Source of the DNA: a virus
Strand: one strand, 5' to 3'
DNA: 47,797 bases
Virus genome (UHGV): UHGV-0368429
Shown: piece by piece, positions 1-47,797 of the stretch
Position numbering within the stretch: the first letter of the stretch is position 1
How the letters are laid out: every line of letters begins with the position of its first letter
Made by a program: the position numbers and the translations under genes
Notes under the pieces: model-generated
Seen by the model: the letters and a program-made list of their open reading frames with translations, nothing else
What the model was told of the DNA's origin: nothing
Database searches by the model: none

Positions 1-63
1 GCAGCTGCGCTGGATGAAATGATACCGGGGTTGCTGAGTGAATATATCGAACAGTCAGGTTAA
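1..63 (+). CDS. nu1: Terminase small subunit Nu1, C-terminal 20 codons plus stop
   Basis: Frame 1 translates [20 protein letters not shown], matching the lambda Nu1 C-terminus; overlaps the start of gene A as in lambda. Confidence 0.9.
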   Translation, partial: AAALDEMIPGLLSEYIEQSG

Positions 64-1960
64 GGGGCTACAGCACTCCGCGCGCTCGGGGCTCCGTTCG
101 TTGTACCGGCCAGAACCGCAAACGGCGGTTGAGTGGGCAGACGAAAATTATTACCTTCCAAAAGAGTCTGCTTATCAGGAAGGGCGCTGGGAAACGCTGC
201 CGTTTCAGCGTGCGATAATGAATGCGATGGGTAATGACTATATCCGCGAGGTCAATGTCGTTAAGTCTGCCCGAGTAGGCTATTCAAAAATGCTGCTCGG
301 CGTGTATGCGTATTTCATCCAGCATAAACAACGTAACTCGCTTATCTGGTTACCTACCGACGGTGATGCAGAAAACTTCATGAAATCCCATGTCGAACCG
401 ACAATCCGGGACATCCCCTCACTGCTGGCGCTGGCGCCCTGGTACGGTAAAAAGCACCGGGACAACACGTTGAGTATGAAACGTTTCTCGAATGGGCGAG
501 GTTTCTGGTGCCTCGGTGGTAAAGCTGCAAAAAACTACCGTGAAAAATCTGTTGATGTGGCGGGTTATGACGAGCTGGCGGCATTTGACGATGATATCGA
601 GAAAGAGGGCTCTCCAACGTTCCTGGGGGATAAACGTATTGAAGGGTCGGTCTGGCCTAAATCGATACGAGGATCCACACCCAAAATTAAAGGGACATGC
701 CAGATTGAACGTGCCGCCAAGGAGTCAGAGCATTTCTTGCGCTTCTATGTTCCCTGCCCACATTGTGGGGAGGAGCAGTTCCTTAAATTCGGCGATAAAG
801 AGACGCCATTCGGGTTCAAATGGACGCCGGGCGATCCTGCCAGCGTTATATATCTGTGTGAACACAATGCCTGCGTAATTAAACAGCAGGAGCTCGATTT
901 TTCGCAGGCGCGGTACATCTGTGATGAAACCGGGATCTGGACGCGAGACGGACTTTGCTGGTTTTCATCATCGGGTGCCGAAATTGATCCGCCTGACAGC
1001 GTAACCTTTCATATCTGGACGGCCTATAGCCCCTTCACAACCTGGGTGCAAATCGTCAAGGACTGGATCAAGACCAAAGGGGACACGGGAAAGCGTAAGA
1101 CGTTCGTCAACACAACGCTTGGTGAAACGTGGGAGCCTAAAATTGGTGAGCGTCCTGATGCTGAGGTGATGGCCGAACGTATTGAGCACTTCGGTGCCAG
1201 GGTGCCGGAGCGCGTGGCCTATCTTACTGCCGGTATTGACTCACAGCTTGACCGTTACGAAATGCGTGTCTGGGGCTGGGGGCCTGGTGAGGAAAGCTGG
1301 CTTATCGACAAAATTATCATTATGGGGCGACATGATGATGAATCCACGCTTCTGAGGTTGGATGAGGCGATCAACAAAACCTATCCGAGGCCTAACGGTG
1401 TTGAGATGCTTATTTCCCGCATCTGCTGGGATATCGGTGGCATAGACCCAACGATTGTTTATAACCGCTCGAAAAAGCATGGTCTGTTTCGTGTCATCCC
1501 CGTTAAAGGCGCATCTGTCTACGGCAAGCCCGTGGCGAATATGCCTCGTAAGCGTAACAAGAACGGCGTTTATCTCACTGAGGTAGGAACAGACACCGCG
1601 AAAGAGCAAATTTATAACCGTTTCACGCTGGTGGCAGAAGGCGACGAACCGCTGGCGGGAGCGGTTCACTTCCCTAATAACCCTGAAATATATGATTTAG
1701 CTGAGGCTCAGCAGCTTACGGCTGAAGAGCAGGTTGAGAAGTGGGTAGACGGGAAGAAAAAAATCGTCTGGGACAGTAAAAAACGACGAAATGAGGCGCT
1801 TGACTGTTTTGTCTATGCACTTGCAGCTCTGCGGATAAGTATCTCCCGCTGGCAGCTGGATCTGGATTCTCTTCTGGCCAGCTTACGGGAAGAAGACACT
1901 GGCCGTAAAAATAATAAATCTCTGGCGGATTATGCCAGGGCATTAGCGGGAGATGAATAA
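38..1960 (+). CDS. A: Terminase large subunit gpA
   Basis: 640-aa ORF; N-terminus [50 protein letters not shown] and most of the length match lambda gpA as recalled. Confidence 0.95.
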
Positions 1961-2166
1961 TGGCAACACAGGCTGAACTGGATGCCGCGCGCGCAGCGTT
2001 ACATGATCTGATGATGGGAAAACGGGTTGCGACGGTACAGAAAGACGGTCGAAGGGTGGAATTTACGGCGACGTCAGTCAGCGATCTGAAAAAGTACATC
2101 GCCGATCTAGAGTCACAGGTCGGTACCACTTCACGACGCCGCGGGCCGGCAAGGTTCTACGCATGA
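1960..2166 (+). CDS. W: Head-tail joining protein gpW
   Basis: 68 aa; ...[41 protein letters not shown]... matches lambda gpW; start overlaps the A stop. Confidence 0.9.
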
Positions 2167-3752
2167 AAATTCCTTCTTTAGTTGGCCCCGACGGGAAAAC
2201 CTCCCTGAGGGAATATGCAGGCTATCACGCCGGTGGCGGCGGATTCGGTGGGCAGCTAAATGCCTGGAATCCCCAGAGTGAAAGTGCCGACGCCGCACTT
2301 CTGCCGAACTTCGCCCGGGGGAATGCCCGTGCTGATGATCTGGTCCGTAACAATGGTTATGCGGCAAACGCCGTTCAGCTTCACCAGGATCACATCGTCG
2401 GGTCTTTTTTCAGACTGAGTTACTGCCCGAGCTGGCGTTATCTCGGCATTAAAGAAGAGGAAAGCCGAGCATTTGCCAGGGAGGTGGAGGCCGCCTGGTA
2501 TGAATATGCGGAGGATGACTTTTGCGGGATTGATGCCGAGCGCAAGCGTACCTTTACGATGATGATCCGTGAAGGCGTTGCGACGCACGCATTTAACGGT
2601 GAACTGTGCGTCCAGCCCACCTGGGACAGTGATTCATCGCGACTTTTTCGCACGCAATTTAAAATGGTTAGTCCAAAACGCGTGAGTAATCCCGGTAATA
2701 CAGGTGACACGCGTAACTGTCGCGCGGGTGTCAAAATCAGTGATAGCGGCGCAGCGCTGGGGTACTACGTCAGTGAAGACAGCTATCCTGGCTGGATGTC
2801 GCAAAAATGGACCTATATACCACGGGAACTGCCGGGCGGAAGGCCATCATTCATCCATATTTTTGAACCGCTTGAGGATGGACAGACCCGCGGCGCAAAC
2901 GTGTTTTACAGCGTGATGGAGCAGATGAAAATGCTCGACACCCTGCAAAATACTCAGCTCCAGAGCGCAATTGTAAAAGCTATGTATGCGGCGACAATCG
3001 AGAGCGAGCTTGATACCGATACGGCGATGGACTTTATCCTCGGCGCGGATAGTAAGCAGCAAAATAAGCTGACGGGCTGGCTTGGCGAAATGGCAGCATA
3101 CTACGCTGCAGCGCCGGTTCGCCTCGGTGGCGCGAAAGTGCCTCATCTTATGCCGGGCGATTCCCTGAACCTTCAGTCAGCACAGGATACCGATAACGGT
3201 TATTCCACCTTTGAACAATCACTCCTGCGCTATATTTCGGCCGGTCTTGGTGTTTCGTATGAGCAGCTTTCCCGTAACTACTCTCAGATGAGCTATTCGA
3301 CGGCGCGCGCCAGCGCCAATGAATCCTGGGCGTTCTTTATGGGGCGTCGCAAGTTTGTCGCGGCCCGGCAAGCCTGCCAGATGTTCGTCTGCTGGCTCGA
3401 AGAGGCGATTGCGCGCCGGGTTGTCACGCTCCCGTCCAAAGCCAGGTTTAGCTTCCAGGAGGCGAGAACTGCCTGGGGTAACGCCAACTGGATTGGCTCG
3501 GGGCGCATGGCTATTGATGGGCTGAAGGAGGTGCAGGAGGCCGTGATGCTGATTGAGGCTGGTCTCAGCACATATGAGAAGGAGTGTGCCAAACGCGGAG
3601 ATGACTATCAGGAGATATTTTCTCAGCAGGTACGTGAAACTATGGAGCGCCGGAGCGCGGGACTTAAACCTCCGGCATGGGCGGCAGCTGCATTTGAATC
3701 TGGGCTGAAAAAATCAAATGAGGAGGTAAAAGATGACGCCAGAGCTGCGTAA
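2163..3752 (+). CDS. B: Portal protein gpB
   Basis: 529 aa in the position and size of lambda gpB; overlaps W stop and C start. Confidence 0.9.
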
Positions 3753-5076
3753 TCTCCCGCATATTGCCAGCATGGCCTTCAATGAGCCGCTGATGCTTGA
3801 ACCCGCCTACGCGCGGGTTTTCTTTTGCGCGCTGGCAGGCCAGCTGGGTATCACCCGACTGACTGATTCCGCTTCTGGCGTCTCGCTCGGCGCTGAACAA
3901 ATTGCAGAGCCGCTGGCGCTGTTTGGCGATGACGAGGAAATGGGGCCCCGGCCAGCGCGGAGCTATCAGGTAACAAACGGGATCGCGGTGCTGCCCGTTT
4001 CCGGGACGCTGGTCAGCAAAACCCGGTCACTGCAGCCTTATTCCGGTATGACGGGCTATAACGGGGTCATTGCCCGACTGCAGCAGGCAATGAGTGATCC
4101 CGGCGTAGACGGTATTCTGCTGGATATGGACACGCCGGGCGGGATGGTGTCCGGGGCTTTCGATTGTGCCGACATTATTGCCCGGATGCGGGATATCAAG
4201 CCCGTTTGGGCGCTGGCAAATGATATGAACTGCAGCGCAGGGCAGCTAATTGCCAGTTCTGCATCGCGACGGCTTGTCACGCAAACGGCCAGAACCGGCT
4301 CCATCGGCGTCATGATGGCGCACAGTAATTATGGCGCTGCGCTGAAAACTAACGGCGTTGAGGTCACGCTGATTTACAGCGGCGATCATAAAGTCGACGG
4401 AAATCCCTACGAAAAACTACCAAAGGACGTTCGCGCTGATTTTCAGACGCGTATCGATGCCACTCGTCAGATGTTTGCCGAAAAGGTTTCCGCTTATACC
4501 GGAATGTCAGTGCAGGCCGTACTGGACACCGAAGCGGCCGTCTTCTCCGGCCAGGAGTCCGTGGATAACGGTCTGGCGGATGAACTTGTTAACAATACCG
4601 ACGCGCTCAGCGTGATGCGTGAAGCACTCGACAGACGCAAAAAAACAACCACTGGAGGAACTATGCCATCACCTTCTGCATCTGCAGCGACCAATCAGCC
4701 AGCTGACCAGGCAGCAACACAGACGACTGCACCGGCTGAGCAGGTCACCACCGTTGACACAACAACTGCTGCCTTAACGGCCCCGGCAGACCTCAGCGCT
4801 CAGGTATCGGCAGCCGTAGCTGCCGAGAATGGTCGCATCATGGGTATTCTGAACTGCGAAGAGGCAAAAGGTCGCGAATCACAGGCCCGTGCGCTGGCCG
4901 AAACGCCGGGCATGACGGTCGAGAATGCACAGCGCATTCTGGCCGCGGCGCCGCAAAGCGCCCAGGCGCGTACCGATACGGCGCTGGATCGCCTGATGGA
5001 AACCGCGCCAGGCGCTCTTTCAGCAGGGAATGCCTCTGCTGAAGCTGGCGACGATTTGTTAAACACCCCCGTTTAA
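3733..5076 (+). CDS. C: Head maturation protease / scaffold gpC (Nu3 scaffold expected as an in-frame internal start)
   Basis: 447 aa; [40 protein letters not shown]... matches lambda gpC over its length. Confidence 0.9.
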   Translation: MTPELRNLPHIASMAFNEPLMLEPAYARVFFCALAGQLGITRLTDSASGVSLGAEQIAEPLALFGDDEEMGPRPARSYQVTNGIAVLPVSGTLVSKTRSLQPYSGMTGYNGVIARLQQAMSDPGVDGILLDMDTPGGMVSGAFDCADIIARMRDIKPVWALANDMNCSAGQLIASSASRRLVTQTARTGSIGVMMAHSNYGAALKTNGVEVTLIYSGDHKVDGNPYEKLPKDVRADFQTRIDATRQMFAEKVSAYTGMSVQAVLDTEAAVFSGQESVDNGLADELVNNTDALSVMREALDRRKKTTTGGTMPSPSASAATNQPADQAATQTTAPAEQVTTVDTTTAALTAPADLSAQVSAAVAAENGRIMGILNCEEAKGRESQARALAETPGMTVENAQRILAAAPQSAQARTDTALDRLMETAPGALSAGNASAEAGDDLLNTPV

Positions 5077-5085
5077 GAGGCTAAC

Positions 5086-5418
5086 ATGGCAATCACCGAA
5101 GTATTTACTCATACCCAGCCGCTCGGTAACAGCGATCCGGCACACACCGCGTATGCACCGGGCGAACTGACAGCATCCACCCCGGCAATGACCCCGCTCA
5201 TGCTCGATGTTACGTCCGGCAAGCTAACCGTCTGGGACGGCGAGCATGCAGGTGCAGCAACCGGCATTCTGGCGGTTACCGCTGACCAGAGCAGTGCTGA
5301 ACTGGCATTTTATAAATCCGGTTCTTTCCGCATCGAAGATGTGCTCTGGCCGTCTGCCGTTACCGACGAAAATATCAAGCGTAACGCGTTCGCCGGTACT
5401 GCGATCAGCATCGTTTAA
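5086..5418 (+). CDS. D: Head decoration protein gpD
   Basis: 110 aa; ...[34 protein letters not shown]... and C-terminal [10 protein letters not shown] match lambda gpD. Confidence 0.9.
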
Positions 5419-5436
5419 TCACCCTCAACTTTCATA

Positions 5437-5460
5437 AAAGCCGCTTATGCGGCTTTTTTT
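5437..5460 (+). terminator. Hairpin plus T-run between D and E (terminator/attenuator-like)
   Basis: AGCCGC-TTAT-GCGGCT followed by seven T; lies in the D-E intergenic gap. Confidence 0.4.
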
Positions 5461-5473
5461 ACGGGAAAAATCT

Positions 5474-6499
5474 ATGTCAGTTTACACAACAGCCCAGCTT
5501 CTGGCGGTCAATGAGAAGAAATTCAAGTTCGATCCGCTCTTCCTGCGTATCTTCTTTCGCGAAACTTATCCCTTCAGTACAGAAAAAGTCTACCTGTCGC
5601 AAATTCCGGGCATGGTCAATATGGCGCTGTACGTATCGCCGATTGTCTCCGGGAAAGTGATTCGTTCCCGTGGTGGCAGCACGTCGGAATTTACGCCGGG
5701 GTATGTGAAGCCAAAACACGAAGTGAATCCGCTGATGACCCTCCGCCGCCTGCCTGATGAAGATCCACAGAATCTGGCCGACCCTGCCTATCGCCGCCGA
5801 CGCATCATTCTTCAGAACATGAAAGATGAAGAGCTTGCAATTGCGCAGGTAGAAGAAAAGCAGGCCGTTGCTGCAGTCCTCAGTGGTAAATACACCATGA
5901 CCGGGGAAGCGTTTGAGCCGGTTGAAGTTGATATGGGACGCAGTGCCGGTAACAACATCACCCAGGCGGGTGCAGCTGCCTGGTCTTCTCGCGACAAAAA
6001 AACGTACGACCCGACCGATGATATTGAAGCGTACGCGCTTAACGCCAGCGGTGTGGTCAACATTATCGTCTTCGATCCAAAGGGCTGGGCGCTGTTCCGC
6101 TCCTTTGACGCGGTGAAGGAAAAGCTGGATACGCGTCGCGGTTCAAGCTCTGAGCTCGAAACCGCCGTAAAAGACCTGGGAATGGCCGTCTCATATAAGG
6201 GGATGTATGGCGACGTTGCCATCGTTGTGTACTCCGGTCAGTACATCGAGGATGACGTCAAAAAGAACTACCTGCCGGATCTGACAATGGTGCTGGGAAA
6301 TACCCAGGCGCGCGGTCTGCGTACCTATGGCTGCATTCTGGATGCAGATGCACAGCGCGAAGGCATTAATGCTTCAACGCGCTATCCGAAAAACTGGGTG
6401 CAAACGGGCGACCCGGCTCGCGAGTTCACCATGATTCAGTCAGCTCCGCTGATGCTGCTGCCAGATCCGGACGCGTTCGTTTCAGTCAAGCTGGCATAA
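5474..6499 (+). CDS. E: Major capsid protein gpE
   Basis: From the internal ATG at 5474: MSVYTTAQLLAVNEKKFKFDPLFLRIFFRETYPFSTEKVYLSQIPGMVNMALYVSPIVSG... matches lambda gpE; the listed ORF start at 5447 is an upstream in-frame extension. Confidence 0.9.
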   Translation: MSVYTTAQLLAVNEKKFKFDPLFLRIFFRETYPFSTEKVYLSQIPGMVNMALYVSPIVSGKVIRSRGGSTSEFTPGYVKPKHEVNPLMTLRRLPDEDPQNLADPAYRRRRIILQNMKDEELAIAQVEEKQAVAAVLSGKYTMTGEAFEPVEVDMGRSAGNNITQAGAAAWSSRDKKTYDPTDDIEAYALNASGVVNIIVFDPKGWALFRSFDAVKEKLDTRRGSSSELETAVKDLGMAVSYKGMYGDVAIVVYSGQYIEDDVKKNYLPDLTMVLGNTQARGLRTYGCILDADAQREGINASTRYPKNWVQTGDPAREFTMIQSAPLMLLPDPDAFVSVKLA

Positions 6500-6544
6500 C
6501 TTTCCCCAGTGGCCCTGTTGGGCCACATTTCTGGAGTATTTCCC

Positions 6545-6958
6545 ATGACAGAAAAAGAAACCCTTATCGCCCGACTGAAAGAGCTGGGCGTAAAGCTTGA
6601 TCGTGAGGTCAACGTCACAGGCACCATCCAGGAGCTTACGTTACGTATTTCTGAGCTCGAAGAGGAACTCGACGAAGACGGAGAAGAGGGCGCTGAGGTG
6701 TCCGTTGCCAGCACTACTGCTATCAGCACCTCGGGCCAGCCCGGCCCAGAGAACACCTCTGGCTCTATTACCGAGAATCCTGCGTCAAATGAGCCCGGCG
6801 AGCTGGTGGCGGTTGAGACACTGGTGACCTTGCACATTGATGCACTTCACGCCACACGCAACGAGTCCCTCTCTATTGTTGAGCCTGGTGTCGTTATTCG
6901 CGTGACCGACGCGGAGGCTACCGAACTGATTTCTCAGGGGCTGGCCCGGGAAGTCTGA
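6545..6958 (+). CDS. FI: DNA packaging protein gpFI
   Basis: From ATG at 6545: MTEKETLIARLKELGVKLDREVNVTGTIQELTLRISELEEELDE...; similar to lambda FI at both ends; GGAG upstream. Confidence 0.8.
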   Translation: MTEKETLIARLKELGVKLDREVNVTGTIQELTLRISELEEELDEDGEEGAEVSVASTTAISTSGQPGPENTSGSITENPASNEPGELVAVETLVTLHIDALHATRNESLSIVEPGVVIRVTDAEATELISQGLAREV

Positions 6959-6969
6959 CAGGGGGCTTA

Positions 6970-7323
6970 ATGGCTGATTTCGATAATCTTTTTGATGAAG
7001 CGATGGCGCGCGCGGATACCACTATACGTGGAGTGATGGGCGCAGAGGCAAGGATAACCTCTGGATCTTTATCCGGCGTCACGCTCCGCGGGGTCTTTGA
7101 CGATCCAGAGAACATCGGTTTCGCAGAAGCGGGGATCAGAATTGACGGAACCAAGCCGACGTTTTTTGTGAACTCATCGGATGTAAGCGGGCTGGAACGT
7201 CTGGACACGCTGAAGGTAAACGGGCGTGAATTTTGGGTTGATCGCGTGGGCCCGGATGATTGCGGTTCCTGCCATGTATGGCTGGGTAGTGGATCACCTC
7301 CCGGCGGATCGCGGCGTCGTTAA
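6970..7323 (+). CDS. FII: Head completion protein gpFII
   Basis: 117 aa; MADFDNLFDEAMARADTTIRG...GVFDDPENIGFA... matches lambda FII. Confidence 0.9.
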   Translation: MADFDNLFDEAMARADTTIRGVMGAEARITSGSLSGVTLRGVFDDPENIGFAEAGIRIDGTKPTFFVNSSDVSGLERLDTLKVNGREFWVDRVGPDDCGSCHVWLGSGSPPGGSRRR

Positions 7324-7332
7324 GGAGCATTC

Positions 7333-7917
7333 ATGTCGATAAAAGGTCTTGAGCAGGCGATTGCTAACCTGAATAGCCTGGACAGAAATATGGTTCCCAA
7401 TGCCAGCGCATGGGCTGTGAACCGGGTTGCTGCTAATGGCGTCTCGGTTGCCGTCCGAAGAGTGGCGAAAGAAACGGTAGCCGGTGATAACCGCGTTTCG
7501 GGGATACCTGTAAAGCTGGTCAGACAAAGGGTGAGAATCAACAAAGCCTCGGCGTCAGGGCACTCAGCGGCCCGAATTAAGGTTAACCGGGGCAACCTTC
7601 CCGCCATCAAACTCGGTGCCGCGCAGGTCAGGGCTACGAACCGAAAAGGCCCGCTGGTTCGAAAAAGTAGCGTGCTGAGAATTGGCCGTTATGTTTTTCG
7701 CGACGCCTTTATCCAGCGCCTGGCGAACGGCCGCTGGCACGTCATGAAGCGCATTGCAGGAAAAAGTCGTTATCCCATCGACGTGGTCAAAATCCCATTG
7801 TCCGCGCCCCTCACTACTGCTTTCGAAGCAGAGAAGAAACGCATGCTTGAAGAGGAAATGCCAAAACAACTTGGCTATGCCCTCAGGCAACAACTGAGGT
7901 TGCATCTGACACGATGA
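7333..7917 (+). CDS. Z: Tail completion protein gpZ
   Basis: 194 aa; MSIKGLEQAIANL...RIKVNRGNLPAIKLG...NGRWHVMKRIAGKSRYPIDVVKIP... matches lambda gpZ. Confidence 0.9.
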   Translation: MSIKGLEQAIANLNSLDRNMVPNASAWAVNRVAANGVSVAVRRVAKETVAGDNRVSGIPVKLVRQRVRINKASASGHSAARIKVNRGNLPAIKLGAAQVRATNRKGPLVRKSSVLRIGRYVFRDAFIQRLANGRWHVMKRIAGKSRYPIDVVKIPLSAPLTTAFEAEKKRMLEEEMPKQLGYALRQQLRLHLTR

Positions 7918-8312
7918 AACACACTCTCATTCGCCAGAAAATTATTGATGTGCTTGAAGAGGCCATCGGGATCGACGTCATGTTTTTTGACGGGCGTCCG
8001 GCTGTCATTGAGGAGGAGGATTTTCCTGCCGTCGCGGTCTATCTGACCGATGCGGAGTATACCGGCGAAGAACTTGATGCCGATATGTGGGCGGCAACGT
8101 TACATATCGAGGTCTTCCTGTCATCGCAGGTACCAGATTCCGAACTGGATGAATGGATGGAAAGCCATATCTATCCGGCCCTCGCTGATGTTCCCGGCCT
8201 CGATTCACTGTTAACGCTCATGGTTCCACAAGGCTTCGATTACCAGCGCGATGATGCGATGGGGCTGTGGACCTCCGCCGATATGAAATATTCAATCACT
8301 TACGAAATGTGA
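7914..8312 (+). CDS. U: Tail terminator protein gpU
   Basis: 132 aa; ...[29 protein letters not shown]... matches lambda gpU. Confidence 0.9.
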
Positions 8313-8319
8313 GGAAAAC

Positions 8320-9063
8320 ATGCCAACACCAAATCCACTTGCTCCTGTAAAAGGCGCCGGTACCACCCTCTGGCTTTACACCGGAACGGGCAACGCTTTC
8401 GCTAACCCACTCTCTGATATCGACTGGAATCGCCTGGCGAAAATCAAAGAGCTGACGCCGGGCGAAATGACCGCCGAATCGTATGACGACACTTACCTCG
8501 ACGACGAGGATGCCGACTGGAACGCGACGGCCCAGGGGGCAAAATCTGCTGGCGATACCTCGTTCACCCTCGCCTGGAAGCCGGGCGAAGAAGGGCAAAA
8601 AGACCTGGTCGCATGGTTTATTGATGGCTCAGTACGCTATTACAAAATTAAATACCCGAACGGTACCGTCGACGTTTTCCGCGGCTGGTGCAGCAGTCTG
8701 GGTAAAGCCATTCCGGCAAAAGAGGTCATTACCCGTACAGCGAAAATCACCAATACCGGCAAGCCGGAGCTGGCTGAAGAAAGCGGGACCCCGAATATCC
8801 CCGTGACCGGCGTTACGCTCGATAAAGCCACGGCAAGCGTGGTCGTGGGCGCAACCACAACGCTCAATGTGACGGTTAACCCTGCCAGTGCCTCAGATAC
8901 CTCGTTCCGCGTGGCAACCTCCGACGGGGCAAAAGCAACGGTCACCGTTAGCGGCAACGCGATCACCGTCACCGGCGTGGCGGCAGGTACCGCTGACGTT
9001 ATTGTTATGACCAGCGATGGTAATTTCGTAGCGGTCTGCAAAGTCACCGTAACTGCAGCGTAA
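8320..9063 (+). CDS. V: Major tail tube protein gpV with C-terminal Ig-like domain
   Basis: 247 aa, size and position of lambda gpV; C-terminal [33 protein letters not shown]... looks like a Big_2-type domain. Confidence 0.85.
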
Positions 9064-9073
9064 GGAAGGACGC

Positions 9074-9505
9074 ATGTTTCTGAAAAAAGAGAAGTTCACC
9101 TGGCAAACAGAATCCCTGACCATCTTCGAGCTGTCGGCGCTGCAGCGTATTGAGTACATCACGTTTATGGCCGCAGAGGAAAAGGCCGTCAGCGCTGACA
9201 GCGACGGCATCAGCGATCAGGAAATGACGGCCAGGCTGATTGGCTCAAATATTCGCTGCGGTGCGCGTTTGATCGCGATGTCTTTGTGGCATAACGATCC
9301 GGCTGGCACGGATGTGGAGACGCTTTATCAGCAGGTGCTTAGCGGCTGGCCGCCGGAGGCGATCGGTAAAGCAGAAATGGAAATAAAGCTGCTCTCCGGC
9401 ATGCTCGTTCCGGTTGATGATGACAACGTTGCCGATCCGGATGCCTCCGCGGAGGCCGAAAGCGCTGAACCCGTTACGGCGGAAAAGCCCTTGCCAGCGA
9501 GCTGA
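9074..9505 (+). CDS. G: Tail assembly chaperone gpG
   Basis: 143 aa in the gpG position; ends at TGA 9503..9505. Confidence 0.85.
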   Translation: MFLKKEKFTWQTESLTIFELSALQRIEYITFMAAEEKAVSADSDGISDQEMTARLIGSNIRCGARLIAMSLWHNDPAGTDVETLYQQVLSGWPPEAIGKAEMEIKLLSGMLVPVDDDNVADPDASAEAESAEPVTAEKPLPAS

Positions 9506-9828
9506 AGTTTGTCCTGAATCTGGCGCGCGAGTTCGGGCGACCCGACTGGCGCGCCATGCTGGCTGGAATGACTTCCAGTGAGCTGGGCGACTGGCACCAG
9601 TTCTACCGGGAGCATTATTTTCAGGACGCGCAGCTCGATGCGCATTTCTCAGAGCTGCTTTATTCCATCTCCACTCTTTTCTTCCGCGACCCGGAACTTA
9701 CCCCCGCACATTTCAGCCTGCTTTCTCCTTCGGATGTCGTCATCAGCGATGACGAGCCGGATGATGACACGCTGATGACCGCAGCTGAGGGGATAACAGG
9801 AGGTATCCGATATGGCCCAGCAGATTAG
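9074..9828 (+). CDS. T: Tail assembly chaperone gpG-T fusion made by programmed -1 frameshift near 9481..9487
   Basis: The -1 frame is open from 9469 and reads ...[31 protein letters not shown]... through the listed 9556..9828 ORF, matching lambda gpT; candidate slip heptamer GGAAAAG at 9481..9487. Confidence 0.7.
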
Positions 9829-12800
9829 CGATCTGGTTATTAAGCTGGATGTTGACCGCGCAACCTTCAGCGAGCAGGTCGCCCGAATCAAAGGGCAACT
9901 GACAGGAATGGCGGATGAGTCTGATAAAGTTCAGGCGCGAATGCAGCGTGCTGCGGACCGTCAGAGCGCTGCACTAAAGAGCGTGGGCGACGCTGGCGCG
10001 GCGGCCGCCGCAGACATGAAAGCCCGTCAGTCAGCCGCAACGGAAGGGCTGACAAAAGACTGGCAGAACGTTTCCAGGTCCGTTGATGAAACTCATCGCC
10101 GCGTGACCGAACTTAACCAACGCATGCGTGAGAATGACGGACAGGCTGCAGCGCTTGCCCGCCGACAGGATGAACTGGCGGCATCATTTTTCCGCCAGAT
10201 TGACGGCGTTCGCCAGCTCAATGGTGAAACACAGTCGCTTGCGAACGTGCAGGCGCGCTTTCGCGCAGCGAGGGCACAGGGCAACATAACCCAGCAGGAT
10301 TATCTCGCCCTTATTTCCCGCACCACGGCCCGGCAAAAAGAACTGCAGATCGTGGAGGAAAAATCGGCCGCAGCGCGCACGCGATTCCTCAGCCAGCTGA
10401 AGCAACAGGTTGCAGAGCAAAAGCTCTCCGGTACCGAGCTGCTGCGCATGAAGGCGGCGCAGGTCGGTGCCAGCGATGCGGCTGAAGTTTATATCCGCAA
10501 GCTTGAAGCTGCCAAAGTGGCCACGCACGGTCTGGGGCTGCAAAGTGCTGCTGCCCGGCAAGAGCTGGGGGTACTTATCGGCGAGGTCATGCGCGGTAAC
10601 TTCGGTGCGCTGCGCGGCTCCGGGATCACACTGGCGAACCGGGCAGGATGGATAGACCAGCTGCTGTCGCTGCGCGGGCTTGGGATCGCCGGCTTGGTTG
10701 GTGGGATTGCCGCGGCGGTATTCGGACTGGGTAAGGCCTGGTATGACGGCAGCAAAGAGTCTGAGGAATTTAACAGGCAGCTGATCCTGACCGGGAACTA
10801 CGCGGGGAAAACGTCAGGGCAGCTGCAGGCGCTGGCGCGCTCGCTGGCAGGTAATGGCATCACGCAGCATGCCGCTGCAGGCGTGCTGGCGCAGGTCGTT
10901 GGCAGCGGCGCGTTCAGCGGGAATGACGTCAGCATGGTCAGCAATGTTGCCGCCAGGCTGCAGCAGGCTACCGGACAGGCCGTCGACGAAACCATAAATC
11001 AGTTTAAGCGCCTGAAGGATGATCCGGTTAACGCGGTCGCGACGCTCAACGATTCCCTTCATTTTCTGACAGCCACCCAGTATGAACAGATAGCTTCTGC
11101 TCAGGCGCTGGGGGATTCTCAGAAGGCCGCCGAGCTGGCCATGCGGGCATATTCCGACGCGGTCATTCAGCGCGCCGGTGCGGTCGAGGATAATCTCGGA
11201 ACCCTCGAAAAAGCCTGGAACTGGGTGAAGAATGCCGCCTCCGGTGCGTGGGATGCGATGCTTGGCATAGGGCGTAATCCTGACACCGCGATGAAGCGCC
11301 AGGACTCTTTTGCTGAATGGCAGGCAGCAGAGAAGGAGTACCGCGCGCTTTCCAGCAATCTTAAGGTCGACCCGGATTATGCCGGTAACAACGTTCTGCA
11401 GAAAGCTGATGCGGAAAGGCTGAGAAACGCGCGCCAGCAGGTGGAGCTGAAAAAGCAGGCTTACGATCTTGCCGATCAGCAATACGCTCAGGAAGGGCTG
11501 GCAGCCGCGCGGGAAAAAATGCGGACAGACCAGCAGGCTCAGGCAATCCGCAACCAGCAGCAGTTTAACCAGCTGGTGGAGTCCGGCGCGACGGCGGCAG
11601 AAAAGCGGGCTTCAGCAGAGAAAAAGCTCAGTCAGCTTATTGAGAAAAACCGCCAGGATGCGAAAGACGGTGTCGCCACGCTGTGGACTGAAAAGGACAT
11701 TGCCGCGGCCCGCGCCGGGATTGAAAAGCAGTGGAAAGATCCAAAAACGCCGAAAGGCAAAAGCTACTCAACGCCCGCCGGGGACAAAGCAGAGGAAAAG
11801 GCGCAGGCCGAACTTCTCACCCTTCAGGCCCAGCTTAAAACGCTTGAGCAGCATACCAGCGTGAATGACGTCATAAGCAAACAGCGTCAGGATCTCTGGC
11901 AGACTGAAAATCAGTTCACCGTTCTGCAGGAGGCTGCAGGGCGTCGTCAGCTTACGGCGCAGGAAAAATCCCTGCTGGCGCACAAGGAAGAAACGCTCGA
12001 GTACAAGCGGCAGCTGGCCGATCTGGGCGATAAGGTTGCCAGCCAGCAAAAGCTCAACCAGCTGGCCGATCAGGCCGTGAAGTTTGAGCAGCAGCAAAAA
12101 GCGGCCAGGGCGGGTCTGCAGGCTCAGTCTGAGGGGGTATCCACCCGGGAAGCCGGGCGACAAACTACGCTGCAGCGTCTCAGCGAAAGCTATTCGTACA
12201 ACCCTCAGGCGCAGCAAAAGGTTCTCGAAGAGCAAAGGGCGACGTTCGAGGCTGAAGATGCTCTGCGCGCAAACTGGCTGGCCGGTGCGAAACAGGGCTG
12301 GGCCGAATATCAGGATTCAGCGACAAACGTTTTCAGCTCTGTTCAGCAGATTTCGCAGGCTACGTTCAGCGGGCTGGCGGGCCAGCTTACCAGCCTGACG
12401 ACAACCGGGAAGGCGAGCTTCAGGGACTTCACCAGCTCGATCCTTAAAATGATAGTGTCCGTTATCAACCAGCTGCTGGTGGCTTACACCATCCAGAGCG
12501 CAATGGGCTGGGTTAGCGGCGGGGCGAAAATCTCCTCTGCAGGTCAGTCATTCGCGGTCCCGTCATACCGGCCACAGGGTTTTGACGTGGGCGGTTTTAC
12601 CGGGCACGGCGGCAAGTACGAGCCAGCCGGTATCGTTCACCGCGGGGAATTCGTCTTCACCAAAGAATCAACCAGCCGTATCGGCGTGGCTAATCTCTAT
12701 CGCCTGATGCGCGGGTATGCCTCGGGTGGTCTGGTCGGCGGCGGTAGCGCAGCCGGTGCTGGCATGGGCGGGATCAGTGTTTATGCCCCAGTCAGCATCA

Positions 12801-12949
12801 GCCAGCAGGGGAGTGACGGGAGCATAAATCAGGCGAACGCCACGGGGACGGCGAAACAGCTGCAGGCGATTGTTCAGCAGACAATCACCGAGCGACTGAA
12901 AAAAGAAATGTCCGCAGGTGGCGTGCTTTATTCGAGGAGGACACAGTGA
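9812..12949 (+). CDS. H: Tail tape measure protein gpH
   Basis: 1045 aa, coiled-coil-rich with a Gly-rich C-terminus, between G/T and M; AGGAGG SD before ATG 9812. Confidence 0.9.
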
Positions 12950-13284
12950 CGGACACGTTTACCTGGCGCACGCGAAAAACAGCGCAGGGTACTGAAACCG
13001 CCCGAACGCTGCAGGCCCAGTTCGGGGATGGCTACAAACAGATAGCGGGGATGGGGATCAACGACAAACAGGAAACGTGGAACCTGGACTGGACGGGCAC
13101 CAGACAGGAGGCGGCTGCGCTGCGCGCTTTCCTGATGTCTCACGTTACTAAATCGTTCTGGTGGACCACTCCATGGGGTGAAAAAAAGCTGTTCAGAATG
13201 AAGGCCGATTCGTTCAGCGTTTCTTTCCCTACCGGGAAAAAAGCCACTGTGGCCTTCACTTTTGAACAGGCGTTCGCGCCCTGA
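12946..13284 (+). CDS. M: Minor tail protein gpM
   Basis: 112 aa in the lambda M position; start overlaps the H stop. Confidence 0.8.
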
Positions 13285-13339
13285 TTTTCTCGACAAACAC
13301 TGAAAGCTGCCTCCGGGCGGCTTTTTTTATGGGGGGAGT

Positions 13340-14077
13340 ATGAGTTTTACGGCAGACATCCAACAGCTTGAGCCCGGCAGCGTTATTCAGCTGATTGAGA
13401 TCGACGGCACTGAATTCGGTATGGATCAGGTGCTGCGTTTTCATGCGCACAATATTCAGGAAGAGGGGTGGGCAGCCTTCGCCGCAGCAAATCTGCCCGC
13501 CATTATCTGGCAGGGAAACCAGTACGATCCCCATCCCTACGAACTGAAGGGGATGGAGTTATCGAGTACAGGTTCCCAGCCAACGCCCACGCTGTCCGTC
13601 GGGAACGTCGGAAACTATGTCACCGCGCTGTGTCTTGAATATGACGATATGGTCAGGGCTAAGGTCAAAATCCATACCACGCTTTCGAAGTATCTCGATG
13701 CCGCCAACTGGAAAAACGGTAATCCGGGTGCCAGCCCGGCCGATGAGCGCGTACAGCTCTTTTACGTCAATGCTAAAACCGCAGAGACGCGGGTAAAGGT
13801 TGATTTCGAGCTGTGTTCTCCTTTCGATATTCAGAGCCTGCAGCTGCCGACACGGCAGATTACGCCTGTCTGCACCTGGTGTATGCGGGGCTGGTACCGA
13901 AGCGGGACCGGATGCGATTACAACGGCACGAAATACTTTACCAAAGACGGTACGCCGACCGATGACCCGTCGAAAGATGTTTGTGGCGGCCGCCGGCAGG
14001 ATTGTCAGGATCGTCACGGCCCGGACGCGCCGCTGCCGTTCGGCGGTTTTCCGGCTGCAAACCTGCAGGGGAAATAA
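13340..14077 (+). CDS. L: Minor tail protein gpL
   Basis: 245 aa; C-terminal Cys-rich region (CTWCMRGWYRSGTGCDY...) resembles lambda gpL. Confidence 0.85.
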   Translation: MSFTADIQQLEPGSVIQLIEIDGTEFGMDQVLRFHAHNIQEEGWAAFAAANLPAIIWQGNQYDPHPYELKGMELSSTGSQPTPTLSVGNVGNYVTALCLEYDDMVRAKVKIHTTLSKYLDAANWKNGNPGASPADERVQLFYVNAKTAETRVKVDFELCSPFDIQSLQLPTRQITPVCTWCMRGWYRSGTGCDYNGTKYFTKDGTPTDDPSKDVCGGRRQDCQDRHGPDAPLPFGGFPAANLQGK

Positions 14078-14079
14078 AA

Positions 14080-14799
14080 ATGCGTGAAAAATTGCTGGAT
14101 GCTATCCGTCAGCACGTCGCTGCTGAATACCCCAAAGAAGCCTGCGGCCTGATTGTTCAGTCAGGCCAGCAGCAAATCTATATTCCCTGCCGCAACATTG
14201 CCGATAAACCCGAGGAGACATTCACGCTCTCCCCGGAAGACCAGCTCGCTGCCCGCGCGCGCGGTGAGATCATCATGCTCATTCATTCACATCCGGATGT
14301 GGTTCGGCTGGTGCCCTCAGAGCTGGACCGGATCCAGTGCGACTGGTCGGGTATTGAGTGGGGGATCATGTCCTGGCCGGACGGGGACTTTTGTACGATC
14401 TCCCCGCGTGAAGACCGGGATTATGCCGGGCGGCAGTGGGTGCTGGGTTACGCGGACTGCTGGTCGTTAATCCGTGAATATTATCTGCGCGAATACGGCA
14501 TTGTTCTCGGGGACTATTCGGTACCTTACGAATGGTGGGAGAGCGGCAAGGAGCGGCTCTACGACGACAACTGGGAGCGCGAGGGATTCGTTGAGATTGC
14601 CGCCGGTGCAATGCAGCCCGGTGACATCATCATGATGAGTGTGCAGGCATCGGTGACTAATCACGCCGCGGTATATGTGGGTGACAACATCATTCTCCAT
14701 CATCTGTTCGGGCATCTTTCTTCGCGAACGCCTTATGGAAAATATTATCGCGACAGAACGGTCCGGGTGGTCAGGCATAAGGACCGAATGCATGGTTAA
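14080..14799 (+). CDS. K: Tail tip assembly protein gpK (NlpC/P60 + JAB-like)
   Basis: From ATG 14080: MREKLLDAIRQHVAAEYPKEACGLIVQ...HSHP... matches lambda gpK; the listed ORF start at 13981 lies inside L. Confidence 0.85.
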   Translation: MREKLLDAIRQHVAAEYPKEACGLIVQSGQQQIYIPCRNIADKPEETFTLSPEDQLAARARGEIIMLIHSHPDVVRLVPSELDRIQCDWSGIEWGIMSWPDGDFCTISPREDRDYAGRQWVLGYADCWSLIREYYLREYGIVLGDYSVPYEWWESGKERLYDDNWEREGFVEIAAGAMQPGDIIMMSVQASVTNHAAVYVGDNIILHHLFGHLSSRTPYGKYYRDRTVRVVRHKDRMHG

Positions 14800-15409
14800 G
14801 ACGCTTATTCTCGAAGGGAAAATGGCTAAAAAATTCGGTAAACGCGTTCAGTTTGATGTTGCCGATCTGCGCGAAATGCTCAGGGCCATGTGTTCACAGG
14901 TTCCCGGATTCAAAAAATATATGTCGGAAGCTCATATGAAGGGGATCCGTTTCGCCTTTTTTAACGGTGACAACAATATCGGGCTGGAAGAGTTTGATAT
15001 GACCCGCGGTGGAAGCGTGTACCGGATCGTGCCCGTTTATGAGGGGGCCAAAAATTCAGGCGTCCTGCAGATAGTTGTCGGTGCCGTTGCGCTGGTCGCT
15101 GCATTCTTTACCGCCGGTGCGAGTATGGCAGCCTGGGGGGCTGCGATGAGTGCAACAGCCATCAGCGCCACGTCAATTTTGACCGGGGTCGGGGTGTCAA
15201 TGATGCTGGGTGGCGTTGTCCAGATGCTTACGCCCCAGCCATCCTTCGGCGCGGGTAAATCCTCCAGCACGGACAACACGCCTAACTACGCCTTCGGGGC
15301 GCCGGTTAATACCGTCGCTATGGGGCATCCAGTCCCCCTGGCCTATGGTCTGATCGAGGCAGGGGGAGCGATAGTCAGCGCCGGTATGTACTCGAGCGAT
15401 CAGCAATAG
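14792..15409 (+). CDS. I: Tail tip assembly protein gpI
   Basis: ...CSQVPGFKKYMSEAHMKGIRFAFFNGDNNIGLEEFDMTRGGSVYRIVPV... matches lambda gpI; ATG 14792 overlaps the K stop; exact start uncertain (alternative 14822). Confidence 0.8.
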   Translation: MVKTLILEGKMAKKFGKRVQFDVADLREMLRAMCSQVPGFKKYMSEAHMKGIRFAFFNGDNNIGLEEFDMTRGGSVYRIVPVYEGAKNSGVLQIVVGAVALVAAFFTAGASMAAWGAAMSATAISATSILTGVGVSMMLGGVVQMLTPQPSFGAGKSSSTDNTPNYAFGAPVNTVAMGHPVPLAYGLIEAGGAIVSAGMYSSDQQ

Positions 15410-15488
15410 TGAAATGCAACCTAATAAGATGAACGTTACATTGCGATCACCCTTGGTTATCATGTCCAAAAAGATGCCAATCAAGGAG

Positions 15489-15971
15489 ATGAAAGTGAAA
15501 AAATACGGTTTGGTCTTATTAGGTGTGCTGTTTATTTCAGGTTGTGCCCCCCAAAATCAGAACAACAATTTACAAAAACAATACGCTGACTTAGCAAAGT
15601 GTGAAGATAACATCACGATGCCAAAACAAATGCCGCAAAGTAAAAAGGAGTTTGCGGAGTTTTTATCCAAGGCTGCGCTTAGTGCCTCGGCAGATCAGTT
15701 TGTTACCCAGAAGCGTATAGAAATTCTGCAATTAGTTGGGTGGGATAATTCAGTAGCTGATGCAATAACGACATGTGGAGCTACCAGAAAGAGCAAGCTA
15801 AAAGATATTGGGTCGAATGTGTTTGAAACGATGAAAGCAAACACTAAAGATACAGAAGAGCGTCGCGCTCTTGTTGAGGCTTATAGTTCGTGGGAGGCTT
15901 ATGTAACCAGCCAAACTCCGCTCGCAAAACAGGACTTTGACTCTAAAGTTAGCTATTACAAAAACATGTAA
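15489..15971 (+). CDS. AT-rich moron: predicted lipoprotein of unknown function inserted between I and J
   Basis: Signal peptide with lipobox MKVKKYGLVLLGVLFISG|C; AAGGAG SD; visibly lower GC than flanking tail genes; start uncertain (ATG 15489 or GTG 15495). Confidence 0.6.
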   Translation: MKVKKYGLVLLGVLFISGCAPQNQNNNLQKQYADLAKCEDNITMPKQMPQSKKEFAEFLSKAALSASADQFVTQKRIEILQLVGWDNSVADAITTCGATRKSKLKDIGSNVFETMKANTKDTEERRALVEAYSSWEAYVTSQTPLAKQDFDSKVSYYKNM

Positions 15972-16000
15972 TAAAACGCCATCATTAATACTAACAATTA

Positions 16001-16024
16001 ACCCAGCTCAGGCTGGGTTTTTTA
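16001..16024 (+). terminator. Rho-independent terminator after the I-J moron
   Basis: ACCCAGC-TCAG-GCTGGGT followed by TTTTT, just before the J start. Confidence 0.6.
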
Positions 16025-16035
16025 ATGGGGTAAAA

Positions 16036-19000
16036 ATGCAACTTCTCCATGGTGAAACCATCATTCAGGGTGCTAAAGGGGGCGGTGGGAGCGCGCATAC
16101 TCCGGTTGAGCAACCTGACGATTTGCTGTCGGTCGCAAAATTAAAAATGCTCATTGCCGTTTCTGAGGGGGAAATACAGGGCGACCTGACCGCACAGAAC
16201 ATTTTTCTCAACGATACGCCGCTTGCAAACGACAGCGGGGAATACAACTTCAGCGGCGTGAAATGGGAATTCCGGAAGGGCACACAGGACCAGACCTATA
16301 TTGCCGGGATGCCCCAGGTCGATAACGAGCTGGCGGTTGGCACAACTGTCACCACCACCGCGCCATGGACGCGCCAGTTTACCAACCTTTCCCTGGATGC
16401 CATCCGCATCAAGCTCAGCCTTCCGGTCCAGTATCTCTATAAAGATAACGGCGATATGGTGGGCACGGTCACCGAGTATGCGATCGATTTATCAACGGAT
16501 GGCGGCGCCTGGAAAACGGTTGTAAACGGCAAGTTTGACGGAAAGACCACGACGGAATATCAGCGTGACCACCGTATTGATCTGCCAAAATCCACGTCCG
16601 GCTGGTCTGTCAGGGTCAGGCGTATTACGGCTGATGCCAGCGGATCAAATTCGAAACTGGTTAACGCCTTCAAGGTGTTTTCGTATGCGGAAGTCATCGA
16701 CAGCAAGCTTCGTTATCCTTTAACCGCGCTCCTGTATGTCGAAGTGGACAGCAGCCAGTTCAACGGCAGCGCGCCGAAAGTGACCTGTAAGATAAAAGGC
16801 AAGCTGATTAAGGTTCCGGATAATTACGATCCGATAACCCGAACCTATTCTGGTTCATGGTCCGGCGGGTTCAAAATGGCCTGGTCCAATAACCCTGCCT
16901 GGATCTTTTACGATCTGGTTCTGGATGAAATTTACGGCATGGGCACGCGCGTGGATGCGTACATGGTGGATAAGTGGGCGCTGTATTCAATTGCACAGTA
17001 TTGCGACGAAATGGTTTCCGACGGCGCCGGTGGTACCGAACCGCGTTTCACCTGCAACGTTTTCATTCAGAGCCAGGAGGACGCCTGGCAGGTACTTAAC
17101 GATCTCGCCGCGGTATTTCGTGGAATAACGTTCTGGGGCAACGATCAGATTTATGTCCAGGCAGACGTCCCGCAGGACGATGTTGACTGGGTTTATAACG
17201 CCTCAAACGTTATCGATGGGCTGTTTACTTATGCGGGCGGCTCATACAAGAATCGCTACAGCTCCTGCCTCGTGTCCTGGTCCGATCCGCAGAACCATTA
17301 CAGCGATACCGTTGAGGGAGTCTACGATTCAGAGCTTGTAGAGCGTTACGACGTCAGGCAAACGTCCCTGACCGCAATCGGCTGCACCTCGCAAAGTGAA
17401 GCGCACCGGCGCGGTCGCTGGGTATTACTCTCCAATGCCAAAGACGGGACCGTATCGTTTGGGGTGGGGCTGGACGGCTATATTCCTCTGCCCGCTGAAA
17501 TTATCGGTGTCGCCGATCCTTTCCGTTCCGGAAAGGAGAACGGGGGCCGCATAGTGGCGGTCAATGGCCGCCAGATTACGCTGGATCGAGAAATAGATTA
17601 CGCAGCGAAAGACCGGCTGGTGGTTAACCTGCCCGACGGAAAAGCCCAGACGCGGACAATCAGCGCGGTGAGCGCCGATAAAATAACGGTGACGGTGGCT
17701 ACGGCCTTCAGTCAGGCACCTGCCGCTGGTGCTGTCTGGGCGATAGACAGTGATAACCTCGCGATACAGTACTTCCGGGTCACTTCAATCGCGGCCAACG
17801 ATGACAGCACAGGCGGTTTCACAATTACGGCCGTTCAGCACGATCCAAACAAATACCGTTACATCGATGACGGCGTTCGGATCGAGTCGCCCCCGATCAC
17901 CGTCACGCCGATAAGCGTCCTGTCTGCGCCGAAGAATATCGTGGTGACTGAGAGCGATCATGTGTCTCAGGGTCTGACGGTAGCAAGCCTTGACGTGTCA
18001 TGGGACAAGGTTGAGGGCGCAATCCGGTACGTTGCCCAGTGGCGCAAGGATAACGGGGACTGGATCAACGTTCCGGTTACCAGCGCGCAGGGGTTCTCGG
18101 TTCAGGGCATTTATTCAGGCAGCTATGATGTGCGCGTCCGGGCGCTGAATGCGCAGGATACGTCGTCACCATGGGGATACGCCGAAACAACGTACCTTTC
18201 CGGAAAAACGGGAAAACCGGGTACCCCGCTCAACTTCCTGGCGACCGAAGATGTGGTCTGGCATATCGATCTGACCTGGAAATTTCCGGATGGCTCAGGC
18301 GACACGGCCTATACAGAGATTCAGCGCGCCACAACCTCTGACTACGCCAATCCTGAACTGCTGGTCCTGGTGCCGTACCCGGCTGCAGATTATCAGCATG
18401 GCCCCATGCCTGCTGGCGTTCGCCAGTGGTACCGCGCGCGCCTGATTGACCGTATCGGTAATGTCGGTGACTGGACCGACTGGGTCATGGGCACGTCCTC
18501 GATAGATGTCAGCGAAATAACCAATGACATTCTGGAGGACATGAAAGATTCCGACACGTTCAAAGACCTGATCGAGAACGCGGTGGACAGCAATGAAAAA
18601 GTTGCAGGCATGGCGGATGACATCAAAAAGCATGCCGACGAGCTGGAGCAGCAGGCGAAAGACATCCAGGAGAACGCTGACGGGCTGGCGCAGGCCGAAG
18701 TGAAGATAGACGAGATTTCAGTGTCGATGGACGGCATGACGGGAGGTGTGAAGAACTCGGCAATTGCGATAATCCAGGCCAACCTTGCTCAGGTGGCCAC
18801 GCGTAAAACTCTGTCGGCATCGGTAGCCGGTAACAGCGCACAGCTGGACCGCATTGATGAGGTGATCGTCACTGACAGGGAGGCAACGGCACGCGCATTG
18901 CTGAGCCTGCAGACGAACGTCAACGGTAATACGGCATCCATCAACAGTCTGAGCCAGACGGTTTCGAATTATCAGCAGGCCACGGCGACGCAGATCAACG

Positions 19001-19500
19001 CCATCACTGCGACCATAAACGGTAATACGGCGGCGATAACAACAAACGCCCAGGCCATTGCGAACGTAAACGGCCAGCTCAGCGCGATGTACAACATCAA
19101 GGTTGGGGTAACGAGTAATGGCCAGTATTACGCCGCAGGCATGGGGATCGGGGTGGAGAATACGCCATTAGGGATGCAGTCGCAGGTTATCTTCCTGGCC
19201 GATCGTTTTGCCGTGACTACTGCAGCCGGTAACAGCGTGGCGTTGCCGTTTGTTATTCAGAACGGGCAGACGTTCATCAGGGCCAGCTTCATTCAGGACG
19301 GTACCATTGAGAACGCTAAAATCGGCAACTTTATTCAGTCCAATAACTATGTGGCTGGATCTGTAGGCTGGAAGCTTGATAAGGGAGGAACGTTCGAAAT
19401 TAACGGTGTGGGCGGAGGTGGAAGGATGCTGATATCGAGCACTCTCATTCAAATCTACGACAGCAATAACGTGCTGCGCGTCAGAATGGGGTTATGGTAA
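16036..19500 (+). CDS. J: Tail tip / central fibre host-specificity protein gpJ
   Basis: From ATG 16036, about 1154 aa; broad similarity to lambda gpJ (e.g. ...AWSNNPAWIFYDLVLDEIYGMG..., FTITAVQHDP); C-terminal roughly 250 aa diverge from lambda. Confidence 0.9.
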   Translation: MQLLHGETIIQGAKGGGGSAHTPVEQPDDLLSVAKLKMLIAVSEGEIQGDLTAQNIFLNDTPLANDSGEYNFSGVKWEFRKGTQDQTYIAGMPQVDNELAVGTTVTTTAPWTRQFTNLSLDAIRIKLSLPVQYLYKDNGDMVGTVTEYAIDLSTDGGAWKTVVNGKFDGKTTTEYQRDHRIDLPKSTSGWSVRVRRITADASGSNSKLVNAFKVFSYAEVIDSKLRYPLTALLYVEVDSSQFNGSAPKVTCKIKGKLIKVPDNYDPITRTYSGSWSGGFKMAWSNNPAWIFYDLVLDEIYGMGTRVDAYMVDKWALYSIAQYCDEMVSDGAGGTEPRFTCNVFIQSQEDAWQVLNDLAAVFRGITFWGNDQIYVQADVPQDDVDWVYNASNVIDGLFTYAGGSYKNRYSSCLVSWSDPQNHYSDTVEGVYDSELVERYDVRQTSLTAIGCTSQSEAHRRGRWVLLSNAKDGTVSFGVGLDGYIPLPAEIIGVADPFRSGKENGGRIVAVNGRQITLDREIDYAAKDRLVVNLPDGKAQTRTISAVSADKITVTVATAFSQAPAAGAVWAIDSDNLAIQYFRVTSIAANDDSTGGFTITAVQHDPNKYRYIDDGVRIESPPITVTPISVLSAPKNIVVTESDHVSQGLTVASLDVSWDKVEGAIRYVAQWRKDNGDWINVPVTSAQGFSVQGIYSGSYDVRVRALNAQDTSSPWGYAETTYLSGKTGKPGTPLNFLATEDVVWHIDLTWKFPDGSGDTAYTEIQRATTSDYANPELLVLVPYPAADYQHGPMPAGVRQWYRARLIDRIGNVGDWTDWVMGTSSIDVSEITNDILEDMKDSDTFKDLIENAVDSNEKVAGMADDIKKHADELEQQAKDIQENADGLAQAEVKIDEISVSMDGMTGGVKNSAIAIIQANLAQVATRKTLSASVAGNSAQLDRIDEVIVTDREATARALLSLQTNVNGNTASINSLSQTVSNYQQATATQINAITATINGNTAAITTNAQAIANVNGQLSAMYNIKVGVTSNGQYYAAGMGIGVENTPLGMQSQVIFLADRFAVTTAAGNSVALPFVIQNGQTFIRASFIQDGTIENAKIGNFIQSNNYVAGSVGWKLDKGGTFEINGVGGGGRMLISSTLIQIYDSNNVLRVRMGLW

Positions 19501-19802
19501 TGCCACAGGGTTTACAGTGCTGGGACGGCGCCGGGCGTATTGCCGTTGATTTAAGTGATTACGCTATCCGGTATATTGGAAGCACTTCTGTAACATTTGC
19601 CGCGGGGGAAACGGCGAAAGACGTTTCCTTTTCCGGTGTAACGCAGGATGGATCATTTATATCAATCGTATCGGCGAGTTCGGCAGGAGTAATAAATGAA
19701 TATTATTGCCGGGCTTTTAATGGTGGATTTACCGTTTTTTATTTACCGAGCGGCGGCAGTATTTCTATCACTCTCAATATGGAGGTTTATAACTTTCAAT
19801 GA
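19494..19802 (+). CDS. Hypothetical protein translationally coupled to J (possible tail-tip accessory)
   Basis: ATG overlaps the J stop (ATGGTAATG); 102 aa; no recognisable family. Confidence 0.5.
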   Translation: MVMPQGLQCWDGAGRIAVDLSDYAIRYIGSTSVTFAAGETAKDVSFSGVTQDGSFISIVSASSAGVINEYYCRAFNGGFTVFYLPSGGSISITLNMEVYNFQ

Positions 19803-20440
19803 GTGGATTCGAAGTTTATAACAGTGCTGGAAAATTGCTGGTTGATTCACAAAACAGATCAACACTTTTTTATGATCAGCGTGTGCTCGGCGCAGTGACT
19901 GACAAAGGACATTACCGTGTGGATAGTCCGTTCGGAAACGGAAGCACACTGGGCTTTACCCAGCCGCAGTTCTGGAATGATGGGAATTTGCGTTGGCTGC
20001 AGCTGGATACTAATAAGTATGGCTTACCAGGCGCTGACCTTCTGGAAGACAATGCGGGCAGTATGATACGCACGTCCAGAAACGTTGGAATGCAAAGCGG
20101 ATATCTGGATGTTTTCGACAGCGCGGGGAATCTTATCTGGAGCGCCGCCTCGGCATCGAAAATGCCGCGCGTGGTGGGCTTTTTCGACGTGCCGGCCAAT
20201 TACGATCTACAGAACAATACCTTTGCGGTAAACCTGAGTTTTAACCCGTGGATTCTGGTTAACAACTGCCCTGGTAACCTCAGTGACGACGGTACGGTTG
20301 TTGGTTATTCAGGAATCGTTCTCAAATGGACAGGCTCACAGCTGCAGGGGAGGTACATCACAAAAAATCAGCGCAACTGGAGCCAGACACTTCAGGGGCG
20401 AGGGCTACGAATTCCCATCGCTCAGTTTGTCGGAATTTGA
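19799..20440 (+). CDS. Hypothetical protein coupled to the preceding ORF (possible tail-tip accessory)
   Basis: ATGA overlap with upstream stop; 213 aa; contains motifs FEVYNSAGKLL and LDVFDSAGNLIW that echo the J C-terminus IQIYDSNNVLRV. Confidence 0.5.
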   Translation: MSGFEVYNSAGKLLVDSQNRSTLFYDQRVLGAVTDKGHYRVDSPFGNGSTLGFTQPQFWNDGNLRWLQLDTNKYGLPGADLLEDNAGSMIRTSRNVGMQSGYLDVFDSAGNLIWSAASASKMPRVVGFFDVPANYDLQNNTFAVNLSFNPWILVNNCPGNLSDDGTVVGYSGIVLKWTGSQLQGRYITKNQRNWSQTLQGRGLRIPIAQFVGI

Positions 20441-20767
20441 TACGGGCGGGACGCGGGGGTATTGAGTAGCGATCATGTTTTGCTTAACACCTTTTGCAGG
20501 TTCGAAGCGGTATACGACATCAAGCTTATCCGTTTTCTTATAACAGATGTTGCTGAGCCGCTTATTTATATGTCGGCTGAAAATGCCATTGCTGCTGTCT
20601 GAAATTACGTTAACTTCCCTCGTGGCACAGTCGATATTTACGTGAATATCTCCCCCCAGAGATAAGCGCGCCGCATCCACCGGGTAATCCATTCTGAAGG
20701 CATAGTCTCTGTCTTTGTCGGCACAGCCAGCCGCCAGCAAAAGTGCCACGGCAAATAATCGTTTCAT
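20405..20767 (-). CDS. Predicted lipoprotein, convergent with the tail operon (possibly a Cor-like exclusion protein; inference only)
   Basis: MKRLFAVALLLAAG|C lipobox signal; 120 aa; 3' end overlaps the preceding plus-strand ORF by 36 bp. Confidence 0.5.
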   Translation of the reverse strand: MKRLFAVALLLAAGCADKDRDYAFRMDYPVDAARLSLGGDIHVNIDCATREVNVISDSSNGIFSRHINKRLSNICYKKTDKLDVVYRFEPAKGVKQNMIATQYPRVPPVSNSDKLSDGNS

Positions 20768-20834
20768 TTCTACATTCCTGTATCTGCGGGAATATCCATT
20801 TTATTTGAGTTTAAAAAATAGTCAGATTGATATG

Positions 20835-20875
20835 AGCGATCATTTTTACATTATTGATCGCTTTAAACGATCGTT
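20835..20875. promoter_or_regulatory. Divergent intergenic region with two palindromes (candidate operator)
   Basis: AGCGATCA (20835..20842) and TGATCGCT (20855..20862) are a perfect inverted repeat; AACGATCGTT (20866..20875) is a perfect palindrome; sits between the lipoprotein start and the tail fibre start. Confidence 0.35.
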
Positions 20876-20893
20876 ATTATCGTGAGGTAGTTC

Positions 20894-22213
20894 ATGCTTT
20901 ATAACACTGGAACCATTGCTGTCAACGGAAATACCGCCACAGGGACGGGTACTAACTGGACGGCACCTGCCAGCCAGGTCCGCGCTGGCCAGACGATTAT
21001 CGTCATGTCGAGCCCGGTTCAAATTTTCCAGATCTCAAGCGTGGACAGTTCCACCTCGATGACGGTTACACCTGCCGCCGCTCCGGCACTTAGCGGTCAG
21101 AAGTATGGAATCCTGGTGTCCGACAATATCTCTGTCGACGGACTGGCACAGGCCATGTCGCAGCTCATCAAAGAGTATGACGAGAATATTGGCGCGTGGG
21201 AGACGTTCGCCACAACCTTAGCCAATCAGAGCATTACCGTAACCATTAACGGCACCCCTGTAACGATCCCCGGCATCGGCAAACTGGCGCAAAAAGGGAG
21301 TAACGGTGCGCTGGCTGTTGCTGACGGCGGCACTGGGGCCACGAAGGCAGAGGACGCTCGCACAAACATCGGTTTGGGAGACAGCGCCACCAAGAGTGTT
21401 GGGACGGTAACTGGTACCGTAGCTGCCGGCGATGATTCTCGCATCACTGGTGCCCTTCAAAAAACTGGCGGGAAACTTACAGGACAACTGGATTTGGTAA
21501 GTGCACCGCTTGTGGCAGACGGTAACTCGGTTATTGTTGCAAATGGTGGTCTTGATGTTGATTTAGCAAAAGGACTAGCGTTAAGAGGAAGAGTGCAGCA
21601 GGGGGCGGGCAAAAACAATAATATACTTGTGGTATCTGGAGATGGTGATACAGGCGCGACGGGATATGTAGGTGCATTCCAGTATAACTGGTATACCGAT
21701 GGCTGGATTACAGGGATTACCCGTGGTTCAGGAACTAACACGCTGACGTATTCGATTTACTATAACGGTGCATCTTATGGTACAGGGGATAAACGATGGA
21801 GCTTCAATTATGATGGTTCCGCCACTTCTCAGGGGGCCTGGGTTAATGGTTCTGACGAGCGTCACAAGTCCAATATAAAGCCGGTGTCGACCCCACTAGC
21901 CGCCGTACTATCCATGCGTGGTGTCACGTATGACGTTCAGGATGGTGGTCGGGGTGTAGGACTTATTGCCCAGGATGTTGAAAATTGGTGTCCGGATGCC
22001 GTTAAGACATATGGAGATCGTGAATTCAGTGATGGCACTGTGATTGAGAATTTCAAATTTCTCGACACATCAGGCGTGTCTGCCGCATACCACACCGAAG
22101 CAATCAAAGAACTTTTTACCCTGGTGGAACTGGTACTTATCGATCCGGAAAAAGCACGTGATGTAATCAACGTGGTTAAAGAAGCCACTAAGCCTAGCCA
22201 GTCAGGTTTGTAA
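20894..22213 (+). CDS. Tail fibre / tailspike with C-terminal intramolecular chaperone (peptidase S74-like) domain
   Basis: 439 aa, Gly/Thr-rich repeats; C-terminal ...WVNGSDERHKSNIKPVS...LSMRGVTYD... fits the S-D-x-R-x-K auto-cleavage motif of S74 chaperone domains. Confidence 0.6.
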   Translation: MLYNTGTIAVNGNTATGTGTNWTAPASQVRAGQTIIVMSSPVQIFQISSVDSSTSMTVTPAAAPALSGQKYGILVSDNISVDGLAQAMSQLIKEYDENIGAWETFATTLANQSITVTINGTPVTIPGIGKLAQKGSNGALAVADGGTGATKAEDARTNIGLGDSATKSVGTVTGTVAAGDDSRITGALQKTGGKLTGQLDLVSAPLVADGNSVIVANGGLDVDLAKGLALRGRVQQGAGKNNNILVVSGDGDTGATGYVGAFQYNWYTDGWITGITRGSGTNTLTYSIYYNGASYGTGDKRWSFNYDGSATSQGAWVNGSDERHKSNIKPVSTPLAAVLSMRGVTYDVQDGGRGVGLIAQDVENWCPDAVKTYGDREFSDGTVIENFKFLDTSGVSAAYHTEAIKELFTLVELVLIDPEKARDVINVVKEATKPSQSGL

Positions 22214-22417
22214 ACAATACTCAGGCATCTAACAAGTAAAACGCCGCCCATCGCATGCAAGAATTTGCGGCGGCTAAAATCTGCTCATTAAGAGTTACTG
22301 CCATAAAATTTACAAAACTCATAATTCGAAACGACATAGAAACTTAGAAACGAAACGGCGAAGCTTTAAGCATTCATCACAGACCCTCTGTCTTGCGTGC
22401 ATACTCAAATGAAACTA

Positions 22418-22433
22418 CTGTATATAAAAACAG
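22418..22433. promoter_or_regulatory. LexA (SOS) box upstream of umuD
   Basis: CTGTATATAAAAACAG = CTGT-N8-ACAG with AT-rich spacer, 18 bp before the umuD ATG; identical in form to the E. coli umuDC operator. Confidence 0.85.
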
Positions 22434-22450
22434 TGTTTGAGGTATGCAAC

Positions 22451-22870
22451 ATGGAATTTATCAGGCCTGCAGAACTGCGAGAAATTATAGCTCTCCCGCT
22501 TTTCAGTGACTTAGTGCAGTGTGGTTTCCCAAGCCCAGCGGCTGATTACGTTGAACAGCGCATCGATCTCAATGAGTTACTTGTTGCTCACCCGAGCTCA
22601 ACGTATTTCGTCAAAGCCGCGGGCGATTCTATGATCGAAGCCGGGATCAGCGACGGTGATCTGCTGGTAGTGGACAGCTCCAGGACTGCTGAGCATGGTG
22701 ACATTGTCATCGCTGCGGTGGAAGGGGAGTTCACTGTTAAACGCCTGCAGCTGCGCCCGAACGTGCAACTAAACCCTATGAACAGCGCCTACAGTCCGAT
22801 AGTTATTGGCTGCGAAGATACGCTGGACGTTTTCGGCGTCGTGACTTTCATCGTTAAATCGGCGAGCTGA
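22451..22870 (+). CDS. umuD: UmuD-like error-prone polymerase accessory subunit (S24 peptidase)
   Basis: [45 protein letters not shown]...KAAGDSM... closely matches E. coli UmuD as recalled. Confidence 0.9.
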
Positions 22871-22872
22871 AC

Positions 22873-24141
22873 ATGTTCGCGCTCTGTGATGTGAATTCGT
22901 TCTACGCATCATGCGAGACGGTGTTTCGGCCTGATTTGAGGGGGCGCCCGGTTGTCGTTCTCTCGAATAATGATGGCTGCGTAATTGCGCGCAGCGCCGA
23001 GGCCAAAGCCGCCGGAATTACCATGGGTGAGCCTTTCTTCAAGCAAAAGGAGCTTTTCCGGCGCGCTGGCGTTGTTTGCTTCAGCAGCAATTACGAGCTG
23101 TACGCTGATATGTCGAACCGGGTAATGACGACGCTGGAAGAAATGAGCCCTCGCGTCGAAATATATAGCATCGATGAAGCTTTTTGCGACCTTACTGGTG
23201 TTCGAAACTGCCGGGACCTGACAGAGTTTGGCAAAGAGATCCGCGCGACGGTTCTGAAGCGTACGCACCTGACTGTCGGGATTGGCATCGCGAAAAGTAA
23301 GACCCTTGCAAAGCTGGCAAATCACGCCGCCAAAAAATGGCAGCGTCAGACGGGCGGAGTTGTTGATTTGTCCAATATCGATCGCCAGCGTCGGTTGTTG
23401 GCTATTGTGCCTGTGGAGGACGTATGGGGCGTCGGCAGGCGCATCAGTAAGAAGCTGAACGCCATGGGCATCAAAACGGCTCTGGACCTCTCAGAACAAA
23501 GCACATGGATTATCCGTAAACACTTTAACGTGGTACTCGAGCGAACGGTCCGGGAGTTGCGCGGCGAGCCTTGTCTTGATCTGGAGGAGTTTGCACCAGC
23601 TAAGCAGGAAATCGTCTGCAGTCGGTCATTCGGTGAACGCGTTACCGAATACGAACAGATGCGGCAGGCTATTTGCAGCTATGCGGCGCGTGGTGCTGAA
23701 AAGCTTCGCGGCGAACATCAGTATTGCCGTTTTATCTCTGCGTTCGTGAAGACGTCACCTTTTGCCCTGAACGAGCCGTATTACGGCAACAGCGCGTCAG
23801 TGAAGCTTCTCACCCCCACTCAGGATTCCCGCGACATCATCAACGCCGCGGTAAAGTGCCTGGACAAAATCTGGAAGGATGGGCACCGCTATCAAAAGGC
23901 TGGAATTATGCTGGGAGATTTTTTCAGTCAAGGGGTGGCACAGCTGAACCTTTTCGATGAGCACGCGCCGCGCGCTGGAAGCGATAAGTTGATGGATGTG
24001 CTCGATCACTTGAACGCGAAAGAAGGGAAAGGAACACTCTTCTTTGCCGGGCAGGGCATTCAACAGCAGTGGCAGATGAAGCGGCAGTTGCTTTCACCCC
24101 GATATACTACTCGCATATCAGATTTATTAATTGTGAAGTAA
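22873..24141 (+). CDS. umuC: UmuC-like Y-family translesion DNA polymerase (Pol V catalytic subunit)
   Basis: 422 aa; [41 protein letters not shown]... is the Y-family N-terminus; immediately follows umuD. Confidence 0.9.
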
Positions 24142-24166
24142 AAAGGCTGCTTAACGCAGCCTTTTT
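24141..24166. terminator. Bidirectional rho-independent terminator (umuC and convergent small ORF)
   Basis: AAAA-GGCTGC-TTAAC-GCAGCC-TTTTT; A-run on one side, T-run on the other. Confidence 0.7.
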
Positions 24167-24172
24167 AGTTAA

Positions 24173-24322
24173 TTAAGCAGCTTTTTTCTCGCTGCATTTG
24201 CAATGAGGGATAACAAAAACTTTCGCCTTTTTAGGGCGGATGATTTTACCATCCTTCATTACATAGGGCGTGAAGGTTACTTCACACGAATTCCCACATT
24301 TTGGACAATAGCCAGTTTTCAT
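24173..24322 (-). CDS. Unlisted small ORF (49 aa): zinc-ribbon-like protein, putatively SOS-regulated
   Basis: Translated by hand (below the 60-aa listing cutoff): MKTGYCPKCGNSCEVTFTPYVMKDGKIIRPKKAKVFVIPHCKCSEKKAA*; CPKC...HCKC; GGAG about 7 nt before ATG; LexA box 28 bp upstream; terminator downstream. Confidence 0.5.
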   Translation of the reverse strand: MKTGYCPKCGNSCEVTFTPYVMKDGKIIRPKKAKVFVIPHCKCSEKKAA

Positions 24323-24349
24323 GTGAGATCTCCTATGTAAATGTACAGC

Positions 24350-24365
24350 CTGTAAATCTAAACAG
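24350..24365. promoter_or_regulatory. LexA (SOS) box upstream of the small zinc-ribbon ORF
   Basis: CTGTAAATCTAAACAG = CTGT-N8-ACAG with AT-rich spacer. Confidence 0.65.
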
Positions 24366-24476
24366 ATTGCACCTTGTTAGGAGAACCACTATACTTTTAG
24401 CCGTCAAGCATTTTGTGTAGCGGTAGATTTCTCCATACACACCGAGTTATGCGTCAACATAGCTCGCCCCCTAAGA

Positions 24477-24500
24477 AGCCCTGCGTCAACAGGGCTTTTT
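24477..24500. terminator. Hairpin terminator just past the ImmA-like gene
   Basis: GCCCTG-CGTCAA-CAGGGC followed by TTTTTT on the plus strand, preceded by A-rich sequence. Confidence 0.5.
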
Positions 24501-24983
24501 TCAATAAAATTCAAAGCAAAGCTGTGCTGTTTGATAGCCCAATTTATCGAGCATCGTTTCTGCGAAAAGATCCGCCTGCCATTCAGAATCTTCATTTTGT
24601 TCCGGCATGGCATTCGCAAAGTGTAAGGCTGGCTTATGTTGTAGTAGCAAGTGCCCGAGCTCATGGAATATAACAAATAACGCTGATCGTTCACCGCCAC
24701 ATGCCATTTCATAGATATGGTTTGGAACCCTGATAGTCAGTTTGTCAGGTTCACAGTGTCCAATCGTTAGACCCAGCGTTTCCTGAAACCATTCGTCATC
24801 ATCCATTGGATCGAGGACAATATTCCATTGAGATAATGTTTCCAGCGCTACGTCAAATCTGCGCGGTCTACGCCGGTATTTATACTTACTAGTAAATCCG
24901 AGTGCAAAGCAAGCATTTACAGCTATCGCTTTAATTTCCATTTCACTCAGAGGACGAACACGTGTACCGCGCATTAAATGCAT
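24501..24983 (-). CDS. ImmA/IrrE-family zinc metallopeptidase (COG2856-like)
   Basis: 160 aa with HEXXH motif (FHELGHLLLQH); immediately downstream of an XRE HTH gene in the same orientation; AT-rich. Confidence 0.7.
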   Translation of the reverse strand: MHLMRGTRVRPLSEMEIKAIAVNACFALGFTSKYKYRRRPRRFDVALETLSQWNIVLDPMDDDEWFQETLGLTIGHCEPDKLTIRVPNHIYEMACGGERSALFVIFHELGHLLLQHKPALHFANAMPEQNEDSEWQADLFAETMLDKLGYQTAQLCFEFY

Positions 24984-25000
24984 AACAGTTTCCTAAGCAG

Positions 25001-25360
25001 TTATTTTTTGTTGATTTCTGCAAGTAATTCTGCAAATTTTTTTAATTCTTCATGGGTGAATTCCGATTTTGCAAAACCAGCAACAAGCATTTGTTGTTGC
25101 TTTGGTAAACCTTCAATAGGTACCAATTCATTCGCGATAGAAGCTAAAACATCGAGATCATCAATGTAATAACCTTGCGCTGCAAAAAGTTCATTGATTG
25201 CCGTTACCCATTTCTCTGGTATTTTTTTAGTCCCTGTTTCGAGCCCGCTTAGAAAAGCAGGTGTTGTTCCTAAAGCCTTTGCCATTGTAAGCAAAGTATA
25301 ACCAGTATCGATCCGAGCTTTCCTTACGGCCTTTCCGAAATCAGTAAGAGCCATAGTCAT
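25001..25360 (-). CDS. XRE-family helix-turn-helix transcriptional regulator
   Basis: 119 aa; N-terminal HTH (…FGKAVRKARIDTGYTLLTMAKALGTTPAFLSGLETG…); paired with the ImmA-like gene. Confidence 0.7.
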   Translation of the reverse strand: MTMALTDFGKAVRKARIDTGYTLLTMAKALGTTPAFLSGLETGTKKIPEKWVTAINELFAAQGYYIDDLDVLASIANELVPIEGLPKQQQMLVAGFAKSEFTHEELKKFAELLAEINKK

Positions 25361-25459
25361 ATCCTCAGTGCTTTCATTGTGGCTTACGCCAGATGTTCTA
25401 AATATACTCTAACCATAAAAAAAGTAAACTCATCAAGAAAAATAAATTAACCAAAAAGG

Positions 25460-26131
25460 TTAAGTTATTATTTCTATTAGATTTTTACCTTGATTTCTGG
25501 CGTTTCCAACCGCGCGTGTAACAGCGTGCCAGATAAACTTGTCGGCAGGCACTGCGCCGTCGGCTGCTATCTCTTCAGCTTCTTTCCCGCCTATATCCTG
25601 ACGTATCCACTCGCGAGCCGCTTCCGGTGACAGAACCAGTGGCCGGCGATCGTGAATATCGACCAGACCTTTATCAGCTGCAGATGTCACGATGAGAAAA
25701 CCTTCAGCTTCGTCTCCACGCTCAAATGGTGTGCTGCCGATAGCCGCCATAAATATTGGCTGGCCGTCGGCCCGGTGAATGAAGTAGGGCTGTTTCTTGT
25801 CTGCTTCCTTCTTCCATTCGAACCAGCCATCCGCAAAGCAGATCGCCCGGCCATGTTGCCAGAGAGGCTTGAACATTCGGCTGGTGGCCGCCGTCTCGAC
25901 GCGTGCGTTAATCAGTGGCGGTTTATCCCACCACTCGGGCGCGTAAGACCACAGGACTGGATCAAGATGCAGCTGCTCGTTGCGTTCGCTCAGGAGCAGC
26001 ACCTTGGTACCGGGCGAGACGTTGTACCGGCCTATAGGTTCCGGGTCATACGCAATGTCACGATCGGCTTCATCGGCCAAGTATGCCAGATATTCTTCAC
26101 GGGTTTGGGCTTGTGCAAAACGTCCACACAC
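25460..26131 (-). CDS. yedK: SOS-response-associated peptidase (SRAP; YedK/HMCES family abasic-site processing protein)
   Basis: 223 aa starting MCGRFAQAQTREEYLAYLADEADRDIAYDPEPIGRYNVSPGTKVLLLSERNEQLHLDPVLWSYAPEWWDKPPLINARVETAATSRMFKP..., matching E. coli YedK with the catalytic Cys2. Confidence 0.85.
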   Translation of the reverse strand: MCGRFAQAQTREEYLAYLADEADRDIAYDPEPIGRYNVSPGTKVLLLSERNEQLHLDPVLWSYAPEWWDKPPLINARVETAATSRMFKPLWQHGRAICFADGWFEWKKEADKKQPYFIHRADGQPIFMAAIGSTPFERGDEAEGFLIVTSAADKGLVDIHDRRPLVLSPEAAREWIRQDIGGKEAEEIAADGAVPADKFIWHAVTRAVGNARNQGKNLIEIIT

Positions 26132-26311
26132 AGGAACCTCCAGTCAGTAAGACTGAAAGTATAGGGCAGGGAGAAAAAGTAGTGTGCGCTGGTTAAGTCC
26201 TACAAACGGATTCGCGCTGATTATGCTAATGAGGATGAAATGCGTAAAGCGATGCGTTGTGAAACTGGAAGGAGCTACGCAAAGTTGCGACAATGCCAAA
26301 AGAGAAAGCTA

Positions 26312-26335
26312 AACCCGGTAGGGGATCCGGGTTCG
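26312..26335 (-). terminator. Hairpin terminator downstream of dinI
   Basis: Inverted repeat AACCCGG-TAGGGGAT-CCGGGTT; T-containing tract follows on the minus strand. Confidence 0.4.
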
Positions 26336-26356
26336 CTGTGATGACAATATGGAAAT

Positions 26357-26596
26357 TCATTCATTAGTAAGCCACATATCAGACTCTTCAAACATATCCT
26401 CCAGCATACGGTTCAACTTTTCACGGTCACTTTTGCTGGCATCACTATTCAATCCGTTAGCCTGCATAGGTTTCACCTTCACTTCAGCATCAGGGAATAT
26501 GCTATGCACTCGCCTCGTCAGCTCAGCCAAAATAATTTCTCTGGCGCCATCCAAGCCCTGGACATTTCGCTTATCGTAAACCAACTCAACAAACAT
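26357..26596 (-). CDS. dinI: DinI-family DNA-damage-inducible protein
   Basis: 79 aa; ...GAREIILAELTRRVHSIFPDAEVKV...EESDMWLTNE follows the E. coli DinI pattern; LexA box 42 bp upstream. Confidence 0.8.
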   Translation of the reverse strand: MFVELVYDKRNVQGLDGAREIILAELTRRVHSIFPDAEVKVKPMQANGLNSDASKSDREKLNRMLEDMFEESDMWLTNE

Positions 26597-26637
26597 AACA
26601 GTCTCCTTAATCTCTGTGAGAGGAAGCTATATTTTTA

Positions 26638-26653
26638 CTGTAAATATATACAG
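26638..26653. promoter_or_regulatory. LexA (SOS) box upstream of dinI
   Basis: CTGTAAATATATACAG = CTGT-N8-ACAG. Confidence 0.8.
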
Positions 26654-26767
26654 TGTCAAGCGAGTGATACGATCTACACGATGGGATTTTTCGTCCGGTT
26701 GAACAGAAATTACCGGTAGTTATTCCCCAGTTATTCCCCAATATTTCCCCGTAAGAAAACTACCAAT

Positions 26768-26797
26768 AAAAAAACCAGCCATAAGAGGCTGGTTTTC
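26768..26797 (-). terminator. Rho-independent terminator adjacent to attP (would follow the reconstituted tRNA in a lysogen; tI/sib-like position)
   Basis: AACCAGCC-ATAAGA-GGCTGGTT flanked by an A-run (plus) and T-run (minus); 10 bp from the CCA end of the tRNA fragment. Confidence 0.6.
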
Positions 26798-26807
26798 AAT
26801 GTATTTT

Positions 26808-26853
26808 TGGTCGGCACGAGAGGATTTGAACCTCCGACCCCCGACACCCCATG
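26808..26853 (-). other. attP core: 3'-terminal 46 nt of a tRNA-Pro-like gene (partial tRNA, not intact)
   Basis: Reverse complement CATGGGGTGTCGGGGGTCGGAGGTTCAAATCCTCTCGTGCCGACCA has T-arm, acceptor 3' strand and CCA and matches the 3' part of E. coli proL as recalled; the 5' half is absent; int is adjacent. Confidence 0.65.
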
Positions 26854-26904
26854 TCACTGCGTTAAAGCCGCTGCAACCCTTGTAAATACTGGTGCTACGG
26901 CATG

Positions 26905-26940
26905 TTTGACTGTATATGCAAACAGTGCATTTTTTGCAAA
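26905..26940 (-). promoter_or_regulatory. LexA-box-containing promoter-like element between int and attP, oriented toward attP
   Basis: CTGTATATGCAAACAG (26910..26925); on the minus strand TTGCAA-17-TATACA flanks and overlaps it. Confidence 0.4.
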
Positions 26941-26989
26941 ATCCGCACTATATACATCAATGAGTTACGGGTAGGTTTTTCCCCATACA

Positions 26990-28183
26990 TCACCCGGCTT
27001 TAAAGACAATTTCAGCATGAGGAACTTCTACCCATTCCACATGGTTCTGGGTATAAACTTTTGTCGATTTTGCATCACTATGGGCCATCCTTGCCTGCGG
27101 ATCGATACCTTGTCTTTCGAAAATATGAGCCGCCAGCGCTCTAATCTCGTGGAAAGTTGGCCTTTCTTTGATAGGTAATTCTGCCGCTACACCTATCCGG
27201 TCCCGCAGCTCTGAAAATGCCCTGCTCAAATAATCAGGGGCCACCTGTGTTGGGTGGTTAACTTCCTTGCTTATCGGATTGCTTCTCTTTTCCAGAAGCC
27301 GGTGAATAACATAAGGACTGGCCACATTGTCTCTGCTGTTGTCGATGATCTCTTTCAGGGCCCTGCCGATCGGAATAGCGACGTGTGAAGCCTCTTTGTG
27401 CTGCACTTTTTGCCGATGAATGTAAAGCGTTCCGAATATGCCAGCCTCCTCCTGATCGAACCATACACAGCCGCAAACCCCTTCTTGAGGTTCCTTGATC
27501 GAGTACCGGATCCGGGAAACTTCCAGGCGCGCTTGCGTAGTTTGTATGGCAAGGTCCATTGCAGTCTTCAGCCAAGGTTCAGCAGCTGCATGTATGGCCA
27601 GGAACTGTTCCAAAGTAAGTCGCCGGCGGACCTTTTTATCGACACGCCGCATTTTTTTCCGTGTTGCAGGGTTATCCATCATTAGCGATTCATCAACAGC
27701 ATAAGAGAATAGCTTTTTCAGGAAGCTAACTTTTCGGTTCTGAACATTGGCCGACGATTCAGAATGGTAATTTCGTATGTAGGCATTTACGTGCTCAAGC
27801 TCAATATCGCATGCGGGTATGTTATTAAAAAATTCTTTAACCCTGATGGCATCATTATTCCAATCGTCAAGTGTGCTTTTAGACGGCTGCTCATCTTTGA
27901 TTGCTCTCTCCATAATGCGATCAACATGTTCAGAAAACGGGTGGGCTTCACCATTCAGCCCTCCCGATTCCCGAATTAATGAATCTATCGATGGTGTATT
28001 TTCAGGGCGCATCCTCAGGTTATATTCTCGGGCGATGGCGATAGCCATTACTCGATCCGAACCGAGAGTTTTCTTTTTCCCAGTTATAAGCGTGAACTTA
28101 TACACGCCACGATCTTTATCAAAAAAAAGATAATCAGGAAGGTGGCGGTATTCTTTTTTTCGTGGCCTTGCTGCCATGGTCAA
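26990..28183 (-). CDS. int: Tyrosine integrase
   Basis: 397 aa next to attP on the same strand; lambda-type position; C-terminal region typical of tyrosine recombinases. Confidence 0.85.
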   Translation of the reverse strand: MTMAARPRKKEYRHLPDYLFFDKDRGVYKFTLITGKKKTLGSDRVMAIAIAREYNLRMRPENTPSIDSLIRESGGLNGEAHPFSEHVDRIMERAIKDEQPSKSTLDDWNNDAIRVKEFFNNIPACDIELEHVNAYIRNYHSESSANVQNRKVSFLKKLFSYAVDESLMMDNPATRKKMRRVDKKVRRRLTLEQFLAIHAAAEPWLKTAMDLAIQTTQARLEVSRIRYSIKEPQEGVCGCVWFDQEEAGIFGTLYIHRQKVQHKEASHVAIPIGRALKEIIDNSRDNVASPYVIHRLLEKRSNPISKEVNHPTQVAPDYLSRAFSELRDRIGVAAELPIKERPTFHEIRALAAHIFERQGIDPQARMAHSDAKSTKVYTQNHVEWVEVPHAEIVFKAG

Positions 28184-28389
28184 CCCTCAATTATTAACTG
28201 ACGTACCGCCTGATTAACAATTGAGTCAACTCCCCACTTTTCGGTTTCATAGACAAAAACTGAACCATCTACAATCCTTCCCATGAGTAATCCGTTTTCG
28301 ACCCAACGTTTAATTGTACGGTTGTCAGGAATGGAGTCTTTGGTAAATTCGCGCTTACTCCAGAGACTCGCTTTCATTAGCTTTGCCAT
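28180..28389 (-). CDS. xis: Excisionase (Xis/AlpA-like DNA-binding protein)
   Basis: From ATG 28389 with GGAGAAGGA SD: MAKLMKASLWSKREFTKDSIPDNRTIKRWVENGLLMGRIVDGSVFVYETEKW...; directly upstream of int with 4-bp overlap; the listed ORF start at 28473 is probably an extension. Confidence 0.7.
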   Translation of the reverse strand: MAKLMKASLWSKREFTKDSIPDNRTIKRWVENGLLMGRIVDGSVFVYETEKWGVDSIVNQAVRQLIIEG

Positions 28390-28433
28390 GGTTTCCTTCT
28401 CCATAAAGCCCGGCTGCACCCGGGCTGAGTGGT

Positions 28434-29006
28434 TTACTCGTTGGTGCTGGTGGCAGGGATAATTTTCTGCCAAATTGCTGACACATATTTTGCCTGATGG
28501 CGCGCATCAGCCAGGGCGTTGTGAACATCGCCAATGAAAGGCATGTCACGCTTCGGATCGAAACCAACACTGCGACCGAGGGTAACAATCGTGCGTACAT
28601 CATGATCGTTCCAAAATTCCCAAGGGCATATGCGTCCGGCGCGTTCGTAAGCTCCGCGCAGAATCACATTGTCAAAGGTGGCCCCGTTACCCCAGACCTT
28701 CATGTATTTGAGATTATATGCATGCCGGTGAATGAAATGGCTAAGTTCCGACAGTGCATCAGTGATAGGCATCGCATCATCAACACAAATAGCTGAGCGC
28801 GCTTCAGGGCTTTGTTTTAGCCACCAAAGAATTGTATCTCCATCCGGTACCGCGCCTTGAGCCATTGCGCTTTCAAGCGAGACGGCCGTGTAAAATTCTT
28901 GGCCAAGTTCACCTGTTTGGGGGTTAAAAAAGACGGCACCAATTGAGACGATCGGCGCGTTTGGCTTTTTCCCCATTGATTCGAGGTCAATCATTAAATC
29001 GTTCAT
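28434..29006 (-). CDS. DnaQ-like 3'-5' exonuclease
   Basis: 190 aa; N-terminal MIDLESMGKKPNAPIVSIGAVFF (DxE motif) and C-terminal H...D consistent with the DEDDh fold. Confidence 0.6.
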   Translation of the reverse strand: MNDLMIDLESMGKKPNAPIVSIGAVFFNPQTGELGQEFYTAVSLESAMAQGAVPDGDTILWWLKQSPEARSAICVDDAMPITDALSELSHFIHRHAYNLKYMKVWGNGATFDNVILRGAYERAGRICPWEFWNDHDVRTIVTLGRSVGFDPKRDMPFIGDVHNALADARHQAKYVSAIWQKIIPATSTNE

Positions 29007-29008
29007 CG

Positions 29009-29185
29009 TTAGCTCTCAAATTTCCATGAATGGTTTATTACTTCAGTGGCATCGCCACGGCAGGGGTTATCTAATTTTTGTCCACCACACTGCCCGTACT
29101 CGACGTCTACCCAATCTGATATGTCGCTATCGGTAGCGTGATCCGGAACATCAATATCGATGGTTATGATGATTGTCTTAGGCAT
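29009..29185 (-). CDS. Unlisted small ORF (58 aa), hypothetical
   Basis: Hand-translated MPKTIIITIDIDVPDHATDSDISDWVDVEYGQCGGQKLDNPCRGDATEVINHSWKFES*; ATG overlaps the upstream stop (TGATG). Confidence 0.4.
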   Translation of the reverse strand: MPKTIIITIDIDVPDHATDSDISDWVDVEYGQCGGQKLDNPCRGDATEVINHSWKFES

Positions 29186-29424
29186 CAGGCATCATCCTCT
29201 TTATGGAAATTTACCCATTCAGTGTCCTCAGGTATTCCAGGGGATAGTAAAGGGTTTGTTGCAGCCAGCATTTCACCGGCTGCACCACTCCGCTGGATTC
29301 GGCGAAGCACTTCATAAATCTCGAACATCTCTATTCGTTCATCGCCTATGTCCAGCTCACAGGCCAACTTATGGCATTCACCGGCCAGCACCGCTACCTT
29401 CTGGAGGAATTCTGATTTAGTCAC
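29185..29424 (-). CDS. Hypothetical protein (probable GTG start coupled to upstream stop)
   Basis: AGGAGG SD followed 7 nt later by GTG 29424 overlapping the upstream TGA (GTGA); the listed ATG at 29472 is in-frame upstream. Confidence 0.5.
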   Translation of the reverse strand: MTKSEFLQKVAVLAGECHKLACELDIGDERIEMFEIYEVLRRIQRSGAAGEMLAATNPLLSPGIPEDTEWVNFHKEDDA

Positions 29425-30017
29425 AGCTTCACCTCCTGTTGTGGTGCTGCTGAGATCATCGCTGCCCAGCATAACTTGGCCCGATGCGCCGCTTGTTCGC
29501 AGCTACTCATTTTCTGATACGCCTCCCACACTTCAGATTTACTGAAGAATTCGTCTGGCTCCGACTCGAAGCCTTCGATAACCATCTTCTCCGTCGGCAC
29601 AATCGGTACCAGTTTCCAACCATCCGGAATCACCGGAGAGTTGCTGCAGCGCGAATCGGCATTTGAGGGCAAAGAATCTAATGCTGACGCGGGCTGCATG
29701 GTGCAGCGCGACTCGGTGTTTTCGGCACCCAGATGTATGGCGGTGCGGCAGGCGCTCCAGATTTTCTGTGCCAAAAATTTATCCCCGATGTTATGCGCCA
29801 GAAGACTGACAATCTGACCAGCCAGACCTTTTGGCATTTCTTCTGGCAATACCGGCGTTGGCGGGGCGGTGTAAAGCATCACTTGGCGGTGCGGATCAGC
29901 AAATTTATTGGCCTCACCACCAATAGCAAACAGATAGCCGCTGCCTCCATTCTTTACATCACGCAATTCATCCCCATCAGTCCACGCCACAGGCTCCACT
30001 TCAAGTGACGCCAGCAC
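29421..30017 (-). CDS. Hypothetical early protein
   Basis: 198-aa ORF in the leftward early operon; no recognisable motif. Confidence 0.5.
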   Translation of the reverse strand: MLASLEVEPVAWTDGDELRDVKNGGSGYLFAIGGEANKFADPHRQVMLYTAPPTPVLPEEMPKGLAGQIVSLLAHNIGDKFLAQKIWSACRTAIHLGAENTESRCTMQPASALDSLPSNADSRCSNSPVIPDGWKLVPIVPTEKMVIEGFESEPDEFFSKSEVWEAYQKMSSCEQAAHRAKLCWAAMISAAPQQEVKL

Positions 30018-30134
30018 ACGCTTAGCCAGCCAGCATTTCTCTTCGTCACCGTATGGATGGCCGCTATTTCTTTGAGGCGGCCAGTGCTTATATCGCCGCC
30101 GTCAGCGCGAAAAGGTTTAGGTGTTGATGGGCAG

Positions 30135-30491
30135 TTAGTCATTCCAGGCCTCCAGCTCGTTCTGAATCTCTTCGTCTATTTCGTCGTTGCTGGCCTCTTC
30201 ATTGAGGTAGCTCAGTGCTTCTTTCCTGTACTGCTCACGACGGCTGCTGTCGTACCAAACTGAGAATTCTGGAGACCAGCCACGGTCATCGCCGTTTTCA
30301 GCAAAAAAATCATGCATTGCGTTGTTATAGGCCAGGCTCTCTACCATGCATTCAGCAGTTGTCAGGGCGCATTCACGGATATAGCCGCGGAGATCGCGCT
30401 TATTCCACCACGGACTCACCTTCGAATCACAAAGGCCTTTGAACTCAACTTCCCAGCGGCGGATACAGCGTGCATTTAATGATTTGCTCAT
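30135..30491 (-). CDS. Hypothetical early protein
   Basis: 118-aa ORF; start overlaps the upstream gene stop. Confidence 0.5.
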   Translation of the reverse strand: MSKSLNARCIRRWEVEFKGLCDSKVSPWWNKRDLRGYIRECALTTAECMVESLAYNNAMHDFFAENGDDRGWSPEFSVWYDSSRREQYRKEALSYLNEEASNDEIDEEIQNELEAWND

Positions 30492-30700
30492 GCTGCACCA
30501 CCTTCGATCGGCTTTATACTGCTCAGAATCAAACGGCGTGATGTCAGCGGTGCGCCGCTTCGGCGGCCATCTTCTTTCCGGTAAGTTTCAGTGCGACCAA
30601 CACACCAGGTCGTTGGAGTCTCGCGCAACTGCACGGTTTTCTCGCCATCTTTGGTGATGATGGTTCCGGTATGGGTTTTTATTTTCTGGTTTATTGCCAT
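30488..30700 (-). CDS. Hypothetical early protein
   Basis: 70-aa ORF packed between neighbouring genes. Confidence 0.4.
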   Translation of the reverse strand: MAINQKIKTHTGTIITKDGEKTVQLRETPTTWCVGRTETYRKEDGRRSGAPLTSRRLILSSIKPIEGGAA

Positions 30701-30706
30701 TGTCGA

Positions 30707-30928
30707 TTACCCCTTACGCTGCTTTATCATGAGCTCTAAAACTTCCTGGCAACTGGCGCATGTTTTGCAGCCAGGCATTGCAACCCGGCGCGCCTCAGGA
30801 ATGTCCTCTTCGCATTCTGAACAGTGCTCTGCAGAGACTGCATTCTGATCAATACGGTGTTTTTGTATGGCCAGCTGCAGGCGGTGCTCTACCAGCTCGT
30901 TTGCCTGATCGATGATGTCTGAACTCAT
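30707..30928 (-). CDS. TraR/DksA-family C4 zinc-finger protein
   Basis: 73 aa with CSEC...(17)...CKTCASC, a four-Cys arrangement typical of phage TraR/DksA-like proteins. Confidence 0.65.
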   Translation of the reverse strand: MSSDIIDQANELVEHRLQLAIQKHRIDQNAVSAEHCSECEEDIPEARRVAMPGCKTCASCQEVLELMIKQRKG

Positions 30929-31428
30929 ACGGCACGCTCCTGGCGAAGTAACGCATCATGCAGTGCCATAGCACCCGCTTCACGGAGTGCTGCATCTTCA
31001 TAACTGATGCCGTTCGAATCCATGATGCAGTCCCTATCGAGGCACTCCGAGCAATCGTTGAGGGCAGATTTGATAGCGTGGGCACGCACTTCATCCAGTA
31101 CAGCGTCGGTCACATTGCCTGAATGGTCTGGGTCGGTGAACTCGATAAGGACTTCATTTCCTCTCTGAAGAAGTTCTTCATCAGATGCATAGGGGAGTTC
31201 ATCAGCAGTATTAAGGTGCCCATGATTATACCCAGCTGAATAAACCTGCCCGGCAGCCCATCGCACCGCCTGAACTTCCGCAGCTAGCGCAGCTACCTGC
31301 TTCTCAGCGTTTGACAGTTGAAGGAGGAGTTCTTCAACTAACGTCACACGCATCACTACCTTCTGGCAGTCGTTGCGTTTAGCTCTGGCGATTGTGCCGC
31401 GCAGAGTCGCGTATTTGTAGGTGGTCAT
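30925..31428 (-). CDS. Hypothetical early protein
   Basis: 167-aa ORF overlapping neighbours by 4 bp at both ends. Confidence 0.5.
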   Translation of the reverse strand: MTTYKYATLRGTIARAKRNDCQKVVMRVTLVEELLLQLSNAEKQVAALAAEVQAVRWAAGQVYSAGYNHGHLNTADELPYASDEELLQRGNEVLIEFTDPDHSGNVTDAVLDEVRAHAIKSALNDCSECLDRDCIMDSNGISYEDAALREAGAMALHDALLRQERAV

Positions 31429-31622
31429 TGGACGGACTCCTGACGAAGATGGTTAATTTCGGCGTCAAGGCTCATTCGCTGGTCCATCGATTCCGTCAAG
31501 GCGGCAAATGTAACGTCCAGGCGAGTGGCTACCTCACGCATCAGAGAGGCTTCTGCTGGTGGCAGTTTCCCCGCCGCAGCATGGGCTGCGGCTACCAGTT
31601 CTTTTATCTTCATGCGAGGCAT
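31425..31622 (-). CDS. Hypothetical early protein
   Basis: 65-aa ORF, translationally coupled. Confidence 0.4.
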   Translation of the reverse strand: MPRMKIKELVAAAHAAAGKLPPAEASLMREVATRLDVTFAALTESMDQRMSLDAEINHLRQESVQ

Positions 31623-32149
31623 GCGCGTGATTCCGTAAGCTCATTGAAACGGTTAATGAACAAGCCATATGCCTGGCCTGGGCGAAGAGGAACAATCTGG
31701 ATAATGTCGCTGGCCGGAATACCTTCGAGGCAAGGCCAGAGTGAGCCGTCGTCGATATCCAGATCGCGGCGTTCCGTGGCAAGCATCACCAGATCGGCGT
31801 ATTTCACTACCGCTGACATATCAGGGGTGATGCTGAATTTGGCCCGGATCAGCTGTTCTACCCGCTCTTCAATGCGACGGTAATCTGGAAGCAATGCTTT
31901 CAGGGGGGCAGGGATGTCCTGGCAATAGGCTTCAGCTGCGTCATGCATCAGGGCTTCAAAGGCAAACTCTGGCGGCACAATTTGGCTGCACAGTACCGAG
32001 TGCTGGGCCACGCTGTAAAATTCCGGCAGATGACCGCTGAAGCGGCAGATGTGGGAAAGTGCGGTCGCAATATCCTCGATCTCTACGTCGTCAGTGGTTG
32101 AATTGAGGTAATCGAATTTCTTACCTGAAAGTGTCTGGATATAACTCAT
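31610..32149 (-). CDS. HD-domain phosphohydrolase (YfdR-like)
   Basis: 179 aa; H...HD...D spacing (…VAQHSVLCSQI…ALMHDAAEAY…); YfdR-like assignment from memory. Confidence 0.55.
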   Translation of the reverse strand: MSYIQTLSGKKFDYLNSTTDDVEIEDIATALSHICRFSGHLPEFYSVAQHSVLCSQIVPPEFAFEALMHDAAEAYCQDIPAPLKALLPDYRRIEERVEQLIRAKFSITPDMSAVVKYADLVMLATERRDLDIDDGSLWPCLEGIPASDIIQIVPLRPGQAYGLFINRFNELTESRACLA

Positions 32150-32284
32150 CGTATTTTCTTCTCCATATTTGGCAGCTGCACCTGCGCCAGTTTTTGGTTG
32201 TACGAATCCCTCGCCATTGGCGATTAATAAAGGGAATTACGCTTCAATAAATCCCCGCGGCGCCGGGGATTTAATGCAGAGAAA

Positions 32285-33115
32285 TTACGCTTTAAAGTTA
32301 CCGATAAAGGTTTCAACCGGCTTGTCGGTGAACTTCTCGATCAGCAGGTCACGGAACTCGTTGGCGATAGCTTCTTCCTGGGCTTCCAGTTGAACGATGC
32401 GGAGTACAAACACCGGTTCACCGCTTTTAAGCAGGCTGTTACGCAGGCTAAAGCGGCGTTCGCCCAGGCCTTCATATGGCACGCATTTGAACTCGAAGGC
32501 GACAGGCATCACGTCTTTACTGCTGGCTTCAACGCTCTGCATCAGGGACTTTCTGCCGCCAAAATCTTCGTCTTCATGAGCTGCTTCCGAGACTTGTTTG
32601 ATATTGACGCGACGAACGGCACCAGCTGCCTGCGCGATGGACAACACATTCCCGTCGGCATCAAATGCGCTCAGGAAGTCGGCCCAGTCCTCCAGCCATT
32701 CAGCAATTTCCTTCTGGCCCAGTCGATCGCCATTTACCTGAAGTAGGGCTCGGAATGGCGCTGTCTTTTTGAGGGTGATAGATGCGACGTTATCAGCATG
32801 GCCAGGGTTAGCCAGAGTACCGATATTGAACACGGAGCGTGCGGTCATGTTGTCAGCATCGATAAAGCATCGCGCTGGTTCAGCTTCGTTGGCGTAGCCT
32901 GCTGCGTAACGCACAAAGTCAGGAATGCTGGTTGTAGTCATGGCACCGCGGAAACGAAAACGCTCAAACTCGAAACGCTCGAGGCTTTCTACGTGAACCC
33001 CTTCAGGAAGCAGGGCAGTCGGGCATGCCGTAACTTTTGCTGCATCCAGGTGGTAACCGGAAAGAACCAGGTCTTTCACCTGCTGCAGGGCGTTGCCGTC
33101 TAAAATCTGGGACAT
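32285..33115 (-). CDS. Phage protein, YfdQ/DUF2303-like (tentative)
   Basis: 276-aa ORF; family assignment from position and memory only. Confidence 0.45.
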   Translation of the reverse strand: MSQILDGNALQQVKDLVLSGYHLDAAKVTACPTALLPEGVHVESLERFEFERFRFRGAMTTTSIPDFVRYAAGYANEAEPARCFIDADNMTARSVFNIGTLANPGHADNVASITLKKTAPFRALLQVNGDRLGQKEIAEWLEDWADFLSAFDADGNVLSIAQAAGAVRRVNIKQVSEAAHEDEDFGGRKSLMQSVEASSKDVMPVAFEFKCVPYEGLGERRFSLRNSLLKSGEPVFVLRIVQLEAQEEAIANEFRDLLIEKFTDKPVETFIGNFKA

Positions 33116-33168
33116 AAAATTTCCTTAATATGTGATCAAATGGGTGTCAGTGATTTGTCTGCTGCGGA

Positions 33169-33540
33169 TCACTGTGCCGCTTTAAGCTTTCCGTCAACGC
33201 CGCCGTTGATCCCGAACAGCTGCCCCTGATCTTCCTGCAGTATGGTCAGCTTGCCGCCTTTGTTAACCCACATTGGTGTTTCGGTGGTGTCTTCTTCGGA
33301 GGCTTTACCGCGCGGGGTTGGGGTGACGTAGTTCAGCTTGTGCTTGATCTTGACGCGCTTCTCTTCGACGGAGTTACCCATACGCTCAATATCAAAGGTG
33401 AGGACTACTTTGCCTTTGGTACCGTTGTTCAGAACGCCAAGCGCGGTAGTGTTTAAAGCTGCCGCGATCTTGTTCATGAACACGCCGGCATCCAGTTCGC
33501 CCAGGAAATCGGGCACTACGGTCATGCGGTCACTACTCAT
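33169..33540 (-). CDS. Hypothetical early protein
   Basis: 123-aa ORF; ATG overlaps the stop of a small upstream ORF (ATGA). Confidence 0.5.
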   Translation of the reverse strand: MSSDRMTVVPDFLGELDAGVFMNKIAAALNTTALGVLNNGTKGKVVLTFDIERMGNSVEEKRVKIKHKLNYVTPTPRGKASEEDTTETPMWVNKGGKLTILQEDQGQLFGINGGVDGKLKAAQ

Positions 33541-33749
33541 GGTTTAACCCTCTCTGAGGCGGCTGCCACCGCCAGTGGAACTTCTCCATACACAACAGAA
33601 AAGGGCACCTGCGCTTCGGCTATGGTTAGGAGGTCCATTTCCATAGCGCCCGGGTGGATTGGGGAATGAGCCCGTCGCCCGGTGATGCCCTTGTCTCTTG
33701 TGTAAAAAAGGTGCCCACCGATGTGATGGGCAAAGACTACACACAGCAA
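33537..33749 (-). CDS. Small ORF coupled to the downstream gene (start uncertain)
   Basis: Frame ends with TGA overlapping the next ATG; listed product begins at a TTG; a 35-aa ATG-initiated version (MEMDLLTIAEAQ...) is possible. Confidence 0.25.
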   Translation of the reverse strand: MLCVVFAHHIGGHLFYTRDKGITGRRAHSPIHPGAMEMDLLTIAEAQVPFSVVYGEVPLAVAAASERVKP

Positions 33750-34079
33750 TGATTTTGTTGTGGCGGTGGTGCCTCCACCTGCCGGGCCGGCCAGAACCGG
33801 CGACGCTACACCTCAAGAAACGTATTCATTTCAAAAGTTGAAATAAAAACTTGTTGGCCTCGTCACGTGCGCAGAGCCGCATTACCACAACTGGAAGCGC
33901 ACTACTTCGGTAACAAACCTGCCCCCGCAGTGAAAGAGAGAAGGAGTGCGCTTTCACGTTGTGCCCTTAAAAAGCTGGCTGTCACCCTCAAGGGGAAAGT
34001 GAGCAGCCAGAACAGGGATCACGTCTTATTGCTTTGGCCTGCTTTTAACCACATCAGGCGCGGTGGTTTGGTGTCGACA

Positions 34080-34168
34080 GAAAAAAATCTAACTTAACTT
34101 AGTTTATTGGTCAAGTGAAAACATCAAACTAAACTTAGCTTGATGCTTAGAGGAAGAGCGGGAAGGGA
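34080..34168. promoter_or_regulatory. oL/pL region: leftward early promoter with operator repeats
   Basis: On the minus strand TTGACC-17-TAGATT; repeated CTTAG/CTAAG half-sites; directly downstream of the cI stop. Confidence 0.55.
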
Positions 34169-34795
34169 TTAGAGTTCGTACTGAACGCCTTTAACTACGC
34201 CAATAATGAGGCAGTTACCATTGATCGGGATGTTGGGGTAGCGAGGATTTAGTGGGACTAAAAATTTTTGTGGGCCATCAATGACCAGTTTTTTAACAGT
34301 CGCTTCGTTAGTGCCATCAATACGCGCAACAACAATCTTGCCATGAAGGGGTTCGGCATCTGGATCAACAATAACGGTTGCCCCTTCAGGGATTGTTGGG
34401 AGGCCATTTGGATTGGTCATTGAATCCCCTTTGACCTCTAAAGCGAACGAGCTATCCCCAATGCGTAGTGATGTTTCAACCCATTTATCAACATCACTGA
34501 ATAAATCAGCGGCCTTACATTCCGTAAACTGCCCAGCTTGAACCCAGGAAATCACGGGCACACGCCTCATTTTAGTTATGAGGGTACCTTCAAATTCAGT
34601 GCCGTAAAGAATGTAATCTATTGATGTATTGAAGAATTTAGCCAGCTTAACCAGCGATTCTCCGTTTGGGATATTCACATCCTTTTCCCAATAACCCACC
34701 GCTACGTCACTAACCCCGCAGAACTTACCCAGTTCTTTTTGAGAGGTTTTTGTAACCCTGCGTAGGGCTTTAATGCGCTGACCAACCGTTTCCAT
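34169..34795 (-). CDS. cI: CI-like repressor (HTH + LexA-like S24 self-cleaving domain)
   Basis: 208 aa; N-terminal HTH; C-terminal ...AG...GDSM...K... catalytic motifs; divergent from cro across the oR region. Confidence 0.85.
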   Translation of the reverse strand: METVGQRIKALRRVTKTSQKELGKFCGVSDVAVGYWEKDVNIPNGESLVKLAKFFNTSIDYILYGTEFEGTLITKMRRVPVISWVQAGQFTECKAADLFSDVDKWVETSLRIGDSSFALEVKGDSMTNPNGLPTIPEGATVIVDPDAEPLHGKIVVARIDGTNEATVKKLVIDGPQKFLVPLNPRYPNIPINGNCLIIGVVKGVQYEL

Positions 34796-34894
34796 GAAAG
34801 CACCAAATTTAAAAAAGACTAAGTAATCTTAGTTTTTATTGACCAAAGTTAGATTGGTTATTAATATCTAACCAAACTTAGCTAAGGAGGCTTC
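34796..34894. promoter_or_regulatory. oR region: pR (and presumably pRM) with palindromic operators
   Basis: TTGACC (34839..34844)-17-TAATAT (34862..34867) reading toward cro; palindromes ACTAAGTAATCTTAGT (34818..34833), ACCAA..TTGGT (34842..34858), CTTAGCTAAG (34877..34886); AGGAGG SD before cro. Confidence 0.65.
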
Positions 34895-35110
34895 ATGACA
34901 ACCGACGAGATTGAACAACATTTCGGCAGCACTGAGAAAGTTGCCGAATTTTTTGGCATCACCAGTGAGGCCGTTTACCAGTGGCGTAATCGCCCCGGAC
35001 GCTTAATCCCTAAAGGACGAGCTGCTGAAGCTGCGTATCGAACTGCTGGTGAACTGGAATTCAACCCAGAACGTTATGGCAAGAATACATCGCCTAACGA
35101 TCAGAAATAA
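34895..35110 (+). CDS. cro: Cro-like HTH regulator
   Basis: 71 aa with HTH (…EKVAEFFGITSEAVYQWRNR…); first gene rightward from oR. Confidence 0.75.
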   Translation: MTTDEIEQHFGSTEKVAEFFGITSEAVYQWRNRPGRLIPKGRAAEAAYRTAGELEFNPERYGKNTSPNDQK

Positions 35111-35132
35111 CCACAGAAGGGAGGACCTAGCC

Positions 35133-35681
35133 GTGGGTATAGAACCTGAATGGAAAGTAGATAAGCAGCCAGCCTGGCTGGTGGCCGCAATCAAAAAAAC
35201 GATCACCGAGCTGCCTGGCGGATATTCAGAAGCTGCTGAGTGGTTGGGTGTGACCGAGAACGCGCTGTTTAACCGGCTGCGTACCGATGGTGATCAGATC
35301 TTCCCGCTCGGTTGGGCGATGGTGCTTCAGCGTGCTGGTGGTTCAAACCACATCGCGAACGCTATTGCACGTCACTCGAACGGTGTTTTTGTGCCATTGG
35401 CTGATGTTGAAGAGATTGAGAACGGCGATATCAACCAGCGTCTCATGGAGTCAGTTGAGTGGATCGGCAGGCATTCGCAATACGTTCGTAAAGCTACCGC
35501 TGACGGCGTTATTGATGCTCAGGAACGCGCCCAGATCGAAGAGAACAGCTATCAGGTGATGGCTAAGTGGCAGGAACATTTGACGCTGCTTTTCCGTGTG
35601 TTTTGCGCGCCGGAAAAGAGTGACGCCCGCGAGTGTGCAGCTCCGGGCGTCGTGGCAGACAAATCTTGTATGGAGAAGTAA
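35133..35681 (+). CDS. CII-like / YdaT-like regulatory protein (tentative)
   Basis: GTG 35133 after GGGAGG SD; HTH-like segment (…SEAAEWLGVTENALFNRLR…); occupies the cII position; the listed ATG at 35049 lies inside cro. Confidence 0.4.
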   Translation: MGIEPEWKVDKQPAWLVAAIKKTITELPGGYSEAAEWLGVTENALFNRLRTDGDQIFPLGWAMVLQRAGGSNHIANAIARHSNGVFVPLADVEEIENGDINQRLMESVEWIGRHSQYVRKATADGVIDAQERAQIEENSYQVMAKWQEHLTLLFRVFCAPEKSDARECAAPGVVADKSCMEK

Positions 35682-35853
35682 TCCGCATGACCAGTTTAAC
35701 GGCTTTTAACCGTTTACCGCAACTGAGGATGATCCCGGTACCGGGCGCTCCGTTGTTTCGGTATGAACGCAGAATAGCAAACCGCTGGGTGCCATGTAAC
35801 CACAGTCGGGCGGTCGCAATTGTGGGGGTTTACTACAGGAAGGCGAAACGCTT

Positions 35854-36033
35854 ATGCGCGAAGTTAACCGAAGGTTCAAAGACCACAGAGGGATCCCCGT
35901 TCGGGTTATCCGGTGGGAGCCAGAGACTCAACGAGTTATCTACCTGCGGGATGGTTATAACCACGAATGTTTCAGCCCGCTCGAACAATTCAAGCGCAAG
36001 TTTACAGAGTTAAAGGACGACCATGAGCACTAA
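35854..36033 (+). CDS. Unlisted small ORF (59 aa), hypothetical
   Basis: Hand-translated MREVNRRFKDHRGIPVRVIRWEPETQRVIYLRDGYNHECFSPLEQFKRKFTELKDDHEH*; AGGAAGG upstream; overlaps the O-like gene start by 11 nt. Confidence 0.3.
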   Translation: MREVNRRFKDHRGIPVRVIRWEPETQRVIYLRDGYNHECFSPLEQFKRKFTELKDDHEH

Positions 36034-36886
36034 ATTAACGGGTTACGTTTGGGACGCTTGTGCCGCTTCTGGCATGAAGCTGTCCAGCGTTGCCATCATG
36101 GCGCGTCTGGCAGACTTCAGCAGTGATGAAGGGGTTAGCTGGCCTTCCATCGCTACCATCGCGCGCCAGATTGGTGCCGGTGAGAGCACGGTTCGAACAG
36201 CCATATCTCAACTGGAAAAAGACGGGTGGTTAACCCGCCAGCAGCGCCGTAAAGGCAACCGCAATGCATCGAACGTTTACCAGCTCAATGTTGCGAAATT
36301 ACAGGCTGCTGCCTTTTCTCACCTGTCAGATTCTGACGCATCAAAATCTGATGCCTCAAAAACCGACGCGTCAAAATCTGAGGCATCAAAAAACGATGAA
36401 AAAGACGGTTTTCACCCGTCAGAATCTGGGGGGGATCCGTCAGTAAATACAACTACTGATCCATCAGATAAAAAACATTCTTGTCCGGTTGCTGCGCAAC
36501 CCGACCCTGTGGTGGTTATCACCGATCAGGCGAAGCAGGTTTTATCACATCTGAACAAGACCACCGGATCACGGTATCAGGTCTGCAAATCGTCCTTGGA
36601 AAACATCCGGGCTCGCCTGGCTGACGGGTTTACGCCCGATGAGCTGCTGTTGGTGGTGGATTACAGCGTCGAGAAGTGGGGCGAAGATCTGAAAATGGCC
36701 GAATATCTGCGCCCAACAACGTTGTTTTTGCCATCTAAATTCCCAGGTTACCTGCAATCCGCAAATAAGTGGAACGCAGCAGGACGCCCAGAACGACAGT
36801 ACTGGGGCTCAATTCGTAAGCATGATCCGATGAAATTTGGTGGGCCAGATAAAGCCATCCCAGCTGGCTTCAGGGGAGCGAAATGA
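36023..36886 (+). CDS. Replication initiator (lambda O-like replisome organiser)
   Basis: 287 aa; N-terminal winged-helix-like region; central repetitive linker encoded by the iterons; occupies the lambda O position. Confidence 0.65.
   Translation: MSTKLTGYVWDACAASGMKLSSVAIMARLADFSSDEGVSWPSIATIARQIGAGESTVRTAISQLEKDGWLTRQQRRKGNRNASNVYQLNVAKLQAAAFSHLSDSDASKSDASKTDASKSEASKNDEKDGFHPSESGGDPSVNTTTDPSDKKHSCPVAAQPDPVVVITDQAKQVLSHLNKTTGSRYQVCKSSLENIRARLADGFTPDELLLVVDYSVEKWGEDLKMAEYLRPTTLFLPSKFPGYLQSANKWNAAGRPERQYWGSIRKHDPMKFGGPDKAIPAGFRGAK
36335..36400 (+). repeat. Four 15-bp direct repeats (candidate ori iterons) inside the O-like gene
   Basis: TCAAAA[TA]C[TC]GA-type units starting at 36341, 36356, 36371 and 36386 with exact 15-bp period; flanked by palindrome GTCAGATTCTGAC; encode (DASKS)n. 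Confidence 0.5.
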
Positions 36887-37782
36887 TGAGCATGAATGCT
36901 GATAACAAATATTGCCGCGCGCTGGCTGAACTGCGCTCAAAGCCAGCGCATGAATTGAAAGAAGTTGGCGATCAGTGGCGCACTCCGGATTTGTTGTTTT
37001 GGGGCATCAATTCGATATTTGGGCCGATGGTTCTGGATCTGTTTGCAGACGATAGCAATACTAAATGCCCTGCATGGTACACCGCCGAAGATAACGCGCT
37101 GACGCAGGACTGGTCAGAGCGTCTGGCAGAACTCGGTGGCGCCGCGTTTGCAAATCCGCCATATAGCCGTTCTCAGTACCATGAAAAGCAGGCCATCACT
37201 GGCATGACCCACATCATGAATCACACAATGGCGATGCGTGATAAAGGTGGTCGTTACATATACCTCGTGAAGTCAGCCACAAGTGAAACATGGTGGCCGG
37301 AAGATGCCGATCACATCATGTTTATTCGTGGTCGTATTGGGTTCGATCTTCCTATTTGGTTTGTTCCCGCTGACGAGAAGCAGCAACCCACCAGCGCATT
37401 TTTTGCCGGGGCAATCGCTGTCTTCGACAAAACCTGGCGTGGTGAAAGCTTCAGCTATATCAATCGCACCGAACTGGAAGAAAAAGGGCGTGCAGCATTG
37501 TCATTGGCTCAATTCGCCGCGGCAAAAATGGCCCTTTCGTCGGTGCCGGAAAAAGCAATGCCTACTCCCATTGCAACGGCTGATGCAGAGTCGCGCATCT
37601 GGCCGCTGGAGGTTGGTCTGGTATTCAATCAGGTCAAGGGGGCGGATTCTCTGGGCGTGAACCAACAGAACAAGTTGAAGGCCAACATCAACCAACTCTG
37701 GCTGGAGCGTGTGCCTACCAGCGAAATAATTAGCGTGGCCGGTGGTCTGGTTAGCAGCATGCAGGGGGCCGTCAATGCGTGA
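36883..37782 (+). CDS. DNA N6-adenine methyltransferase (phage Dam-like)
   Basis: 299 aa with NPPY motif (…AAFANPPYSRSQ…); start overlaps the O-like stop (ATGA). Confidence 0.75.
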   Translation: MMSMNADNKYCRALAELRSKPAHELKEVGDQWRTPDLLFWGINSIFGPMVLDLFADDSNTKCPAWYTAEDNALTQDWSERLAELGGAAFANPPYSRSQYHEKQAITGMTHIMNHTMAMRDKGGRYIYLVKSATSETWWPEDADHIMFIRGRIGFDLPIWFVPADEKQQPTSAFFAGAIAVFDKTWRGESFSYINRTELEEKGRAALSLAQFAAAKMALSSVPEKAMPTPIATADAESRIWPLEVGLVFNQVKGADSLGVNQQNKLKANINQLWLERVPTSEIISVAGGLVSSMQGAVNA

Positions 37783-39712
37783 AATCATCGTTGATAACTT
37801 TGCCGGTGGTGGCGGCGCGAGTACCGGCATTGAACTGGCCATCGGGCGTAGCGTGGATATCGCTATCAACCACGACGAAAACGCTATTGCGATGCATAAG
37901 ACGAATCACCCGGACACGCTGCATTATTGCGAGTCGGTGTTTGACGTTGACCCAAGCGCAGCCACCAGCGGTAAACCTGTCGGTCTGGCCTGGTTTAGCC
38001 CTGACTGTCGCCACTTTTCCAAAGCGAAGGGCGCTAAGCCGGTTAAGAAAGAGATTCGCGGGCTGGCGTGGATTGTCCTGCGCTGGGCGCTGGCAGTACG
38101 TCCCCGCGTCATGATGCTGGAGAACGTCGAAGAATTTAAGACATGGGGACCGCTGCTGGATGAAGAATTACGCCCGGATCCTGAGCGTGCAGGTGAAACA
38201 TTCGAGGCATTTGTCGGCATGTTGTCGACTGGTATCGCGGCGAATCACCCAGCACTGGCTGAGGTTTGTGAATTTCTTGCCATTGAGCCGCACGGCCAGC
38301 AGGCGCAACAGCTGATCGCCGGGCTTGGCTATGAGGTCGATTATCGTGAGCTGCGCGCTTGTGACTACGGCGCGCCGACGATCAGAAAGCGTTTCTTCAT
38401 GGTCATGCGCTGTGACGGCCGCAAGATTCATTGGCCTGAAGCGACTCATGGGGATCCAAAATCACTGGAAGTACAAAGCGGCAAGCTGGCGCCATGGCGT
38501 ACCGCGGCGGAGTGCATTGACTGGAATATCCCGGCCCGGTCCATCTTCGACCGCAAAAAGCCGCTGGCGGAAAATACGCTCAAACGTATCGCACGCGGCA
38601 TCCAGCGCTTTGTTATCGAAAGCGCATCACCTTTCATCGTGAAGTGTAACCACACCACGACGAAAGGAGGTTATGACTGTTTCCGCGGGCAATCGTTGTT
38701 AGAGCCATTGCAGACCATCACTAAAAAGCATGGCTACGCGCTGGCCGTACCGCATCTTACTAAATTCCGCACCGGGGCCACCGGGCAGCCAGTGACCGAG
38801 CCAGTTCCAACTGTCACCGCTGGTACGTCGGCGCGCCCGGGCGGGAATGGGCATGCGCTTGGCGTAGTTGAGGCCGCCCTGACACCGTTCCTGGCTGGCA
38901 ATGGCGGCAGTGAGTACCAGGCAAAGCCGCGCCCACTGGATAAACCCGCTCATACAATCCTCAAGCAGTCCCGCGCGTGCGTGGTTGCGCCGGTCATCGC
39001 CCGCCAGTTTGGCGCCAGTGTTGGGCATAGGGCTGACGAACCTAGCGCAACGATTACTGCAGGTGGTGGCGGTAAGTCGCAGCTGGTAACTCCAACACTG
39101 ATCCAGATGGGGTACGGCGAACGCCCAGGGCAAGAACCGCGTGTTCTTCAACTGAATAACCCGCTCGGCACGGTCACTGCTGGTGGTAATAAGTTTGCAA
39201 CGGTGAGCGCGTTCCTGGCGAAGCACTATGGTGGGAATTACACGGGGCCGGGTGTTGGTATGGATGAGCCTGCCCACTCAGTCACTACTGTTGATCATCA
39301 CGCGGTAGTTGCGTCGCACCTGGTGAAGCTGCGCGGAACCTGCCGCGACGGTCAGACCATGGATACACCTATGCCGACGATTACCGCTGGTGGCCAGCAT
39401 GTTGGTGAGGTCCGGACATTCCTCGAAACCTACTGCGGTGATAGCGAGGATGAATGGCTGGTGACGATCGAGGGGGTTAAGTACCAGATCGTCGATATCG
39501 GAATGCGCATGCTGCAACCGCATGAGCTTTATAAGGCACAGGGCTTCCCTGACGGCTACGTTATCGATCAGGACTATCGCGGCAATCGTTACGCCAAAGA
39601 CAAGCAGGTAGCGCGCTGCGGTAACGCAGTACCGCCGCCGTTCGCTCGTGCGCTGGTAGAAGCAAATCTTCCTGAATTATGTGCAAATCAAAAGGCGGGT
39701 GCAGCCGCCTGA
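37775..39712 (+). CDS. DNA cytosine-5 methyltransferase with extended repeat-containing variable region (candidate multispecific)
   Basis: From ATG 37775: FAGGGG (motif I), SPDC (motif IV), ENV (motif VI), RKRFFMV (motif VIII), C-terminal GNAVPPPFARAL (motif X); between VIII and X five repeats of the T-[IV]-T-A-G-G type. Confidence 0.8.
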   Translation: MREIIVDNFAGGGGASTGIELAIGRSVDIAINHDENAIAMHKTNHPDTLHYCESVFDVDPSAATSGKPVGLAWFSPDCRHFSKAKGAKPVKKEIRGLAWIVLRWALAVRPRVMMLENVEEFKTWGPLLDEELRPDPERAGETFEAFVGMLSTGIAANHPALAEVCEFLAIEPHGQQAQQLIAGLGYEVDYRELRACDYGAPTIRKRFFMVMRCDGRKIHWPEATHGDPKSLEVQSGKLAPWRTAAECIDWNIPARSIFDRKKPLAENTLKRIARGIQRFVIESASPFIVKCNHTTTKGGYDCFRGQSLLEPLQTITKKHGYALAVPHLTKFRTGATGQPVTEPVPTVTAGTSARPGGNGHALGVVEAALTPFLAGNGGSEYQAKPRPLDKPAHTILKQSRACVVAPVIARQFGASVGHRADEPSATITAGGGGKSQLVTPTLIQMGYGERPGQEPRVLQLNNPLGTVTAGGNKFATVSAFLAKHYGGNYTGPGVGMDEPAHSVTTVDHHAVVASHLVKLRGTCRDGQTMDTPMPTITAGGQHVGEVRTFLETYCGDSEDEWLVTIEGVKYQIVDIGMRMLQPHELYKAQGFPDGYVIDQDYRGNRYAKDKQVARCGNAVPPPFARALVEANLPELCANQKAGAAA

Positions 39713-39726
39713 TATGGAGAAATAGC

Positions 39727-40419
39727 ATGAATCAGTTAACCGCAAAGGGTGTTGTGACAATGTCCAGCCGTGAAATTGCCAGGCTGGTGCAGAGCAAACA
39801 TGGTGATGTGAAGCGCTCAGCTGAGCGCCTTGCATCTGCTGGTATTTTAACCGCGCCGTTGGCGCACACCCCCTACACACACCCGCAAAACGGGCAAACA
39901 TACGAGGAGTATTGGTTCAACAAACGTGATTCTCTGGTGATCGTCGCCCGGCTGTCGCCAGAATTTACCGCCGCTGTTGTCGATCGCTGGCAAGAGCTGG
40001 AGAACAGTCAGGCCGTAAGTGTCCCGCAAACATTGCCGGAGGCATTACGTCTCGCCGCGGATCTGGCCGAGCAGAGAGAACAACTGGCCCAGCAGTTAGC
40101 CGCTGCCGCGCCGAAAGTTGAGTTTGTCGATCGGTATTGTACTGCTAAAGGCTCAATGTCTTTCCGCCAGGTGGCAAAGCTGTTGCAGGCCAAAGAGACC
40201 GATTTCCGCTTGTTCCTCATTGAGAGCGGCATTTTGTACCGGCTCAGTGGAGTGCTGACACCGCGGCACCAGCACATTGCTGCCGGGCGGTTTGAAGTGA
40301 AAACTGGTACCACGAGCGAAACAAACTACGCCTTTAGCCAGGCACGTTTTACACCCAAAGGCATCGAGTGGATCGGCGGCCTGTGGACGGCACACATCGC
40401 TAAGGGGCATGCCGCGTGA
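39727..40419 (+). CDS. Antirepressor (Rha / KilA-C-type)
   Basis: From ATG 39727 (GGAG SD): MNQLTAKGVVTMSSREIARLVQSKHGDVKRSAERL... resembles phage Rha N-terminal DNA-binding domains. Confidence 0.6.
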   Translation: MNQLTAKGVVTMSSREIARLVQSKHGDVKRSAERLASAGILTAPLAHTPYTHPQNGQTYEEYWFNKRDSLVIVARLSPEFTAAVVDRWQELENSQAVSVPQTLPEALRLAADLAEQREQLAQQLAAAAPKVEFVDRYCTAKGSMSFRQVAKLLQAKETDFRLFLIESGILYRLSGVLTPRHQHIAAGRFEVKTGTTSETNYAFSQARFTPKGIEWIGGLWTAHIAKGHAA

Positions 40420-41477
40420 GAGGACTGTTTACAGCCGAGACTGTTCCGCGCCTTGGCCTGGTAGTGTTAAAGCCGGGCAGCGAACTGATGTCTCTGTTTC
40501 AACAGGGGCGTGTGCTGGTGGAGCCTCAGCCAAAAAGCATGGCTGGGCTTCCGTCGGGCCTCGTCCCTGATGCCAGGCAGCCGCTGGCAGAAGATAAGTC
40601 CCTCGAGGAATTCTTCACCGACGAGAGAGTAATCCGTGCTGCAGGCGGTTTGACCGCGTTGGAATCCTGGTTAGAACGTAACGTGAAGGAATGCCAGTAC
40701 CCGCACACTGATTATCACCATCATGAGCTGGTAACGATGCGACATCCCCCTGGATCAATGTTGCTCTGTTGGCATTGCGATAACCAGCTGCGCGAGCAAA
40801 CCACCGCGGCGCTGGCAGAACTGGCCCGGCGTAATCTCATTAACTGGCTGATCAGTTCCATCCTGTCTTCGCTTGGCTACAACAACGAGCGTGAACTATC
40901 CCTCGGTGAATTGTGCTGGTGGGCTGTTTATTCAGGCATTGCTGATGCAATCACGGAAAGGATGGCCCAGCTTGCGCTTCGATTACCGGATGAGCCGTTT
41001 TTATCCGTATATCGAGAAAGTGACATTGTGCCGATGCCCCCGGCAAAAAGCATTTTGCAGAAGAAGGTCACCCCTGCGGTCACGGCTGCGAAATTAAATC
41101 ATGGAGCAAATCAGGAAGTAGCATATGAACTGCCAAAGGTTCTGGCTCTGCATGCGGATCCTGAATCCCCTGAATCATTCATGTTGCGCCCAAAACACCG
41201 CAGGTGGGTGAATGAGGAATATACCCGGTGGGTTAAAACCCAGCCCTGTGAAGCTTGCCGGCGGCCAGCGGATGATCCACACCATGTCATTGGTCACGGC
41301 ATGGGCGGTACCGCCACTAAAGCCCACGATTTGTTTGTGATCCCTCTGTGCAGAGAGTGTCATGACAAATTACATGCTGATGTTGCAGCGTTCGAGAAAA
41401 AGCACGGTACCCAGCTGGAGCTGCTATTCCGGTTTATGAATCGAGCGCTGGCGATCGGCGTAATAACAAAAGCGTAA
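40416..41477 (+). CDS. Phage protein with C-terminal Cys/His cluster (DUF968-like, tentative)
   Basis: GTG start overlapping upstream TGA; C-terminal ...TQPCEACRRPADDPHHVIGHGMGG...IPLCRECHDKLH... suggests a zinc-binding/HNH-like fold. Confidence 0.45.
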   Translation: MRGLFTAETVPRLGLVVLKPGSELMSLFQQGRVLVEPQPKSMAGLPSGLVPDARQPLAEDKSLEEFFTDERVIRAAGGLTALESWLERNVKECQYPHTDYHHHELVTMRHPPGSMLLCWHCDNQLREQTTAALAELARRNLINWLISSILSSLGYNNERELSLGELCWWAVYSGIADAITERMAQLALRLPDEPFLSVYRESDIVPMPPAKSILQKKVTPAVTAAKLNHGANQEVAYELPKVLALHADPESPESFMLRPKHRRWVNEEYTRWVKTQPCEACRRPADDPHHVIGHGMGGTATKAHDLFVIPLCRECHDKLHADVAAFEKKHGTQLELLFRFMNRALAIGVITKA

Positions 41478-41498
41478 TTGTATGGAGCGCTGAGCATA

Positions 41499-42191
41499 AT
41501 GAATTTACAAGAACTGGAATATACGCGGATTGAACTGCGCCGTGCGCTGGCGGATTTATCAGGATCGACAAAAGGGCAGCTGCAGGCGTTCAGTGAGCAT
41601 CCACCAGCAGATAAGAATAAATACCCCCGGCACCATCCTGAAATCGTCATGGAGGGTGGGGAAGGTTGTGGATCGAAGGTTGTAAAAACTCTGGCCACTC
41701 CGCTTTATGTTCTTGAGACAAGGAGCCGTCGCCGACCTTTACCGCCTATTAAGGATGCGGAGTTCGCTTGTTCAGCATGGCGTCGTTCGGTCAATGGTCT
41801 GGGGGAGCATTTGCAGGCATGGGTGCGGTACTGCTATGGGCATGACCTTGCTTTCCGGTACCAGAGGTTAATGTGCCAGCACGTATGGGAAGAGTTCCAG
41901 CGTCAGCATAGCGGCAAAAAAATCCAGGACCGTGTCACTAAAAAACTGGTTGGGCTTGTCTGGCTGGCGGCGCAAGAAGTTGCTGCCTCGCGTAATAACG
42001 ATACCTATCAGGAGTATGCTGGTGCAGCTCTGGCGCGCATGGTCAGCGTTGAGCGTTCCACCTGGCTTAGAGTGTATTCAGGCCACTGGGCGGCTTTCAA
42101 AGCGTCGTTTGCTGAAATGGACAGCCAGGCACTAAGCGAAATTTTGTCACGGTACGAAGGGTACCAAGAACTGAAAGTGGCGGAAATGTGA
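41499..42191 (+). CDS. Q: Late-gene antiterminator Q (tentative family assignment)
   Basis: About 230 aa, last gene before a promoter-terminator pair and the lysis region (lambda Q position); ATG 41499 with GGAG upstream. Confidence 0.6.
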   Translation: MNLQELEYTRIELRRALADLSGSTKGQLQAFSEHPPADKNKYPRHHPEIVMEGGEGCGSKVVKTLATPLYVLETRSRRRPLPPIKDAEFACSAWRRSVNGLGEHLQAWVRYCYGHDLAFRYQRLMCQHVWEEFQRQHSGKKIQDRVTKKLVGLVWLAAQEVAASRNNDTYQEYAGAALARMVSVERSTWLRVYSGHWAAFKASFAEMDSQALSEILSRYEGYQELKVAEM

Positions 42192-42221
42192 GATAACTTT
42201 CACTAACTCCCTCAATTGGGC

Positions 42222-42250
42222 TTGCAAAATGCAACAAAATGAGCCATATT
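42222..42250 (+). promoter_or_regulatory. Candidate late promoter pR'
   Basis: TTGCAA (42222..42227)-17-CATATT (42245..42250), immediately downstream of Q. Confidence 0.45.
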
Positions 42251-42288
42251 TGAAGCTAATTTGATATTTTGTCATAATTATATCTTAC

Positions 42289-42310
42289 CTCGCCTCGGCG
42301 GGGTTTTTTT
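42289..42310 (+). terminator. Candidate tR' terminator (target of Q antitermination)
   Basis: CCTCGC-CTCG-GCGGGG hairpin (6-bp stem with one G-U pair) followed by seven T, about 40 nt after the candidate -10. Confidence 0.6.
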
Positions 42311-42389
42311 ATGCCTTTTGTATCTAAAGCTTGATGCAAAAATGAACCAGAGTTATCTGTGTGTCACACGATAAAAAAGGGGAAAAGGC

Positions 42390-42581
42390 ATGCAAAATCA
42401 ACCTTATATGACAGAAGAAGCAAAGGCGGTTTTTAACGAACTCAGCGCTTCACCAGCGACAGCTGGGGAAATTGCACAGAATACGCACCTAAGCCGAGAG
42501 AAATGCCAGCTCATCCTGACGCAGCTGGTTATGGCGGGGTTATCAGATTACCAGTTTGGATGTTACAAACGCCTCCACTGA
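42390..42581 (+). CDS. Hypothetical small late protein
   Basis: 63-aa ORF with purine-rich SD-like sequence upstream. Confidence 0.45.
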   Translation: MQNQPYMTEEAKAVFNELSASPATAGEIAQNTHLSREKCQLILTQLVMAGLSDYQFGCYKRLH

Positions 42582-42731
42582 AGGGGGCATTCTGCTGTGG
42601 AAATGGGCGGCTGGTGGGTGTTGTAGCACCCAACCAGCCATTAGCTCATGCTTTCAGGTCACAAGCTAACCAAGGCCCACTGCTTTAGCGCAAAAGCATA
42701 GTGAGCCTATCAGAGTTACGCTTACGGATCT

Positions 42732-43784
42732 ATGAAAAATACTGTAAATATAAACAGTGTTGAGCTTGTCAACGCTGACTGCCTGCAATACCTCGCAACC
42801 CTCCCAGATAACACCATCGACCTTATTGTTACGGATCCGCCTTATTTTAAGGTGAAGCCGAACGGCTGGGATAATCAGTGGAATGGTGACGCCGACTATC
42901 TTCGCTGGCTTGATATGTGTCTTGCCCAGTTCTGGCGAGTGCTTAAGCCTGCCGGCAGCCTGTATTTGTTTTCAGGTCACCGACTTGCATCCCATATTGA
43001 GATCATGATGCGTGAACGCTTCAACGTCATGAACCACATTATCTGGGCGAAGCCATCAGGGCGCTGGAACGGGTGTAATAAAGAAAGCCTGCGCTCTTAC
43101 TTTCCCGCGACGGAACGCATCCTTTTCGCTGAGCATTATCAGGGGCCATATAAGCCGAAAAGCGACGGATTTGCTGAGAAAAGCAACGAGGTCAAACAGC
43201 ACGTCATGGCTCCGTTAATCACCTACTTTCGGGAAGCACGAGCCGAACTGGGGGTCACGTCCAGGCAAATAGCTGACGCCACCGGAAAGAAAAATATGGC
43301 GTCTCACTGGTTCGGTGCCAGTCAGTGGCAACTACCGAACGAGCAGGATTACGAAAAGCTGCAGGAATTGTTCACTCAGATCGCCATTGAGAAGCACCGC
43401 GCCTCTGAACTCAAAGCACCGCATCACCAGCTGGTGGCCACATGGCATTCGTTGAACCGGAAATACCTTGATCTGCTGGAAGAGTACAAATCTCTTCGGC
43501 GGCATTTCTCTGTGACAGTAGCCGTGCCCTATACAGACGTCTGGACACATAAACCCGTCCAGTTCTATCCAGGCAAACACCCGTGCGAAAAGCCCGCTGA
43601 TATGTTGCGGCAAATCATCAACGCCAGCAGCAGGCCCGGCGATGTGGTAGCTGATTTCTTTATGGGCTCGGGATCAACTGTTAAAGCAGCCATTGAACTG
43701 GGCCGCCAGGCTATCGGCGTAGAACTGGAAGAGGAACGTTTCAACCAGACGGTAAGTGAGGTAAGGCAGCTGGCAGGGGAATAA
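42732..43784 (+). CDS. DNA methyltransferase, DPPY class (N6-adenine or N4-cytosine)
   Basis: 350 aa; motif order ...IDLIVTDPPYF... (catalytic) before ...FFMGSGST... (SAM-binding) is beta-class. Confidence 0.8.
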   Translation: MKNTVNINSVELVNADCLQYLATLPDNTIDLIVTDPPYFKVKPNGWDNQWNGDADYLRWLDMCLAQFWRVLKPAGSLYLFSGHRLASHIEIMMRERFNVMNHIIWAKPSGRWNGCNKESLRSYFPATERILFAEHYQGPYKPKSDGFAEKSNEVKQHVMAPLITYFREARAELGVTSRQIADATGKKNMASHWFGASQWQLPNEQDYEKLQELFTQIAIEKHRASELKAPHHQLVATWHSLNRKYLDLLEEYKSLRRHFSVTVAVPYTDVWTHKPVQFYPGKHPCEKPADMLRQIINASSRPGDVVADFFMGSGSTVKAAIELGRQAIGVELEEERFNQTVSEVRQLAGE

Positions 43785-43786
43785 AA

Positions 43787-43812
43787 GCTTGGGTCGCTAT
43801 CGCGGCCCTTTT
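43787..43812 (+). terminator. Terminator-like hairpin after the third methyltransferase
   Basis: GGGTCGC-TAT-CGCGGCCC followed by TTTTT. Confidence 0.4.
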
Positions 43813-43854
43813 TATTACCTCAACTGGACACCCGCAACGTAGCGAGGTGAGAGC

Positions 43855-44070
43855 ATGTATCGAATGGAAAAAATCACGACGGGTATTGCATACGGCGCAT
43901 CGGGAGGGGGGACCGGATACTGGTTGCTTCAGCTCCTCGATAAAGTCTCCCCATCTCAATGGGCGGCTATTGGTGTGCTCGGTAGCCTCATGTTTGGTTT
44001 GCTGACGTGGTTAACGAGTCTGTACTTCCAAATCAAAGCGGATCGCCGCAAAGCTGCGCGGGGTGAATGA
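43855..44070 (+). CDS. S: Pinholin (phage 21 S-type) with dual-start motif
   Basis: [45 protein letters not shown]...[11 protein letters not shown] closely matches S21 as recalled. Confidence 0.9.
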
Positions 44071-44606
44071 TGTCGAACAAAGCAAAGCTCAGCGCAGCAG
44101 TGCTGGCGCTAATCGCGTCAGGGGCATCTGCGCCACTCATTTTCGACCAGTTCATCAGCGAGAAAGAAGGAAACGCGCTGGTGGCCGTTGTTGATCCTGG
44201 CGGGGTCTGGTCTCTATGTCACGGCGTGACCGTTATCGATGGCAGGCGTGTTGTTAAAGGCATGACGGCCACTGAGGAACAATGCCGGAAGGTTAACGCT
44301 ATTGAACGCGATAAGGCATTAGCCTGGGTTGATCGCAATATCAAAGTGCCTCTGACAGAGCCACAGAAGGTGGGTATCGCATCCTTCTGCCCGTATAACA
44401 TCGGCCCCGGTAAATGCTTCCCATCGACCTTCTATAAGCGTATCAACGCAGGTGACCGCATCGGTGCATGCGAGGCAATCCGCTGGTGGATTAAAGATGG
44501 TGGCCGTGATTGTCGTCTAACCAAAGGCCAGAAGAATGGCTGCTATGGTCAGGTTGAGCGACGGGACCAGGAAAGCGCGCTGGCGTGCTGGGGGTTAGAC
44601 CAATGA
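44067..44606 (+). CDS. R: SAR endolysin (phage 21 R-type lysozyme)
   Basis: 179 aa; N-terminal signal-anchor-release domain followed by lysozyme core (E...D...T: …[25 protein letters not shown]…); overlaps holin stop and Rz start. Confidence 0.85.
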
Positions 44607-45118
44607 AAATTAATCCGGGTCTTTTAGGCGTTGTTGTTATTGCCGTCCTTTCGGTCGCTCTCGTTAAGAGTTGCTCCAACGCCAGTAGTCTTCAGAGCGA
44701 TATCGACGTTCTGCGAAGTGACAACTCTATGCAGGGGCAGGTGATCGCCACCCAGGCATTCAACTTCAATCGATTCAATCAGGTTGCAGAACATGCCAAC
44801 AGGCTTAACTCCCTGATCGACACTAGCACCGAAGAAACCGTAATCGAATACCGGGAGATACTCCGCCGTGAAAAAACCTGTGATCTGCCTGTTCCTGCTG
44901 ACATTGCTGGTGGGCTGCTCGAATACGCGTACCGTTTACGTTCCAGCGCAATGCACGCCGATACCGACGGAACTGACGCAGCCGATGATAGTACCGCTGC
45001 CGCCCGTTCAATAACGTACTGCCAGGCTGTGCTCTGGATTAAGCCGTTGCTGGCCGTAATAGAGAAGGGCAACAATAACTTCGCTGGCATTCGTCAAGTA
45101 GAACAGGAGCGACAATAG
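44603..45118 (+). CDS. Rz: i-spanin Rz
   Basis: From ATG 44603: N-terminal TM helix ([21 protein letters not shown]) then charged helical region; ATGA overlap with the endolysin stop. Confidence 0.8.
   Translation: MKINPGLLGVVVIAVLSVALVKSCSNASSLQSDIDVLRSDNSMQGQVIATQAFNFNRFNQVAEHANRLNSLIDTSTEETVIEYREILRREKTCDLPVPADIAGGLLEYAYRLRSSAMHADTDGTDAADDSTAAARSITYCQAVLWIKPLLAVIEKGNNNFAGIRQVEQERQ
44868..45014 (+). CDS. Rz1: o-spanin Rz1, embedded in Rz in the +1 frame (unlisted, 48 aa)
   Basis: Hand-translated from GTG 44868: (M)KKPVICLFLLTLLVGCSNTRTVYVPAQCTPIPTELTQPMIVPLPPVQ*; lipobox LVGC and Pro-rich C-terminus. Confidence 0.7.
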   Translation: MKKPVICLFLLTLLVGCSNTRTVYVPAQCTPIPTELTQPMIVPLPPVQ

Positions 45119-45274
45119 GTATGGGCAAATCCTAACGTGAAAATCTGCAGCAGCATTTCCATTATGTTTGGCTGTAAATTATCTATCACCATAGGTTTCT
45201 TGCGTCATCAGGTAATAGACCGACCTCATAAAAAGAGGTAAATTATTACTTTACGTTGCGCTCAGGTAGACGAG

Positions 45275-46063
45275 ATGGAAGAACGTCATCACAGCTATAT
45301 CCTTAAAACTATTGAAGAAATAGGAAGGGGTGGGTTCGGTTACGTTGAAAAAATTGAACTTTTCAATGTTAACGGTCACAAATGCGGTGACTACGCCAAA
45401 AAGATTTTGGCGCAGGATCATGGGCTTAGCAAAGAGGACTTCAAAAGAAGATTCAAACGGGAAGTGGATTATCAGGCTAGGTGTACGCACTCGAATATAG
45501 CGCCTATATATCTACACAATCTTCAGGTTGATAGTCCTTGGTTTGTTATGGATCTCGCTGAAAGTGATTTAAGTACAGATTTAGCCTCAGGCACGCTCGA
45601 TAATGCAAGCAAAATGCATATTGCAGAAATGATCCTTTCAGGGGTACGTTTCATGCATACAGAGAAAACTAATGATCCAGGACGTAAGCCAGTATATTTA
45701 CACCGTGATTTAAAGCCATCTAATATTCTTCGTTTTAAAGATGGAGTTTACAAAATTTCCGATTTTGGTTTAGTAAAAAATGCAGGAAAAGAAAGACCAG
45801 AATCTGAGCTTTTAACAAGAGTCGCTACAGCCATGGGAACGCTCAAATACATGGCTCCTGAGATAACAACAGCTGGGCATTACTCAGAGCAAACTGACAT
45901 TTTTGCTCTCGGAGTAGTTATTGATGATATGGGGTTTGATAACGTTAATGGTATTAGACAGTTAATCGATAAATGCACCGCCTGGAGAGCTGCAAGCCGA
46001 TACAAATCGGTTGATGATATGATGCAGGAACTGGCTGATATAAAAATAAGGAATGGGCTATGA
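45275..46063 (+). CDS. Hanks-type Ser/Thr protein kinase (AT-rich moron)
   Basis: 262 aa with GRGGFGYV (P-loop), YAKK (Lys), HRDLKPSN (catalytic loop), SDFG, APE. Confidence 0.85.
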   Translation: MEERHHSYILKTIEEIGRGGFGYVEKIELFNVNGHKCGDYAKKILAQDHGLSKEDFKRRFKREVDYQARCTHSNIAPIYLHNLQVDSPWFVMDLAESDLSTDLASGTLDNASKMHIAEMILSGVRFMHTEKTNDPGRKPVYLHRDLKPSNILRFKDGVYKISDFGLVKNAGKERPESELLTRVATAMGTLKYMAPEITTAGHYSEQTDIFALGVVIDDMGFDNVNGIRQLIDKCTAWRAASRYKSVDDMMQELADIKIRNGL

Positions 46064-46809
46064 TTACCCTACTTTCAAGTGGTCTTTTCTCTTACGCTAA
46101 AAGTTCTTCGCGTACTAATCAGGATTCTATTCTTGCTCCACAGTGCATCGATAATGGCTATTTGATTGCTGTCGCTGATGGCGTTGGCTCGTACTTGGGC
46201 GCAGAACACGCTTCACAAACAGCAATTAAATATTTAGCGAACCTAATCAATGCTTCTTCTATCCAAGATCTTGATAGCCTCTTCGCCACAATAAAAGAAA
46301 AGATTTCTGCGTTATCTGACGCTGATGAATCCTATTTAGAAGCTGCAACGACGTTGACGTTTGCATATGTAAACAATCAAGGTTTGTACATTGGTCATGT
46401 TGGTGATTGTCGTTTGTATATTAAAAAAGATAATAAACTCAAACAACTAACGAAAGATCATACCCAACATCAAAAACTGTTGGATCAGAAGATTTTCAAT
46501 AAAAAAGAACTTAAGGATATGGGGGGGAAAAACACCCTAACAACTGCGATTTCTAAAGTTATCCCATTGGAATTTCAACAAACGTTTATTCCTGCGTCTG
46601 AAGTTTTCGAAGACAACGAAGAGGCCACTCTCTACATTCTTTCAGATGGAGCACACCACTTCTGGGATAAGAGACCAAGATTCTCAATCACTACTTTGAG
46701 CAATCCAAACTGTTTTGCAGCTAGCTTGCATAAACGAATTATTCGTAATGGGCCTATAGATGATTTTTCTTTGGTTGTAGCCAAGTTCAAGCGCAGCAGT
46801 GTTAACTAA
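46060..46809 (+). CDS. PP2C-family Ser/Thr protein phosphatase (AT-rich moron, coupled to the kinase)
   Basis: 249 aa; metal-binding motifs VADGVGS, HVGDCRLY, ILSDGAHH; ATGA overlap with the kinase stop. Confidence 0.75.
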   Translation: MITLLSSGLFSYAKSSSRTNQDSILAPQCIDNGYLIAVADGVGSYLGAEHASQTAIKYLANLINASSIQDLDSLFATIKEKISALSDADESYLEAATTLTFAYVNNQGLYIGHVGDCRLYIKKDNKLKQLTKDHTQHQKLLDQKIFNKKELKDMGGKNTLTTAISKVIPLEFQQTFIPASEVFEDNEEATLYILSDGAHHFWDKRPRFSITTLSNPNCFAASLHKRIIRNGPIDDFSLVVAKFKRSSVN

Positions 46810-46924
46810 TGGTGTGGTTGAACTTGTAAGACTTACGGCTCAATAAAGGTTCGGGCATACGTAGTTCGTGTTGAACATAAGGGCTGAAATTCTGATTACA
46901 TAGTTGAACAAACTCCATACCAGG

Positions 46925-46952
46925 GCCACCAGCAATCACTGGTGGTTTTTTT
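46925..46952 (+). terminator. Rho-independent terminator after the kinase/phosphatase pair
   Basis: CCACCAG-CAATCA-CTGGTGG followed by eight T. Confidence 0.8.
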
Positions 46953-47126
46953 TGCGTATCGCACGCGCACATCAAGGAAAGTCTTTCAGTTGTGAGCCCG
47001 GGCAAACCGTTAACTTTCGGCGGTTTCGCCTTGCGATAGGCGCAATATGGGTTCAACAAAGAGCGCGTTGATGCTGTCCCGCAGAGCAGGGGCCGCGGGT
47101 CCTTTCCGGCTATCTGACATGTTACG

Positions 47127-47138
47127 GGGCGGCGACCT
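47127..47138. other. cosN cohesive-end site (lambda-type 12-nt overhang)
   Basis: GGGCGGCGACCT followed by CGCAGGTTCTCGCTATTTATGAAAATTTTCAGG, near-identical to the lambda left end; Nu1 starts about 180 bp downstream. Confidence 0.9.
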
Positions 47139-47314
47139 CGCAGGTTCTCGCTATTTATGAAAATTTTCAGGATTTTGCCTTTTCCGTTCTTCTTCTTGCT
47201 AAGTATCTGTCTTTACTGGGTATAACCCACCACAAGAAAGGAAGTGTTAAAGCCTGGTAGTAGTCATTTTACCCGGCATGGTTTCCTTACCCTGTGTTTC
47301 GCCTGGAGTTCGTC

Positions 47315-47797
47315 ATGGAGGTCAATAAAAAACGCCTTTCAGAGATTTTTGGTGTCAGCATCCGCACGATCCAGAACTGGCAGGATCAGGGAATGCCAGT
47401 TGCGCGCGGTGGTGGAAAAGGGAATGAAGTGCTTTATGACTCTGCCGCCGTAATCGAATGGTATTCCGCCCGTGACGCAGCGATAGAAAACGAAAAGCTG
47501 CGCAAAGAGGTTGAACAGCTGAGAGTTGATTCAGAATCAGACCTTGTGCCTGGCACGATTGATTATGAGCGCCATAGGCTTACCCGAGCCCAGGCTGATG
47601 CTCAGGAACTAAAAAATGCAAAAGAGTCCGCTGAGGTGGTGGAGACCGCATTCTGCACGTTCGTGCTGTCGCGGATAGCCGGAGAAATTGCCAGTATCCT
47701 TGATGGAATACCTCTGTCGGTTCAGCGGCGCTTTCCGGAACTGGAAAATCGACATATTGATTTCCTCAAGAAGGACATCATAAAAGCCATGAACAAA
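47315..47797 (+). CDS. nu1: Terminase small subunit Nu1, N-terminal 161 codons (continues at 1..63)
   Basis: ATG at 47315; translation MEVNKKRLSEIFGVSIRTIQNWQDQGMPVARGGGKGNEVLYDSAAVIEWYSARD... closely matches lambda Nu1 as recalled; located about 180 bp downstream of cosN. Confidence 0.9.
   Translation, partial: MEVNKKRLSEIFGVSIRTIQNWQDQGMPVARGGGKGNEVLYDSAAVIEWYSARDAAIENEKLRKEVEQLRVDSESDLVPGTIDYERHRLTRAQADAQELKNAKESAEVVETAFCTFVLSRIAGEIASILDGIPLSVQRRFPELENRHIDFLKKDIIKAMNK

Follow-up and report, generated by a model that had tools for sequence, protein, structure and literature searches.

A phi80-type morF lipoprotein moron between tail genes I and J of a temperate siphophage genome

The stretch of DNA analyzed here, hereafter the window, comprises 47,797 nucleotides of the virus genome UHGV-0368429. 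This is the genome of a phi80-like temperate siphophage, with a tail module 94-99% identical to those of phi80, LLS, Flotzy, and mEp213. Two tail genes on the plus strand frame the locus. Tail assembly gene I (14795-15409, stop codon TAG at 15407-15409), recognized by Pfam Lambda_tail_I and PHROG 32, forms the left flank and encodes a protein with 98-99% amino acid identity to the I proteins of phi80, LLS, and mEp213. The tip attachment and host specificity gene J (16036-19500), recognized by Pfam FNIII-A_GpJ, Phage-tail_3, and Phage_Tail_Tip, forms the right flank; an NlpC/P60 domain is encoded by the nearby tail gene K. Separating I from J is an AT-rich block of 626 bp (15410-16035). Its G+C content is 0.401, whereas the flanking genes reach 0.551 (I) and 0.547 (J) and the window averages 0.520. 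The preliminary description of a low-GC block is thus confirmed. A G+C content this low occurs in just 3% of 626-bp windows. Rfam gave no match anywhere in the window.

The block contains one plus-strand gene, morF, that spans 15495-15971 (stop codon 15969-15971) and encodes a prolipoprotein of 158 amino acids. Its assignment draws on a match to PHROG 8179, identity to morF of phage phi80, homologs in 45 clusters, and dN/dS values of 0.07-0.12. A Shine-Dalgarno sequence upstream of the lipoprotein gene had been predicted, and AAGGAG can be read from the plus strand at 15483-15488, 6 nt before the GTG codon at 15495. Judged from the sequence, translation likely starts at this GTG; a start at ATG 15489 is possible and would leave the mature protein unchanged. 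We rejected a longer open reading frame of 185 amino acids, starting at ATG 15414, as the true gene: the ATG at 15414 is a copy of the J start codon, and translation of homologs begins at MKK.

A motif scan located a sigma-70-like candidate promoter on the plus strand at 15435-15463, with GTTACA (15435-15440) and TATCAT (15458-15463) separated by 17 nt. This motif matches the consensus at nine of 12 positions. Two matches of that quality were found in 2 kb, against 2.6 expected, so the single match is at chance level; the candidate promoter is supported because it is conserved in homologs, rather than by the consensus match itself. The preliminary description had recognized the same -10 element, TATCAT, but had paired it with TTACAT at a spacing of 16 nt, a -35 register that fits the consensus worse than GTTACA with a 17-nt spacer.

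Downstream of the gene, scanning and folding identified an intrinsic-terminator-like hairpin with a T-run on the plus strand at 16000-16025 (hairpin 16000-16019, TTTTTT 16020-16025). The hairpin has an 8 bp stem, a 4-nt loop, and a folding energy of -15.6 kcal/mol (z = -3.87 compared to shuffled sequences). Analogous hairpins with T-runs, of unrelated sequence, lie 3' of morF homologs in loci L012, L045, and L063. The notion that the gene brought its own terminator stands insofar as the element is present, but such an element is not unique to the insert. Relatives with empty I-J spacers have a hairpin and T-run of their own, of different sequence; therefore, a terminator-like element before J predates the insert.

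The gene proved to be a familiar one. When the block was compared with phage records by megablast, five matches were obtained at 91-93% identity, i.e., Flotzy, Eeyore, and three records of phi80. The morF gene of the window shares 92% nucleotide and about 95% amino acid identity with morF of phi80, and its product matches PHROG 8179, a family of function unknown, over 158 of 159 positions (E = 1.5e-74). GenBank record FN582354 describes the phi80 protein (CBH95072) as 'MorF lipoprotein precursor; moron gene product'. This record annotates -35 and -10 elements and a transcription start site at the position equivalent to our candidate promoter, and also marks a signal-peptidase-II signal peptide, a lipidated cysteine, and a rho-independent terminator. 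In a second record, JX871397, the gene (PHI80_20) is named morF and its product is a 'hypothetical protein'. On sequence grounds, then, this is a gene already known, annotated in phi80 with matching promoter, lipoprotein signal peptide, and terminator, and the claim that the lipoprotein moron is a new find falls, given that FN582354 and JX871397 already carry MorF/morF. Our literature searches on morF, its accessions, and lipoprotein morons found no functional study of MorF. The two phages are alike in that morF occupies the I-J junction with corresponding promoter, lipobox, and terminator. However, a premature TAA in phi80 removes the conserved C-terminal residues SKVSYYKNM, whereas the window allele is full length. 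The phages also differ in the C-terminus of J and in that phi80 has cor where the window phage has another lipoprotein.

We surveyed the I-J spacer in 80 IMG/VR loci that encode an I protein 63-100% identical to that of the window. The spacer was 51-55 bp long and empty in 61 of these loci, whereas it measured 625-631 bp and contained morF in 16. Two further loci had spacers of 473 bp or 888 bp occupied by other inserts with minus-strand ORFs, and one was not scored because J was not found in the locus. Named phages give the same picture: LLS and mEp213/mEp043 have I and J 89-99% identical to those of the window, with values of 94-99% for LLS and mEp213, yet lack morF. The junctions of these phages have a spacer of about 55 bp. 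Their alignment with the window runs to the stop codon of I and resumes at the ribosome-binding region and start of J; for LLS and mEp213, it matches base for base. These comparisons uphold the preliminary description of an insertion between I and J, since the junction is empty in most relatives, including phages with near-identical flanking genes. The empty state is ancestral, given that it is also present in the most distant relatives. We considered a deletion in the relatives instead of an insertion and rejected it: the empty spacer is uniform down to 63% identity of I, and the cassette is foreign in its G+C content.

A repeat search found that the two boundaries of the cassette are marked by a 9-nt direct repeat, AAATGCAAC, on the plus strand. 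The right copy (16034-16042) contains the J start codon at 16036, and the left copy (15412-15420) duplicates this J start region, thereby creating the spurious in-frame ATG at 15414. The left copy is conserved in phi80 and Flotzy. Because copies of the repeat sit at both boundaries, the arrangement suggests that illegitimate or microhomology recombination placed the cassette at the J start. Repeats of this size class (9-11 nt) are frequent here, with four families in 701 bases of AT-rich sequence.

Homologs of morF are also found at other sites. Those with 56-64% protein identity are encoded by prophages of Citrobacter, Enterobacter, Salmonella, Kluyvera, Atlantibacter, and Pseudescherichia. 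In all of the roughly 35 such loci, the gene immediately follows the tape measure gene H and precedes M, and is itself often followed by 0.1-5 kb of variable cargo that includes a minus-strand SNIPE/T5orf172 gene. A homolog with 45% identity also occupies the H-M junction, one with 43% identity lies between K and I, and one with 27% identity is not among the tail genes at all but next to a Q-type antiterminator, HigB/HigA, and a type I restriction-modification system. In each of the tail contexts (I-J, H-M, and K-I), morF points in the direction of the late genes. Between the I-J and H-M clades, the 60 bp that precede the start codon are 65-77% identical and are thus as conserved as the coding sequence (57-77%); beyond -60, homology between the clades is absent. 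Within this region, GTTACA-17-TAT(C/T)AT is found at equal distance in both clades, with the form GTTACA-17-TATTAT in the Citrobacter-type homologs. These alignments indicate that the promoter-like region travels with morF and, given that the family occurs at I-J, H-M, K-I, and one non-tail site, that the morF cassette is mobile.

The cassette fits the definition of a moron (PMC3594210). It is absent from close relatives, deviates in G+C content, ends in a terminator-like hairpin, and occurs in several genomic contexts. The moron anatomy that had been ascribed to it, i.e., extra DNA of foreign G+C content with a candidate promoter and a terminator-like hairpin, is likewise borne out.

The gene is maintained by selection. 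Pairwise dN/dS was 0.07 among members of the I-J clade, 0.08 among those of the H-M clade, and 0.12 for pairs drawn from both; the value of 0.07 led us to reject the possibility that morF is not a gene. I-J alleles are intact in 17 of 19 cases. Among IMG/VR alleles, that of locus L026 has a nonsense codon at position 68, and the phi80 allele lacks the last nine conserved residues. With this shortened morF, phi80 is nonetheless a working laboratory phage. Because the phi80 and L026 alleles are shortened in viable phages, morF is dispensable for virions: it is a real and selected gene, yet one that is not required for virion production. It is also rare. The MorF family comprises 45 clusters at 90% identity, and an exhaustive profile search of 1.84 billion proteins returned only 27 representatives. 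One of these, P0069, was discarded as a spurious repetitive protein. Among 185,579 species representatives, only five carry morF, all of them Enterobacteriaceae, and the gene is present in three of 5426 complete E. coli genomes, of which two belong to laboratory strains; therefore, any benefit that it confers must be narrow. Overall, the locus is almost certainly the morF moron of phi80-type temperate siphophages: a foreign cassette of about 0.6 kb, with a promoter-like element, a Shine-Dalgarno sequence, a gene for a 158-amino-acid prolipoprotein, and a hairpin terminator, that sits exactly at the J start, is flanked by a 9-nt duplication of that start, and is dispensable for virions.

The preliminary description of a lipoprotein with a classic lipobox is well supported. 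Positions 15495-15545 on the plus strand encode a lipoprotein signal peptide, MKKYGLVLLGVLFISG, that ends in the lipobox LFISG/C with the predicted lipidation site Cys17 (codon 15543-15545), followed by alanine at position +2. All 25 family members retain Cys17. A PROSITE-type lipobox rule, defined as a basic n-region, a hydrophobic h-region, and [LVI][ASTVI][GAS]C within the first ~35 residues, is satisfied by 23 of 25, and Pfam LPAM_1 matches eight family members. The +2 residue is alanine in the window and alanine, serine, threonine, or valine across the family, and never aspartate. Under the enterobacterial +2 sorting rule, lipoproteins with a residue other than aspartate at this position are directed to the inner leaflet of the outer membrane. 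MorF is therefore predicted to be anchored in this leaflet and to face the periplasm.

Residues C17, C94, L126, W133, and Y155 are invariant down to 19% identity, and at least 90% of MorF members have C36 and the motifs E+xALIxAYSxWExY and, at the C-terminus, YYKNM. C36 and C94 may form a periplasmic disulfide. An AlphaFold2 model built from a 22-sequence alignment (mean pLDDT 83.5, pTM 0.74) has a disordered segment at residues 1-21, corresponding to the signal peptide and tether, and helices at residues 22-34, 50-81, 85-116, 120-139, and 142-157. MorF is accordingly modeled as a periplasmic five-helix bundle, anchored in the outer membrane on a short flexible tether. Fold searches with MorF yielded no informative match, with neither PDB 6ar7 nor any named lysozyme inhibitor among the matches listed. 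Pfam and NCBIfam assigned MorF to no family, and no family in PADLOC-DB 2.0 matched at E <= 1. As a candidate o-spanin, MorF was rejected on the basis of its wrong size, its wrong composition, and its location outside the lysis cassette.

Our favored, though tentative, reading is that MorF mediates receptor-independent exclusion of other phages at a periplasmic step of their entry; more generally, and just as tentatively, we favor a periplasmic role in such exclusion or in protection of the envelope. In this model, signal peptidase II would cleave the precursor at LFISG/C, and the mature lipoprotein would be sorted to the inner leaflet of the outer membrane with its five-helix bundle facing the periplasm. 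The protein would be made in the lysogen from its own candidate promoter, and additionally during late transcription. By engaging a periplasmic protein partner, it would block a post-adsorption step in the entry of incoming lambda-like siphophages. Exclusion of this kind would be independent of the outer-membrane receptor used by the incoming phage and would not involve masking of the phage's own receptor. We favor this reading because the family is found near-exclusively in lambda-like tail modules and because HK97 gp15 provides a precedent (PMC3594210). Our explanation as a whole, which combines the morF moron, its predicted product, and receptor-independent exclusion, falls somewhat short of an even chance.

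Exclusion genes within tail modules are known from HK97 gp15 and Cor (PMC3594210). Like morF, HK97 gene 15 is a single-gene moron in a lambda-like tail operon and is co-oriented with the late genes (PMC3594210). The two differ in that gp15 is an inner-membrane superinfection exclusion protein, encoded between the tail chaperone and tape measure genes, whereas MorF is a predicted outer-membrane lipoprotein; there is no PHROG or Pfam link between them, as judged from the searches with MorF rather than from a direct comparison with gp15. Lambda offers a second relevant moron, bor, which lies near the lysis genes and not in the tail module. Like MorF, Bor is a moron-encoded outer-membrane lipoprotein, and it is made from the prophage (PMC3594210); a sequence relation to MorF is absent, with no named lipoprotein family of Pfam listed for MorF at E <= 1.

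Several observations weigh on the other side. The location in tail modules may simply reflect where insertions are tolerated, and one distant homolog lies outside the tail genes. A role against envelope threats other than phages fits the data about as well. In addition, the promoter match is by itself at chance level, the PADLOC and fold searches provided no match or no informative match, respectively, and the gene is rare.

An unlikely alternative is that MorF, as a distant relative of LprI/DUF1311 proteins, inhibits or modulates peptidoglycan-cleaving enzymes in the periplasm. It would shield the lysogen from lysozyme-like or NlpC/P60-type attack, whether by the lysozyme of the host, by bacteriocins or T6SS amidases, or by the tail-tip hydrolases of phages; in another form of this idea, MorF would tune the lytic enzymes of the host, as Salmonella ScwA does. 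There is a parallel in phage T4, where Spackle acts against a phage tail-tip hydrolase. In support, LprI (PF07007) matches recur in five of 25 MorF members; they are consistent but sub-threshold, the best having E = 0.0055 and 17.5 bits and that of the window protein E = 0.17 and 12.7 bits, against a Pfam gathering threshold of 22 bits that all of these scores (12.7-17.5 bits) fail to reach. The LprI-domain structure PDB 6ar7 likewise gave weak scores, with E = 0.01 for member P0067 and E = 0.72 for the family profile, although its alignment placed cysteine on cysteine and an L..A..W motif in register. Proteins of the LprI/DUF1311 family (PF07007), which include M. tuberculosis LprI, Salmonella ScwA, and PDB 6ar7, resemble MorF in being exported, helical, and cysteine-containing, and have in common with it the motif C...(F/Y)..(L/M)+...E+.AL..A(Y/Q)..W..(Y/F). 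Unlike them, MorF has an extra N-terminal helix and the conserved C-terminal YYKNM. Given these sub-threshold scores, we treat the similarity only as a lead to possible homology.

LprI-domain proteins have conserved cysteines and a periplasmic location (PMC7933661), as do MorF members by prediction, and the nearby tail gene K has an NlpC/P60 domain of the kind that such a protein might counter. However, inhibitor activity has not been demonstrated for the LprI domain itself (PMC7933661). ScwA, a periplasmic disulfide-bonded LprI-domain protein, alters levels of MltD but leaves lysozyme sensitivity unchanged (PMC7933661).

It is distinctly unlikely that MorF is a conversion factor that raises host fitness, for example through Bor-like serum resistance, adhesion, or tolerance of envelope stress. 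The hosts are gut or clinical Enterobacteriaceae, which would suit such a role, as would the combination of moron anatomy with an outer-membrane lipoprotein like that encoded by bor (PMC3594210). Against this, the predicted orientation under the +2 rule is periplasmic rather than surface-exposed, the gene is rare, and a search of Pfam, which presumably has models for both Bor and TraT, matched MorF to no named family of lipoproteins at E <= 1.

The preliminary description had also raised receptor masking, and for the phage's own receptor this proposal is disfavored by comparison with J. In that case, MorF would attach to the outer-membrane receptor of this phage from the periplasmic side and inactivate it, in the manner of Cor or T5 Llp. 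Cor and T5 Llp are lipoproteins that inactivate FhuA. Similar to MorF, Cor (phi80, N15, and HK022) and Llp are small phage or prophage lipoproteins encoded in the tail region and are candidates for exclusion; such precedents (PMC3594210), together with an outer-membrane-type lipoprotein encoded beside J, speak for the proposal. However, morF alleles with products 91-96% identical to the window protein pair with J C-termini, compared over a 260-residue region, that are anywhere from 31 to 100% identical to that of the window. These alleles co-occur with cor, with an unrelated 120-amino-acid lipoprotein, or with neither. In the window, the cor slot already holds this 120-amino-acid lipoprotein (20405-20767, minus strand), which tracks J type: among the loci checked, it lies beside the J tips most like that of the window (75-98%). 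The J tip of Flotzy is nearer to that of phi80, yet Flotzy carries the 120-amino-acid lipoprotein; phi80 itself carries cor. LLS combines the J tip of the window (98% identical) with the 120-amino-acid lipoprotein but has no morF. Whereas the presence of Cor goes with FhuA-type J tips, MorF shows no such association with J type, and its likeness to Cor is confined to the signal peptide, 18 residues of which are all that BLASTP aligned. Hence, morF is uncoupled from both the J C-terminus and the cor slot; therefore, masking of the phage's own receptor is very unlikely.

We give as little credence to the idea that MorF is a lytic helper with no role in the lysogen, made from the late operon only and serving to stop progeny from re-adsorbing to debris or to aid envelope disruption: co-orientation with the late genes at all three tail junctions and the chance-level promoter match fit this idea, but between clades that occupy different junctions, conservation of the promoter-like motif and 5' region equals that of the coding sequence, one distant homolog maps away from the late operon, and shortened alleles persist in the viable phages phi80 and L026.

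Receptor-independent exclusion can be extended to a bolder proposal, which we regard as a long shot. MorF would be the founding member of a new family of helical proteins tethered to the outer membrane within the periplasm, which might be distant relatives of DUF1311. By attaching to a conserved component of the tail tip in transit through the periplasm, such as the C-terminus of the tape measure protein or the NlpC/P60 protein K, these proteins would allow lysogens to exclude lambda-like siphophages whatever their receptor.

As an observation, the presence of morF adds little, given its annotation in phi80 since FN582354. Its wider distribution indicates that cargo is repeatedly accommodated at three junctions of lambda-like tail modules (H-M, K-I, and I-J), with the promoter-plus-gene cassette present at each of them. 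The gene also offers a clean single-gene test case for a new exclusion or envelope-protection protein. Natural phages with and without morF are available with near-identical tails, i.e., the window phage and Flotzy compared to LLS, and phi80 morF provides a natural C-terminal truncation variant. If the bolder proposal is true, MorF would be the siphophage counterpart of T4 Spackle.

On the minus strand at the position that the superinfection-exclusion gene cor occupies in phi80 and mEp213, the window encodes a predicted lipoprotein of 120 amino acids (20405-20767; PHROG 25729; beginning MKRLFAVALLLAAGC) for which Pfam and PADLOC returned no match. Among the loci checked, this lipoprotein was found with J C-termini, the receptor-binding tip, that are 75-98% identical to that of the window, namely in LLS, Flotzy, and the loci L026 (IMG/VR) and L030; Flotzy carries it even though its own J tip is nearer to that of phi80 than to that of the window. 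As a receptor-specific exclusion protein, the 120-aa lipoprotein is a better candidate than MorF, the lipoprotein encoded between tail genes I and J.

The morF gene at the I-J junction is disrupted in two relatives and intact in the remaining 17 alleles. In phi80 (JX871397, 6086-6538), an early TAA cuts off the conserved final nine residues, SKVSYYKNM, and codon 68 is a nonsense codon in the L026 allele (3362-3565). Some relatives hold other, unrelated cargo at this junction (L140, 3615-4089; L141, 3615-4504; L009, 10810-11300), comprising ORFs of 103 and 210 aa on the minus strand and of 121-138 aa on the plus strand, which indicates that I-J is a recurrent insertion slot. The empty spacer contains a GC-rich hairpin and T-run of its own (AAAGGTGCTTCGGCACCTTTTTTT), seen in LLS (3411-3465) and mEp213 (3411-3464), immediately 5' of J and within the late operon.

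Cargo is also present at other tail-gene junctions of relatives. Citrobacter-type prophages have variable cargo 3' of the MorF homolog at the H-M junction, including a 537-aa SNIPE/T5orf172/MUG113 protein encoded on the minus strand (6544-8157 in L006-L011), and a SocA_Panacea-domain gene lies between K and I in L012 (8728-9171). The window's own tail gene K (14080-14799, plus strand) encodes both a JAB/MPN domain and an NlpC/P60 peptidase domain; it is relevant here solely as a speculative target of a periplasmic inhibitor.

Elsewhere in the window, genes for an ImmA/IrrE-type Peptidase_M78 protein and an adjoining XRE-type HTH protein (24501-25360, minus strand) fall in an AT-rich block (low G+C at 24100-25050). 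The plus-strand UmuD-like (Peptidase_S24) and UmuC-like (IMS, IMS_C, DUF4113) genes (22397-24141), which form a pair 3' of the side tail fibre gene and for which the phages PHB10 and Oslo gave matches as well, are translesion-polymerase cargo of a phi80-like phage. After the lysozyme gene (44067-44606), a Ser/Thr protein kinase gene (Pkinase, E = 2.7e-34) followed by a PP2C phosphatase gene (45275-46809, plus strand) lies within a low-GC block (45050-46450, 38-40% G+C) that may represent further cargo or a defence module.

What the first reader, a model, noticed from the sequence alone, without database searches (positions are those of the whole stretch)
19494..20440. Two translationally coupled ORFs after J share a short motif with the J C-terminus
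Both ORFs start on overlaps with the preceding stop (ATGGTAATG and ATGA), so they belong to the tail operon. The second contains FEVYNSAGKLL and LDVFDSAGNLIW, echoing IQIYDSNNVLRV at the end of J and LQCWDGAGRIAVDL in the first ORF. This may mark small beta-rich tail-tip accessory or receptor-binding adaptor proteins that I cannot place in a known family; lambda has lom and stf/tfa here instead.
Basis: inference. Interest (0 to 1): 0.4.

Follow-up and report, generated by a model that had tools for sequence, protein, structure and literature searches.

The report
Two-protein receptor-binding tip of tail fibre
The two small genes after the tail-tip gene J encode the detachable, two-protein receptor-binding head that caps the phage's central tail fibre. 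This is a known kind of module (as in F-type pyocins, phage T1 and Pseudomonas phage DEV), here in the version linked to the outer-membrane transporter YncD.

Summary

A motif model built only from nine other phages finds exactly those four sites in the six-frame translation of the window. The echo in the J tail is not significant on its own.

The pair is not an orphan. A small (~100 aa) plus large (~215-240 aa) gene pair follows the J-like central fibre gene in T1, LUZ7, DEV, Presley and phiL7, and the literature reports it in N15 and F-type pyocins. The pyocin proteins are PyoF11/PyoF12 ('Specificity Module 1'). Genetics and AlphaFold3 models in DEV put one copy of each on the fibre trimer, with the large protein binding the receptor.

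ORF2 is 47-49% identical over its full length to the proteins next to gpJ in the YncD-dependent phages IsaakIselin and IME347. The third gene of that locus, an exported protein, is also present here (20405..20767, minus strand).

Verdict: a new member of a known kind, with modest interest. Inferred, not shown: the three hairpins dock on the three J tails.

The parts
16036..19500 (+). Central tail fibre / tip attachment protein J (1154 aa from the internal ATG; the mechanical ORF opens at TTG 15937)
   Evidence: Pfam FNIII-A_GpJ 3.8e-41, Phage-tail_3 1e-13, Phage_Tail_Tip 1.6e-48. Gene callers on identical public contigs give 1154 aa.
19420..19497 (+). Last 26 residues of J (GRMLISSTLIQIYDSNNVLRVRMGLW): proposed docking tail for the two-protein head; it holds the J copy of the hairpin motif (19447-19482)
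   Evidence: This short tail is conserved even where the rest of the fibre protein is unrelated: Presley 2130-aa tail protein, 15 of the last 18 residues identical. Some Acinetobacter phages match only these last ~26 residues. It lies beyond the end of the Pfam Phage_Tail_Tip match.
19500..19802 (+). ORF1, 100 aa (102 aa if started at 19494): small subunit, PyoF11 / DEV gp55-like adaptor; one lectin-like beta-sandwich domain preceded by a hairpin (motif at 19512-19553)
19799..20440 (+). ORF2, 213 aa: large subunit, PyoF12 / DEV gp54-like receptor-binding protein (Pfam DUF8377); two domains, each opened by a hairpin (19808-19840 and 20105-20140)
   Evidence: phrog_4524 3e-80; residues 101-160 hit the small-subunit family phrog_2427 at 3.2e-5. 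47-49% identity over 100% of its length to IsaakIselin and IME347 proteins. PF28254:DUF8377 on record for the identical protein. AF2 pLDDT 86.4, pTM 0.81. BFVD matches include phiL7 p23.
20405..20767 (-). 120-aa exported protein with a signal peptide and a possible lipobox (LLLAAG-C): candidate cognate superinfection-exclusion protein. Convergent with ORF2; the 3' ends overlap by 36 nt
   Evidence: phrog_25729 7.1e-64. The third gene of the IsaakIselin and KL3 loci hits the same family. The IME347 protein is a tblastn homologue. Homologues occur in 44 phage records, essentially the set that carries ORF1/ORF2 homologues. Sequence comparison.

Best explanation
ORF1 and ORF2 are the two separately encoded subunits of the receptor-binding head of the central tail fibre.

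Expression: they are translated from the J message by coupled re-initiation (TAATG and ATGA overlaps).

Roles: ORF2 (two domains) is the receptor-binding protein. ORF1 (one domain) is the adaptor or co-binder that holds it on the fibre.

Receptor: this allele is the one found beside gpJ in the YncD-dependent T1-like phages. The predicted terminal receptor is therefore YncD or its orthologue, a TonB-dependent outer-membrane transporter.

Third gene: the exported 120-aa protein encoded on the opposite strand is the likely cognate superinfection-exclusion factor.

The motif: it is a beta-hairpin (strand, D-x-x-G turn, strand) that opens each of the three domains of the head and closes each J chain. 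I infer that the three hairpins of the ORF1-ORF2 heterodimer pair with, or stack on, the three J tails. That would turn a three-fold fibre into one asymmetric receptor-binding head.

Shown here: the gene anatomy, sequence homology for ORF1 and indirect links for ORF2, the fold class of ORF1, the motif conservation and the three-gene co-occurrence.

Taken from the literature: the DEV AlphaFold3 model with one gp55 and one gp54 on the gp56 trimer, presence in virions, essentiality, and YncD dependence of the relatives.

Inferred: hairpin docking, YncD as receptor for this particular prophage, and the exclusion role of the third gene.
For: Anatomy and distribution
- Overlapping start and stop codons after J.
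- The same small-plus-large pair follows the J-like gene in HK639, T1, PaulSarasin, LUZ7, DEV, Presley and phiL7. It lies next to that gene on the opposite strand in IsaakIselin, KL3 and IME347.

Sequence links for the small subunit
- ORF1, LUZ7 gp58, phiL7 P22, Presley gp59 and DEV gp55 all hit phrog_2427.

Sequence and fold links for the large subunit
- The ORF2 profile finds P0269 (E 1.7e-4), which BLASTs to DEV gp54 at 1.6e-7 and to ORF2 at 1.7e-5.
- The ORF2 model matches the predicted structure of phiL7 p23 (E 2.2e-6).
- phiL7 P23, T1 ST31 and DEV gp54 all hit phrog_3370.

Fold

Domain count
- One domain in ORF1 and two in ORF2, as described for PyoF11 and PyoF12 (PMC13455828).

Literature
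- PyoF11/PyoF12 always lie 3' of the central fibre gene, are essential, and co-vary with the last 60 residues of the fibre. Their alignment includes LUZ7, LIT1, T1 and N15 (10.1101/2021.02.16.431561).
- Both proteins were detected in pyocin particles and are predicted to cap the fibre (PMC12874032).
- In DEV, gp54 is the receptor-binding protein by suppressor genetics. Both genes are essential. The AlphaFold3 model, built with one copy of each on the fibre trimer, has ipTM 0.8 (PMC12892993).

Receptor
- IsaakIselin and IME347 depend on YncD (PMC8594841).
- ORF2 is 47-49% identical to their proteins over 100% of its length. That is above the >30% identity and >99% coverage used to define receptor-specific families in 10.64898/2026.04.02.716166.
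- The third gene is shared too.

Hairpins
- Independent HMM test.
- The hairpins have lower pLDDT than the domain bodies in the monomer models (ORF2 residues 1-20 about 65, residues 101-120 about 78; ORF1 residues 1-10 about 72). This fits elements that become ordered only in a complex.
- The J tail type tracks the module type across unrelated phages.
Against: - No complex was modelled or observed for this locus. The one-of-each arrangement is borrowed from an AlphaFold3 model of DEV that was built with that composition, supported only by a low-resolution map. The F7-pyocin authors call their own models relatively low-confidence.
- The link from ORF2 to DEV gp54 and T1 ST31 is transitive, not direct. 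Direct BLAST and hhalign similarity between families is confined to the hairpins.
- The J-tail motif is not independently significant.
- The motif type is common in other beta-rich repeat proteins.
- 47% identity leaves room for a change of receptor, and the host is probably not E. coli. The region occurs in only 3 of 5426 complete E. coli genomes, at about 79% identity, and the best protein hits are from Enterobacter.
- The third gene's role is assigned by position and export signal only. Its Drexlerviridae homologues have no lipobox cysteine.
Confidence: 0.8

Rival explanations
1. The pair is the receptor-binding head as described, but the receptor of this allele is not YncD. It could be another TonB-dependent transporter or another outer-membrane protein of the actual host.
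For: - ORF2 is only 47-49% identical to the proteins of the YncD-dependent phages.
- Homologous pairs in DEV and T1 serve LptD and FhuA, so the scaffold retargets readily.
- The host is probably Enterobacter or a relative.
- ORF1 is much more diverged from HK639 (66.7%) than ORF2 (89.7%).
Against: - Identity and coverage exceed the thresholds that separated receptor classes without exception in 64 T1-like phages.
- The exported third gene, expected to be receptor-specific, is shared with both YncD-dependent phages.
- The near-identical phage LLS grows on E. coli K-12.
Confidence: 0.3
2. The four-place motif is only the generic sequence signature of a tight beta-hairpin. It recurs because all these domains are beta-rich, and it has no specific docking role. 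The head attaches to J through other surfaces.
For: - The J tail is not detected by a model built from the ORF hairpins, nor the reverse.
- Very similar hairpins (IYDKDGNV) repeat in an unrelated protein.
- From general knowledge, YD repeats and bulb-lectin strands look alike.
Against: - The motif holds the same four positions in nine phages of three morphologically and taxonomically distant groups.
- The last ~26 residues of J are conserved together with the module even when the rest of the fibre is unrelated.
- The hairpins are the least confident parts of otherwise confident monomer models.
Confidence: 0.35
3. ORF1 and ORF2 are assembly chaperones for the J fibre and are absent from the finished virion.
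For: Saha et al. raised this possibility for PyoF11/PyoF12 before particle data existed. Detection of DEV gp55 in virions was uncertain.
Against: - PyoF11 and PyoF12 were detected in pyocin particles by mass spectrometry, and matching density was seen by cryo-ET.
- DEV gp54 is a virion protein, and the LIT1 orthologues of both are structural.
- Receptor-suppressor mutations map to gp54.
- ORF1 has a receptor-binding-domain fold.
Confidence: 0.06
4. They are lysogenic-conversion (moron) membrane proteins, as the T1 annotation ('outer membrane protein', 'membrane associated protein') and the PHROG category suggest.
For: The annotation of T1 ST32 and ST31 and of phrog_557 and phrog_425.
Against: - No signal peptide or hydrophobic segment in either protein (sequences).
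- Translational coupling to J.
- The pair is present in strictly lytic phages.
- Genetics in DEV and in pyocins.
Confidence: 0.02

Closest known systems
F-type pyocin 'Specificity Module 1': PyoF10 C-terminus + PyoF11 + PyoF12 (Saha et al., 10.1101/2021.02.16.431561; PMC12874032; PMC13455828)
   Same: - A small then a large gene immediately 3' of the central fibre gene.
- One domain in the small protein and two in the large.
- Receptor-binding-domain fold like R-pyocin and Pam1 fibres.
- The fibre C-terminus co-varies with the pair.
- Phage homologues named in their alignment (LUZ7, T1) have the same architecture. The LUZ7 small protein shares a PHROG family with ORF1.
   Different: - That system is a Pseudomonas tailocin, not a phage.
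- I did not compare pyocin sequences directly.
- The target there is thought to be LPS or another surface receptor, not a TonB-dependent transporter.
- No exclusion gene is attached.
Pseudomonas phage DEV receptor-binding fibre gp56-gp55-gp54 (PMC12892993)
   Same: - J-like trimer, then a 99-aa protein, then a 223-aa protein, with overlapping stop and start codons.
- The four hairpin motifs sit at the same places.
- gp55 shares phrog_2427 with ORF1.
- gp54 is linked to ORF2 through the intermediate P0269.
   Different: - DEV is a podovirus whose fibre sits beside a tail plug.
- Its receptor is LptD.
- Direct sequence identity to ORF1 and ORF2 is limited to the hairpins.
YncD-type receptor locus beside gpJ in Drexlerviridae (IsaakIselin/Bas10, IME347; PMC8594841; 10.64898/2026.04.02.716166)
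   Same: All three genes are homologous: small protein 32-37% identical, large protein 47-49%, exported protein 31-35%. These are the closest characterised relatives.
   Different: - In those lytic phages the three genes lie on the strand opposite to J and are co-directional with each other.
- Here ORF1 and ORF2 are coupled to J and only the exported protein is inverted.
- Here that protein has a possible lipobox cysteine, which theirs lacks.
T1 ST32/ST31 + Cor (also N15 gp22/gp23, HK022): FhuA-type locus
   Same: Same gene sizes, the same order after J, the same four motif positions, and an exclusion gene on the opposite strand.
   Different: - Different PHROG families (557 and 425). They link to the ORF2 side only through phrog_3370 and phiL7 P23.
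- The receptor is FhuA and the exclusion protein is Cor.
T5 pb5 + Llp
   Same: Works alike: a separately encoded monomeric receptor-binding protein on a trimeric central fibre, with a cognate exclusion lipoprotein.
   Different: No sequence or fold match was found. T5 uses a single protein, not a pair.
Lambda J C-terminal receptor-binding domain; lambda lom, stf and tfa
   Same: Same position in the tail operon and the same task of terminal receptor recognition.
   Different: In lambda the receptor-binding domain is fused to J. Here J stops 21 residues after the Phage_Tail_Tip domain. No similarity to Lom, Stf or Tfa was found.

Membership tests
PyoF11/PyoF12 module (Specificity Module 1) | Pair of genes lying immediately 3' of the central fibre (J/PyoF10) gene | tested here: met
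   ORF1 overlaps the J stop codon and ORF2 overlaps the ORF1 stop codon.
PyoF11/PyoF12 module (Specificity Module 1) | Small subunit homologous to PyoF11 and its phage homologues (LUZ7, LIT1, T1, N15) | tested here: met
   ORF1 hits phrog_2427 at 1.4e-8. LUZ7 gp58 hits the same family at 2.5e-21 and DEV gp55 at 2.6e-4. LUZ7 is in the published PyoF11 alignment. Pyocin sequences themselves were not compared.
PyoF11/PyoF12 module (Specificity Module 1) | Large subunit homologous to PyoF12 and its phage homologues | tested here: inconclusive
   Only transitive links were found. P0269 bridges ORF2 (1.7e-5) and DEV gp54 (1.6e-7). The ORF2 model matches the phiL7 p23 model, and phiL7 P23 shares phrog_3370 with DEV gp54 and T1 ST31. 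Direct comparisons align only the hairpins.
PyoF11/PyoF12 module (Specificity Module 1) | One domain in the small protein and two in the large, with a fold like R-pyocin and Pam1 receptor-binding domains | tested here: met
PyoF11/PyoF12 module (Specificity Module 1) | C-terminal end of the fibre co-varies with the pair | tested here: met
   J tails ending LRVRMGLW go with the phrog_7961 + phrog_4524 pair, even in the unrelated Presley tail protein. Tails ending RVQIGRLTGxW go with the T1-type pair. This is qualitative, from about ten phages.
PyoF11/PyoF12 module (Specificity Module 1) | Both proteins are present in the particle and are essential for activity | not testable with these tools
   Known for pyocins and DEV only.
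YncD-type receptor locus of T1-like phages | Receptor-binding protein >30% identical over >99% of its length to family members (criterion of 10.64898/2026.04.02.716166) | tested here: met
   47.4% to IsaakIselin and 49.3% to IME347, with 100% coverage. The criterion was read. The text does not say which gene of the YncD locus is the designated receptor-binding protein.
YncD-type receptor locus of T1-like phages | Same accessory genes in the locus next to gpJ | tested here: met
   The small protein and the exported third protein (phrog_25729) are both present.
YncD-type receptor locus of T1-like phages | Infection depends on YncD | not testable with these tools
   Shown experimentally only for IsaakIselin and IME347.
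Pfam DUF8377 (PF28254) | Match to the Pfam model | tested here: met
   A precomputed hit is on record for the identical protein and for all close homologues. The local Pfam copy lacks this model, so my own scan found nothing.
Lambda-type J with fused receptor-binding domain | C-terminal receptor-binding domain after the central straight fibre | tested here: not met
   Phage_Tail_Tip ends at residue 1166 of 1187, leaving only a 21-residue tail.
T5 pb5-type receptor-binding protein | Sequence or fold similarity to pb5 | tested here: not met

The most novel reading that the evidence does not exclude
The hairpin is a universal docking code. Each J chain ends in one hairpin, and the head supplies exactly three (one from the small protein, two from the large). 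A pseudo-three-fold heterodimer would then continue the trimeric beta-prism of the fibre and break its symmetry, so that a single asymmetric head meets a monomeric outer-membrane protein. On this reading the FhuA (T1), YncD, DEV-LptD and pyocin heads are one superfamily sharing one attachment rule. Heads could then be swapped between fibres by matching only the last ~26 residues of J. The papers I read do not mention such a motif (a text search of the DEV paper for 'motif' and 'hairpin' found nothing).
Probability: 0.4. Interest if true: 0.5.

Novelty: new member of a known kind. Interest (0 to 1): 0.3.

Why it matters
It gives two genes that every searched record labels 'hypothetical' or 'unknown' a specific, testable role and a predicted receptor. 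It also shows that the receptor module of lytic T1-like phages circulates in temperate HK639-like prophages of Enterobacteriaceae. The annotations 'outer membrane protein' and 'membrane associated protein' on the T1 homologues are probably wrong. If the hairpin-docking rule holds, it would be a simple handle for retargeting phages and tailocins.

Tried and rejected
- Family scans. Pfam and NCBIfam scans of ORF1 and ORF2 found nothing. The local Pfam copy lacks DUF8377.
- Solved structures. The PDB sequence search gave only chance antibody hits for ORF1 and none for ORF2. Foldseek of the ORF2 model against the PDB gave nothing at E <= 0.001.
- Internal duplication. hhalign of the ORF1 family against the ORF2 family and its halves aligned only 11-24 columns around the hairpins (P 1e-4 to 1e-2). 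It does not prove whole-domain duplication. The PHROG sub-hit on ORF2 residues 101-160 is the better evidence for that.
- FhuA paper (PMC10373560). It treats J itself as the receptor-binding protein and says nothing about the pair.
- Bulb-type lectin idea. One BFVD match is annotated that way, and the hairpins resemble lectin strands. No Pfam B_lectin hit appeared, so I dropped it.
- Long, multi-stretch hits of the ORF2 profile (P0265, P0266, P0272-P0274). These are unrelated repeat proteins.
- Post-hoc regular expression. One built from the four motifs hits only those four sites (shuffle mean 0.155), but it is circular and I do not rely on it.
- Promoter and terminator scan of 19300-21000. 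Counts were no higher than in shuffled sequence.
Full report
WHAT IS THERE

The J-like gene ends with TAA at 19498-19500. Its mechanical ORF is 15937..19500, and the likely start is the internal ATG at 16036, giving 1154 aa as called on identical public contigs.

An ORF opens at ATG 19494 within ATGGTAATG and ends at 19802. The next starts at ATG 19799 (ATGA overlap) and ends at 20440.

The second ATG at 19500 is the more likely start of ORF1. It overlaps the J stop as TAATG and has a GGGG run 8 nt upstream. It also gives an N-terminus (MPQGLQCWD) in register with distant homologues that begin MPGLQ, MQGMQ, MPAGLQ or MSQGLQ. ORF2 has GGAGG at 19781-19785.

Neither protein has a signal peptide or a hydrophobic segment (sequences).

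IS THE MOTIF REAL?

The four motif strings are at the stated places. I aligned the equivalent segments from nine other phages and built a 21-column HMM that excluded the window and its close relatives. Against all 1374 six-frame peptides of the window it hits only four sites:
- ORF2 N-terminus, E 1.7e-5
- ORF1 N-terminus, E 6.2e-5
- ORF2 middle, E 1.6e-4
- J C-terminus, E 3.3e-4

The next hit is at E 1.8.

The three motifs in the ORFs are therefore a true shared element. The J copy is weaker. Models trained without J examples do not find it, and a J-only model does not find the ORF hairpins (E 2-14). Profile-profile comparison gives P 6e-7 (local) and 8e-4 (global), which is rough for such short profiles.

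A similar hairpin recurs in an unrelated repeat protein, so part of the signal is generic to tight beta-hairpins. The positions are not generic. In T1, PaulSarasin, IsaakIselin, KL3, PJNS034, LUZ7, DEV, Presley and phiL7 the motif sits at the fibre C-terminus, the N-terminus of the small protein, the N-terminus of the large protein and around residue 105-118 of the large protein.

In the AlphaFold2 models the motif is a strand, a D-x-x-G turn and a strand. These are the least confident parts of otherwise confident models: ORF1 pLDDT 90.4, ORF2 pLDDT 86.4 and pTM 0.81.

WHAT IT IS

Pfam (local copy), NCBIfam and PDB sequence searches found nothing.

PHROGs place ORF1 in phrog_7961 (1.5e-32) with a second hit to phrog_2427 (1.4e-8). 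ORF2 falls in phrog_4524 (3e-80), and its residues 101-160 hit the small-protein family phrog_2427 (3.2e-5). ORF2 therefore looks like an N-terminal domain followed by an ORF1-like domain.

The identical ORF2 protein carries a precomputed Pfam hit, PF28254 = DUF8377.

By tblastn the pair occurs in 52-59 phage records:
- HK639-like temperate phages (LLS 98% identical, Flotzy, HK639);
- many T1-like Drexlerviridae of Escherichia and Klebsiella;
- at greater distance, Cronobacter, Pantoea, Acinetobacter and Xanthomonas phages.

A small (~100 aa) plus large (~215-240 aa) pair follows the J-like gene in T1 (ST32/ST31, then Cor on the other strand), PaulSarasin, LUZ7 (gp58/gp57), DEV (gp55/gp54), Presley (gp59/gp58) and phiL7 (P22/P23).

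Sequence links between these sets:
- LUZ7 gp58, phiL7 P22, Presley gp59 and DEV gp55 all hit phrog_2427, as ORF1 does.
- DEV gp54, T1 ST31 and phiL7 P23 share phrog_3370.
- The ORF2 model matches the predicted structure of phiL7 p23 and other phage proteins of the same size.
- The ORF2 profile, scored against 1.84 billion representatives, finds only 78 clusters. One of them, P0269, BLASTs to both DEV gp54 (1.6e-7) and ORF2 (1.7e-5).

WHAT THE LITERATURE SAYS

Saha et al. defined PyoF11 and PyoF12. [quoted passage not shown] LUZ7, LIT1, T1 and N15 are in their alignments. With the last 60 residues of the fibre they form 'Specificity Module 1' (10.1101/2021.02.16.431561).

The F7-pyocin study reports both proteins in particles. 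It gives AlphaFold3 models of them capping the fibre and notes resemblance to the R-pyocin and Pam1 receptor-binding domains. It also uses the HK639 fibre as an example of a predicted coiled-coil to beta-prism switch (PMC12874032).

A second pyocin structure paper notes one Ig-like domain in PyoF11 and two in PyoF12 (PMC13455828).

For phage DEV, gp56-gp55-gp54 have overlapping stop and start codons and all three are essential. Suppressors of an lptD mutation map to gp54. An AlphaFold3 model (ipTM 0.8), built with one gp55 and one gp54 on the gp56 trimer, places them at its tip (PMC12892993).

For T1-like coliphages, alleles of the locus next to gpJ predict the terminal receptor (PMC8594841; 10.64898/2026.04.02.716166). 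IsaakIselin and IME347 depend on YncD.

WHICH ALLELE IS THIS?

ORF2 is 47.4% identical to the IsaakIselin protein and 49.3% to the IME347 protein over its full length. ORF1 is 32-37% identical to their small proteins.

Their loci contain a third gene for an exported ~110-aa protein. Its homologue is the 120-aa ORF at 20405..20767 on the minus strand of the window. All are phrog_25729 or tblastn matches. This third gene occurs in 44 phage records, essentially the same set as the pair.

Exclusion proteins in comparable loci act on the receptor: Cor in T1, Llp in T5, and Rtp45 on LptD. The shared third gene is therefore an independent argument that the receptor is the same.

In the lytic phages the three genes are co-directional and lie opposite to J. 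Here the pair is coupled to J and only the third gene is inverted, with 36 nt of 3' overlap with ORF2.

The window version has a cysteine after its signal peptide (LLLAAG-C), so it may be a lipoprotein. The Drexlerviridae versions have no cysteine there.

HOW IT MOST LIKELY WORKS

Shown here: coupled genes after J, sequence homology for the small protein and indirect links for the large one, the fold class of ORF1, motif conservation and three-gene co-occurrence.

From the literature: one small and one large protein modelled on the fibre trimer, the large protein binding the receptor, and both proteins being structural and essential.

Inferred:
1. The receptor here is YncD or its orthologue.
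2. The 120-aa protein blocks that receptor in lysogens.
3. The three hairpins of the heterodimer dock on the three J tails and so break the three-fold symmetry.

The third inference rests on four observations:
- the count of three hairpins against three tails;
- the low confidence of the hairpins in monomer models;
- the fibre tail tracking the module type. Tails ending LRVRMGLW go with this pair even on the otherwise unrelated 2130-aa Presley tail protein (15 of the last 18 residues identical), while tails ending RVQIGRLTGxW go with the T1-type pair;
- some Acinetobacter phages matching only the last ~26 residues of J.

CAVEATS

- No complex was modelled.
- The ORF2 to DEV and T1 link is transitive.
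- The host is probably not E. coli. Only 3 of 5426 complete E. coli genomes carry the region, at about 79% identity, and the closest proteins are from Enterobacter.

VERDICT

The pair belongs to a known, recently characterised kind of module. It is a new member (the YncD-type allele in a temperate HK639-like prophage), not a new kind.

The recurring four-place hairpin is not mentioned in the papers I read (a text search of the DEV paper for 'motif' and 'hairpin' found nothing). It is a modest lead worth a multimer prediction.

Noticed in passing
window 15414..15971 (+); likely start at 15492: A lipoprotein-like ORF (MKVKKYGLVLLGVLFISG-C lipobox; phrog_8179, unknown function) is inserted between the gpI-like gene (14675..15409) and J. 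This is an unusual place for an extra gene in a lambda-like tail operon. It may be a moron.
   Followed up: partly
window 20894..22213 (+): A 439-aa tail fibre with a C-terminal Peptidase_S74 intramolecular chaperone domain (Pfam 5e-12; PHROG tail fibre families). It is presumably the side fibre, the counterpart of the pyocin 'Specificity Module 2'.
   Followed up: partly
window 22397..24141 (+): A umuD-like (Peptidase_S24) and umuC-like (IMS) gene pair lies directly after the tail fibre gene, so the prophage carries error-prone polymerase genes. HK639 has UmuD at the same place.
   Followed up: no
L013 6003..6642 (GCA_045626905.1): In one otherwise identical public locus a reverse-transcriptase gene (RVT_1) follows the tail fibre gene where the umuD/umuC pair sits in the other three loci shown.
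   Followed up: no
window J, roughly residues 870-1075 of the 1187-residue ORF (about 18545..19160): J has a long Ala/Gln/Asn-rich stretch that looks heptad-like. [quoted passage not shown] I ran no coiled-coil prediction.
   Followed up: no
L002 (HK639, HM208537.1) record 23538..23897, minus strand: The homologue of the 120-aa exported protein (84% identical) is not annotated as a gene in the HK639 GenBank record.
   Followed up: partly
L007 (T1, NC_005833.1) ST32 and ST31: These are annotated 'outer membrane protein' and 'membrane associated protein', and PHROGs files phrog_425 under 'moron'. Given the pyocin and DEV work they are more likely the FhuA-type tail-tip head, so the annotations look wrong.
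   Followed up: partly
window ORF1 vs ORF2, compared with HK639: ORF1 is far more diverged from HK639 (66.7% aa identity) than ORF2 (89.7%) or the J tail. Against phage LLS both are about 98% identical. This suggests a recombination boundary or faster evolution of the small subunit.
   Followed up: no

Follow-up and report, generated by a model that had tools for sequence, protein, structure and literature searches.

Several phages encode small exclusion proteins next to the genes for their receptor-binding proteins (RBPs). The lipoproteins Llp and Rtp45 bind the periplasmic side of their receptor and stop RBP binding from outside (PMC9586334; 10.1101/2025.07.07.663478). In a published model, SIP-1 of phage IsaakIselin sits at the periplasmic face of PqqU, and its similarity to the TonB C-terminal domain (TonB-C) was noted; its function in the literature rests on this AlphaFold2 complex model of the IsaakIselin protein, and the neighboring protein QXV80561 was designated RBP-2 in the same work (PMC12124388). 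YncD is the receptor of IME347 and Bas10 (PMC8594841), and the receptor can be predicted from the RBP loci downstream of gpJ (PMC8594841; preprint 10.64898/2026.04.02.716166). [quoted passage not shown]

Here, we analyzed a stretch of 47,797 nucleotides (UHGV virus genome UHGV-0368429, referred to below as the window), which is a complete lambdoid temperate phage. Our main reading, to which we give a probability of roughly 60%, is that the region between its tail tip and side tail fibre genes encodes a SIP-1-like exclusion lipoprotein, designated Sip here, and that the divergent promoter region upstream of sip is under Dam/OxyR control and serves the exclusion gene, the tail fibre gene, or both. 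Table 1 gives the features discussed.

Table 1. Features of the receptor-binding and exclusion locus, with positions in the window
Feature	Position	Strand	Basis or remark
gpJ-like central tail fibre (tail tip) gene	15937..19500	+	ORF list; relatives annotated as central tail fibre/host specificity protein
RBP-2-like small protein, 102 aa	19494..19802	+	IsaakIselin QXV80561, 38% identity, E = 8e-20
RBP-1-like receptor-binding protein, 213 aa, PqqU/YncD type	19799..20440	+	Homology to IsaakIselin QXV80560
sip, SIP-1-like outer-membrane lipoprotein, 120 aa, putative superinfection-exclusion factor	20405..20767	-	Homology
TonB C-terminal-domain-like core, residues 28-90 (predicted)	20498..20686	-
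Signal peptide with lipobox (MKRLFAVALLLAAG followed by C), predicted lipidation at Cys15	20723..20767	-	Sequence
Small hairpin in predicted sip 5' UTR, pairs with Shine-Dalgarno AGGAA	20774..20793	-	RNA fold -5.5 kcal/mol, z = -2.2
Promoter-like site for sip: -35 CTGACT (20825-20820), 16 nt, -10 TAAAAT (20803-20798)	20798..20825	-	Consensus scan
OxyR-type half-site 1, ATTGATATGAGCGAT, 8/10 to ATAGnTnnnAnCTAT	20826..20840	.	3' end holds GATC-I (20838-41)
Candidate fibre promoter: -35 TTGATA, 16 nt, -10 CATTAT	20827..20854	+	Consensus scan; inference only
Palindromes AGCGATCA/TGATCGCT and AACGATCGTT	20835..20875	.	Inner edges of the two half-sites and distal edge of half-site 2
OxyR-type half-site 2, ATCGCTTTAAACGAT, 8/10	20857..20871	.	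Between GATC-II (20856-59) and GATC-III (20869-72)
Side tail fibre gene, 439 aa	20894..22213	+	Pfam and PHROGs; SD GAGG at 20885-88
Dam-family adenine methyltransferase gene, phage-encoded	36883..37782	+	Pfam PF05869 Dam, E = 9e-45

A predicted PqqU-type host-recognition module

According to our sequence comparisons, three genes downstream of the gpJ-like gene make up a host-recognition module of the PqqU (YncD) type and are predicted to encode RBP-2-like, RBP-1-like, and SIP-1-like proteins. Homologues of the gpJ-like gene are matched by Pfam Phage-tail_3 and FNIII-A_GpJ, and the C-terminal 499 aa of its product share 36% identity with IsaakIselin J, through the last residue. The RBP-1-like protein is 47% identical to QXV80560 over its full length (E = 5e-68) and 43-49% identical, at a coverage of 100%, to proteins of IME347, Henu7, NBD2, and Bas11, and its homologues are matched by PF28254 (DUF8377), while the RBP-2-like protein matches phrog_7961. 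Searches with Sip and these two neighbors returned nothing above threshold in Pfam, NCBIfam, and PADLOC and only families of unknown function in PHROGs. The gene order J, RBP-2, RBP-1, inverted lipoprotein gene, and fibre gene also occurs in prophages of E. coli, Enterobacter, and Franconibacter. In E. coli the Sip locus is rare, since only 3 of 5426 complete genomes carry it. The side tail fibre that follows has a Peptidase_S74 chaperone at its C terminus and a conserved tail-attachment part at its N terminus, which it has in common with HK97, the mEp phages, and HK022. In the literature, we found no report on the receptor of HK639-type phages and nothing on the receptor or the Sip lipoprotein of HK639 or LLS.

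Sip as a SIP-1-type, TonB-like lipoprotein

An earlier, sequence-only reading had proposed a lipoprotein gene on the minus strand after the tail tip genes, and this is borne out as a real, conserved gene for an exported lipoprotein. It is convergent with the RBP-1-like gene, the 3' ends overlapping by 36 nt, and its product begins with MKRLFAVALLLAAG followed by Cys. This N terminus agrees with the PROSITE lipobox rule, having K/R near the start, an uncharged h-region, and L-A-A-G-C with Cys15. By the +2 rule of lipoprotein sorting, which is established knowledge, Ala at +2 predicts sorting to the outer membrane. Among 26 homologues of Sip, C15 is invariant and G14 nearly so; the SIP-1 proteins of virulent phages are without the lipobox Cys. 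With dN/dS values of 0.04-0.06, at saturated dS, sip is under strong purifying selection (dN/dS of about 0.05).

In BLASTP, Sip is 31% identical to IsaakIselin SIP-1 (QXV80559) over 80 aa (E = 3e-14), and its counterparts in Drexlerviridae are distant homologues at 32-42% identity in tblastn; the equivalent genes of IME347, TH30, and Bas11 are homologous as well. In prophages of Enterobacteriaceae, the family comprises 53 clusters. The TonB-like core contains a YP motif and two conserved Cys residues, C47 being nearly invariant and C75 invariant. All of the best structural matches of the Sip structure model are TonB C-terminal domains, and the Sip sequence profile, compared with PDB sequences, reached FusB/TonB (E = 0.0076 for FusB). 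In Pfam, Sip did not reach the threshold of TonB_C (PF03544), nor did it match any family at E ≤ 0.1, and in NCBIfam it scored 13.4 bits against TonB, for which the cutoff is 265. In the structure model, the core has the fold of a TonB C-terminal domain. Sip has homology to SIP-1, RBP-1 and RBP-2 neighbors beside a gpJ-like gene, an export signal, and a predicted TonB-C-like fold, and on these grounds is deemed to be a member of the SIP-1 family in a receptor-binding module of the PqqU/YncD type. We consider it probable that Sip is an exclusion lipoprotein of the SIP-1 type and most likely that it blocks the phage's own receptor.

Other functions of such a protein are conceivable. In principle, any TonB box could be a target of a TonB C-terminal fold, so that Sip might be a general TonB antagonist or serve another conversion function, such as protection against colicins or other TonB-dependent phages, and the co-transcription of the SIP-1 gene with the RBP genes in virulent phages would suit an adsorption accessory of the RBP module. 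We regard these functions as improbable, given the strict linkage and co-variation with PqqU-type RBP genes in virulent and temperate phages alike, the published model that places SIP-1 specifically on PqqU (PMC12124388), and the receptor-specific exclusion lipoproteins carried by the analogous FhuA and LptD loci. Moreover, an exported lipoprotein cannot be a cytoplasmic virion assembly factor.

The position and type of the gene had also been likened to Cor. Sip does occupy the slot that cor has in HK022, where the gene order is J, 100 aa, 212 aa, cor, and stf, it is likewise a lipoprotein of the outer-membrane type, and exclusion is the best-supported reading of its function. Membership in the Cor, Lom, or Bor families was nevertheless rejected, since Sip had no match in Pfam and gave E = 3.6 in BLASTP against HK022 Cor, a protein of 77 aa compared with the 120 aa of Sip. 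In addition, the adjoining RBP genes are of the YncD and not the FhuA type, and the predicted fold of Sip is TonB-C-like. A FhuA-blocking protein of the Cor family is therefore a reading that we give hardly any credence, and its part on family membership is already refuted.

The divergent intergenic region

The repeats that had been described upstream of the fibre gene are present: AGCGATCA (20835-42) and TGATCGCT (20855-62) form a perfect 8-bp inverted repeat with a 12-nt gap, and the 10-bp palindrome AACGATCGTT is located at 20866-75. Each of the three palindromic elements contains a GATC (20838, 20856, and 20869). In most relatives the repeat arms are longer, reading (A)GCGATCAAT-N8-ATTGATCGC(T). 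When the 126-nt intergenic sequence was shuffled 5000 times with dinucleotides preserved, an inverted repeat of at least 8 nt appeared in 4.6% of the shuffles, a 10-nt palindrome in 20%, both together in 1.1%, and at least three GATCs in 4.4%, which makes the sequence alone only modestly unusual. The GATC cluster alone has no significance for the whole window, where GATC occurs once per 219 bp and a second GATC triplet lies within the umuD-like gene.

The real evidence for the palindromes is conservation rather than sequence statistics. Compared with HK639-type relatives, the 126-bp intergenic region has a p-distance of 0.056-0.071, whereas in the same comparisons synonymous differences are highest in the upstream gene (0.80-0.82), followed by the lipoprotein gene (0.67-0.71) and the initial 150 nt of the fibre gene (0.47-0.55); the region is thus about 10 times more conserved than the flanking synonymous sites. 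Across 48 distinct related intergenic sequences, the palindromic GATC elements are kept while the positions between them vary. The -35 and -10 hexamers of the predicted sip promoter are invariant or nearly so in the same set, TAGAAT being the sole -10 variant. As for the candidate fibre promoter, its -35 is kept in nearly all relatives, and its -10 keeps A2, A5, and T6 with positions 3-4 varying. The stem ATTCC/GGAAT of the small hairpin in the predicted sip 5' UTR is retained in most of the related sequences with a variable loop, which is weak evidence for this element. On the strength of this conservation, the 126-bp divergent region appears to be a densely constrained control region.

An alternative is that the inverted repeat acts as RNA and not as an operator in DNA. 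The plus-strand RNA from 20826 to 20893 folds with a 9-bp stem at -15.6 kcal/mol, and a terminator-like hairpin was called at 20855-20873, so the repeat might serve in the late transcript before the fibre gene, in processing, stability, or translation or as a weak terminator. This is very improbable in our view. The fold has a z-score of only -1.8, with 12 of 200 shuffles folding as well; the arms are invariant and hence show no covariation, except that the outermost pair changes on one side without compensation (G/A/T opposite C/T); an insertion lengthens the loop by 4 nt in one relative; and conservation is just as high at half-site 1 and the third GATC, neither of which is part of the hairpin. 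A search of Rfam gave no match.

A candidate OxyR/Dam-type site

The palindromes had been called operator-like. They are indeed conserved and operator-like, but reading them as components of a single bipartite OxyR-type site laden with GATCs is preferable to reading them as separate operators. Half-site 1 is among only 15 positions in the 47.8 kb that score at least 8 against ATAGnTnnnAnCTAT, and among relatives its consensus positions are conserved and its n positions vary. GATC-II and GATC-III are 13 bp apart, and the three GATCs are spaced 18/13. Scored as two half-sites at a spacing of 31 bp, the site reaches 16/20, a figure to be read in the light of the loose OxyR consensus and of the ATCG/CGAT elements that any CGATCG-type Dam site brings with it. 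No other position in the window scores above 13, 40 shuffled windows gave at most 15, and known sites score 16 (agn43) and 14 (Mu mom). In all 48 distinct related intergenic sequences, a site scoring 14-16/20 occupies the same place, and most of the variation falls on the n positions. The half-site spacing is 31 bp compared with the canonical 32, and Mu mom also has 31 by the same assignment. As a canonical contiguous OxyR site, with half-sites 22 bp apart, the region scored only 13/20 and the conserved blocks were left unexplained; this register was rejected, while that of 31/32 bp explains them.

The pattern extends to other phages. In 15 unrelated AT-rich viral contigs with the GATC pattern, an OxyR half-site emerges at the upstream positions that the pattern leaves unspecified (A in 12/15, T in 12/15, G in 10/15, T in 13/15, and A in 12/15). 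The sites in other viral contigs adjoin accessory genes, namely, mom, dam, and genes for a lipoprotein, an LPS glycosyltransferase, and a umuD-like protein, and about 8 of these instances are downstream compared with about 4 that are divergent, as judged from ORFs, a split that singles out neither flanking gene as the one controlled. Where the same lipoprotein gene has an unrelated upstream region (type B, Enterobacter mori, and Franconibacter), the OxyR-type site is absent, and it is therefore not obligatory for the lipoprotein gene. The phage-encoded Dam, whose homologues in SfV, SfII, and cdtI carry the annotation dam, could methylate the three intergenic GATC sites during lytic growth if its predicted GATC specificity holds. 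Homologues of it were found in LLS, Eeyore, and Flotzy; HK639, LMessi, and CharmingMan are absent among the 40 matches listed, which indicates no strict linkage of the site with a phage Dam gene.

A protein other than OxyR might read these palindromes. The conserved CAAT...ATTG just within the half-sites is unexplained by the OxyR consensus and could mean binding by another protein, e.g., another LysR-type regulator. The dyad CGATCAAT-N8-ATTGATCG is likewise conserved beyond what this consensus demands, ATC-N9-GAT is a generic LysR-type box, and HdfR is another methylation-sensitive LysR-type regulator (PMC6735912). An operator for such a factor, for a GATC-reading host factor, or for a phage regulator, with methylation being optional, is nonetheless an unlikely reading, since the number and spacing of the GATCs and the position of the half-sites match Mu mom and agn43, which are classical OxyR/Dam operators, with a score that is as good. 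A phage regulator is further disfavored because Mu-like, P2-like, and lambdoid phages share the motif although their repressors are unrelated, which points to a host factor. The CI/Cro-type operator reading was rejected, since operators of that kind come in several copies, whereas the dyad, with up to three mismatches allowed, has no second credible match in the window; CGATCRWT outside the cluster occurs in the window at chance-level frequency. We consider the odds to be slightly in favor of the region being a Dam-sensitive OxyR-type operator.

Regulated rather than purely read-through expression of the fibre had been suggested from the palindromes. This is possible, since they overlap the promoter-like site TTGATA-16-CATTAT, which is covered completely by the OxyR-type site. 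The site also adjoins the upstream side of the predicted sip promoter; regulation could therefore act on the lipoprotein gene, on the fibre gene, or on both.

Proposed mechanism and its significance

In the mechanism that we propose, Sip would be exported and lipidated at Cys15, and its Ala at +2 would direct it to the inner leaflet of the outer membrane, where its TonB-C-like core would dock on the periplasmic face or the TonB box of the TonB-dependent transporter PqqU. Docked Sip would lock or mask PqqU, and phages using the same receptor would consequently be excluded from the lysogen or the infected cell, a superinfection exclusion functionally like that of Cor, Llp, and Rtp45. In the virulent relatives, the SIP-1 gene is co-transcribed with the RBP genes and encodes a plain signal peptide, while in the phage of the window the gene would have been inverted and would have gained a lipobox and a sigma-70-type promoter of its own, so that it could be expressed from the prophage. 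The palindromes would belong to a bipartite OxyR-type site whose half-sites are separated by 31 bp, a distance that reduced OxyR uses. We infer that binding of OxyR requires unmethylated GATCs and is blocked by Dam, from the host or from the phage in lytic growth. As the site, whose half-site centres lie near -42 and -73, abuts the -35 of sip and extends over the candidate fibre promoter, sip expression could be methylation-dependent and possibly phase-variable, and the fibre promoter could be kept shut in the lysogen.

A further-reaching reading, which we put forward only tentatively as the less likely course, is that exclusion is epigenetically switched, with the Dam/OxyR site governing a TonB mimic that is bistable or lytic-dependent, and that the same OxyR/GATC cassette is widespread in enterobacterial phages. 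Lysogens would then split into PqqU-masking cells, which would be phage resistant and without PQQ import, and PqqU-open cells. In its broader form, a so far uncatalogued cassette, CGATC-N14-GATCGnTnnnAnnGATC preceded by ATnGnTnnnAn, would control tail genes and accessory genes of enterobacterial phages, whether Mu-like, P2-like, or lambdoid.

If Sip works as proposed, the pairing of an RBP module with its cognate exclusion protein extends from virulent T1-like to temperate lambdoid phages, the predicted receptor of HK639-type phages is PqqU/YncD, and a phage would have turned a domain of the host's energy transducer, the TonB C terminus, into a receptor-masking lipoprotein. If the switch is also true, a fourth gene class would be added to the Dam/OxyR-controlled loci (mom, agn43, gtr, and opvAB), and DNA-methylation epigenetics would be tied directly to phage receptor availability and cofactor uptake, with a testable bet-hedging trade-off. 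The bipartite motif is usable for mining phage and prophage genomes for more methylation-controlled accessory genes.

Comparison with known systems

[quoted passage not shown] SIP-1 has a plain signal peptide whereas Sip has the lipobox, and unlike SIP-1, Sip ends in a proline-rich C-terminal tail of 15-20 aa. The gene for Sip, unlike that for SIP-1, is inverted relative to the RBP genes, with the 36-nt tail-to-tail overlap with RBP-1, and has its own promoter-like site and an upstream operator, and its phage is temperate and lambdoid whereas the SIP-1 phages are virulent and T1-like. The TonB C-terminal domain itself (E. coli TonB and Pectobacterium FusB), by which TonB attaches to TonB-dependent transporters at their TonB box, has the YP...G.V.V..D motif in common with Sip. 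Unlike TonB, Sip has no proline-rich spacer and no inner-membrane anchor, being predicted to be held by a lipid anchor to the outer membrane instead, and therefore should be unable to transduce energy.

Cor (HK022, phi80, N15, and T1) is, like Sip, a small lipoprotein of the outer-membrane type, encoded in a lambdoid phage after the small gpJ-distal genes and before the side tail fibre gene. It is a moron expressed from the prophage that blocks the phage's own receptor by inactivating FhuA, a function for which we propose a likeness in Sip. Cor differs in size, has no detectable sequence similarity, and acts on FhuA in place of a PqqU/YncD module, and cor is co-directional with the tail genes whereas sip is inverted. 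T5 Llp (FhuA) and Rtp45 (LptDE) resemble Sip as periplasmic exclusion lipoproteins encoded beside an RBP gene, but they have unrelated small folds of ~6-7 kDa and are not described as TonB mimics, and their mechanism is solved by structures whereas that of Sip is only inferred.

For the regulatory site, Mu mom offers a close parallel, with three GATC sites at the identical 18/13-bp spacing and two OxyR-type half-sites 31 bp apart upstream of the promoter of a phage accessory gene. At mom, OxyR binds unmethylated DNA only and represses, and we would expect similar binding at the window site, which differs in lying in a divergent region, in its reversed orientation relative to the sip promoter, and in abutting the -35 whereas the mom site is further upstream; a C-like activator as in Mu is not evident for the window. 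Three GATCs, spaced 19/13, are also found in agn43 (flu), which has the words CGATCAAT and CGATCGTTTA in common with the window site, although the agn43 site lies downstream of the transcription start. In agn43, P22 gtr, and Salmonella opvAB, as in the window, GATC is embedded in the OxyR half-sites (ATCGnTnnnAnCGAT), and the opvAB half-sites centred at -43 and -75 are placed similarly to those predicted here at -42 and -73. While gtr and opvAB have three or four half-sites with alternative occupancy, the window has only two, forming a single agn43-like site, and any bistability would therefore follow the logic of agn43.

Gene content and relatives

Judged by its gene content, the window is a complete lambdoid temperate phage, with head and tail genes, a gpJ-like gene, genes for an integrase, a CI-like repressor, a CII-like protein and a Q antiterminator, and a lysozyme gene. 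The best-matching records come from Escherichia phages, namely LLS (96%), Flotzy, Eeyore, HK639, LMessi and CharmingMan, and local gene order is the same in all of them. Three DNA methyltransferase genes are present, encoding a Dam-family enzyme (PF05869), a 656-aa protein with a C-5 cytosine methylase domain and an N6_N4 methylase; among the matches listed, the Dam homologue is common to the window, LLS, Eeyore and Flotzy. Near the lysis region, a 262-aa Ser/Thr protein kinase of eukaryotic type and a 249-aa PP2C phosphatase are encoded by adjoining genes, a pair which is unusual for a lambdoid phage. An SRAP (SOS-response-associated peptidase) gene lies near the umuD/umuC-like genes. The fibre is encoded by a single gene with a Peptidase_S74 C-terminus, whereas in LLS, the closest relative, the same fibre N-terminus is followed by an invertible tail-fibre tip segment with a Fin invertase (locus L001, 5095-7044). 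The distal part of the fibre is mosaic (pN 0.5-0.7 past codon 150), while its N-terminus and the upstream control region are conserved.

Coordinates of the features discussed, in window positions
Feature	Position	Strand	Details
gpJ-like gene	15937..19500		
RBP-2-like gene	19494..19802	+	102 aa
RBP-1-like gene	19799..20440	+	213 aa
sip	20405..20767	-	120 aa
Hairpin, predicted sip 5' UTR	20774-20793		AUUCC...GGAAU
sip promoter-like site	20825..20798	-	-35 CTGACT, -10 TAAAAT; consensus scan
OxyR-type half-site 1	20826-20840		ATTGATATGAGCGAT
Candidate stf promoter	20827..20854	+	TTGATA-16-CATTAT; consensus scan; covered by OxyR-type site
8-bp inverted repeat	20835-20842 / 20855-20862		AGCGATCA / TGATCGCT
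GATC I, II, III	20838, 20856, 20869		
OxyR-type half-site 2	20857-20871		ATCGCTTTAAACGAT
10-bp palindrome	20866-20875		AACGATCGTT
stf (side tail fibre)	from 20894	+	ATG at 20894
umuD/umuC-like genes and nearby SRAP gene	22397-24141, 25460-26131		umuD/umuC-like genes 3' of fibre gene, same strand
Sole other GATC triplet within 40 nt in the window	22633-22661		spacing 12/13; inside umuD-like coding sequence
Dam-family methyltransferase (PF05869)	36883..37782		one of three DNA methyltransferases
Methyltransferase genes (three)	36883-39712, 42732-43784		
Ser/Thr kinase and PP2C phosphatase genes	45275-46809		

A SIP-1-type lipoprotein gene

The opposite-strand lipoprotein gene noticed after the tail-tip genes in the sequence-only reading is present as sip, which is convergent with the RBP-1-like gene and overlaps its end by 36 nt. 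The N-terminus of Sip, MKRLFAVALLLAAG followed by C, satisfies the bacterial lipobox rule, Cys15 is invariant in 26 aligned homologues and, by the established +2 rule for lipoprotein sorting, its Ala at +2 is predicted to direct it to the outer membrane. Far from lacking conservation, the ORF is kept in all seven phages at 83-98% amino-acid identity, and comparison with the HK639-type copies gives pS 0.67-0.71 (saturated), pN 0.08-0.09 and dN/dS 0.04-0.06. A search of 5.8 billion proteins returned 53 clusters of the family, all unnamed and all from Enterobacteriaceae (Escherichia, Enterobacter, Klebsiella, Kosakonia and Franconibacter), and complete E. coli genomes seldom carry the locus (3/5426). 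Both hexamers of the sip promoter-like site are invariant or near-invariant in relatives. A small hairpin that can form in the predicted 5' UTR (-5.5 kcal/mol, z = -2.2) would sequester the Shine-Dalgarno sequence; its stem is kept in relatives and its loop is variable. The GenBank record of HK639 (HM208537.1) annotates no lipoprotein gene but a 159-nt plus-strand ORF, HK639_26, antisense within it; the minus-strand sip ORF (23535-23897; 4106-4468 in our locus L002) is intact, with a product 84% identical to that of the window.

For Sip and its two neighbours, Pfam, NCBIfam and PADLOC gave no named family, and PHROGs only a family of unknown function. By tblastn against phage genomes, relatives of Sip (32-42% identity) were found in the virulent T1-like phages TH30, IME347, NBD2, PHB17, Bas11 and several Klebsiella phages, while the 213-aa neighbour has 43-49% full-length identity to proteins of IME347, Henu7, NBD2, IsaakIselin (Bas10) and Bas11; in those T1-like phages, three co-directional genes lie beside a J-like gene. 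The TonB-dependent transporter YncD is the receptor of IME347 and IsaakIselin, and receptor choice is predictable from allelic RBP loci downstream of gpJ and their cognate exclusion genes (PMC8594841). YncD has since been renamed PqqU, and the IsaakIselin trio was described as RBP-1 (QXV80560), RBP-2 (QXV80561) and SIP-1 (QXV80559), and in AlphaFold2 models both RBPs sit on the outer face of PqqU, with SIP-1, likened to the TonB C-terminus, on its periplasmic face (PMC12124388). The three window proteins match this trio one by one: the 213-aa protein matches RBP-1 (47% identity, E = 5e-68), the 102-aa protein RBP-2 (38%, E = 8e-20) and Sip SIP-1 (31%, E = 3e-14).

An AlphaFold2 model of Sip has a confident core at residues 28-90 (pLDDT 83-94), and a Sip-family sequence profile found FusB at E = 0.0076 with the YP...G.V.V..D motif aligned, which supports the TonB resemblance of SIP-1 for Sip too. 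We therefore consider Sip to be a SIP-1-type, TonB-like exclusion lipoprotein with a probability of roughly 0.8, the role of SIP-1 being itself a structural prediction. A resemblance to Cor had been suggested from position and type; Sip and HK022 Cor share no sequence similarity (E = 3.6) and its partner genes belong with a different receptor, so membership in the Cor family was rejected.

A constrained intergenic region

The perfect 8-bp inverted repeat and the 10-bp palindrome upstream of the fibre gene are where the earlier reading had placed them, in the 126 bp between sip and stf, and each of the three elements contains one GATC. On composition alone the region is only mildly unusual: both an 8-nt inverted repeat and a 10-nt palindrome occurred in 1.1% of its dinucleotide shuffles and three GATCs in 4.4%, GATC being frequent in the window (1 per 219 bp).

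Comparison with relatives indicates that the region is strongly constrained. Against HK639-type relatives 5.6-7.1% of its positions differ, versus synonymous differences of 67-71% in sip, 80-82% in the RBP-1-like gene and 47-55% in the first 150 nt of stf; against a copy with a 64%-identical protein, the intergenic difference is 23% with a flanking pS of 0.65-0.77. The elements, whose absence from relatives would have told against the earlier reading, are kept in 48 distinct related intergenic sequences. Variation among these is uneven, invariant blocks (CGATCAAT, ATTGATCG, CGATCG, ATCAATCTGACT, TAAAAT and two Shine-Dalgarno regions) being separated by short stretches with three or four different bases. 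Most relatives have a longer dyad, (A)GCGATCAAT-N8-ATTGATCGC(T); that of the window is shortened by a T-for-A change. A CI/Cro-type operator set was rejected because the window has no second copy of the dyad, and an RNA hairpin because the fold is not significant and relatives have no compensatory change; an Rfam search of the region gave no match.

A putative OxyR-type site

Since three GATCs made Dam control a suspect, we compared the region with classical Dam/OxyR sites. GATC spacing is 18/13 in the window, 19/13 in agn43 (read from MG1655; CGATCAAT...ATCGATCGTTTATATCGATCG) and 18/13 in Mu mom (read from NC_000929; CGATCGAATCAATTAAATCGATCGGTAATACAGATCG), and the words CGATCAAT and CGATCGTTTA are common to the window and agn43. 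The OxyR half-sites of P22 gtr (ATAGnTnnnAnCTAT) contain GATC pairs 13 bp apart (PMC2909390), and in opvAB a half-site spacing of 32 bp is canonical for reduced OxyR (PMC4856963). Scanning the window with the half-site consensus, which is loose and whose matches are inflated by CGATCG-type Dam sites, gave at least 8/10 at 15 of 47,783 positions, 8/10 being the ceiling for a half-site bounded by two GATCs; two of the 15 lie in the intergenic region, 31 bp apart. Scored as two half-sites 31 or 32 bp apart, the intergenic site reaches 16/20, with 13 for the next best in the window and a maximum of 15 over 40 dinucleotide-shuffled windows; agn43 scores 16 (spacing 32) and Mu mom 14 (spacing 31). 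All 48 distinct relatives have 14-16/20 at the same place, and lineages with an unrelated upstream region at most 13. Within the half-sites, ATCG, A10, C12 and the terminal AAT/GAT are invariant or nearly so, and positions 5, 7, 8, 9 and 11 vary freely. From this assignment and conservation, the inverted repeat is made up of the 3' edge of half-site 1 and, opposite it, the 5' edge of half-site 2, and the 10-bp palindrome is the distal edge of half-site 2. It is established that mom is repressed by OxyR on unmethylated DNA only, and that reduced OxyR contacts mom and oxyRS in an extended pattern (Bolker and Kahmann 1989; Toledano et al. 1994; Hattman and Sun 1997, as cited in PMC2909390).

By a slight preference, the palindromes are thus best explained as a Dam-sensitive OxyR-type operator. 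Another LysR-type protein is a possible binder, and the conserved CAAT/ATTG just inside the half-sites, unexplained by the OxyR consensus, would fit one. The putative OxyR-type site is lineage-specific, the upstream regions of type B, Enterobacter mori and Franconibacter copies being unrelated and without GATC. Type B loci (L059, L061, L066 and about 12 more from IMG/VR; e.g., L061 2492-2860) encode a 122-aa variant 75-82% identical to Sip; upstream they have a bidirectional terminator-like hairpin (AAAAAACCCCGCCGGAGCGAGG) and adjoin a different neighbour (389 aa, opposite strand). Because this region is entirely different, the exclusion gene is wired to at least two control regions.

The motif in other viruses

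A scan of IMG/VR for CGATC-N14-GATCGnTnnnAnnGATC matched at least 120 DNA stretches. Among the matches listed, many besides the sip family and Mu-like mom regions are unrelated AT-rich intergenic instances, and 15 independent clusters read, over the 11 positions preceding the initial CGATC, A 12/15, T 12/15, x, G 10/15, x, T 13/15, xxx, A 12/15, x. These positions, which are outside the search pattern, spell the first OxyR half-site, and so the window site falls in a recurrent class whose two studied members bind OxyR methylation-sensitively.

The listed matches adjoin accessory-type genes (com/mom, dam-like methyltransferase, lipoprotein, family-25 glycosyltransferase, EAL protein, umuD-like), for which the motif looks like a portable control cassette. 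Copies directly upstream of other genes (L115 1253-1288, minus; L162 6898; L109 1418; L153 9524-9571; L124 8314; L128 107) precede genes for a dam-like phage methyltransferase (at about 25 nt from its start), another phage lipoprotein (MKIITLVITLMLTAC...), an EAL-domain protein and a family-25 glycosyltransferase, as well as umuD-like genes. P2-like prophages have a bipartite GATC/OxyR-type site, ATGGTTATCAGCGATCAAT-N8-ATTGATCGCTGATAACGATC, with both half-sites at 8/10, in the G-FI gap, which separates the tail-fibre-assembly gene from the tail sheath gene, some 110-130 nt ahead of where FI starts (L108 4735-4770; also the IMG/VR contigs L104, L120, L130, L147, L149 and L122, among the matches listed). 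Methylation/OxyR control is thereby hinted at, either close to P_F, the P2 late promoter, or of a moron left unannotated in this gap.

Proposed mechanism

In the lysogen, and probably during infection too, Sip would be expressed from its own promoter, receive its lipid and come to lie in the outer membrane's inner leaflet, where its TonB-like domain may bind PqqU at the periplasmic side or the TonB box. Binding could freeze the extracellular loops needed by RBP-1 and RBP-2, in the way of Llp with FhuA and Rtp45 with LptD, or deny TonB access; at a cost, it should also stop high-affinity PQQ import. With a predicted sip start near 20791, the half-sites would be centred near -42 and -73, compared with -43 and -75 for OBSD and OBSC of opvAB. 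The candidate stf promoter has its -35 and the key -10 positions A2, A5 and T6 conserved in relatives. OxyR on unmethylated DNA could silence this fibre promoter and tune sip, in the manner of the divergent oxyR/oxyS region, and full methylation, by host Dam or, after induction, by the phage Dam-family enzyme, would remove it. The region has one site with three GATCs, like agn43, and could conceivably adopt heritable ON/OFF states. The controlled gene may be sip, stf or both, in either direction; over the other instances, orientation is mixed (about 8 downstream against about 4 divergent).

Comparison with known systems

The exclusion-lipoprotein half and the switch half are each directly testable, and the motif looks like a control cassette with a wide distribution among phages. 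The earlier interpretation stands as to an exclusion-type lipoprotein in the cor slot and operator-like sites, the family being SIP-1-like instead of Cor. The slot follows from HK022, whose gene order is J, 100 aa, 212 aa, cor, stf and whose stf N-terminus is near-identical to that of the window. SIP-1 proteins of Drexlerviridae have an ordinary signal peptide without Cys, whereas the temperate version has a lipobox; in virulent phages the SIP-1 gene follows RBP-1 on the same strand, whereas in the window and in E. coli, Enterobacter mori and Franconibacter prophages it is inverted, with a tail-to-tail overlap with the RBP-1 gene in the window and E. coli copies. Inversion and its own promoter-like site give sip what a prophage-expressed gene (moron) needs. 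We propose that Sip acts like Cor, Llp and Rtp45 from outside their families, as a new version, lipid-anchored and adapted to the prophage state, of the SIP-1/TonB-mimic class predicted recently, and that the putative intergenic operator is a new instance, in a new arrangement, of a known switch type.

Follow-up and report, generated by a model that had tools for sequence, protein, structure and literature searches.

Which of the sites resembling LexA operators in the cargo island of a phi80-like, temperate lambdoid phage would place its genes under the host SOS response, and what might the others serve? We addressed this in the whole 47,797-nt stretch of virus genome UHGV-0368429 (the window), in which the island occupies ~22.4-26.9 kb between the tail fibre gene and attP. 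The original prediction had described an island of DNA-damage genes at this place, and the location, the lower G+C content (0.43-0.46 versus 0.52-0.61 in the structural genes) and the gene content all agree with it. Its gene calls (umuD/umuC, a Zn-ribbon ORF, dinI, SRAP and XRE/ImmA) were borne out by a Pfam search, the Zn-ribbon ORF having no Pfam hit above cut-off (Table 1). Judged from sequence, the 22.4-26.9 kb segment is quite probably a horizontally acquired b-region cargo island with damage functions tied to the host SOS signal, an arrangement of a mostly known kind that holds one RNA/micro-protein module (sRNA/ZnR) apparently undescribed.

Table 1 Features of the cargo island, its flanks and box 5 (a dot marks features given without a strand).
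Feature	Position	Strand	Basis or remark
Tail fibre with S74 chaperone domain	20894-22213		Pfam
LexA box 1, TACTGTATATAAAAACAGTG	22416-22435	.	Pattern and matrix, 25.4 bits
umuD	22451-22870	+	Pfam Peptidase_S24, E=1e-29
umuC, Y-family DNA polymerase (IMS, IMS_C, DUF4113)	22873-24141	+	Pfam
Bidirectional terminator hairpin common to convergent umuC and ZnR ORF	24136-24170	.	Inverted repeat
ZnR, 49-aa Zn-ribbon micro-ORF	24173-24322	-	Homologue clusters, alignment, AF2 model
LexA box 2, GCCTGTAAATCTAAACAGAT	24348-24367	.	Between ZnR ORF and divergent sRNA promoter; 12.1 bits
sRNA promoter, sigma-70-type	24367-24395	+	TTGCAC 24367-24372, 17 nt, TATACT 24390-24395
Candidate ~100-nt sRNA	24400-24501	+	RNAalifold; ends inferred
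ImmA/IrrE-type M78 metallopeptidase	24501-24983	-	HELGH motif; Pfam Peptidase_M78, PHROG 87
XRE-family HTH repressor, ImmA partner	25001-25360	-	HTH_31, HTH_3, PADLOC HTH_VI
Palindrome TAACC-N5-GGTTA upstream of XRE promoter	25448-25462	.	Overlaps SRAP stop codon
SRAP (YedK/HMCES family), N-terminal Met-Cys	25460-26131	-	Pfam SRAP E=7e-50, PHROG 1599
Terminator-like hairpin 3' of dinI	26311-26334	-	Weak T tail
dinI homologue	26357-26596	-	Pfam DinI E=1e-21, PHROG 189
dinI promoter	26631-26659	-	TTGACA-17-AAAAAT
Three direct repeats, TTATTCCCC, TTATTCCCC, ATATTTCCCC	26720-26750	.	Kept in Flotzy, Phi06_2987
Hairpin like terminator after host tRNA-Pro	26770-26797	-	
attP core	26806-26853	-	41-48 nt identical to E. 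coli tRNA-Pro 3' ends
LexA box 4, GACTGTATATGCAAACAGTG	26908-26927	.	Int-proximal attP arm; 18.8 bits
IHF-consensus-like CATCAATGAGTTA (26955-26967) and putative arm-type GTTTTTCCCC (26975-26984)	26955-26984	.	Interpretation inferred
Lambda-type tyrosine integrase	26990-28183	-	Pfam
LexA box 5, TACTGTAAATATAAACAGTG	42740-42759	.	24.4 bits; absent from the original prediction

LexA-box-like sites in the window

A pattern scan for CTGT-N8-ACAG returned five matches, at 22418-22433, 24350-24365, 26638-26653 and 26910-26925 (boxes 1 to 4), exactly where four sites had been predicted, and at 42742-42757 (box 5), compared with a chance level of 0.57 matches in the window and at least five in none of 100 dinucleotide-preserving shuffles. 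For scoring we used a symmetrised LexA weight matrix trained on 23 published E. coli operators (training range 12.7-27.5 bits) and assumed LexA specificity of the enterobacterial type. The matrix gave 26.2 bits at dinI (box 3), 25.4 at umuD, 24.4 at the methylase (box 5), 18.8 at the att-proximal site and 12.1 at the Zn-ribbon ORF; four sites of at least 16 bits stood against 0.04 expected, and the rest of the window topped out at 10.8. The expected enrichment in the island was found, with four of the five sites inside 9.4% of the window (binomial P ~3.5e-4), but it is not limited to the island because the fifth site lies at 42742.

The umuDC and dinI units

In the umuDC promoter, box 1 overlaps the predicted -10 region (hexamers read by eye: -35 TTGCGT at 22393-22398, 17 nt, TACTGT at 22416-22421), with the umuD ATG 15 nt further on, and box 3 (core 26638-26653, 20-mer 26636-26655) occupies the whole spacer of the dinI promoter. 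Both boxes are near-consensus and kept in relatives, and are predicted to be ordinary SOS operators. The proposal that the boxes stand before transcription units fits boxes 1 and 3, whereas box 4 precedes no gene in this phage.

The core of box 1, CTGTATATAAAAACAG, is that of the E. coli umuDC operator. The same box precedes umuD in Klebsiella phage ST846-OXA48phi9.2, E. coli 210205630, phage PHB10 and locus L013. The umuD translation has VQCGFP, with a Cys-Gly cleavage site, as well as the serine of GDSM and the lysine of TVKRL. The locus resembles umuDC-type operons (E. coli umuDC; plasmid mucAB/impAB/samAB; phages vB_SosS_Oslo and PHB10) in the umuD-umuC pair 2 nt apart, the UmuD cleavage-site and Ser/Lys motifs and the near-consensus LexA box shortly before umuD. 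Its umuDC DNA is 81-87% identical to the copies annotated in Salmonella phage vB_SosS_Oslo and Escherichia phage PHB10, which share with this phage the umuDC part only; here, by contrast, the operon sits in a phi80-like b region alongside SRAP, XRE-ImmA, sRNA/ZnR and dinI.

Phage Flotzy likewise has a LexA box 58 nt upstream of its own dinI, and the dinI homologues of Gifsy prophages are under LexA regulation (PMC3121763, PMC8072944), in a dinI-antirepressor-irsA operon (Lemire et al. 2011, PMC3121763). The Gifsy operon lies in the nin region rather than the b region, and tblastn found no gftA/irsA homologues in the window; irsA is not a SRAP gene. The phage CI (34169-34795) has an HTH and, in its translation, S24 motifs (GDSM...KKL). 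As CI would itself be a cleavable repressor, induction should require no antirepressor, unlike in Gifsy, and the LexA boxes would therefore control cargo, not lysogeny.

Box 2 and the sRNA/ZnR module

Box 2 had been assigned to the Zn-ribbon ORF, which it does precede, but its spacing is fixed on the other side: it lies constantly 1 nt upstream of the -35 of the divergent sRNA promoter and 22 to 27 nt from the ZnR ATG. Its CTGT/ACAG halves are intact in 11 of 16 intergenic variants, with seven forms of the 8-nt spacer and an unalignable flank on the ZnR side; the other five variants are without the box. Its score falls below that of the weakest training operator. One variant (L036/L049) carries a symmetric CCGT...ACGG swap that preserves the palindrome and should abolish LexA binding, a hint that some other factor reads the palindrome or that it forms an RNA hairpin.

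The sRNA promoter carries GGAGAACC in its spacer. The arrangement TTGNNN-17-TANANT was present in five loci reached via ZnR homologues, prior to any pattern search, and in all 16 variants, while in the loci found by pattern GGAGAACC and TANANT were dictated by the search pattern itself. The candidate RNA would fold into three stem-loops, the third being a predicted intrinsic terminator (24473-24500) that doubles as the opposite-strand ImmA terminator. Covariation agreed with this fold, with pair counts of 94.8% paired and seven pairs doubly changed (1/500 shuffles), compared with 37-66% in slid controls. The RNA matched no Rfam family, and the istR model hit it at chance level only (13.2 bits, E=4).

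The ZnR protein (CPKCG-x2-C ... HCKC) is lysine-rich and predicted to be all-beta (AF2 model, pLDDT 77.8). Its homologues form seven protein clusters, and searches against Pfam (above cut-off), PHROG and PADLOC gave no match; a sigma-70 promoter was sought for the ORF and none was convincing. The sRNA/ZnR module is missing from all 5,426 complete E. coli genomes searched, and variants occur in Enterobacteriaceae hosts (Kluyvera, Enterobacter, Atlantibacter, Kosakonia). It is linked to XRE-ImmA in 12 loci, usually coming after that pair, and to umuDC or SRAP in L013, L033, L034, L036 and L037. With the SOS type I toxin-antitoxin loci tisB/istR-1 and dinQ/agrB it shares a LexA box separating a small ORF from a divergent, terminator-ended sRNA, but ZnR is a basic Zn-ribbon protein and not a hydrophobic peptide, and no antisense complementarity was detected.

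XRE-ImmA and SRAP

The XRE and ImmA genes are kept as a pair in 12 loci. The palindrome TAACC-N5-GGTTA, present as a single exact copy in the window, is probably the XRE operator; a related inverted repeat precedes XRE homologues in seven loci. The HTH_31 and HTH_3 matches of XRE are both under the Pfam curated cut-offs, and no solved homologue was found. The adjacent HTH repressor and HExxH metallopeptidase genes, the palindromic operator before the repressor gene and the company of DNA-damage functions recall ImmR/ImmA (ICEBs1), CapH/CapP (CBASS) and DdrO/IrrE, although the similarity to capH/capP is weak (E ~1e-4). XRE + M78 pairs react to DNA damage (bioRxiv 10.1101/2022.04.27.489752), but unlike in such switches no regulated divergent operon is evident here.

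SRAP genes are known to adjoin umuCD and to occur in prophages (Aravind et al. 2013, PMC3765255), and the present locus likewise combines an N-terminal-Cys SRAP with a UmuCD pair on a temperate phage. It differs from those loci in that SRAP has its own promoter-like site, without a LexA box, and in that the XRE-ImmA-sRNA-ZnR cassette intervenes between SRAP and umuDC.

Box 4 and the attP region

The attP core matches annotated tRNA-Pro at 100%, and ARAGORN found no complete tRNA there. The direct repeats at 26720-26750 are probably arm-type Int sites of the dinI-side attP arm. Box 4 is placed between the tRNA-Pro core and the IHF-like site, in a block (26903-26985) conserved in 115 E. coli genomes; across six att junctions compared, ACATCAAT was invariant and the remainder of 26955-26984 almost so. 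Among sequence types the right half of the box, CAAACAGT, is invariant, while the left half is CTGT in three of five and ATGT in LD91 (11.4 bits) and EC23 (12.5 bits). Because the box lies in an attP arm and reads ATGT in two of five types, recombination proteins, and not LexA, may account for its conservation. As to the predicted att-proximal promoter, candidate hexamers are present on both strands (+, TTGACT-16-CATTTT; -, TTGCAA-17-TATACA), but the promoter at box 4 would face only the 3' end of int, and no gene follows the box in this phage. The APEC O78 and O25b islands have promoters directed at cargo genes (TTTACT-TATAAT and TTCACT-CATAAT), and there box 4 lies within the 16-nt spacer.

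Alternative explanations and proposed mechanism

It is barely credible that the four island sites arose by chance in intergenic DNA rich in A+T: the island is AT-richer than the remaining window and AT-rich palindromes are more frequent there, but the shuffles, the matrix scan and the retention of the sites in diverged relatives effectively refute a chance origin. It is possible, if rather unlikely, that LexA operators are limited to boxes 1 and 3, and perhaps box 5. Box 2 would then serve a different dimeric regulator as operator, or form a structural element in the divergent promoter region, and box 4 would be a Xis/Fis/Int-accessory site resembling a LexA box by chance. The low matrix score of box 2 favours this, as do its CCGT...ACGG form and its loss in L015, L028/L041 and L035 with RNA and ORF still intact; so do the ~85-nt block kept whole from box 4 to the arm-type site, the ATGT left halves and the lack of a gene downstream in the window. 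Yet in the Enterobacteriaceae-type variants box 2 keeps precisely the eight LexA contact bases while its spacer drifts, and box 4 both scores within the range of real operators and, in the two APEC islands, sits inside promoters directed at cargo.

We also doubt that XRE-ImmA-sRNA-ZnR forms a self-contained module for conflict, either a toxin-antitoxin system or an anti-phage defence, which only travels with SOS genes, with ZnR or the RNA as effector and LexA as a secondary input. The cassette does occur without umuDC, in P2/HP1-like phages by tail-fibre/portal genes and by P4-type integrases; one locus (L014) adjoins DarT and BrxR defence genes; PADLOC matched ImmA weakly to capP and RmrA and XRE weakly to capH; and the layout at box 2 is reminiscent of tisB/istR-1. 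Against this, ZnR is hydrophilic and basic, as type I toxins are not, and has no PADLOC model; complementarity between sRNA and ZnR mRNA is at chance (z -1.3 to +2.4; longest pairings 9-12 nt versus a null mean of 9-10); and the XRE operator is not found by the sRNA/ZnR promoters.

The reading that we prefer, SOS control of the cargo, builds on motifs in the sequence, the overlap of boxes with promoters, the identities of the genes, conservation and RNA covariation; occupancy by LexA, SOS induction, the ends of transcripts and all protein and RNA functions are predicted from these. As long as the lysogen is undamaged, LexA dimers of the host would occupy three operators (boxes 1, 2 and 3), at the umuDC -10 region, between the sRNA promoter and the ZnR ORF, and in the dinI promoter spacer. 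DNA damage would activate RecA, and LexA self-cleavage would release umuDC, dinI, the sRNA and probably ZnR too. UmuD would cleave itself and support Pol V-type translesion synthesis with UmuC, while DinI would modulate RecA filaments. SRAP, XRE and ImmA would be expressed from promoters of their own that lack LexA boxes; SRAP would act as a shield for abasic sites on single-stranded DNA, and XRE, autoregulated at TAACC-N5-GGTTA, may form with the ImmA-type protease a second, LexA-independent damage switch analogous to ImmR/ImmA and CapH/CapP. Mild damage would turn the cargo on ahead of prophage induction.

Box 5 in the methylase gene

Box 5 spans codons 4-9 of an N6/N4 DNA methylase gene (42732-43784) in the late region, between Q and the lysis genes. 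The box is strongly conserved, as CTGT-N8-(A/C)CAG, in six phages (SfV, Stx2a_WGPS2, phiP27, mEp460, Hafnia yong2 and Kp4866-6), which come from Shigella, E. coli, Klebsiella and Hafnia and two of which are Stx-converting.

LexA-type sites across the phage genome

The CTGT-N8-ACAG core was matched exactly at five sites in the 47.8-kb window (boxes 1 to 5), compared with a mean of 0.57 matches in dinucleotide-preserving shuffles, of which 0 of 100 reached five. We then scored the window with a symmetrised LexA weight matrix built from 23 E. coli operators known from the literature, which themselves scored 12.7-27.5 bits. The sites ahead of dinI (box 3, 26.2 bits) and umuD (box 1, 25.4 bits) and those at 42740 (box 5, 24.4 bits) and 26908 (box 4, 18.8 bits) fell inside the training range of this matrix, and the site at 24348 (box 2, 12.1 bits) fell slightly under it. 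Four sites reached at least 16 bits against 0.04 expected, and the strongest position apart from the five boxes scored 10.8 bits. Boxes 1, 2 and 3 overlap or abut predicted promoters.

The original prediction described a cargo island in which four LexA boxes serve umuDC, a 49-aa Zn-ribbon ORF (ZnR), dinI and an att-proximal promoter. All four sites sit at the positions it gave, and the whole-window scan agrees with it in finding strong sites far beyond expectation, although box 2 is far weaker than the rest; the enrichment is likewise real but not exclusive to the island, as a fifth, unlisted site lies at 42742. Pfam confirmed the UmuD, UmuC, M78/ImmA, SRAP and DinI gene calls, and PADLOC HTH matches support the XRE call. 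The prediction of an SOS cargo module is partly supported: it is solid at umuDC and dinI, is refined at box 2, is doubtful at box 4 and is incomplete in leaving out box 5. Judged by sequence, position and conservation, the basis of all regulatory claims here, the island is predicted to be an SOS-linked cargo module of a generally known kind, and its composition is new.

The structural half of the genome is 90.6% identical to phage phi80, and the island has a G+C content of 0.43-0.46, below that of the structural genes. Pfam identified a lambda-type integrase and, directly upstream of the island, a tail fibre with an S74 chaperone domain. Relatives of the island are present in Klebsiella and Enterobacter.

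Coordinates of the sites, genes and RNA features discussed in the text
Feature	Position	Strand	Description
Box 1	22418		LexA-type core ahead of umuDC
umuD	22451-22870		Pfam S24 peptidase; Cys-Gly cleavage site, GDSM and KRL motifs read from translation
umuC	22873-24141		Y-family polymerase; Pfam IMS, IMS_C and DUF4113; adjoins umuD
ZnR	24173-24322	-	49-aa Zn-ribbon ORF
LexA-like half-palindrome	24331-24350	+	Degenerate, CTATGTAAATGTACAG, 9.9 bits
Box 2	24350		LexA-type core between ZnR and candidate small RNA
Small RNA promoter	24367-24372; 24390-24395	+	TTGCAC, 17-nt spacer, TATACT
Candidate small RNA	24400-24501	+	About 100 nt; three stem-loops, the third an intrinsic terminator; divergent from ZnR
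XRE palindrome	25448-25462		TTAACC-N5-GGTTAA form
dinI 3' end	26295-26357	-	Hairpin and UAGCUUUCUCUUUU
Box 3	26638		LexA-type core ahead of dinI
attP core	26806-26853	-	41-48 nt, 100% identical to tRNA-Pro 3' end
Box 4	26910		LexA-type core at attP arm
Box-4 block	26903-26985		Box 4 to arm-type repeat
CI	34169-34795		HTH + S24 repressor
DNA methyltransferase-like gene	36883-37782		By translation
DNA methyltransferase-like gene	37742-39712		By translation; 656 aa, cytosine-C5-like
phrog_331 ORF	42390-42581		Small ORF
Non-coding block	42600-42730		About 130 nt, between phrog_331 ORF and methylase
Methylase	42732-43784		By translation; Pfam-confirmed N6/N4 DNA methylase, between Q and lysis genes
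Box 5	42740-42759		Codons 4-9 of methylase

SOS control of umuDC and dinI and their neighbours

The products of umuD and umuC have the features of UmuDC (DNA polymerase V), namely a self-cleavage site, a Ser/Lys dyad, Y-family domains and adjoining genes, and DinI matched PF06183 at 77 bits against a cut-off of 24.2, the domain spanning most of the ~80-aa protein. By our own reading, box 1 lies over the predicted -10 of a TTGCGT-17-TACTGT promoter and ends 15 nt from the umuD ATG. Box 3 is 41 nt ahead of the dinI ATG, inside a promoter whose hexamers TTGACA and AAAAAT stand 17 nt apart. Relatives with an identical or nearly identical box 1 ahead of umuD are phage PHB10, a phage of Klebsiella, a prophage of E. 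coli and one further collected locus (L013); the conservation of box 3 is weakly tested, by one relative, phage Flotzy, with a box at a similar position upstream of dinI. Boxes 1 and 3 are, as far as the sequence indicates, standard SOS architecture, and LexA-box control is a solid reading for both transcription units, given near-consensus scores, promoter overlap and boxes in relatives.

LexA-controlled prophage dinI homologues are already documented in Gifsy phages (PMC3121763, PMC8072944). The Gifsy dinI operon is an analogue only: the window holds no homologue of its antirepressor gene gftA or of its irsA, which does not encode an SRAP. Since the phage CI is an HTH + S24 repressor, prophage induction needs no LexA-controlled antirepressor. 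The 3' end of the phage dinI carries a short complement to the Shine-Dalgarno region of E. coli ftsZ, reminiscent of Klebsiella DinR, and the predicted pairing was no better than that of shuffles (z = 0.66).

The SRAP protein matched PF02586 at 170 bits and starts with MCGRF, placing the catalytic Cys at position 2; SRAP genes adjoining umuCD, including in prophages, have already been described (PMC3765255). A prophage-supplied error-prone polymerase, RecA modulator and abasic-site shield under SOS control could alter lysogen survival and mutation, for which DNA-damaging antibiotics could be the setting.

Nearby, an XRE HTH gene, with matches under Pfam's curated cut-offs and PADLOC HTH matches in support, adjoins a gene for a Pfam M78 peptidase whose HELGH motif was read from translation, and a palindrome lies at the repressor promoter, the layout of ImmR/ImmA- or CapH/CapP-type pairs. 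Similarity to capH/capP was weak in PADLOC, and ImmA had no PDB sequence match. The palindrome recurs upstream of XRE homologues in seven loci and occurs once in the window, which suggests simple autoregulation by XRE; no XRE operator was found near the promoters of ZnR or the candidate small RNA. The weak capH/capP similarity would be in keeping with damage switches that combine XRE and M78 proteins, a class already known (bioRxiv 10.1101/2022.04.27.489752).

A candidate small RNA divergent from the Zn-ribbon ORF

Two relatives, a Klebsiella phage at box 2 and Flotzy at box 4, were too nearly identical to serve for footprinting, so more diverged loci were gathered. The Zn-ribbon protein family is tiny (seven clusters); we collected the contexts of ZnR homologues and then scanned viral, genome and metagenome collections with the conserved intergenic pattern, obtaining 16 distinct variants. 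All 16 have a sigma-70-type promoter of the form TTGNNN-17-TANANT opposite the ORF strand; pattern-found loci carry GGAGAACC, TANANT and CTCCATACACA by construction, and the five loci reached through the ZnR protein already contained all three elements. Downstream of this promoter, the candidate small RNA folds such that 94.8% of cells are paired across 13 distinct RNA sequences, and sliding the partners lowers pairing to 37-66%. Seven pairs have changed on both sides, a count attained by 1 of 500 shuffles. Rfam assigned no family anywhere in the window at gathering thresholds and, around the small RNA, gave nothing better than chance-level matches.

Of the 16 variants, 11 keep box 2 as CTGT-N8-ACAG, with seven spacer sequences among them, and one variant shows a symmetric change to CCGT...ACGG. 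Genome records bearing the CTGT-N8-ACAG box come from Kluyvera, Enterobacter wuhouensis, Atlantibacter and Kosakonia; a Rheinheimera-type variant is without it. The original prediction assigned box 2 to the Zn-ribbon ORF, but wherever the box is present its end stays a constant 1 nt from the -35 of the small RNA promoter, whereas the ZnR ATG lies anywhere between 22 and 27 nt away, in a flank that is otherwise unalignable. We read box 2 as a putative moderate-affinity LexA operator placed relative to the small RNA promoter. It probably overlaps the ZnR promoter too, which was sought and could not be defined. The degenerate half-palindrome abutting box 2 is found in window-type variants only.

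ZnR is basic and lysine-rich, with a five-Cys pattern and a predicted all-beta fold. Its sole Pfam match, a treble-clef, lay below the cut-off; PHROG, PADLOC and PDB sequence searches gave no match, and Foldseek found none at E < 2 for an AF2 model, so that fold and sequence searches did not reveal its function. The layout of the pair resembles tisB/istR, and we considered a type I toxin-antitoxin system. The likeness is one of layout alone: duplex energies between the small RNA and the ORF mRNA were no better than those of shuffles, the longest pairings spanned 9-12 nt where the null mean was 9-10, and a lysine-rich, predicted all-beta protein is not a small hydrophobic membrane toxin.

The ZnR/small RNA pair mostly comes after XRE-ImmA, as in 12 loci, and frequently has umuDC or SRAP close by. 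It was absent from all 5,426 complete E. coli genomes and present in one deposited phage only; the small RNA is distributed among Enterobacteriaceae prophages and metagenomes. The pair is apparently undescribed. We raise, as a speculative and on balance unlikely reading, that a LexA-gated small RNA and ZnR in this setting form a new SOS effector module, in which RNA and protein may work as a pair during damage, with translation, replication or cell division of the host as the target. If this effector-module reading were true, the boxes at the att arm and the methylase would bring site-specific recombination and the late operon under LexA as well. As a candidate for a new SOS-regulated function, the pair is compact and testable. 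In one P2-like prophage contig (L016), two tandem copies of the Zn-ribbon ORF (100-228 and 447-575) lie beside portal and terminase genes.

Box 4 at the attP arm

The attachment site has the features of a lambda-type attP, with a tRNA-identical core, arm-type repeats, IHF-like sites and an adjoining tyrosine integrase, the repeats and IHF-like consensus being read from sequence. A copy of the tRNA-Pro terminator follows the core, which is flanked on one side by direct TTATTCCCC-type repeats and, towards int, by an IHF-like site and a GTTTTTCCCC repeat; ARAGORN found no tRNA at attP, where the 3' fragment alone is present. With the attP core 55 nt away and the int stop codon 65 nt away, box 4 has no gene following it in the phage.

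At the tRNA-Pro junction by yejO, 115 E. coli genomes carry the box-4 block at ~80% conservation. A comparison of six junction sequences, which represent five sequence types, shows CAAACAGT unchanged throughout; the left half of box 4 reads CTGT in three of the five types and ATGT in two, and scores range from 18.8 down to 11.4. Between the block and int, E. coli carries variable + strand cargo (loci L019 and L022-L026), which includes XRE-ImmA, hypothetical proteins and the ATPase pair of an AbiL-like defence system; this att-int slot is empty in the phage. APEC O78 and O25b have good promoters here, TTTACT-TATAAT and TTCACT-CATAAT, and box 4 occupies their entire spacer of 16 nt. The window equivalent is TTGACT-16-CATTTT, and candidate promoters at its box 4 are weak.

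An att-proximal operator, as originally predicted, is doubtful, because no gene follows and two of the five sequence types have ATGT for CTGT. Taking the arm-block conservation, the CTGT/ATGT variation, the APEC promoters and the lack of a following gene together, box 4 would most simply either serve as promoter-operator for a cargo slot, left empty in this phage, or bind recombination proteins; control by LexA is a possibility.

A conserved fifth box in the late-region methylase

Box 5, missing from the original list, is near-consensus and conserved. Six diverged phages, SfV, Stx2a_WGPS2, phiP27, mEp460, Hafnia yong2 and the Klebsiella phage Kp4866-6, keep CTGT-N8-(A/C)CAG, and all seven sequences in the alignment, six relatives among them, keep the contact bases. 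Synonymous positions critical to the box are fixed (ACT for Thr, the third-position C of codon 8 and AGY for Ser), and neighbouring synonymous sites vary. The box lies inside the coding start, where we found no clear promoter.

Two of these phages, Stx2a_WGPS2 and phiP27, are Stx-converting; in the Stx2e phage phiP27 the methylase gene lies between Q and stx2e, in the late operon upstream of the toxin genes. Within the literature searched, no paper described a LexA site either in association with a phage methylase or ahead of stx. Box 5 poses the question of direct LexA contact with late or toxin transcription.

The non-coding block preceding the methylase is highly conserved in lambdoid phages. 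A structured RNA there was considered and rejected: long conserved hairpins are present, but the covariation term was unfavourable and Rfam gave no match. The phiP27 homologue of the adjacent phrog_331 ORF is annotated as TrmB-family, and by translation the window appears to encode three DNA methyltransferase-like genes.

Follow-up and report, generated by a model that had tools for sequence, protein, structure and literature searches.

Does the very short minus-strand ORF that converges on umuC in virus genome UHGV-0368429 encode a real, SOS-controlled protein, and what might this protein do? SOS-induced microproteins are few and hard to annotate, and are often potent regulators. The preliminary description of this DNA (47,797 nucleotides, hereafter the window) proposed an unannotated 49-aa zinc-ribbon protein with its own Shine-Dalgarno (SD) sequence, LexA box and terminator, and suggested a toxin or division inhibitor. 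Taken together, the identity of the gene and its SOS control are now considered highly likely. The microprotein is under strong selection and widespread in enterobacterial prophages, among them clinically relevant ones of Klebsiella, E. coli and Salmonella, beside error-prone polymerase genes, and its target could connect DNA damage to prophage behaviour and mutagenesis in a new way. Absent from the preliminary description were the three-hairpin element, the modularity of the cassette and the recurrent XRE/ImmA neighbour reported below.

The small ORF and its expression signals

Translation of the minus strand gives the 49-aa product exactly as previously described, and the GGAG SD, the LexA box about 28 bp upstream and the bidirectional terminator common to the ORF and umuC are all found in place (Table 1). 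The SD reads AGGAG, a type kept in the group 1a loci and in the group 2 loci described below, and the ATG lies 27 nt downstream of the perfect CTGT-N8-ACAG core of LexA operator 1. An imperfect operator 2 abuts operator 1, 17 nt downstream of it, and overlaps the SD. This tandem layout also occurs in loci L078 and L003, and the group 2 loci have two perfect cores. Perfect cores number 5 in the window versus 0.57 expected, a count reached in none of 100 shuffles. Of the other four, one precedes umuD (22418), one precedes a DinI-family gene (26638), one adjoins an integrase and tRNA remnant (26910), and one falls at the 5' end of a methyltransferase ORF (42742).

The terminator hairpin, AAAAAGGCTGC-GTTAA-GCAGCCTTTTT, overlaps the umuC stop codon and folds strongly whichever strand is read, the energy being -18.1 kcal/mol (z -6.3) for the minus strand and -19.2 kcal/mol (z -5.5) for the plus strand. 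It was missed by a consensus scanner because A/T runs lengthen its stem. Neither a minus-strand scan nor inspection by hand revealed a sigma-70-like promoter for the ORF, the hand-picked candidates having at most 3/6 + 3/6 matches, in contrast to the dinI promoter of the window (TTGACA-LexA box-TAAAAT). The ORF promoter presumably lies in the conserved block at 24366-24387.

Table 1 Position of the small ORF, its signals, the hairpins and the adjoining genes in the window
Feature	Position	Strand	Evidence or remark
Bidirectional intrinsic terminator, common to ORF and convergent umuC	24140..24166		Folding
49-aa Cys-rich (zinc-ribbon-like) ORF, MKTGYCPKCGNSCEVTFTPYVMKDGKIIRPKKAKVFVIPHCKCSEKKAA with stop codon	24173..24322	-	Translation, family alignments, dN/dS, AF2
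Shine-Dalgarno AGGAG	24330..24334	-	Direct reading; ATG 7 nt further on
LexA operator 2, imperfect, CTGTACATTTACATAG	24333..24348		Direct reading
LexA operator 1, perfect core CTGTTTAGATTTACAG (minus-strand reading)	24350..24365		Pattern scan
Conserved block GGTTCTCCTAACAAGGTGCAAT (SL3 3' end and sequence up to LexA box)	24366..24387	-	Alignments
SL3, long imperfect hairpin GGAG...ACCGCUAcac...loop (TTGACG)...guaUAGUGGU-UCUCC	24380..24434		Covariation
SL2, hairpin CGAGCTATG-TTGACG-CATAACTCG	24443..24466		8/9 pairs with double changes
SL1, GC-rich terminator-like hairpin AAGCCCTG-TTGACG-CAGGGCTT	24476..24497		Directly after ImmA stop codon
ImmA/IrrE (Peptidase_M78) gene	24501..24983	-	Peptidase_M78 E 1.3e-6; capP E 1.2e-4
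XRE-family HTH regulator, paired with ImmA	25001..25360	-	capH E 2.2e-4

A tblastn search of the 49-aa protein against 50,697 phage records gave matches limited to two Klebsiella prophages, ST846-OXA48phi9.2 (100% identity) and ST13-OXA48phi12.4 (41%). A homologue with 59% identity is present on a Salmonella Senftenberg replicon. Searches of large collections yielded 7 and later about 40 protein clusters, all labelled ‘hypothetical’ and all from Gammaproteobacteria (Klebsiella, Escherichia, Salmonella, Yersinia, Proteus, Vibrio, Alteromonas and Parashewanella), and the identical protein is found in NCBI/UniRef on 433 contigs. The earlier label ‘unannotated’ therefore applies in part. It is correct for MK422450.1, where the homologous ORF carries no annotation, and for RefSeq E. 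coli O55:H7 RM12579, in which an annotation gap spans the entire module. It does not apply to NCBI/UniRef or to MK416022.1, in which the identical protein is listed as ‘hypothetical protein’ (QBP07755.1). The PLSDB gene table, itself incomplete, has no gene under the match in the Salmonella plasmid record.

Conservation of the reading frame, proposed earlier as a check, is clear. Among 36 distinct coding sequences, the Nei-Gojobori dN/dS is 0.01-0.2 at a pS of 0.5-0.9, meaning that synonymous sites are near-saturated; L011 and L012, for example, are separated by 13 synonymous changes and not a single non-synonymous one. Six residues (C6, C9, G25, I38, P39 and C41) are invariant in the family and C13, F17, F36 and C43 are kept at ≥90%, giving two family-wide Cys knuckles. 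H40 varies across the family alignments. Therefore, the signature is CxxCGxxC...IPxCxC rather than the CxxC...HCxC metal pattern first put forward, the cysteines of which hold while the histidine does not. Judged by these substitution patterns, the 49-aa ORF is a real gene under strong purifying selection. A spurious ORF or a decaying, functionless remnant might be suspected from its very short length, from the fact that gene callers often miss it and from the frameshifted NCBI homologue P0003. However, such an ORF would not be expected to show strong purifying selection at saturated synonymous sites, Cys, Gly and Pro residues that never vary among about 40 clusters, and a conserved SD, operator and terminator. 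The shifts in P0003 are three single-base homopolymer deletions that together restore the frame, so sequencing error is their simplest reading. The spurious-ORF reading is thus effectively refuted.

The family had not been recognised in the preliminary description, and the searches bear this out. Pfam returned nothing above threshold (zf_Tbcl_2 at 17.3 bits versus a cut-off of 27), and NCBIfam, PHROGs and PADLOC gave no match to the 49-aa protein. Structure prediction had been recommended as a check for a zinc ribbon, and the AF2 model, built from a 33-sequence alignment, is indeed all-beta, with a mean pLDDT of 77.9 (85-90 over residues 11-40) and strands at residues 2-5, 12-18, 21-23, 26-28 and 36-40 forming a beta-hairpin ribbon fold. 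Foldseek found no significant relative in the PDB (best E 1.7), and a PDB sequence profile search retrieved the generic CPKCG knuckle of the TFIIS, RpoM and Nop10 ribbons alone (E at least 0.09); no curated zinc-ribbon family or solved structure was matched significantly. In BFVD, the sole match is a 51%-identical homologue without characterisation. With 10 K and 1 R versus 3 D/E, the protein has a net charge of about +8, and its sequence contains no hydrophobic segment. The protein is zinc-ribbon-like, with a putative Cys-based metal site. It is the founding example of a family of strongly basic, Cys-rich, predicted zinc-ribbon microproteins of 44-50 aa, a family without an entry in any catalogue searched.

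The three-hairpin element

Alignments show that approximately 180 nt upstream of the ORF are conserved at least as strongly as the coding region. Read in the sense of the ORF, the cassette consists of SL1, SL2, SL3, a conserved block, one or two LexA operators, the SD, the small ORF and the terminator. A DNA pattern built from the conserved block retrieved 63 IMG/VR loci, and a covariance model restricted to SL1-SL3 added more copies. Matches to the loose pattern TATGGAG-N5-10-CCRCNACAC were mostly due to chance, and the covariance model was needed to isolate true copies; the scan of genome contigs returned three species only. The conserved block also matches DNA without annotation in 49 of 5,426 complete E. 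coli genomes.

Across 27 non-redundant sequences, 86.9-96.6% of the hairpin cells can pair versus 36-51% with slid partners. Double changes occur at 14 or 15 pairs versus 5-7 in shuffles, and none of 500 shuffles equals the observed value; one predicted helix is the LexA palindrome itself. SL2 keeps its structure but not its sequence. SL3 follows GGAG...ACCGCUAcac...loop...guNUAGCGGU-UCUCC across cassettes, with a variable inner stem that covaries. The conserved block reads GGTTCTCCYAACAA-N3-GCAA across loci, and the LexA core follows at a constant 22 nt from it. At this place, the core is perfect in 38 of 46 distinct cassettes, has one mismatch in 2 and has two or more in 6. L083, L085, L086 and L009 have kept the hairpins and the gene and have lost a good LexA box. 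With its fixed, conserved operator, tandem boxes and SOS neighbours, predicted SOS control of the ORF is well supported; the eight cassettes without a perfect core and the failure to recognise a promoter count against it.

In 17 loci (group 2), the cassette carries two perfect tandem LexA cores and a different ORF of 44 aa (phrog_21154). No relationship between this 44-aa protein and the Cys family could be detected, and homology was rejected (hhalign probability 0.35%). Since hairpins and operators are shared by unrelated cargo ORFs, the cassette is a portable unit, with upstream and downstream partners recombining. The dinI promoter of the window lacks SL2 and SL3, and the extra hairpins are therefore specific to the small-ORF cassette.

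Rfam 15 contains no family that reaches the gathering score for the SL1-SL3 element of the window, L002 or L003, and a sensitive Rfam scan of the element returned chance-level matches only. Given its clear covariation and this lack of an Rfam family, the element is a candidate new regulatory RNA. Both the three-hairpin element and the Cys-signature family are absent from the libraries and from the literature searched in full text. SOS-controlled prophage microproteins are a kind already known, whereas the family and the three-hairpin cassette appear to be undescribed.

The loops of SL1 and SL2 are identical within a locus and different between loci, the variants being TTGACG, CGCTAA, CTAGGA, CTGAGAA, CTTCGAA and CTGCAAA; in L078, both loops are the reverse complement of those in the window. 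SL1 is similar to the stem of lambda boxB, and a faint likeness to boxA can be seen in the conserved block; the nut/put-like antitermination that these might suggest was set aside. A leader peptide starting from the conserved ATGGAG was rejected, as neither its length nor its frame is constant and L043 and L062 have ACG in place of the ATG.

Which strand is structured was also considered. The folding energies of the two strands are similar (-41.2 versus -42.5 kcal/mol) and the helix mismatches are balanced (6 G.T versus 8 A.C), so that no strand is singled out. One SL3 pair is G-C in 14, A-U in 8 and G.U in 5 cases, with G.U on the sense strand only (5 versus 0), which favours sense, and the U-tract following SL1 is better in antisense (5.0 versus 2.3 of 8). 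A candidate antisense promoter, TTGCAC-17-TATACT, is located at 24367-24395 on the plus strand. By hand, it has 8/12 matches (-35, 3/6), it falls below the scanner threshold, and SL3 base pairs account equally well for its conserved T-A...T pattern. With the -35 at 3/6 and no scanner call, a divergent sRNA from this promoter was retained as a weak possibility only. The Rfam istR match at 24406-24500 (plus strand) is non-significant, with 13.2 bits versus a gathering score of 45 and an E of 3.5.

Genomic neighbourhood of the cassette

The minus strand of the window carries, in this order, a DinI-family gene driven by an SOS promoter of its own, then SRAP, XRE HTH, ImmA/IrrE and the cassette with the small ORF, followed by the convergent umuC-umuD. 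Each gene identity in this SOS island (dinI, SRAP, XRE-ImmA, umuDC) was confirmed, the ImmA and XRE matches to capP and capH being weak. Of 54 Cys-ORF loci, 41 have ImmA directly upstream and 37 have XRE. All group 2 loci, and also L003, encode a 177-aa protein upstream, and at least 10 loci have the cassette without XRE/ImmA. At the hairpin element, free recombination brings together different ImmA types and small-protein subtypes. The XRE/ImmA pair is co-directional with the small ORF, with SL1 in between, and not divergent with a common promoter; no operator-like repeat common to the XRE promoter region and the region upstream of the small ORF was found.

The insertion sites are diverse. 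In the window, the cassette follows the tail fibres and is close to an att remnant. Elsewhere, it is found in the nin region beside hokD, in tandem duplicate adjoining cos-Q of a P2-like phage, inside a DarTG/BrxR island, and between the cI operon and PL-N (the lambda rex position), where a PDC-S43 defence candidate is situated one gene further upstream. The Klebsiella prophage in MK416022.1, which has the identical gene, encodes an HTH repressor, assigned from annotation and length only, that at 127 aa is too short for a self-cleaving S24 domain. This prophage also carries a Gifsy-type operon of dinI, a small ORF and DUF1367.

Possible roles of the product

The best explanation, tentatively held and in full rated a little short of an even chance, is that the ORF is a LexA-repressed prophage accessory (‘moron’) gene with an antirepressor-like product. 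In undamaged cells, the tandem operators between the conserved block and the SD would be occupied by LexA. DNA damage leads to RecA-stimulated self-cleavage of LexA, and the operators would thereby be freed. A short mRNA would follow, with translation beginning from the AGGAG SD and transcription ending at the terminator common to the ORF and umuC. The product might be a soluble protein, stabilised by zinc, that binds a regulatory partner, possibly in the way of an antirepressor; probably, it is not a membrane toxin. The best candidate partners would be the XRE/ImmA repressor-protease switch that travels with the ORF, or a phage repressor that cannot be cleaved.

A functional link to XRE/ImmA is suggested by the strong synteny. 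XRE/ImmA-type pairs are DNA-damage-responsive repressor/protease switches, and pairs of the CapH/CapP type respond to DNA damage and control neighbour genes (bioRxiv 10.1101/2022.04.27.489752). Like CapH/CapP, ImmR/ImmA and DdrO/IrrE, the pair described here combines an XRE HTH protein with an M78 peptidase, and it stands directly upstream of the ORF in most loci. In contrast to these systems, the small ORF comes with LexA operators of its own and the cassette is also found without the pair. The failure to find a common operator and the recombination between ImmA types and microprotein subtypes likewise count against a link. The CapH/CapP pair is, moreover, divergent with a shared promoter (bioRxiv 10.1101/2022.04.27.489752), whereas a co-directional arrangement with an intervening terminator-like hairpin is found here.

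Small LexA-controlled antirepressors are preceded by a terminator-like palindrome and located near dinI (PMC3121763). The present locus has the same layout, with a LexA box after a terminator-like palindrome close to dinI, and, as with Gifsy GfoA/GftA/GfhA, 186 Tum and N15 AntC (PMC3121763), it is a small prophage gene outside the immunity region. A further likeness to the antirepressor systems is that the repressor of the host prophage is short and probably not self-cleaving. Unlike the Gifsy, Tum and AntC antirepressors, the product is a Cys-rich zinc ribbon of only 49 aa without sequence similarity to them; sequence and structure searches, including the phage records and PHROGs, found no similarity to Tum, GfoA/GftA or any characterised protein. 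The gene also stands alone and is accompanied by the extra SL2 and SL3, whereas Gifsy has a dinI-antirepressor-irsA operon. Against an antirepressor-like role, the Gifsy-type operon in MK416022.1 could itself supply the prophage antirepressor. This effector step is doubtful when taken on its own.

Another possibility might be a host-directed SOS effector that inhibits division, replication, RecA/UmuD function or anti-phage defence, in the manner of SulA, Kil, DicB, DinI or PsiB. The gene indeed sits in an SOS island beside dinI, SRAP and umuDC, the cassette is found in moron or defence hot-spots (cos-Q, the rex position, the DarTG/BrxR island and nin/hokD) and it also occurs in loci lacking XRE/ImmA. 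However, the Pfam, NCBIfam, PHROGs, structure and PADLOC searches showed no similarity to known inhibitors and the hot-spot association is circumstantial, and such an effector is considered unlikely. A basic zinc ribbon that binds DNA or an RNA hairpin, with SL1 and SL2 as possible targets, would be in line with the net charge of the protein and with its weak knuckle matches, as TFIIS, RpoM and Nop10 are nucleic-acid-binding ribbons. It would also fit the conserved hairpins immediately upstream, the two loops of which are identical and flip together. Mu Com and P2 Ogr / P4 Delta provide precedents for such a protein, being likewise phage-encoded and basic, with about 50-70 aa and Cys4 zinc sites; they differ by the absence of detectable homology and by the Cys spacing, which is CxxC-x3-C ... 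CxC here. Yet the hairpin element persists with the unrelated, near-neutral 44-aa cargo, loop sequences are independent of the protein subtype, and the structural and sequence matches are all non-significant, making this role quite improbable.

The suggestion that the product could be a toxin or a division inhibitor finds no support, as the protein is highly basic without a hydrophobic segment and the element is not complementary to the mRNA. The same observations bear on an SOS type I toxin-antitoxin system of the tisB/istR or dinQ/agrB type, in which the hairpins would be part of a divergent antitoxin sRNA ending at SL1. As in tisB/istR-1 and dinQ/agrB, the locus combines a LexA box and a very small ORF with an adjoining structured non-coding element as the possible source of a divergent RNA, and the better antisense U-tract of SL1, the marginal antisense promoter and the non-significant istR match point in the same direction. 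In those systems, however, the product is a membrane peptide and the leader is long and structured, whereas the leader is short here and the protein is basic and hydrophilic, with an all-beta soluble model and no membrane segment. Complementarity of either strand of the element to the initiation region exceeds that of shuffles in 0 of 26 loci, as does complementarity to the whole mRNA. With complementary runs no longer than in shuffles, a base-pairing antitoxin was rejected. The antisense promoter is sub-threshold and its conservation can equally be put down to SL3 pairing, the G.U/A.C asymmetry names no strand, and no Rfam match is significant. Since the protein is not hydrophobic and complementarity is not in excess, the type I system was rejected as the leading model and is regarded as very unlikely.

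A broader version of the LexA-repressed accessory gene would take the hairpins and LexA operators as a portable SOS module, inserted by prophages in defence or moron hot-spots, in which a new structured RNA would be coupled to the damage-induced microprotein; the latter would be the missing SOS-dependent trigger or modulator of XRE/ImmA-type switches. This is rather improbable, but the interest of the locus would be much higher if the hairpins proved to be a new regulatory RNA, or the protein an SOS input to XRE/ImmA switches. In such a module, the structured RNA might be a divergent or dual-strand transcript ending at SL1.

The three-hairpin element and its loops

The hairpins SL1, SL2 and SL3 show clear covariation across the window and its homologues, and no family in Rfam corresponds to the element that they form. 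Within one locus, an identical sequence of 6–8 nt occupies the loops of both SL1 and SL2, and this sequence varies from locus to locus. In the window, the SL3 loop also reads TTGACG. At the homologous locus L078 (9606-9727), the window's TTGACG is replaced by its reverse complement in the loops of both SL1 and SL2, which have therefore flipped together.

Coordinates of the hairpin element, LexA cores (CTGT-N8-ACAG) and associated loci
Feature	Location	Remarks
SL1-SL3 three-hairpin element	window 24380-24497	directly upstream of the LexA boxes; homologues in L002-L086
SL1 and SL2 loops	window 24484-24489 and 24452-24457	TTGACG
Cassette with 44-aa ORF	L026 3092-3226	ORF MAHDVNRDNFIYEHDKPVYVRSYCRIRFGELEHVRQHFRSYPSC, phrog_21154
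Compact DNA-damage island	window 22397-26660	at the prophage end
Perfect LexA core	window 26910-26925	with promoter-like TTTGCA-17-ATATAC on the minus strand
Perfect LexA core TACTGTAAATATAAACAGTG	window 42742-42757	within the first codons of a DNA methyltransferase ORF
Gifsy-type operon (dinI, small ORF, DUF1367)	L075 (MK416022.1) 20407-21624; L002 5441-6631	

Genes carried by the cassette

By sequence, the 44-aa ORF appears unrelated to the 49-aa Cys-rich microprotein; it is driven by the same cassette. This arrangement recurs at L021, L030, L031, L038, L039, L046, L049, L053 and L062-L074, and, as in L026, the ORF is preceded by two perfect tandem LexA cores. In lambdoid prophages, the site is flanked by cI, DUF3024 (PDC-S43) and 177-aa genes and by PL-N.

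In L007, a P2-like phage locus, the microprotein gene itself is present as a tandem duplication (2-145 and 447-581) adjoining the genes for portal and terminase; of the two copies, the upstream one has the C-terminus ...VIPQCNCK*. In P0003, a homologue on a 5.5 Mb contig of an NCBI genome, three single-base homopolymer deletions shift and then restore the frame, with loss of the C-terminal Cys pair. These deletions look like sequencing or assembly errors rather than decay.

SOS-related surroundings

Besides the microprotein, the DNA-damage island comprises umuD-umuC, ImmA, XRE, SRAP (YedK-like) and a DinI-family gene. The promoter of this last gene, TTGACA-CTGTATATATTTACAG-T-AAAAAT, is a textbook example of SOS control. 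Within window 26800-26930, the minus-strand promoter-like sequence at the nearby LexA core is directed into a tRNA 3'-half-like sequence, GGTTCAAATCC...CCGACCA, just past the 3' end of an integrase gene (26990-28183). ARAGORN did not call this sequence as a tRNA; it is probably an att-site remnant at the junction of two elements. The ORF containing the LexA core at 42742-42757 has a DPPY motif and begins MKNTVNINSVELVNADCLQYLATLPDNTIDLIVTDPPYF...; this methylase could be under SOS control, or else the core could have arisen by chance.

In both Klebsiella prophages, L075 and L002 (Klebsiella phage ST13-OXA48phi12.4), the Gifsy-type operon is the presumed source of their LexA-controlled antirepressor. 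The L002 operon directly follows the microprotein cassette on its downstream side. Phage L002 also carries the enterobacterial sRNA STnc100 (Rfam RF02076, 82 bits) at 8923-9126, about 4 kb downstream of its cassette copy.
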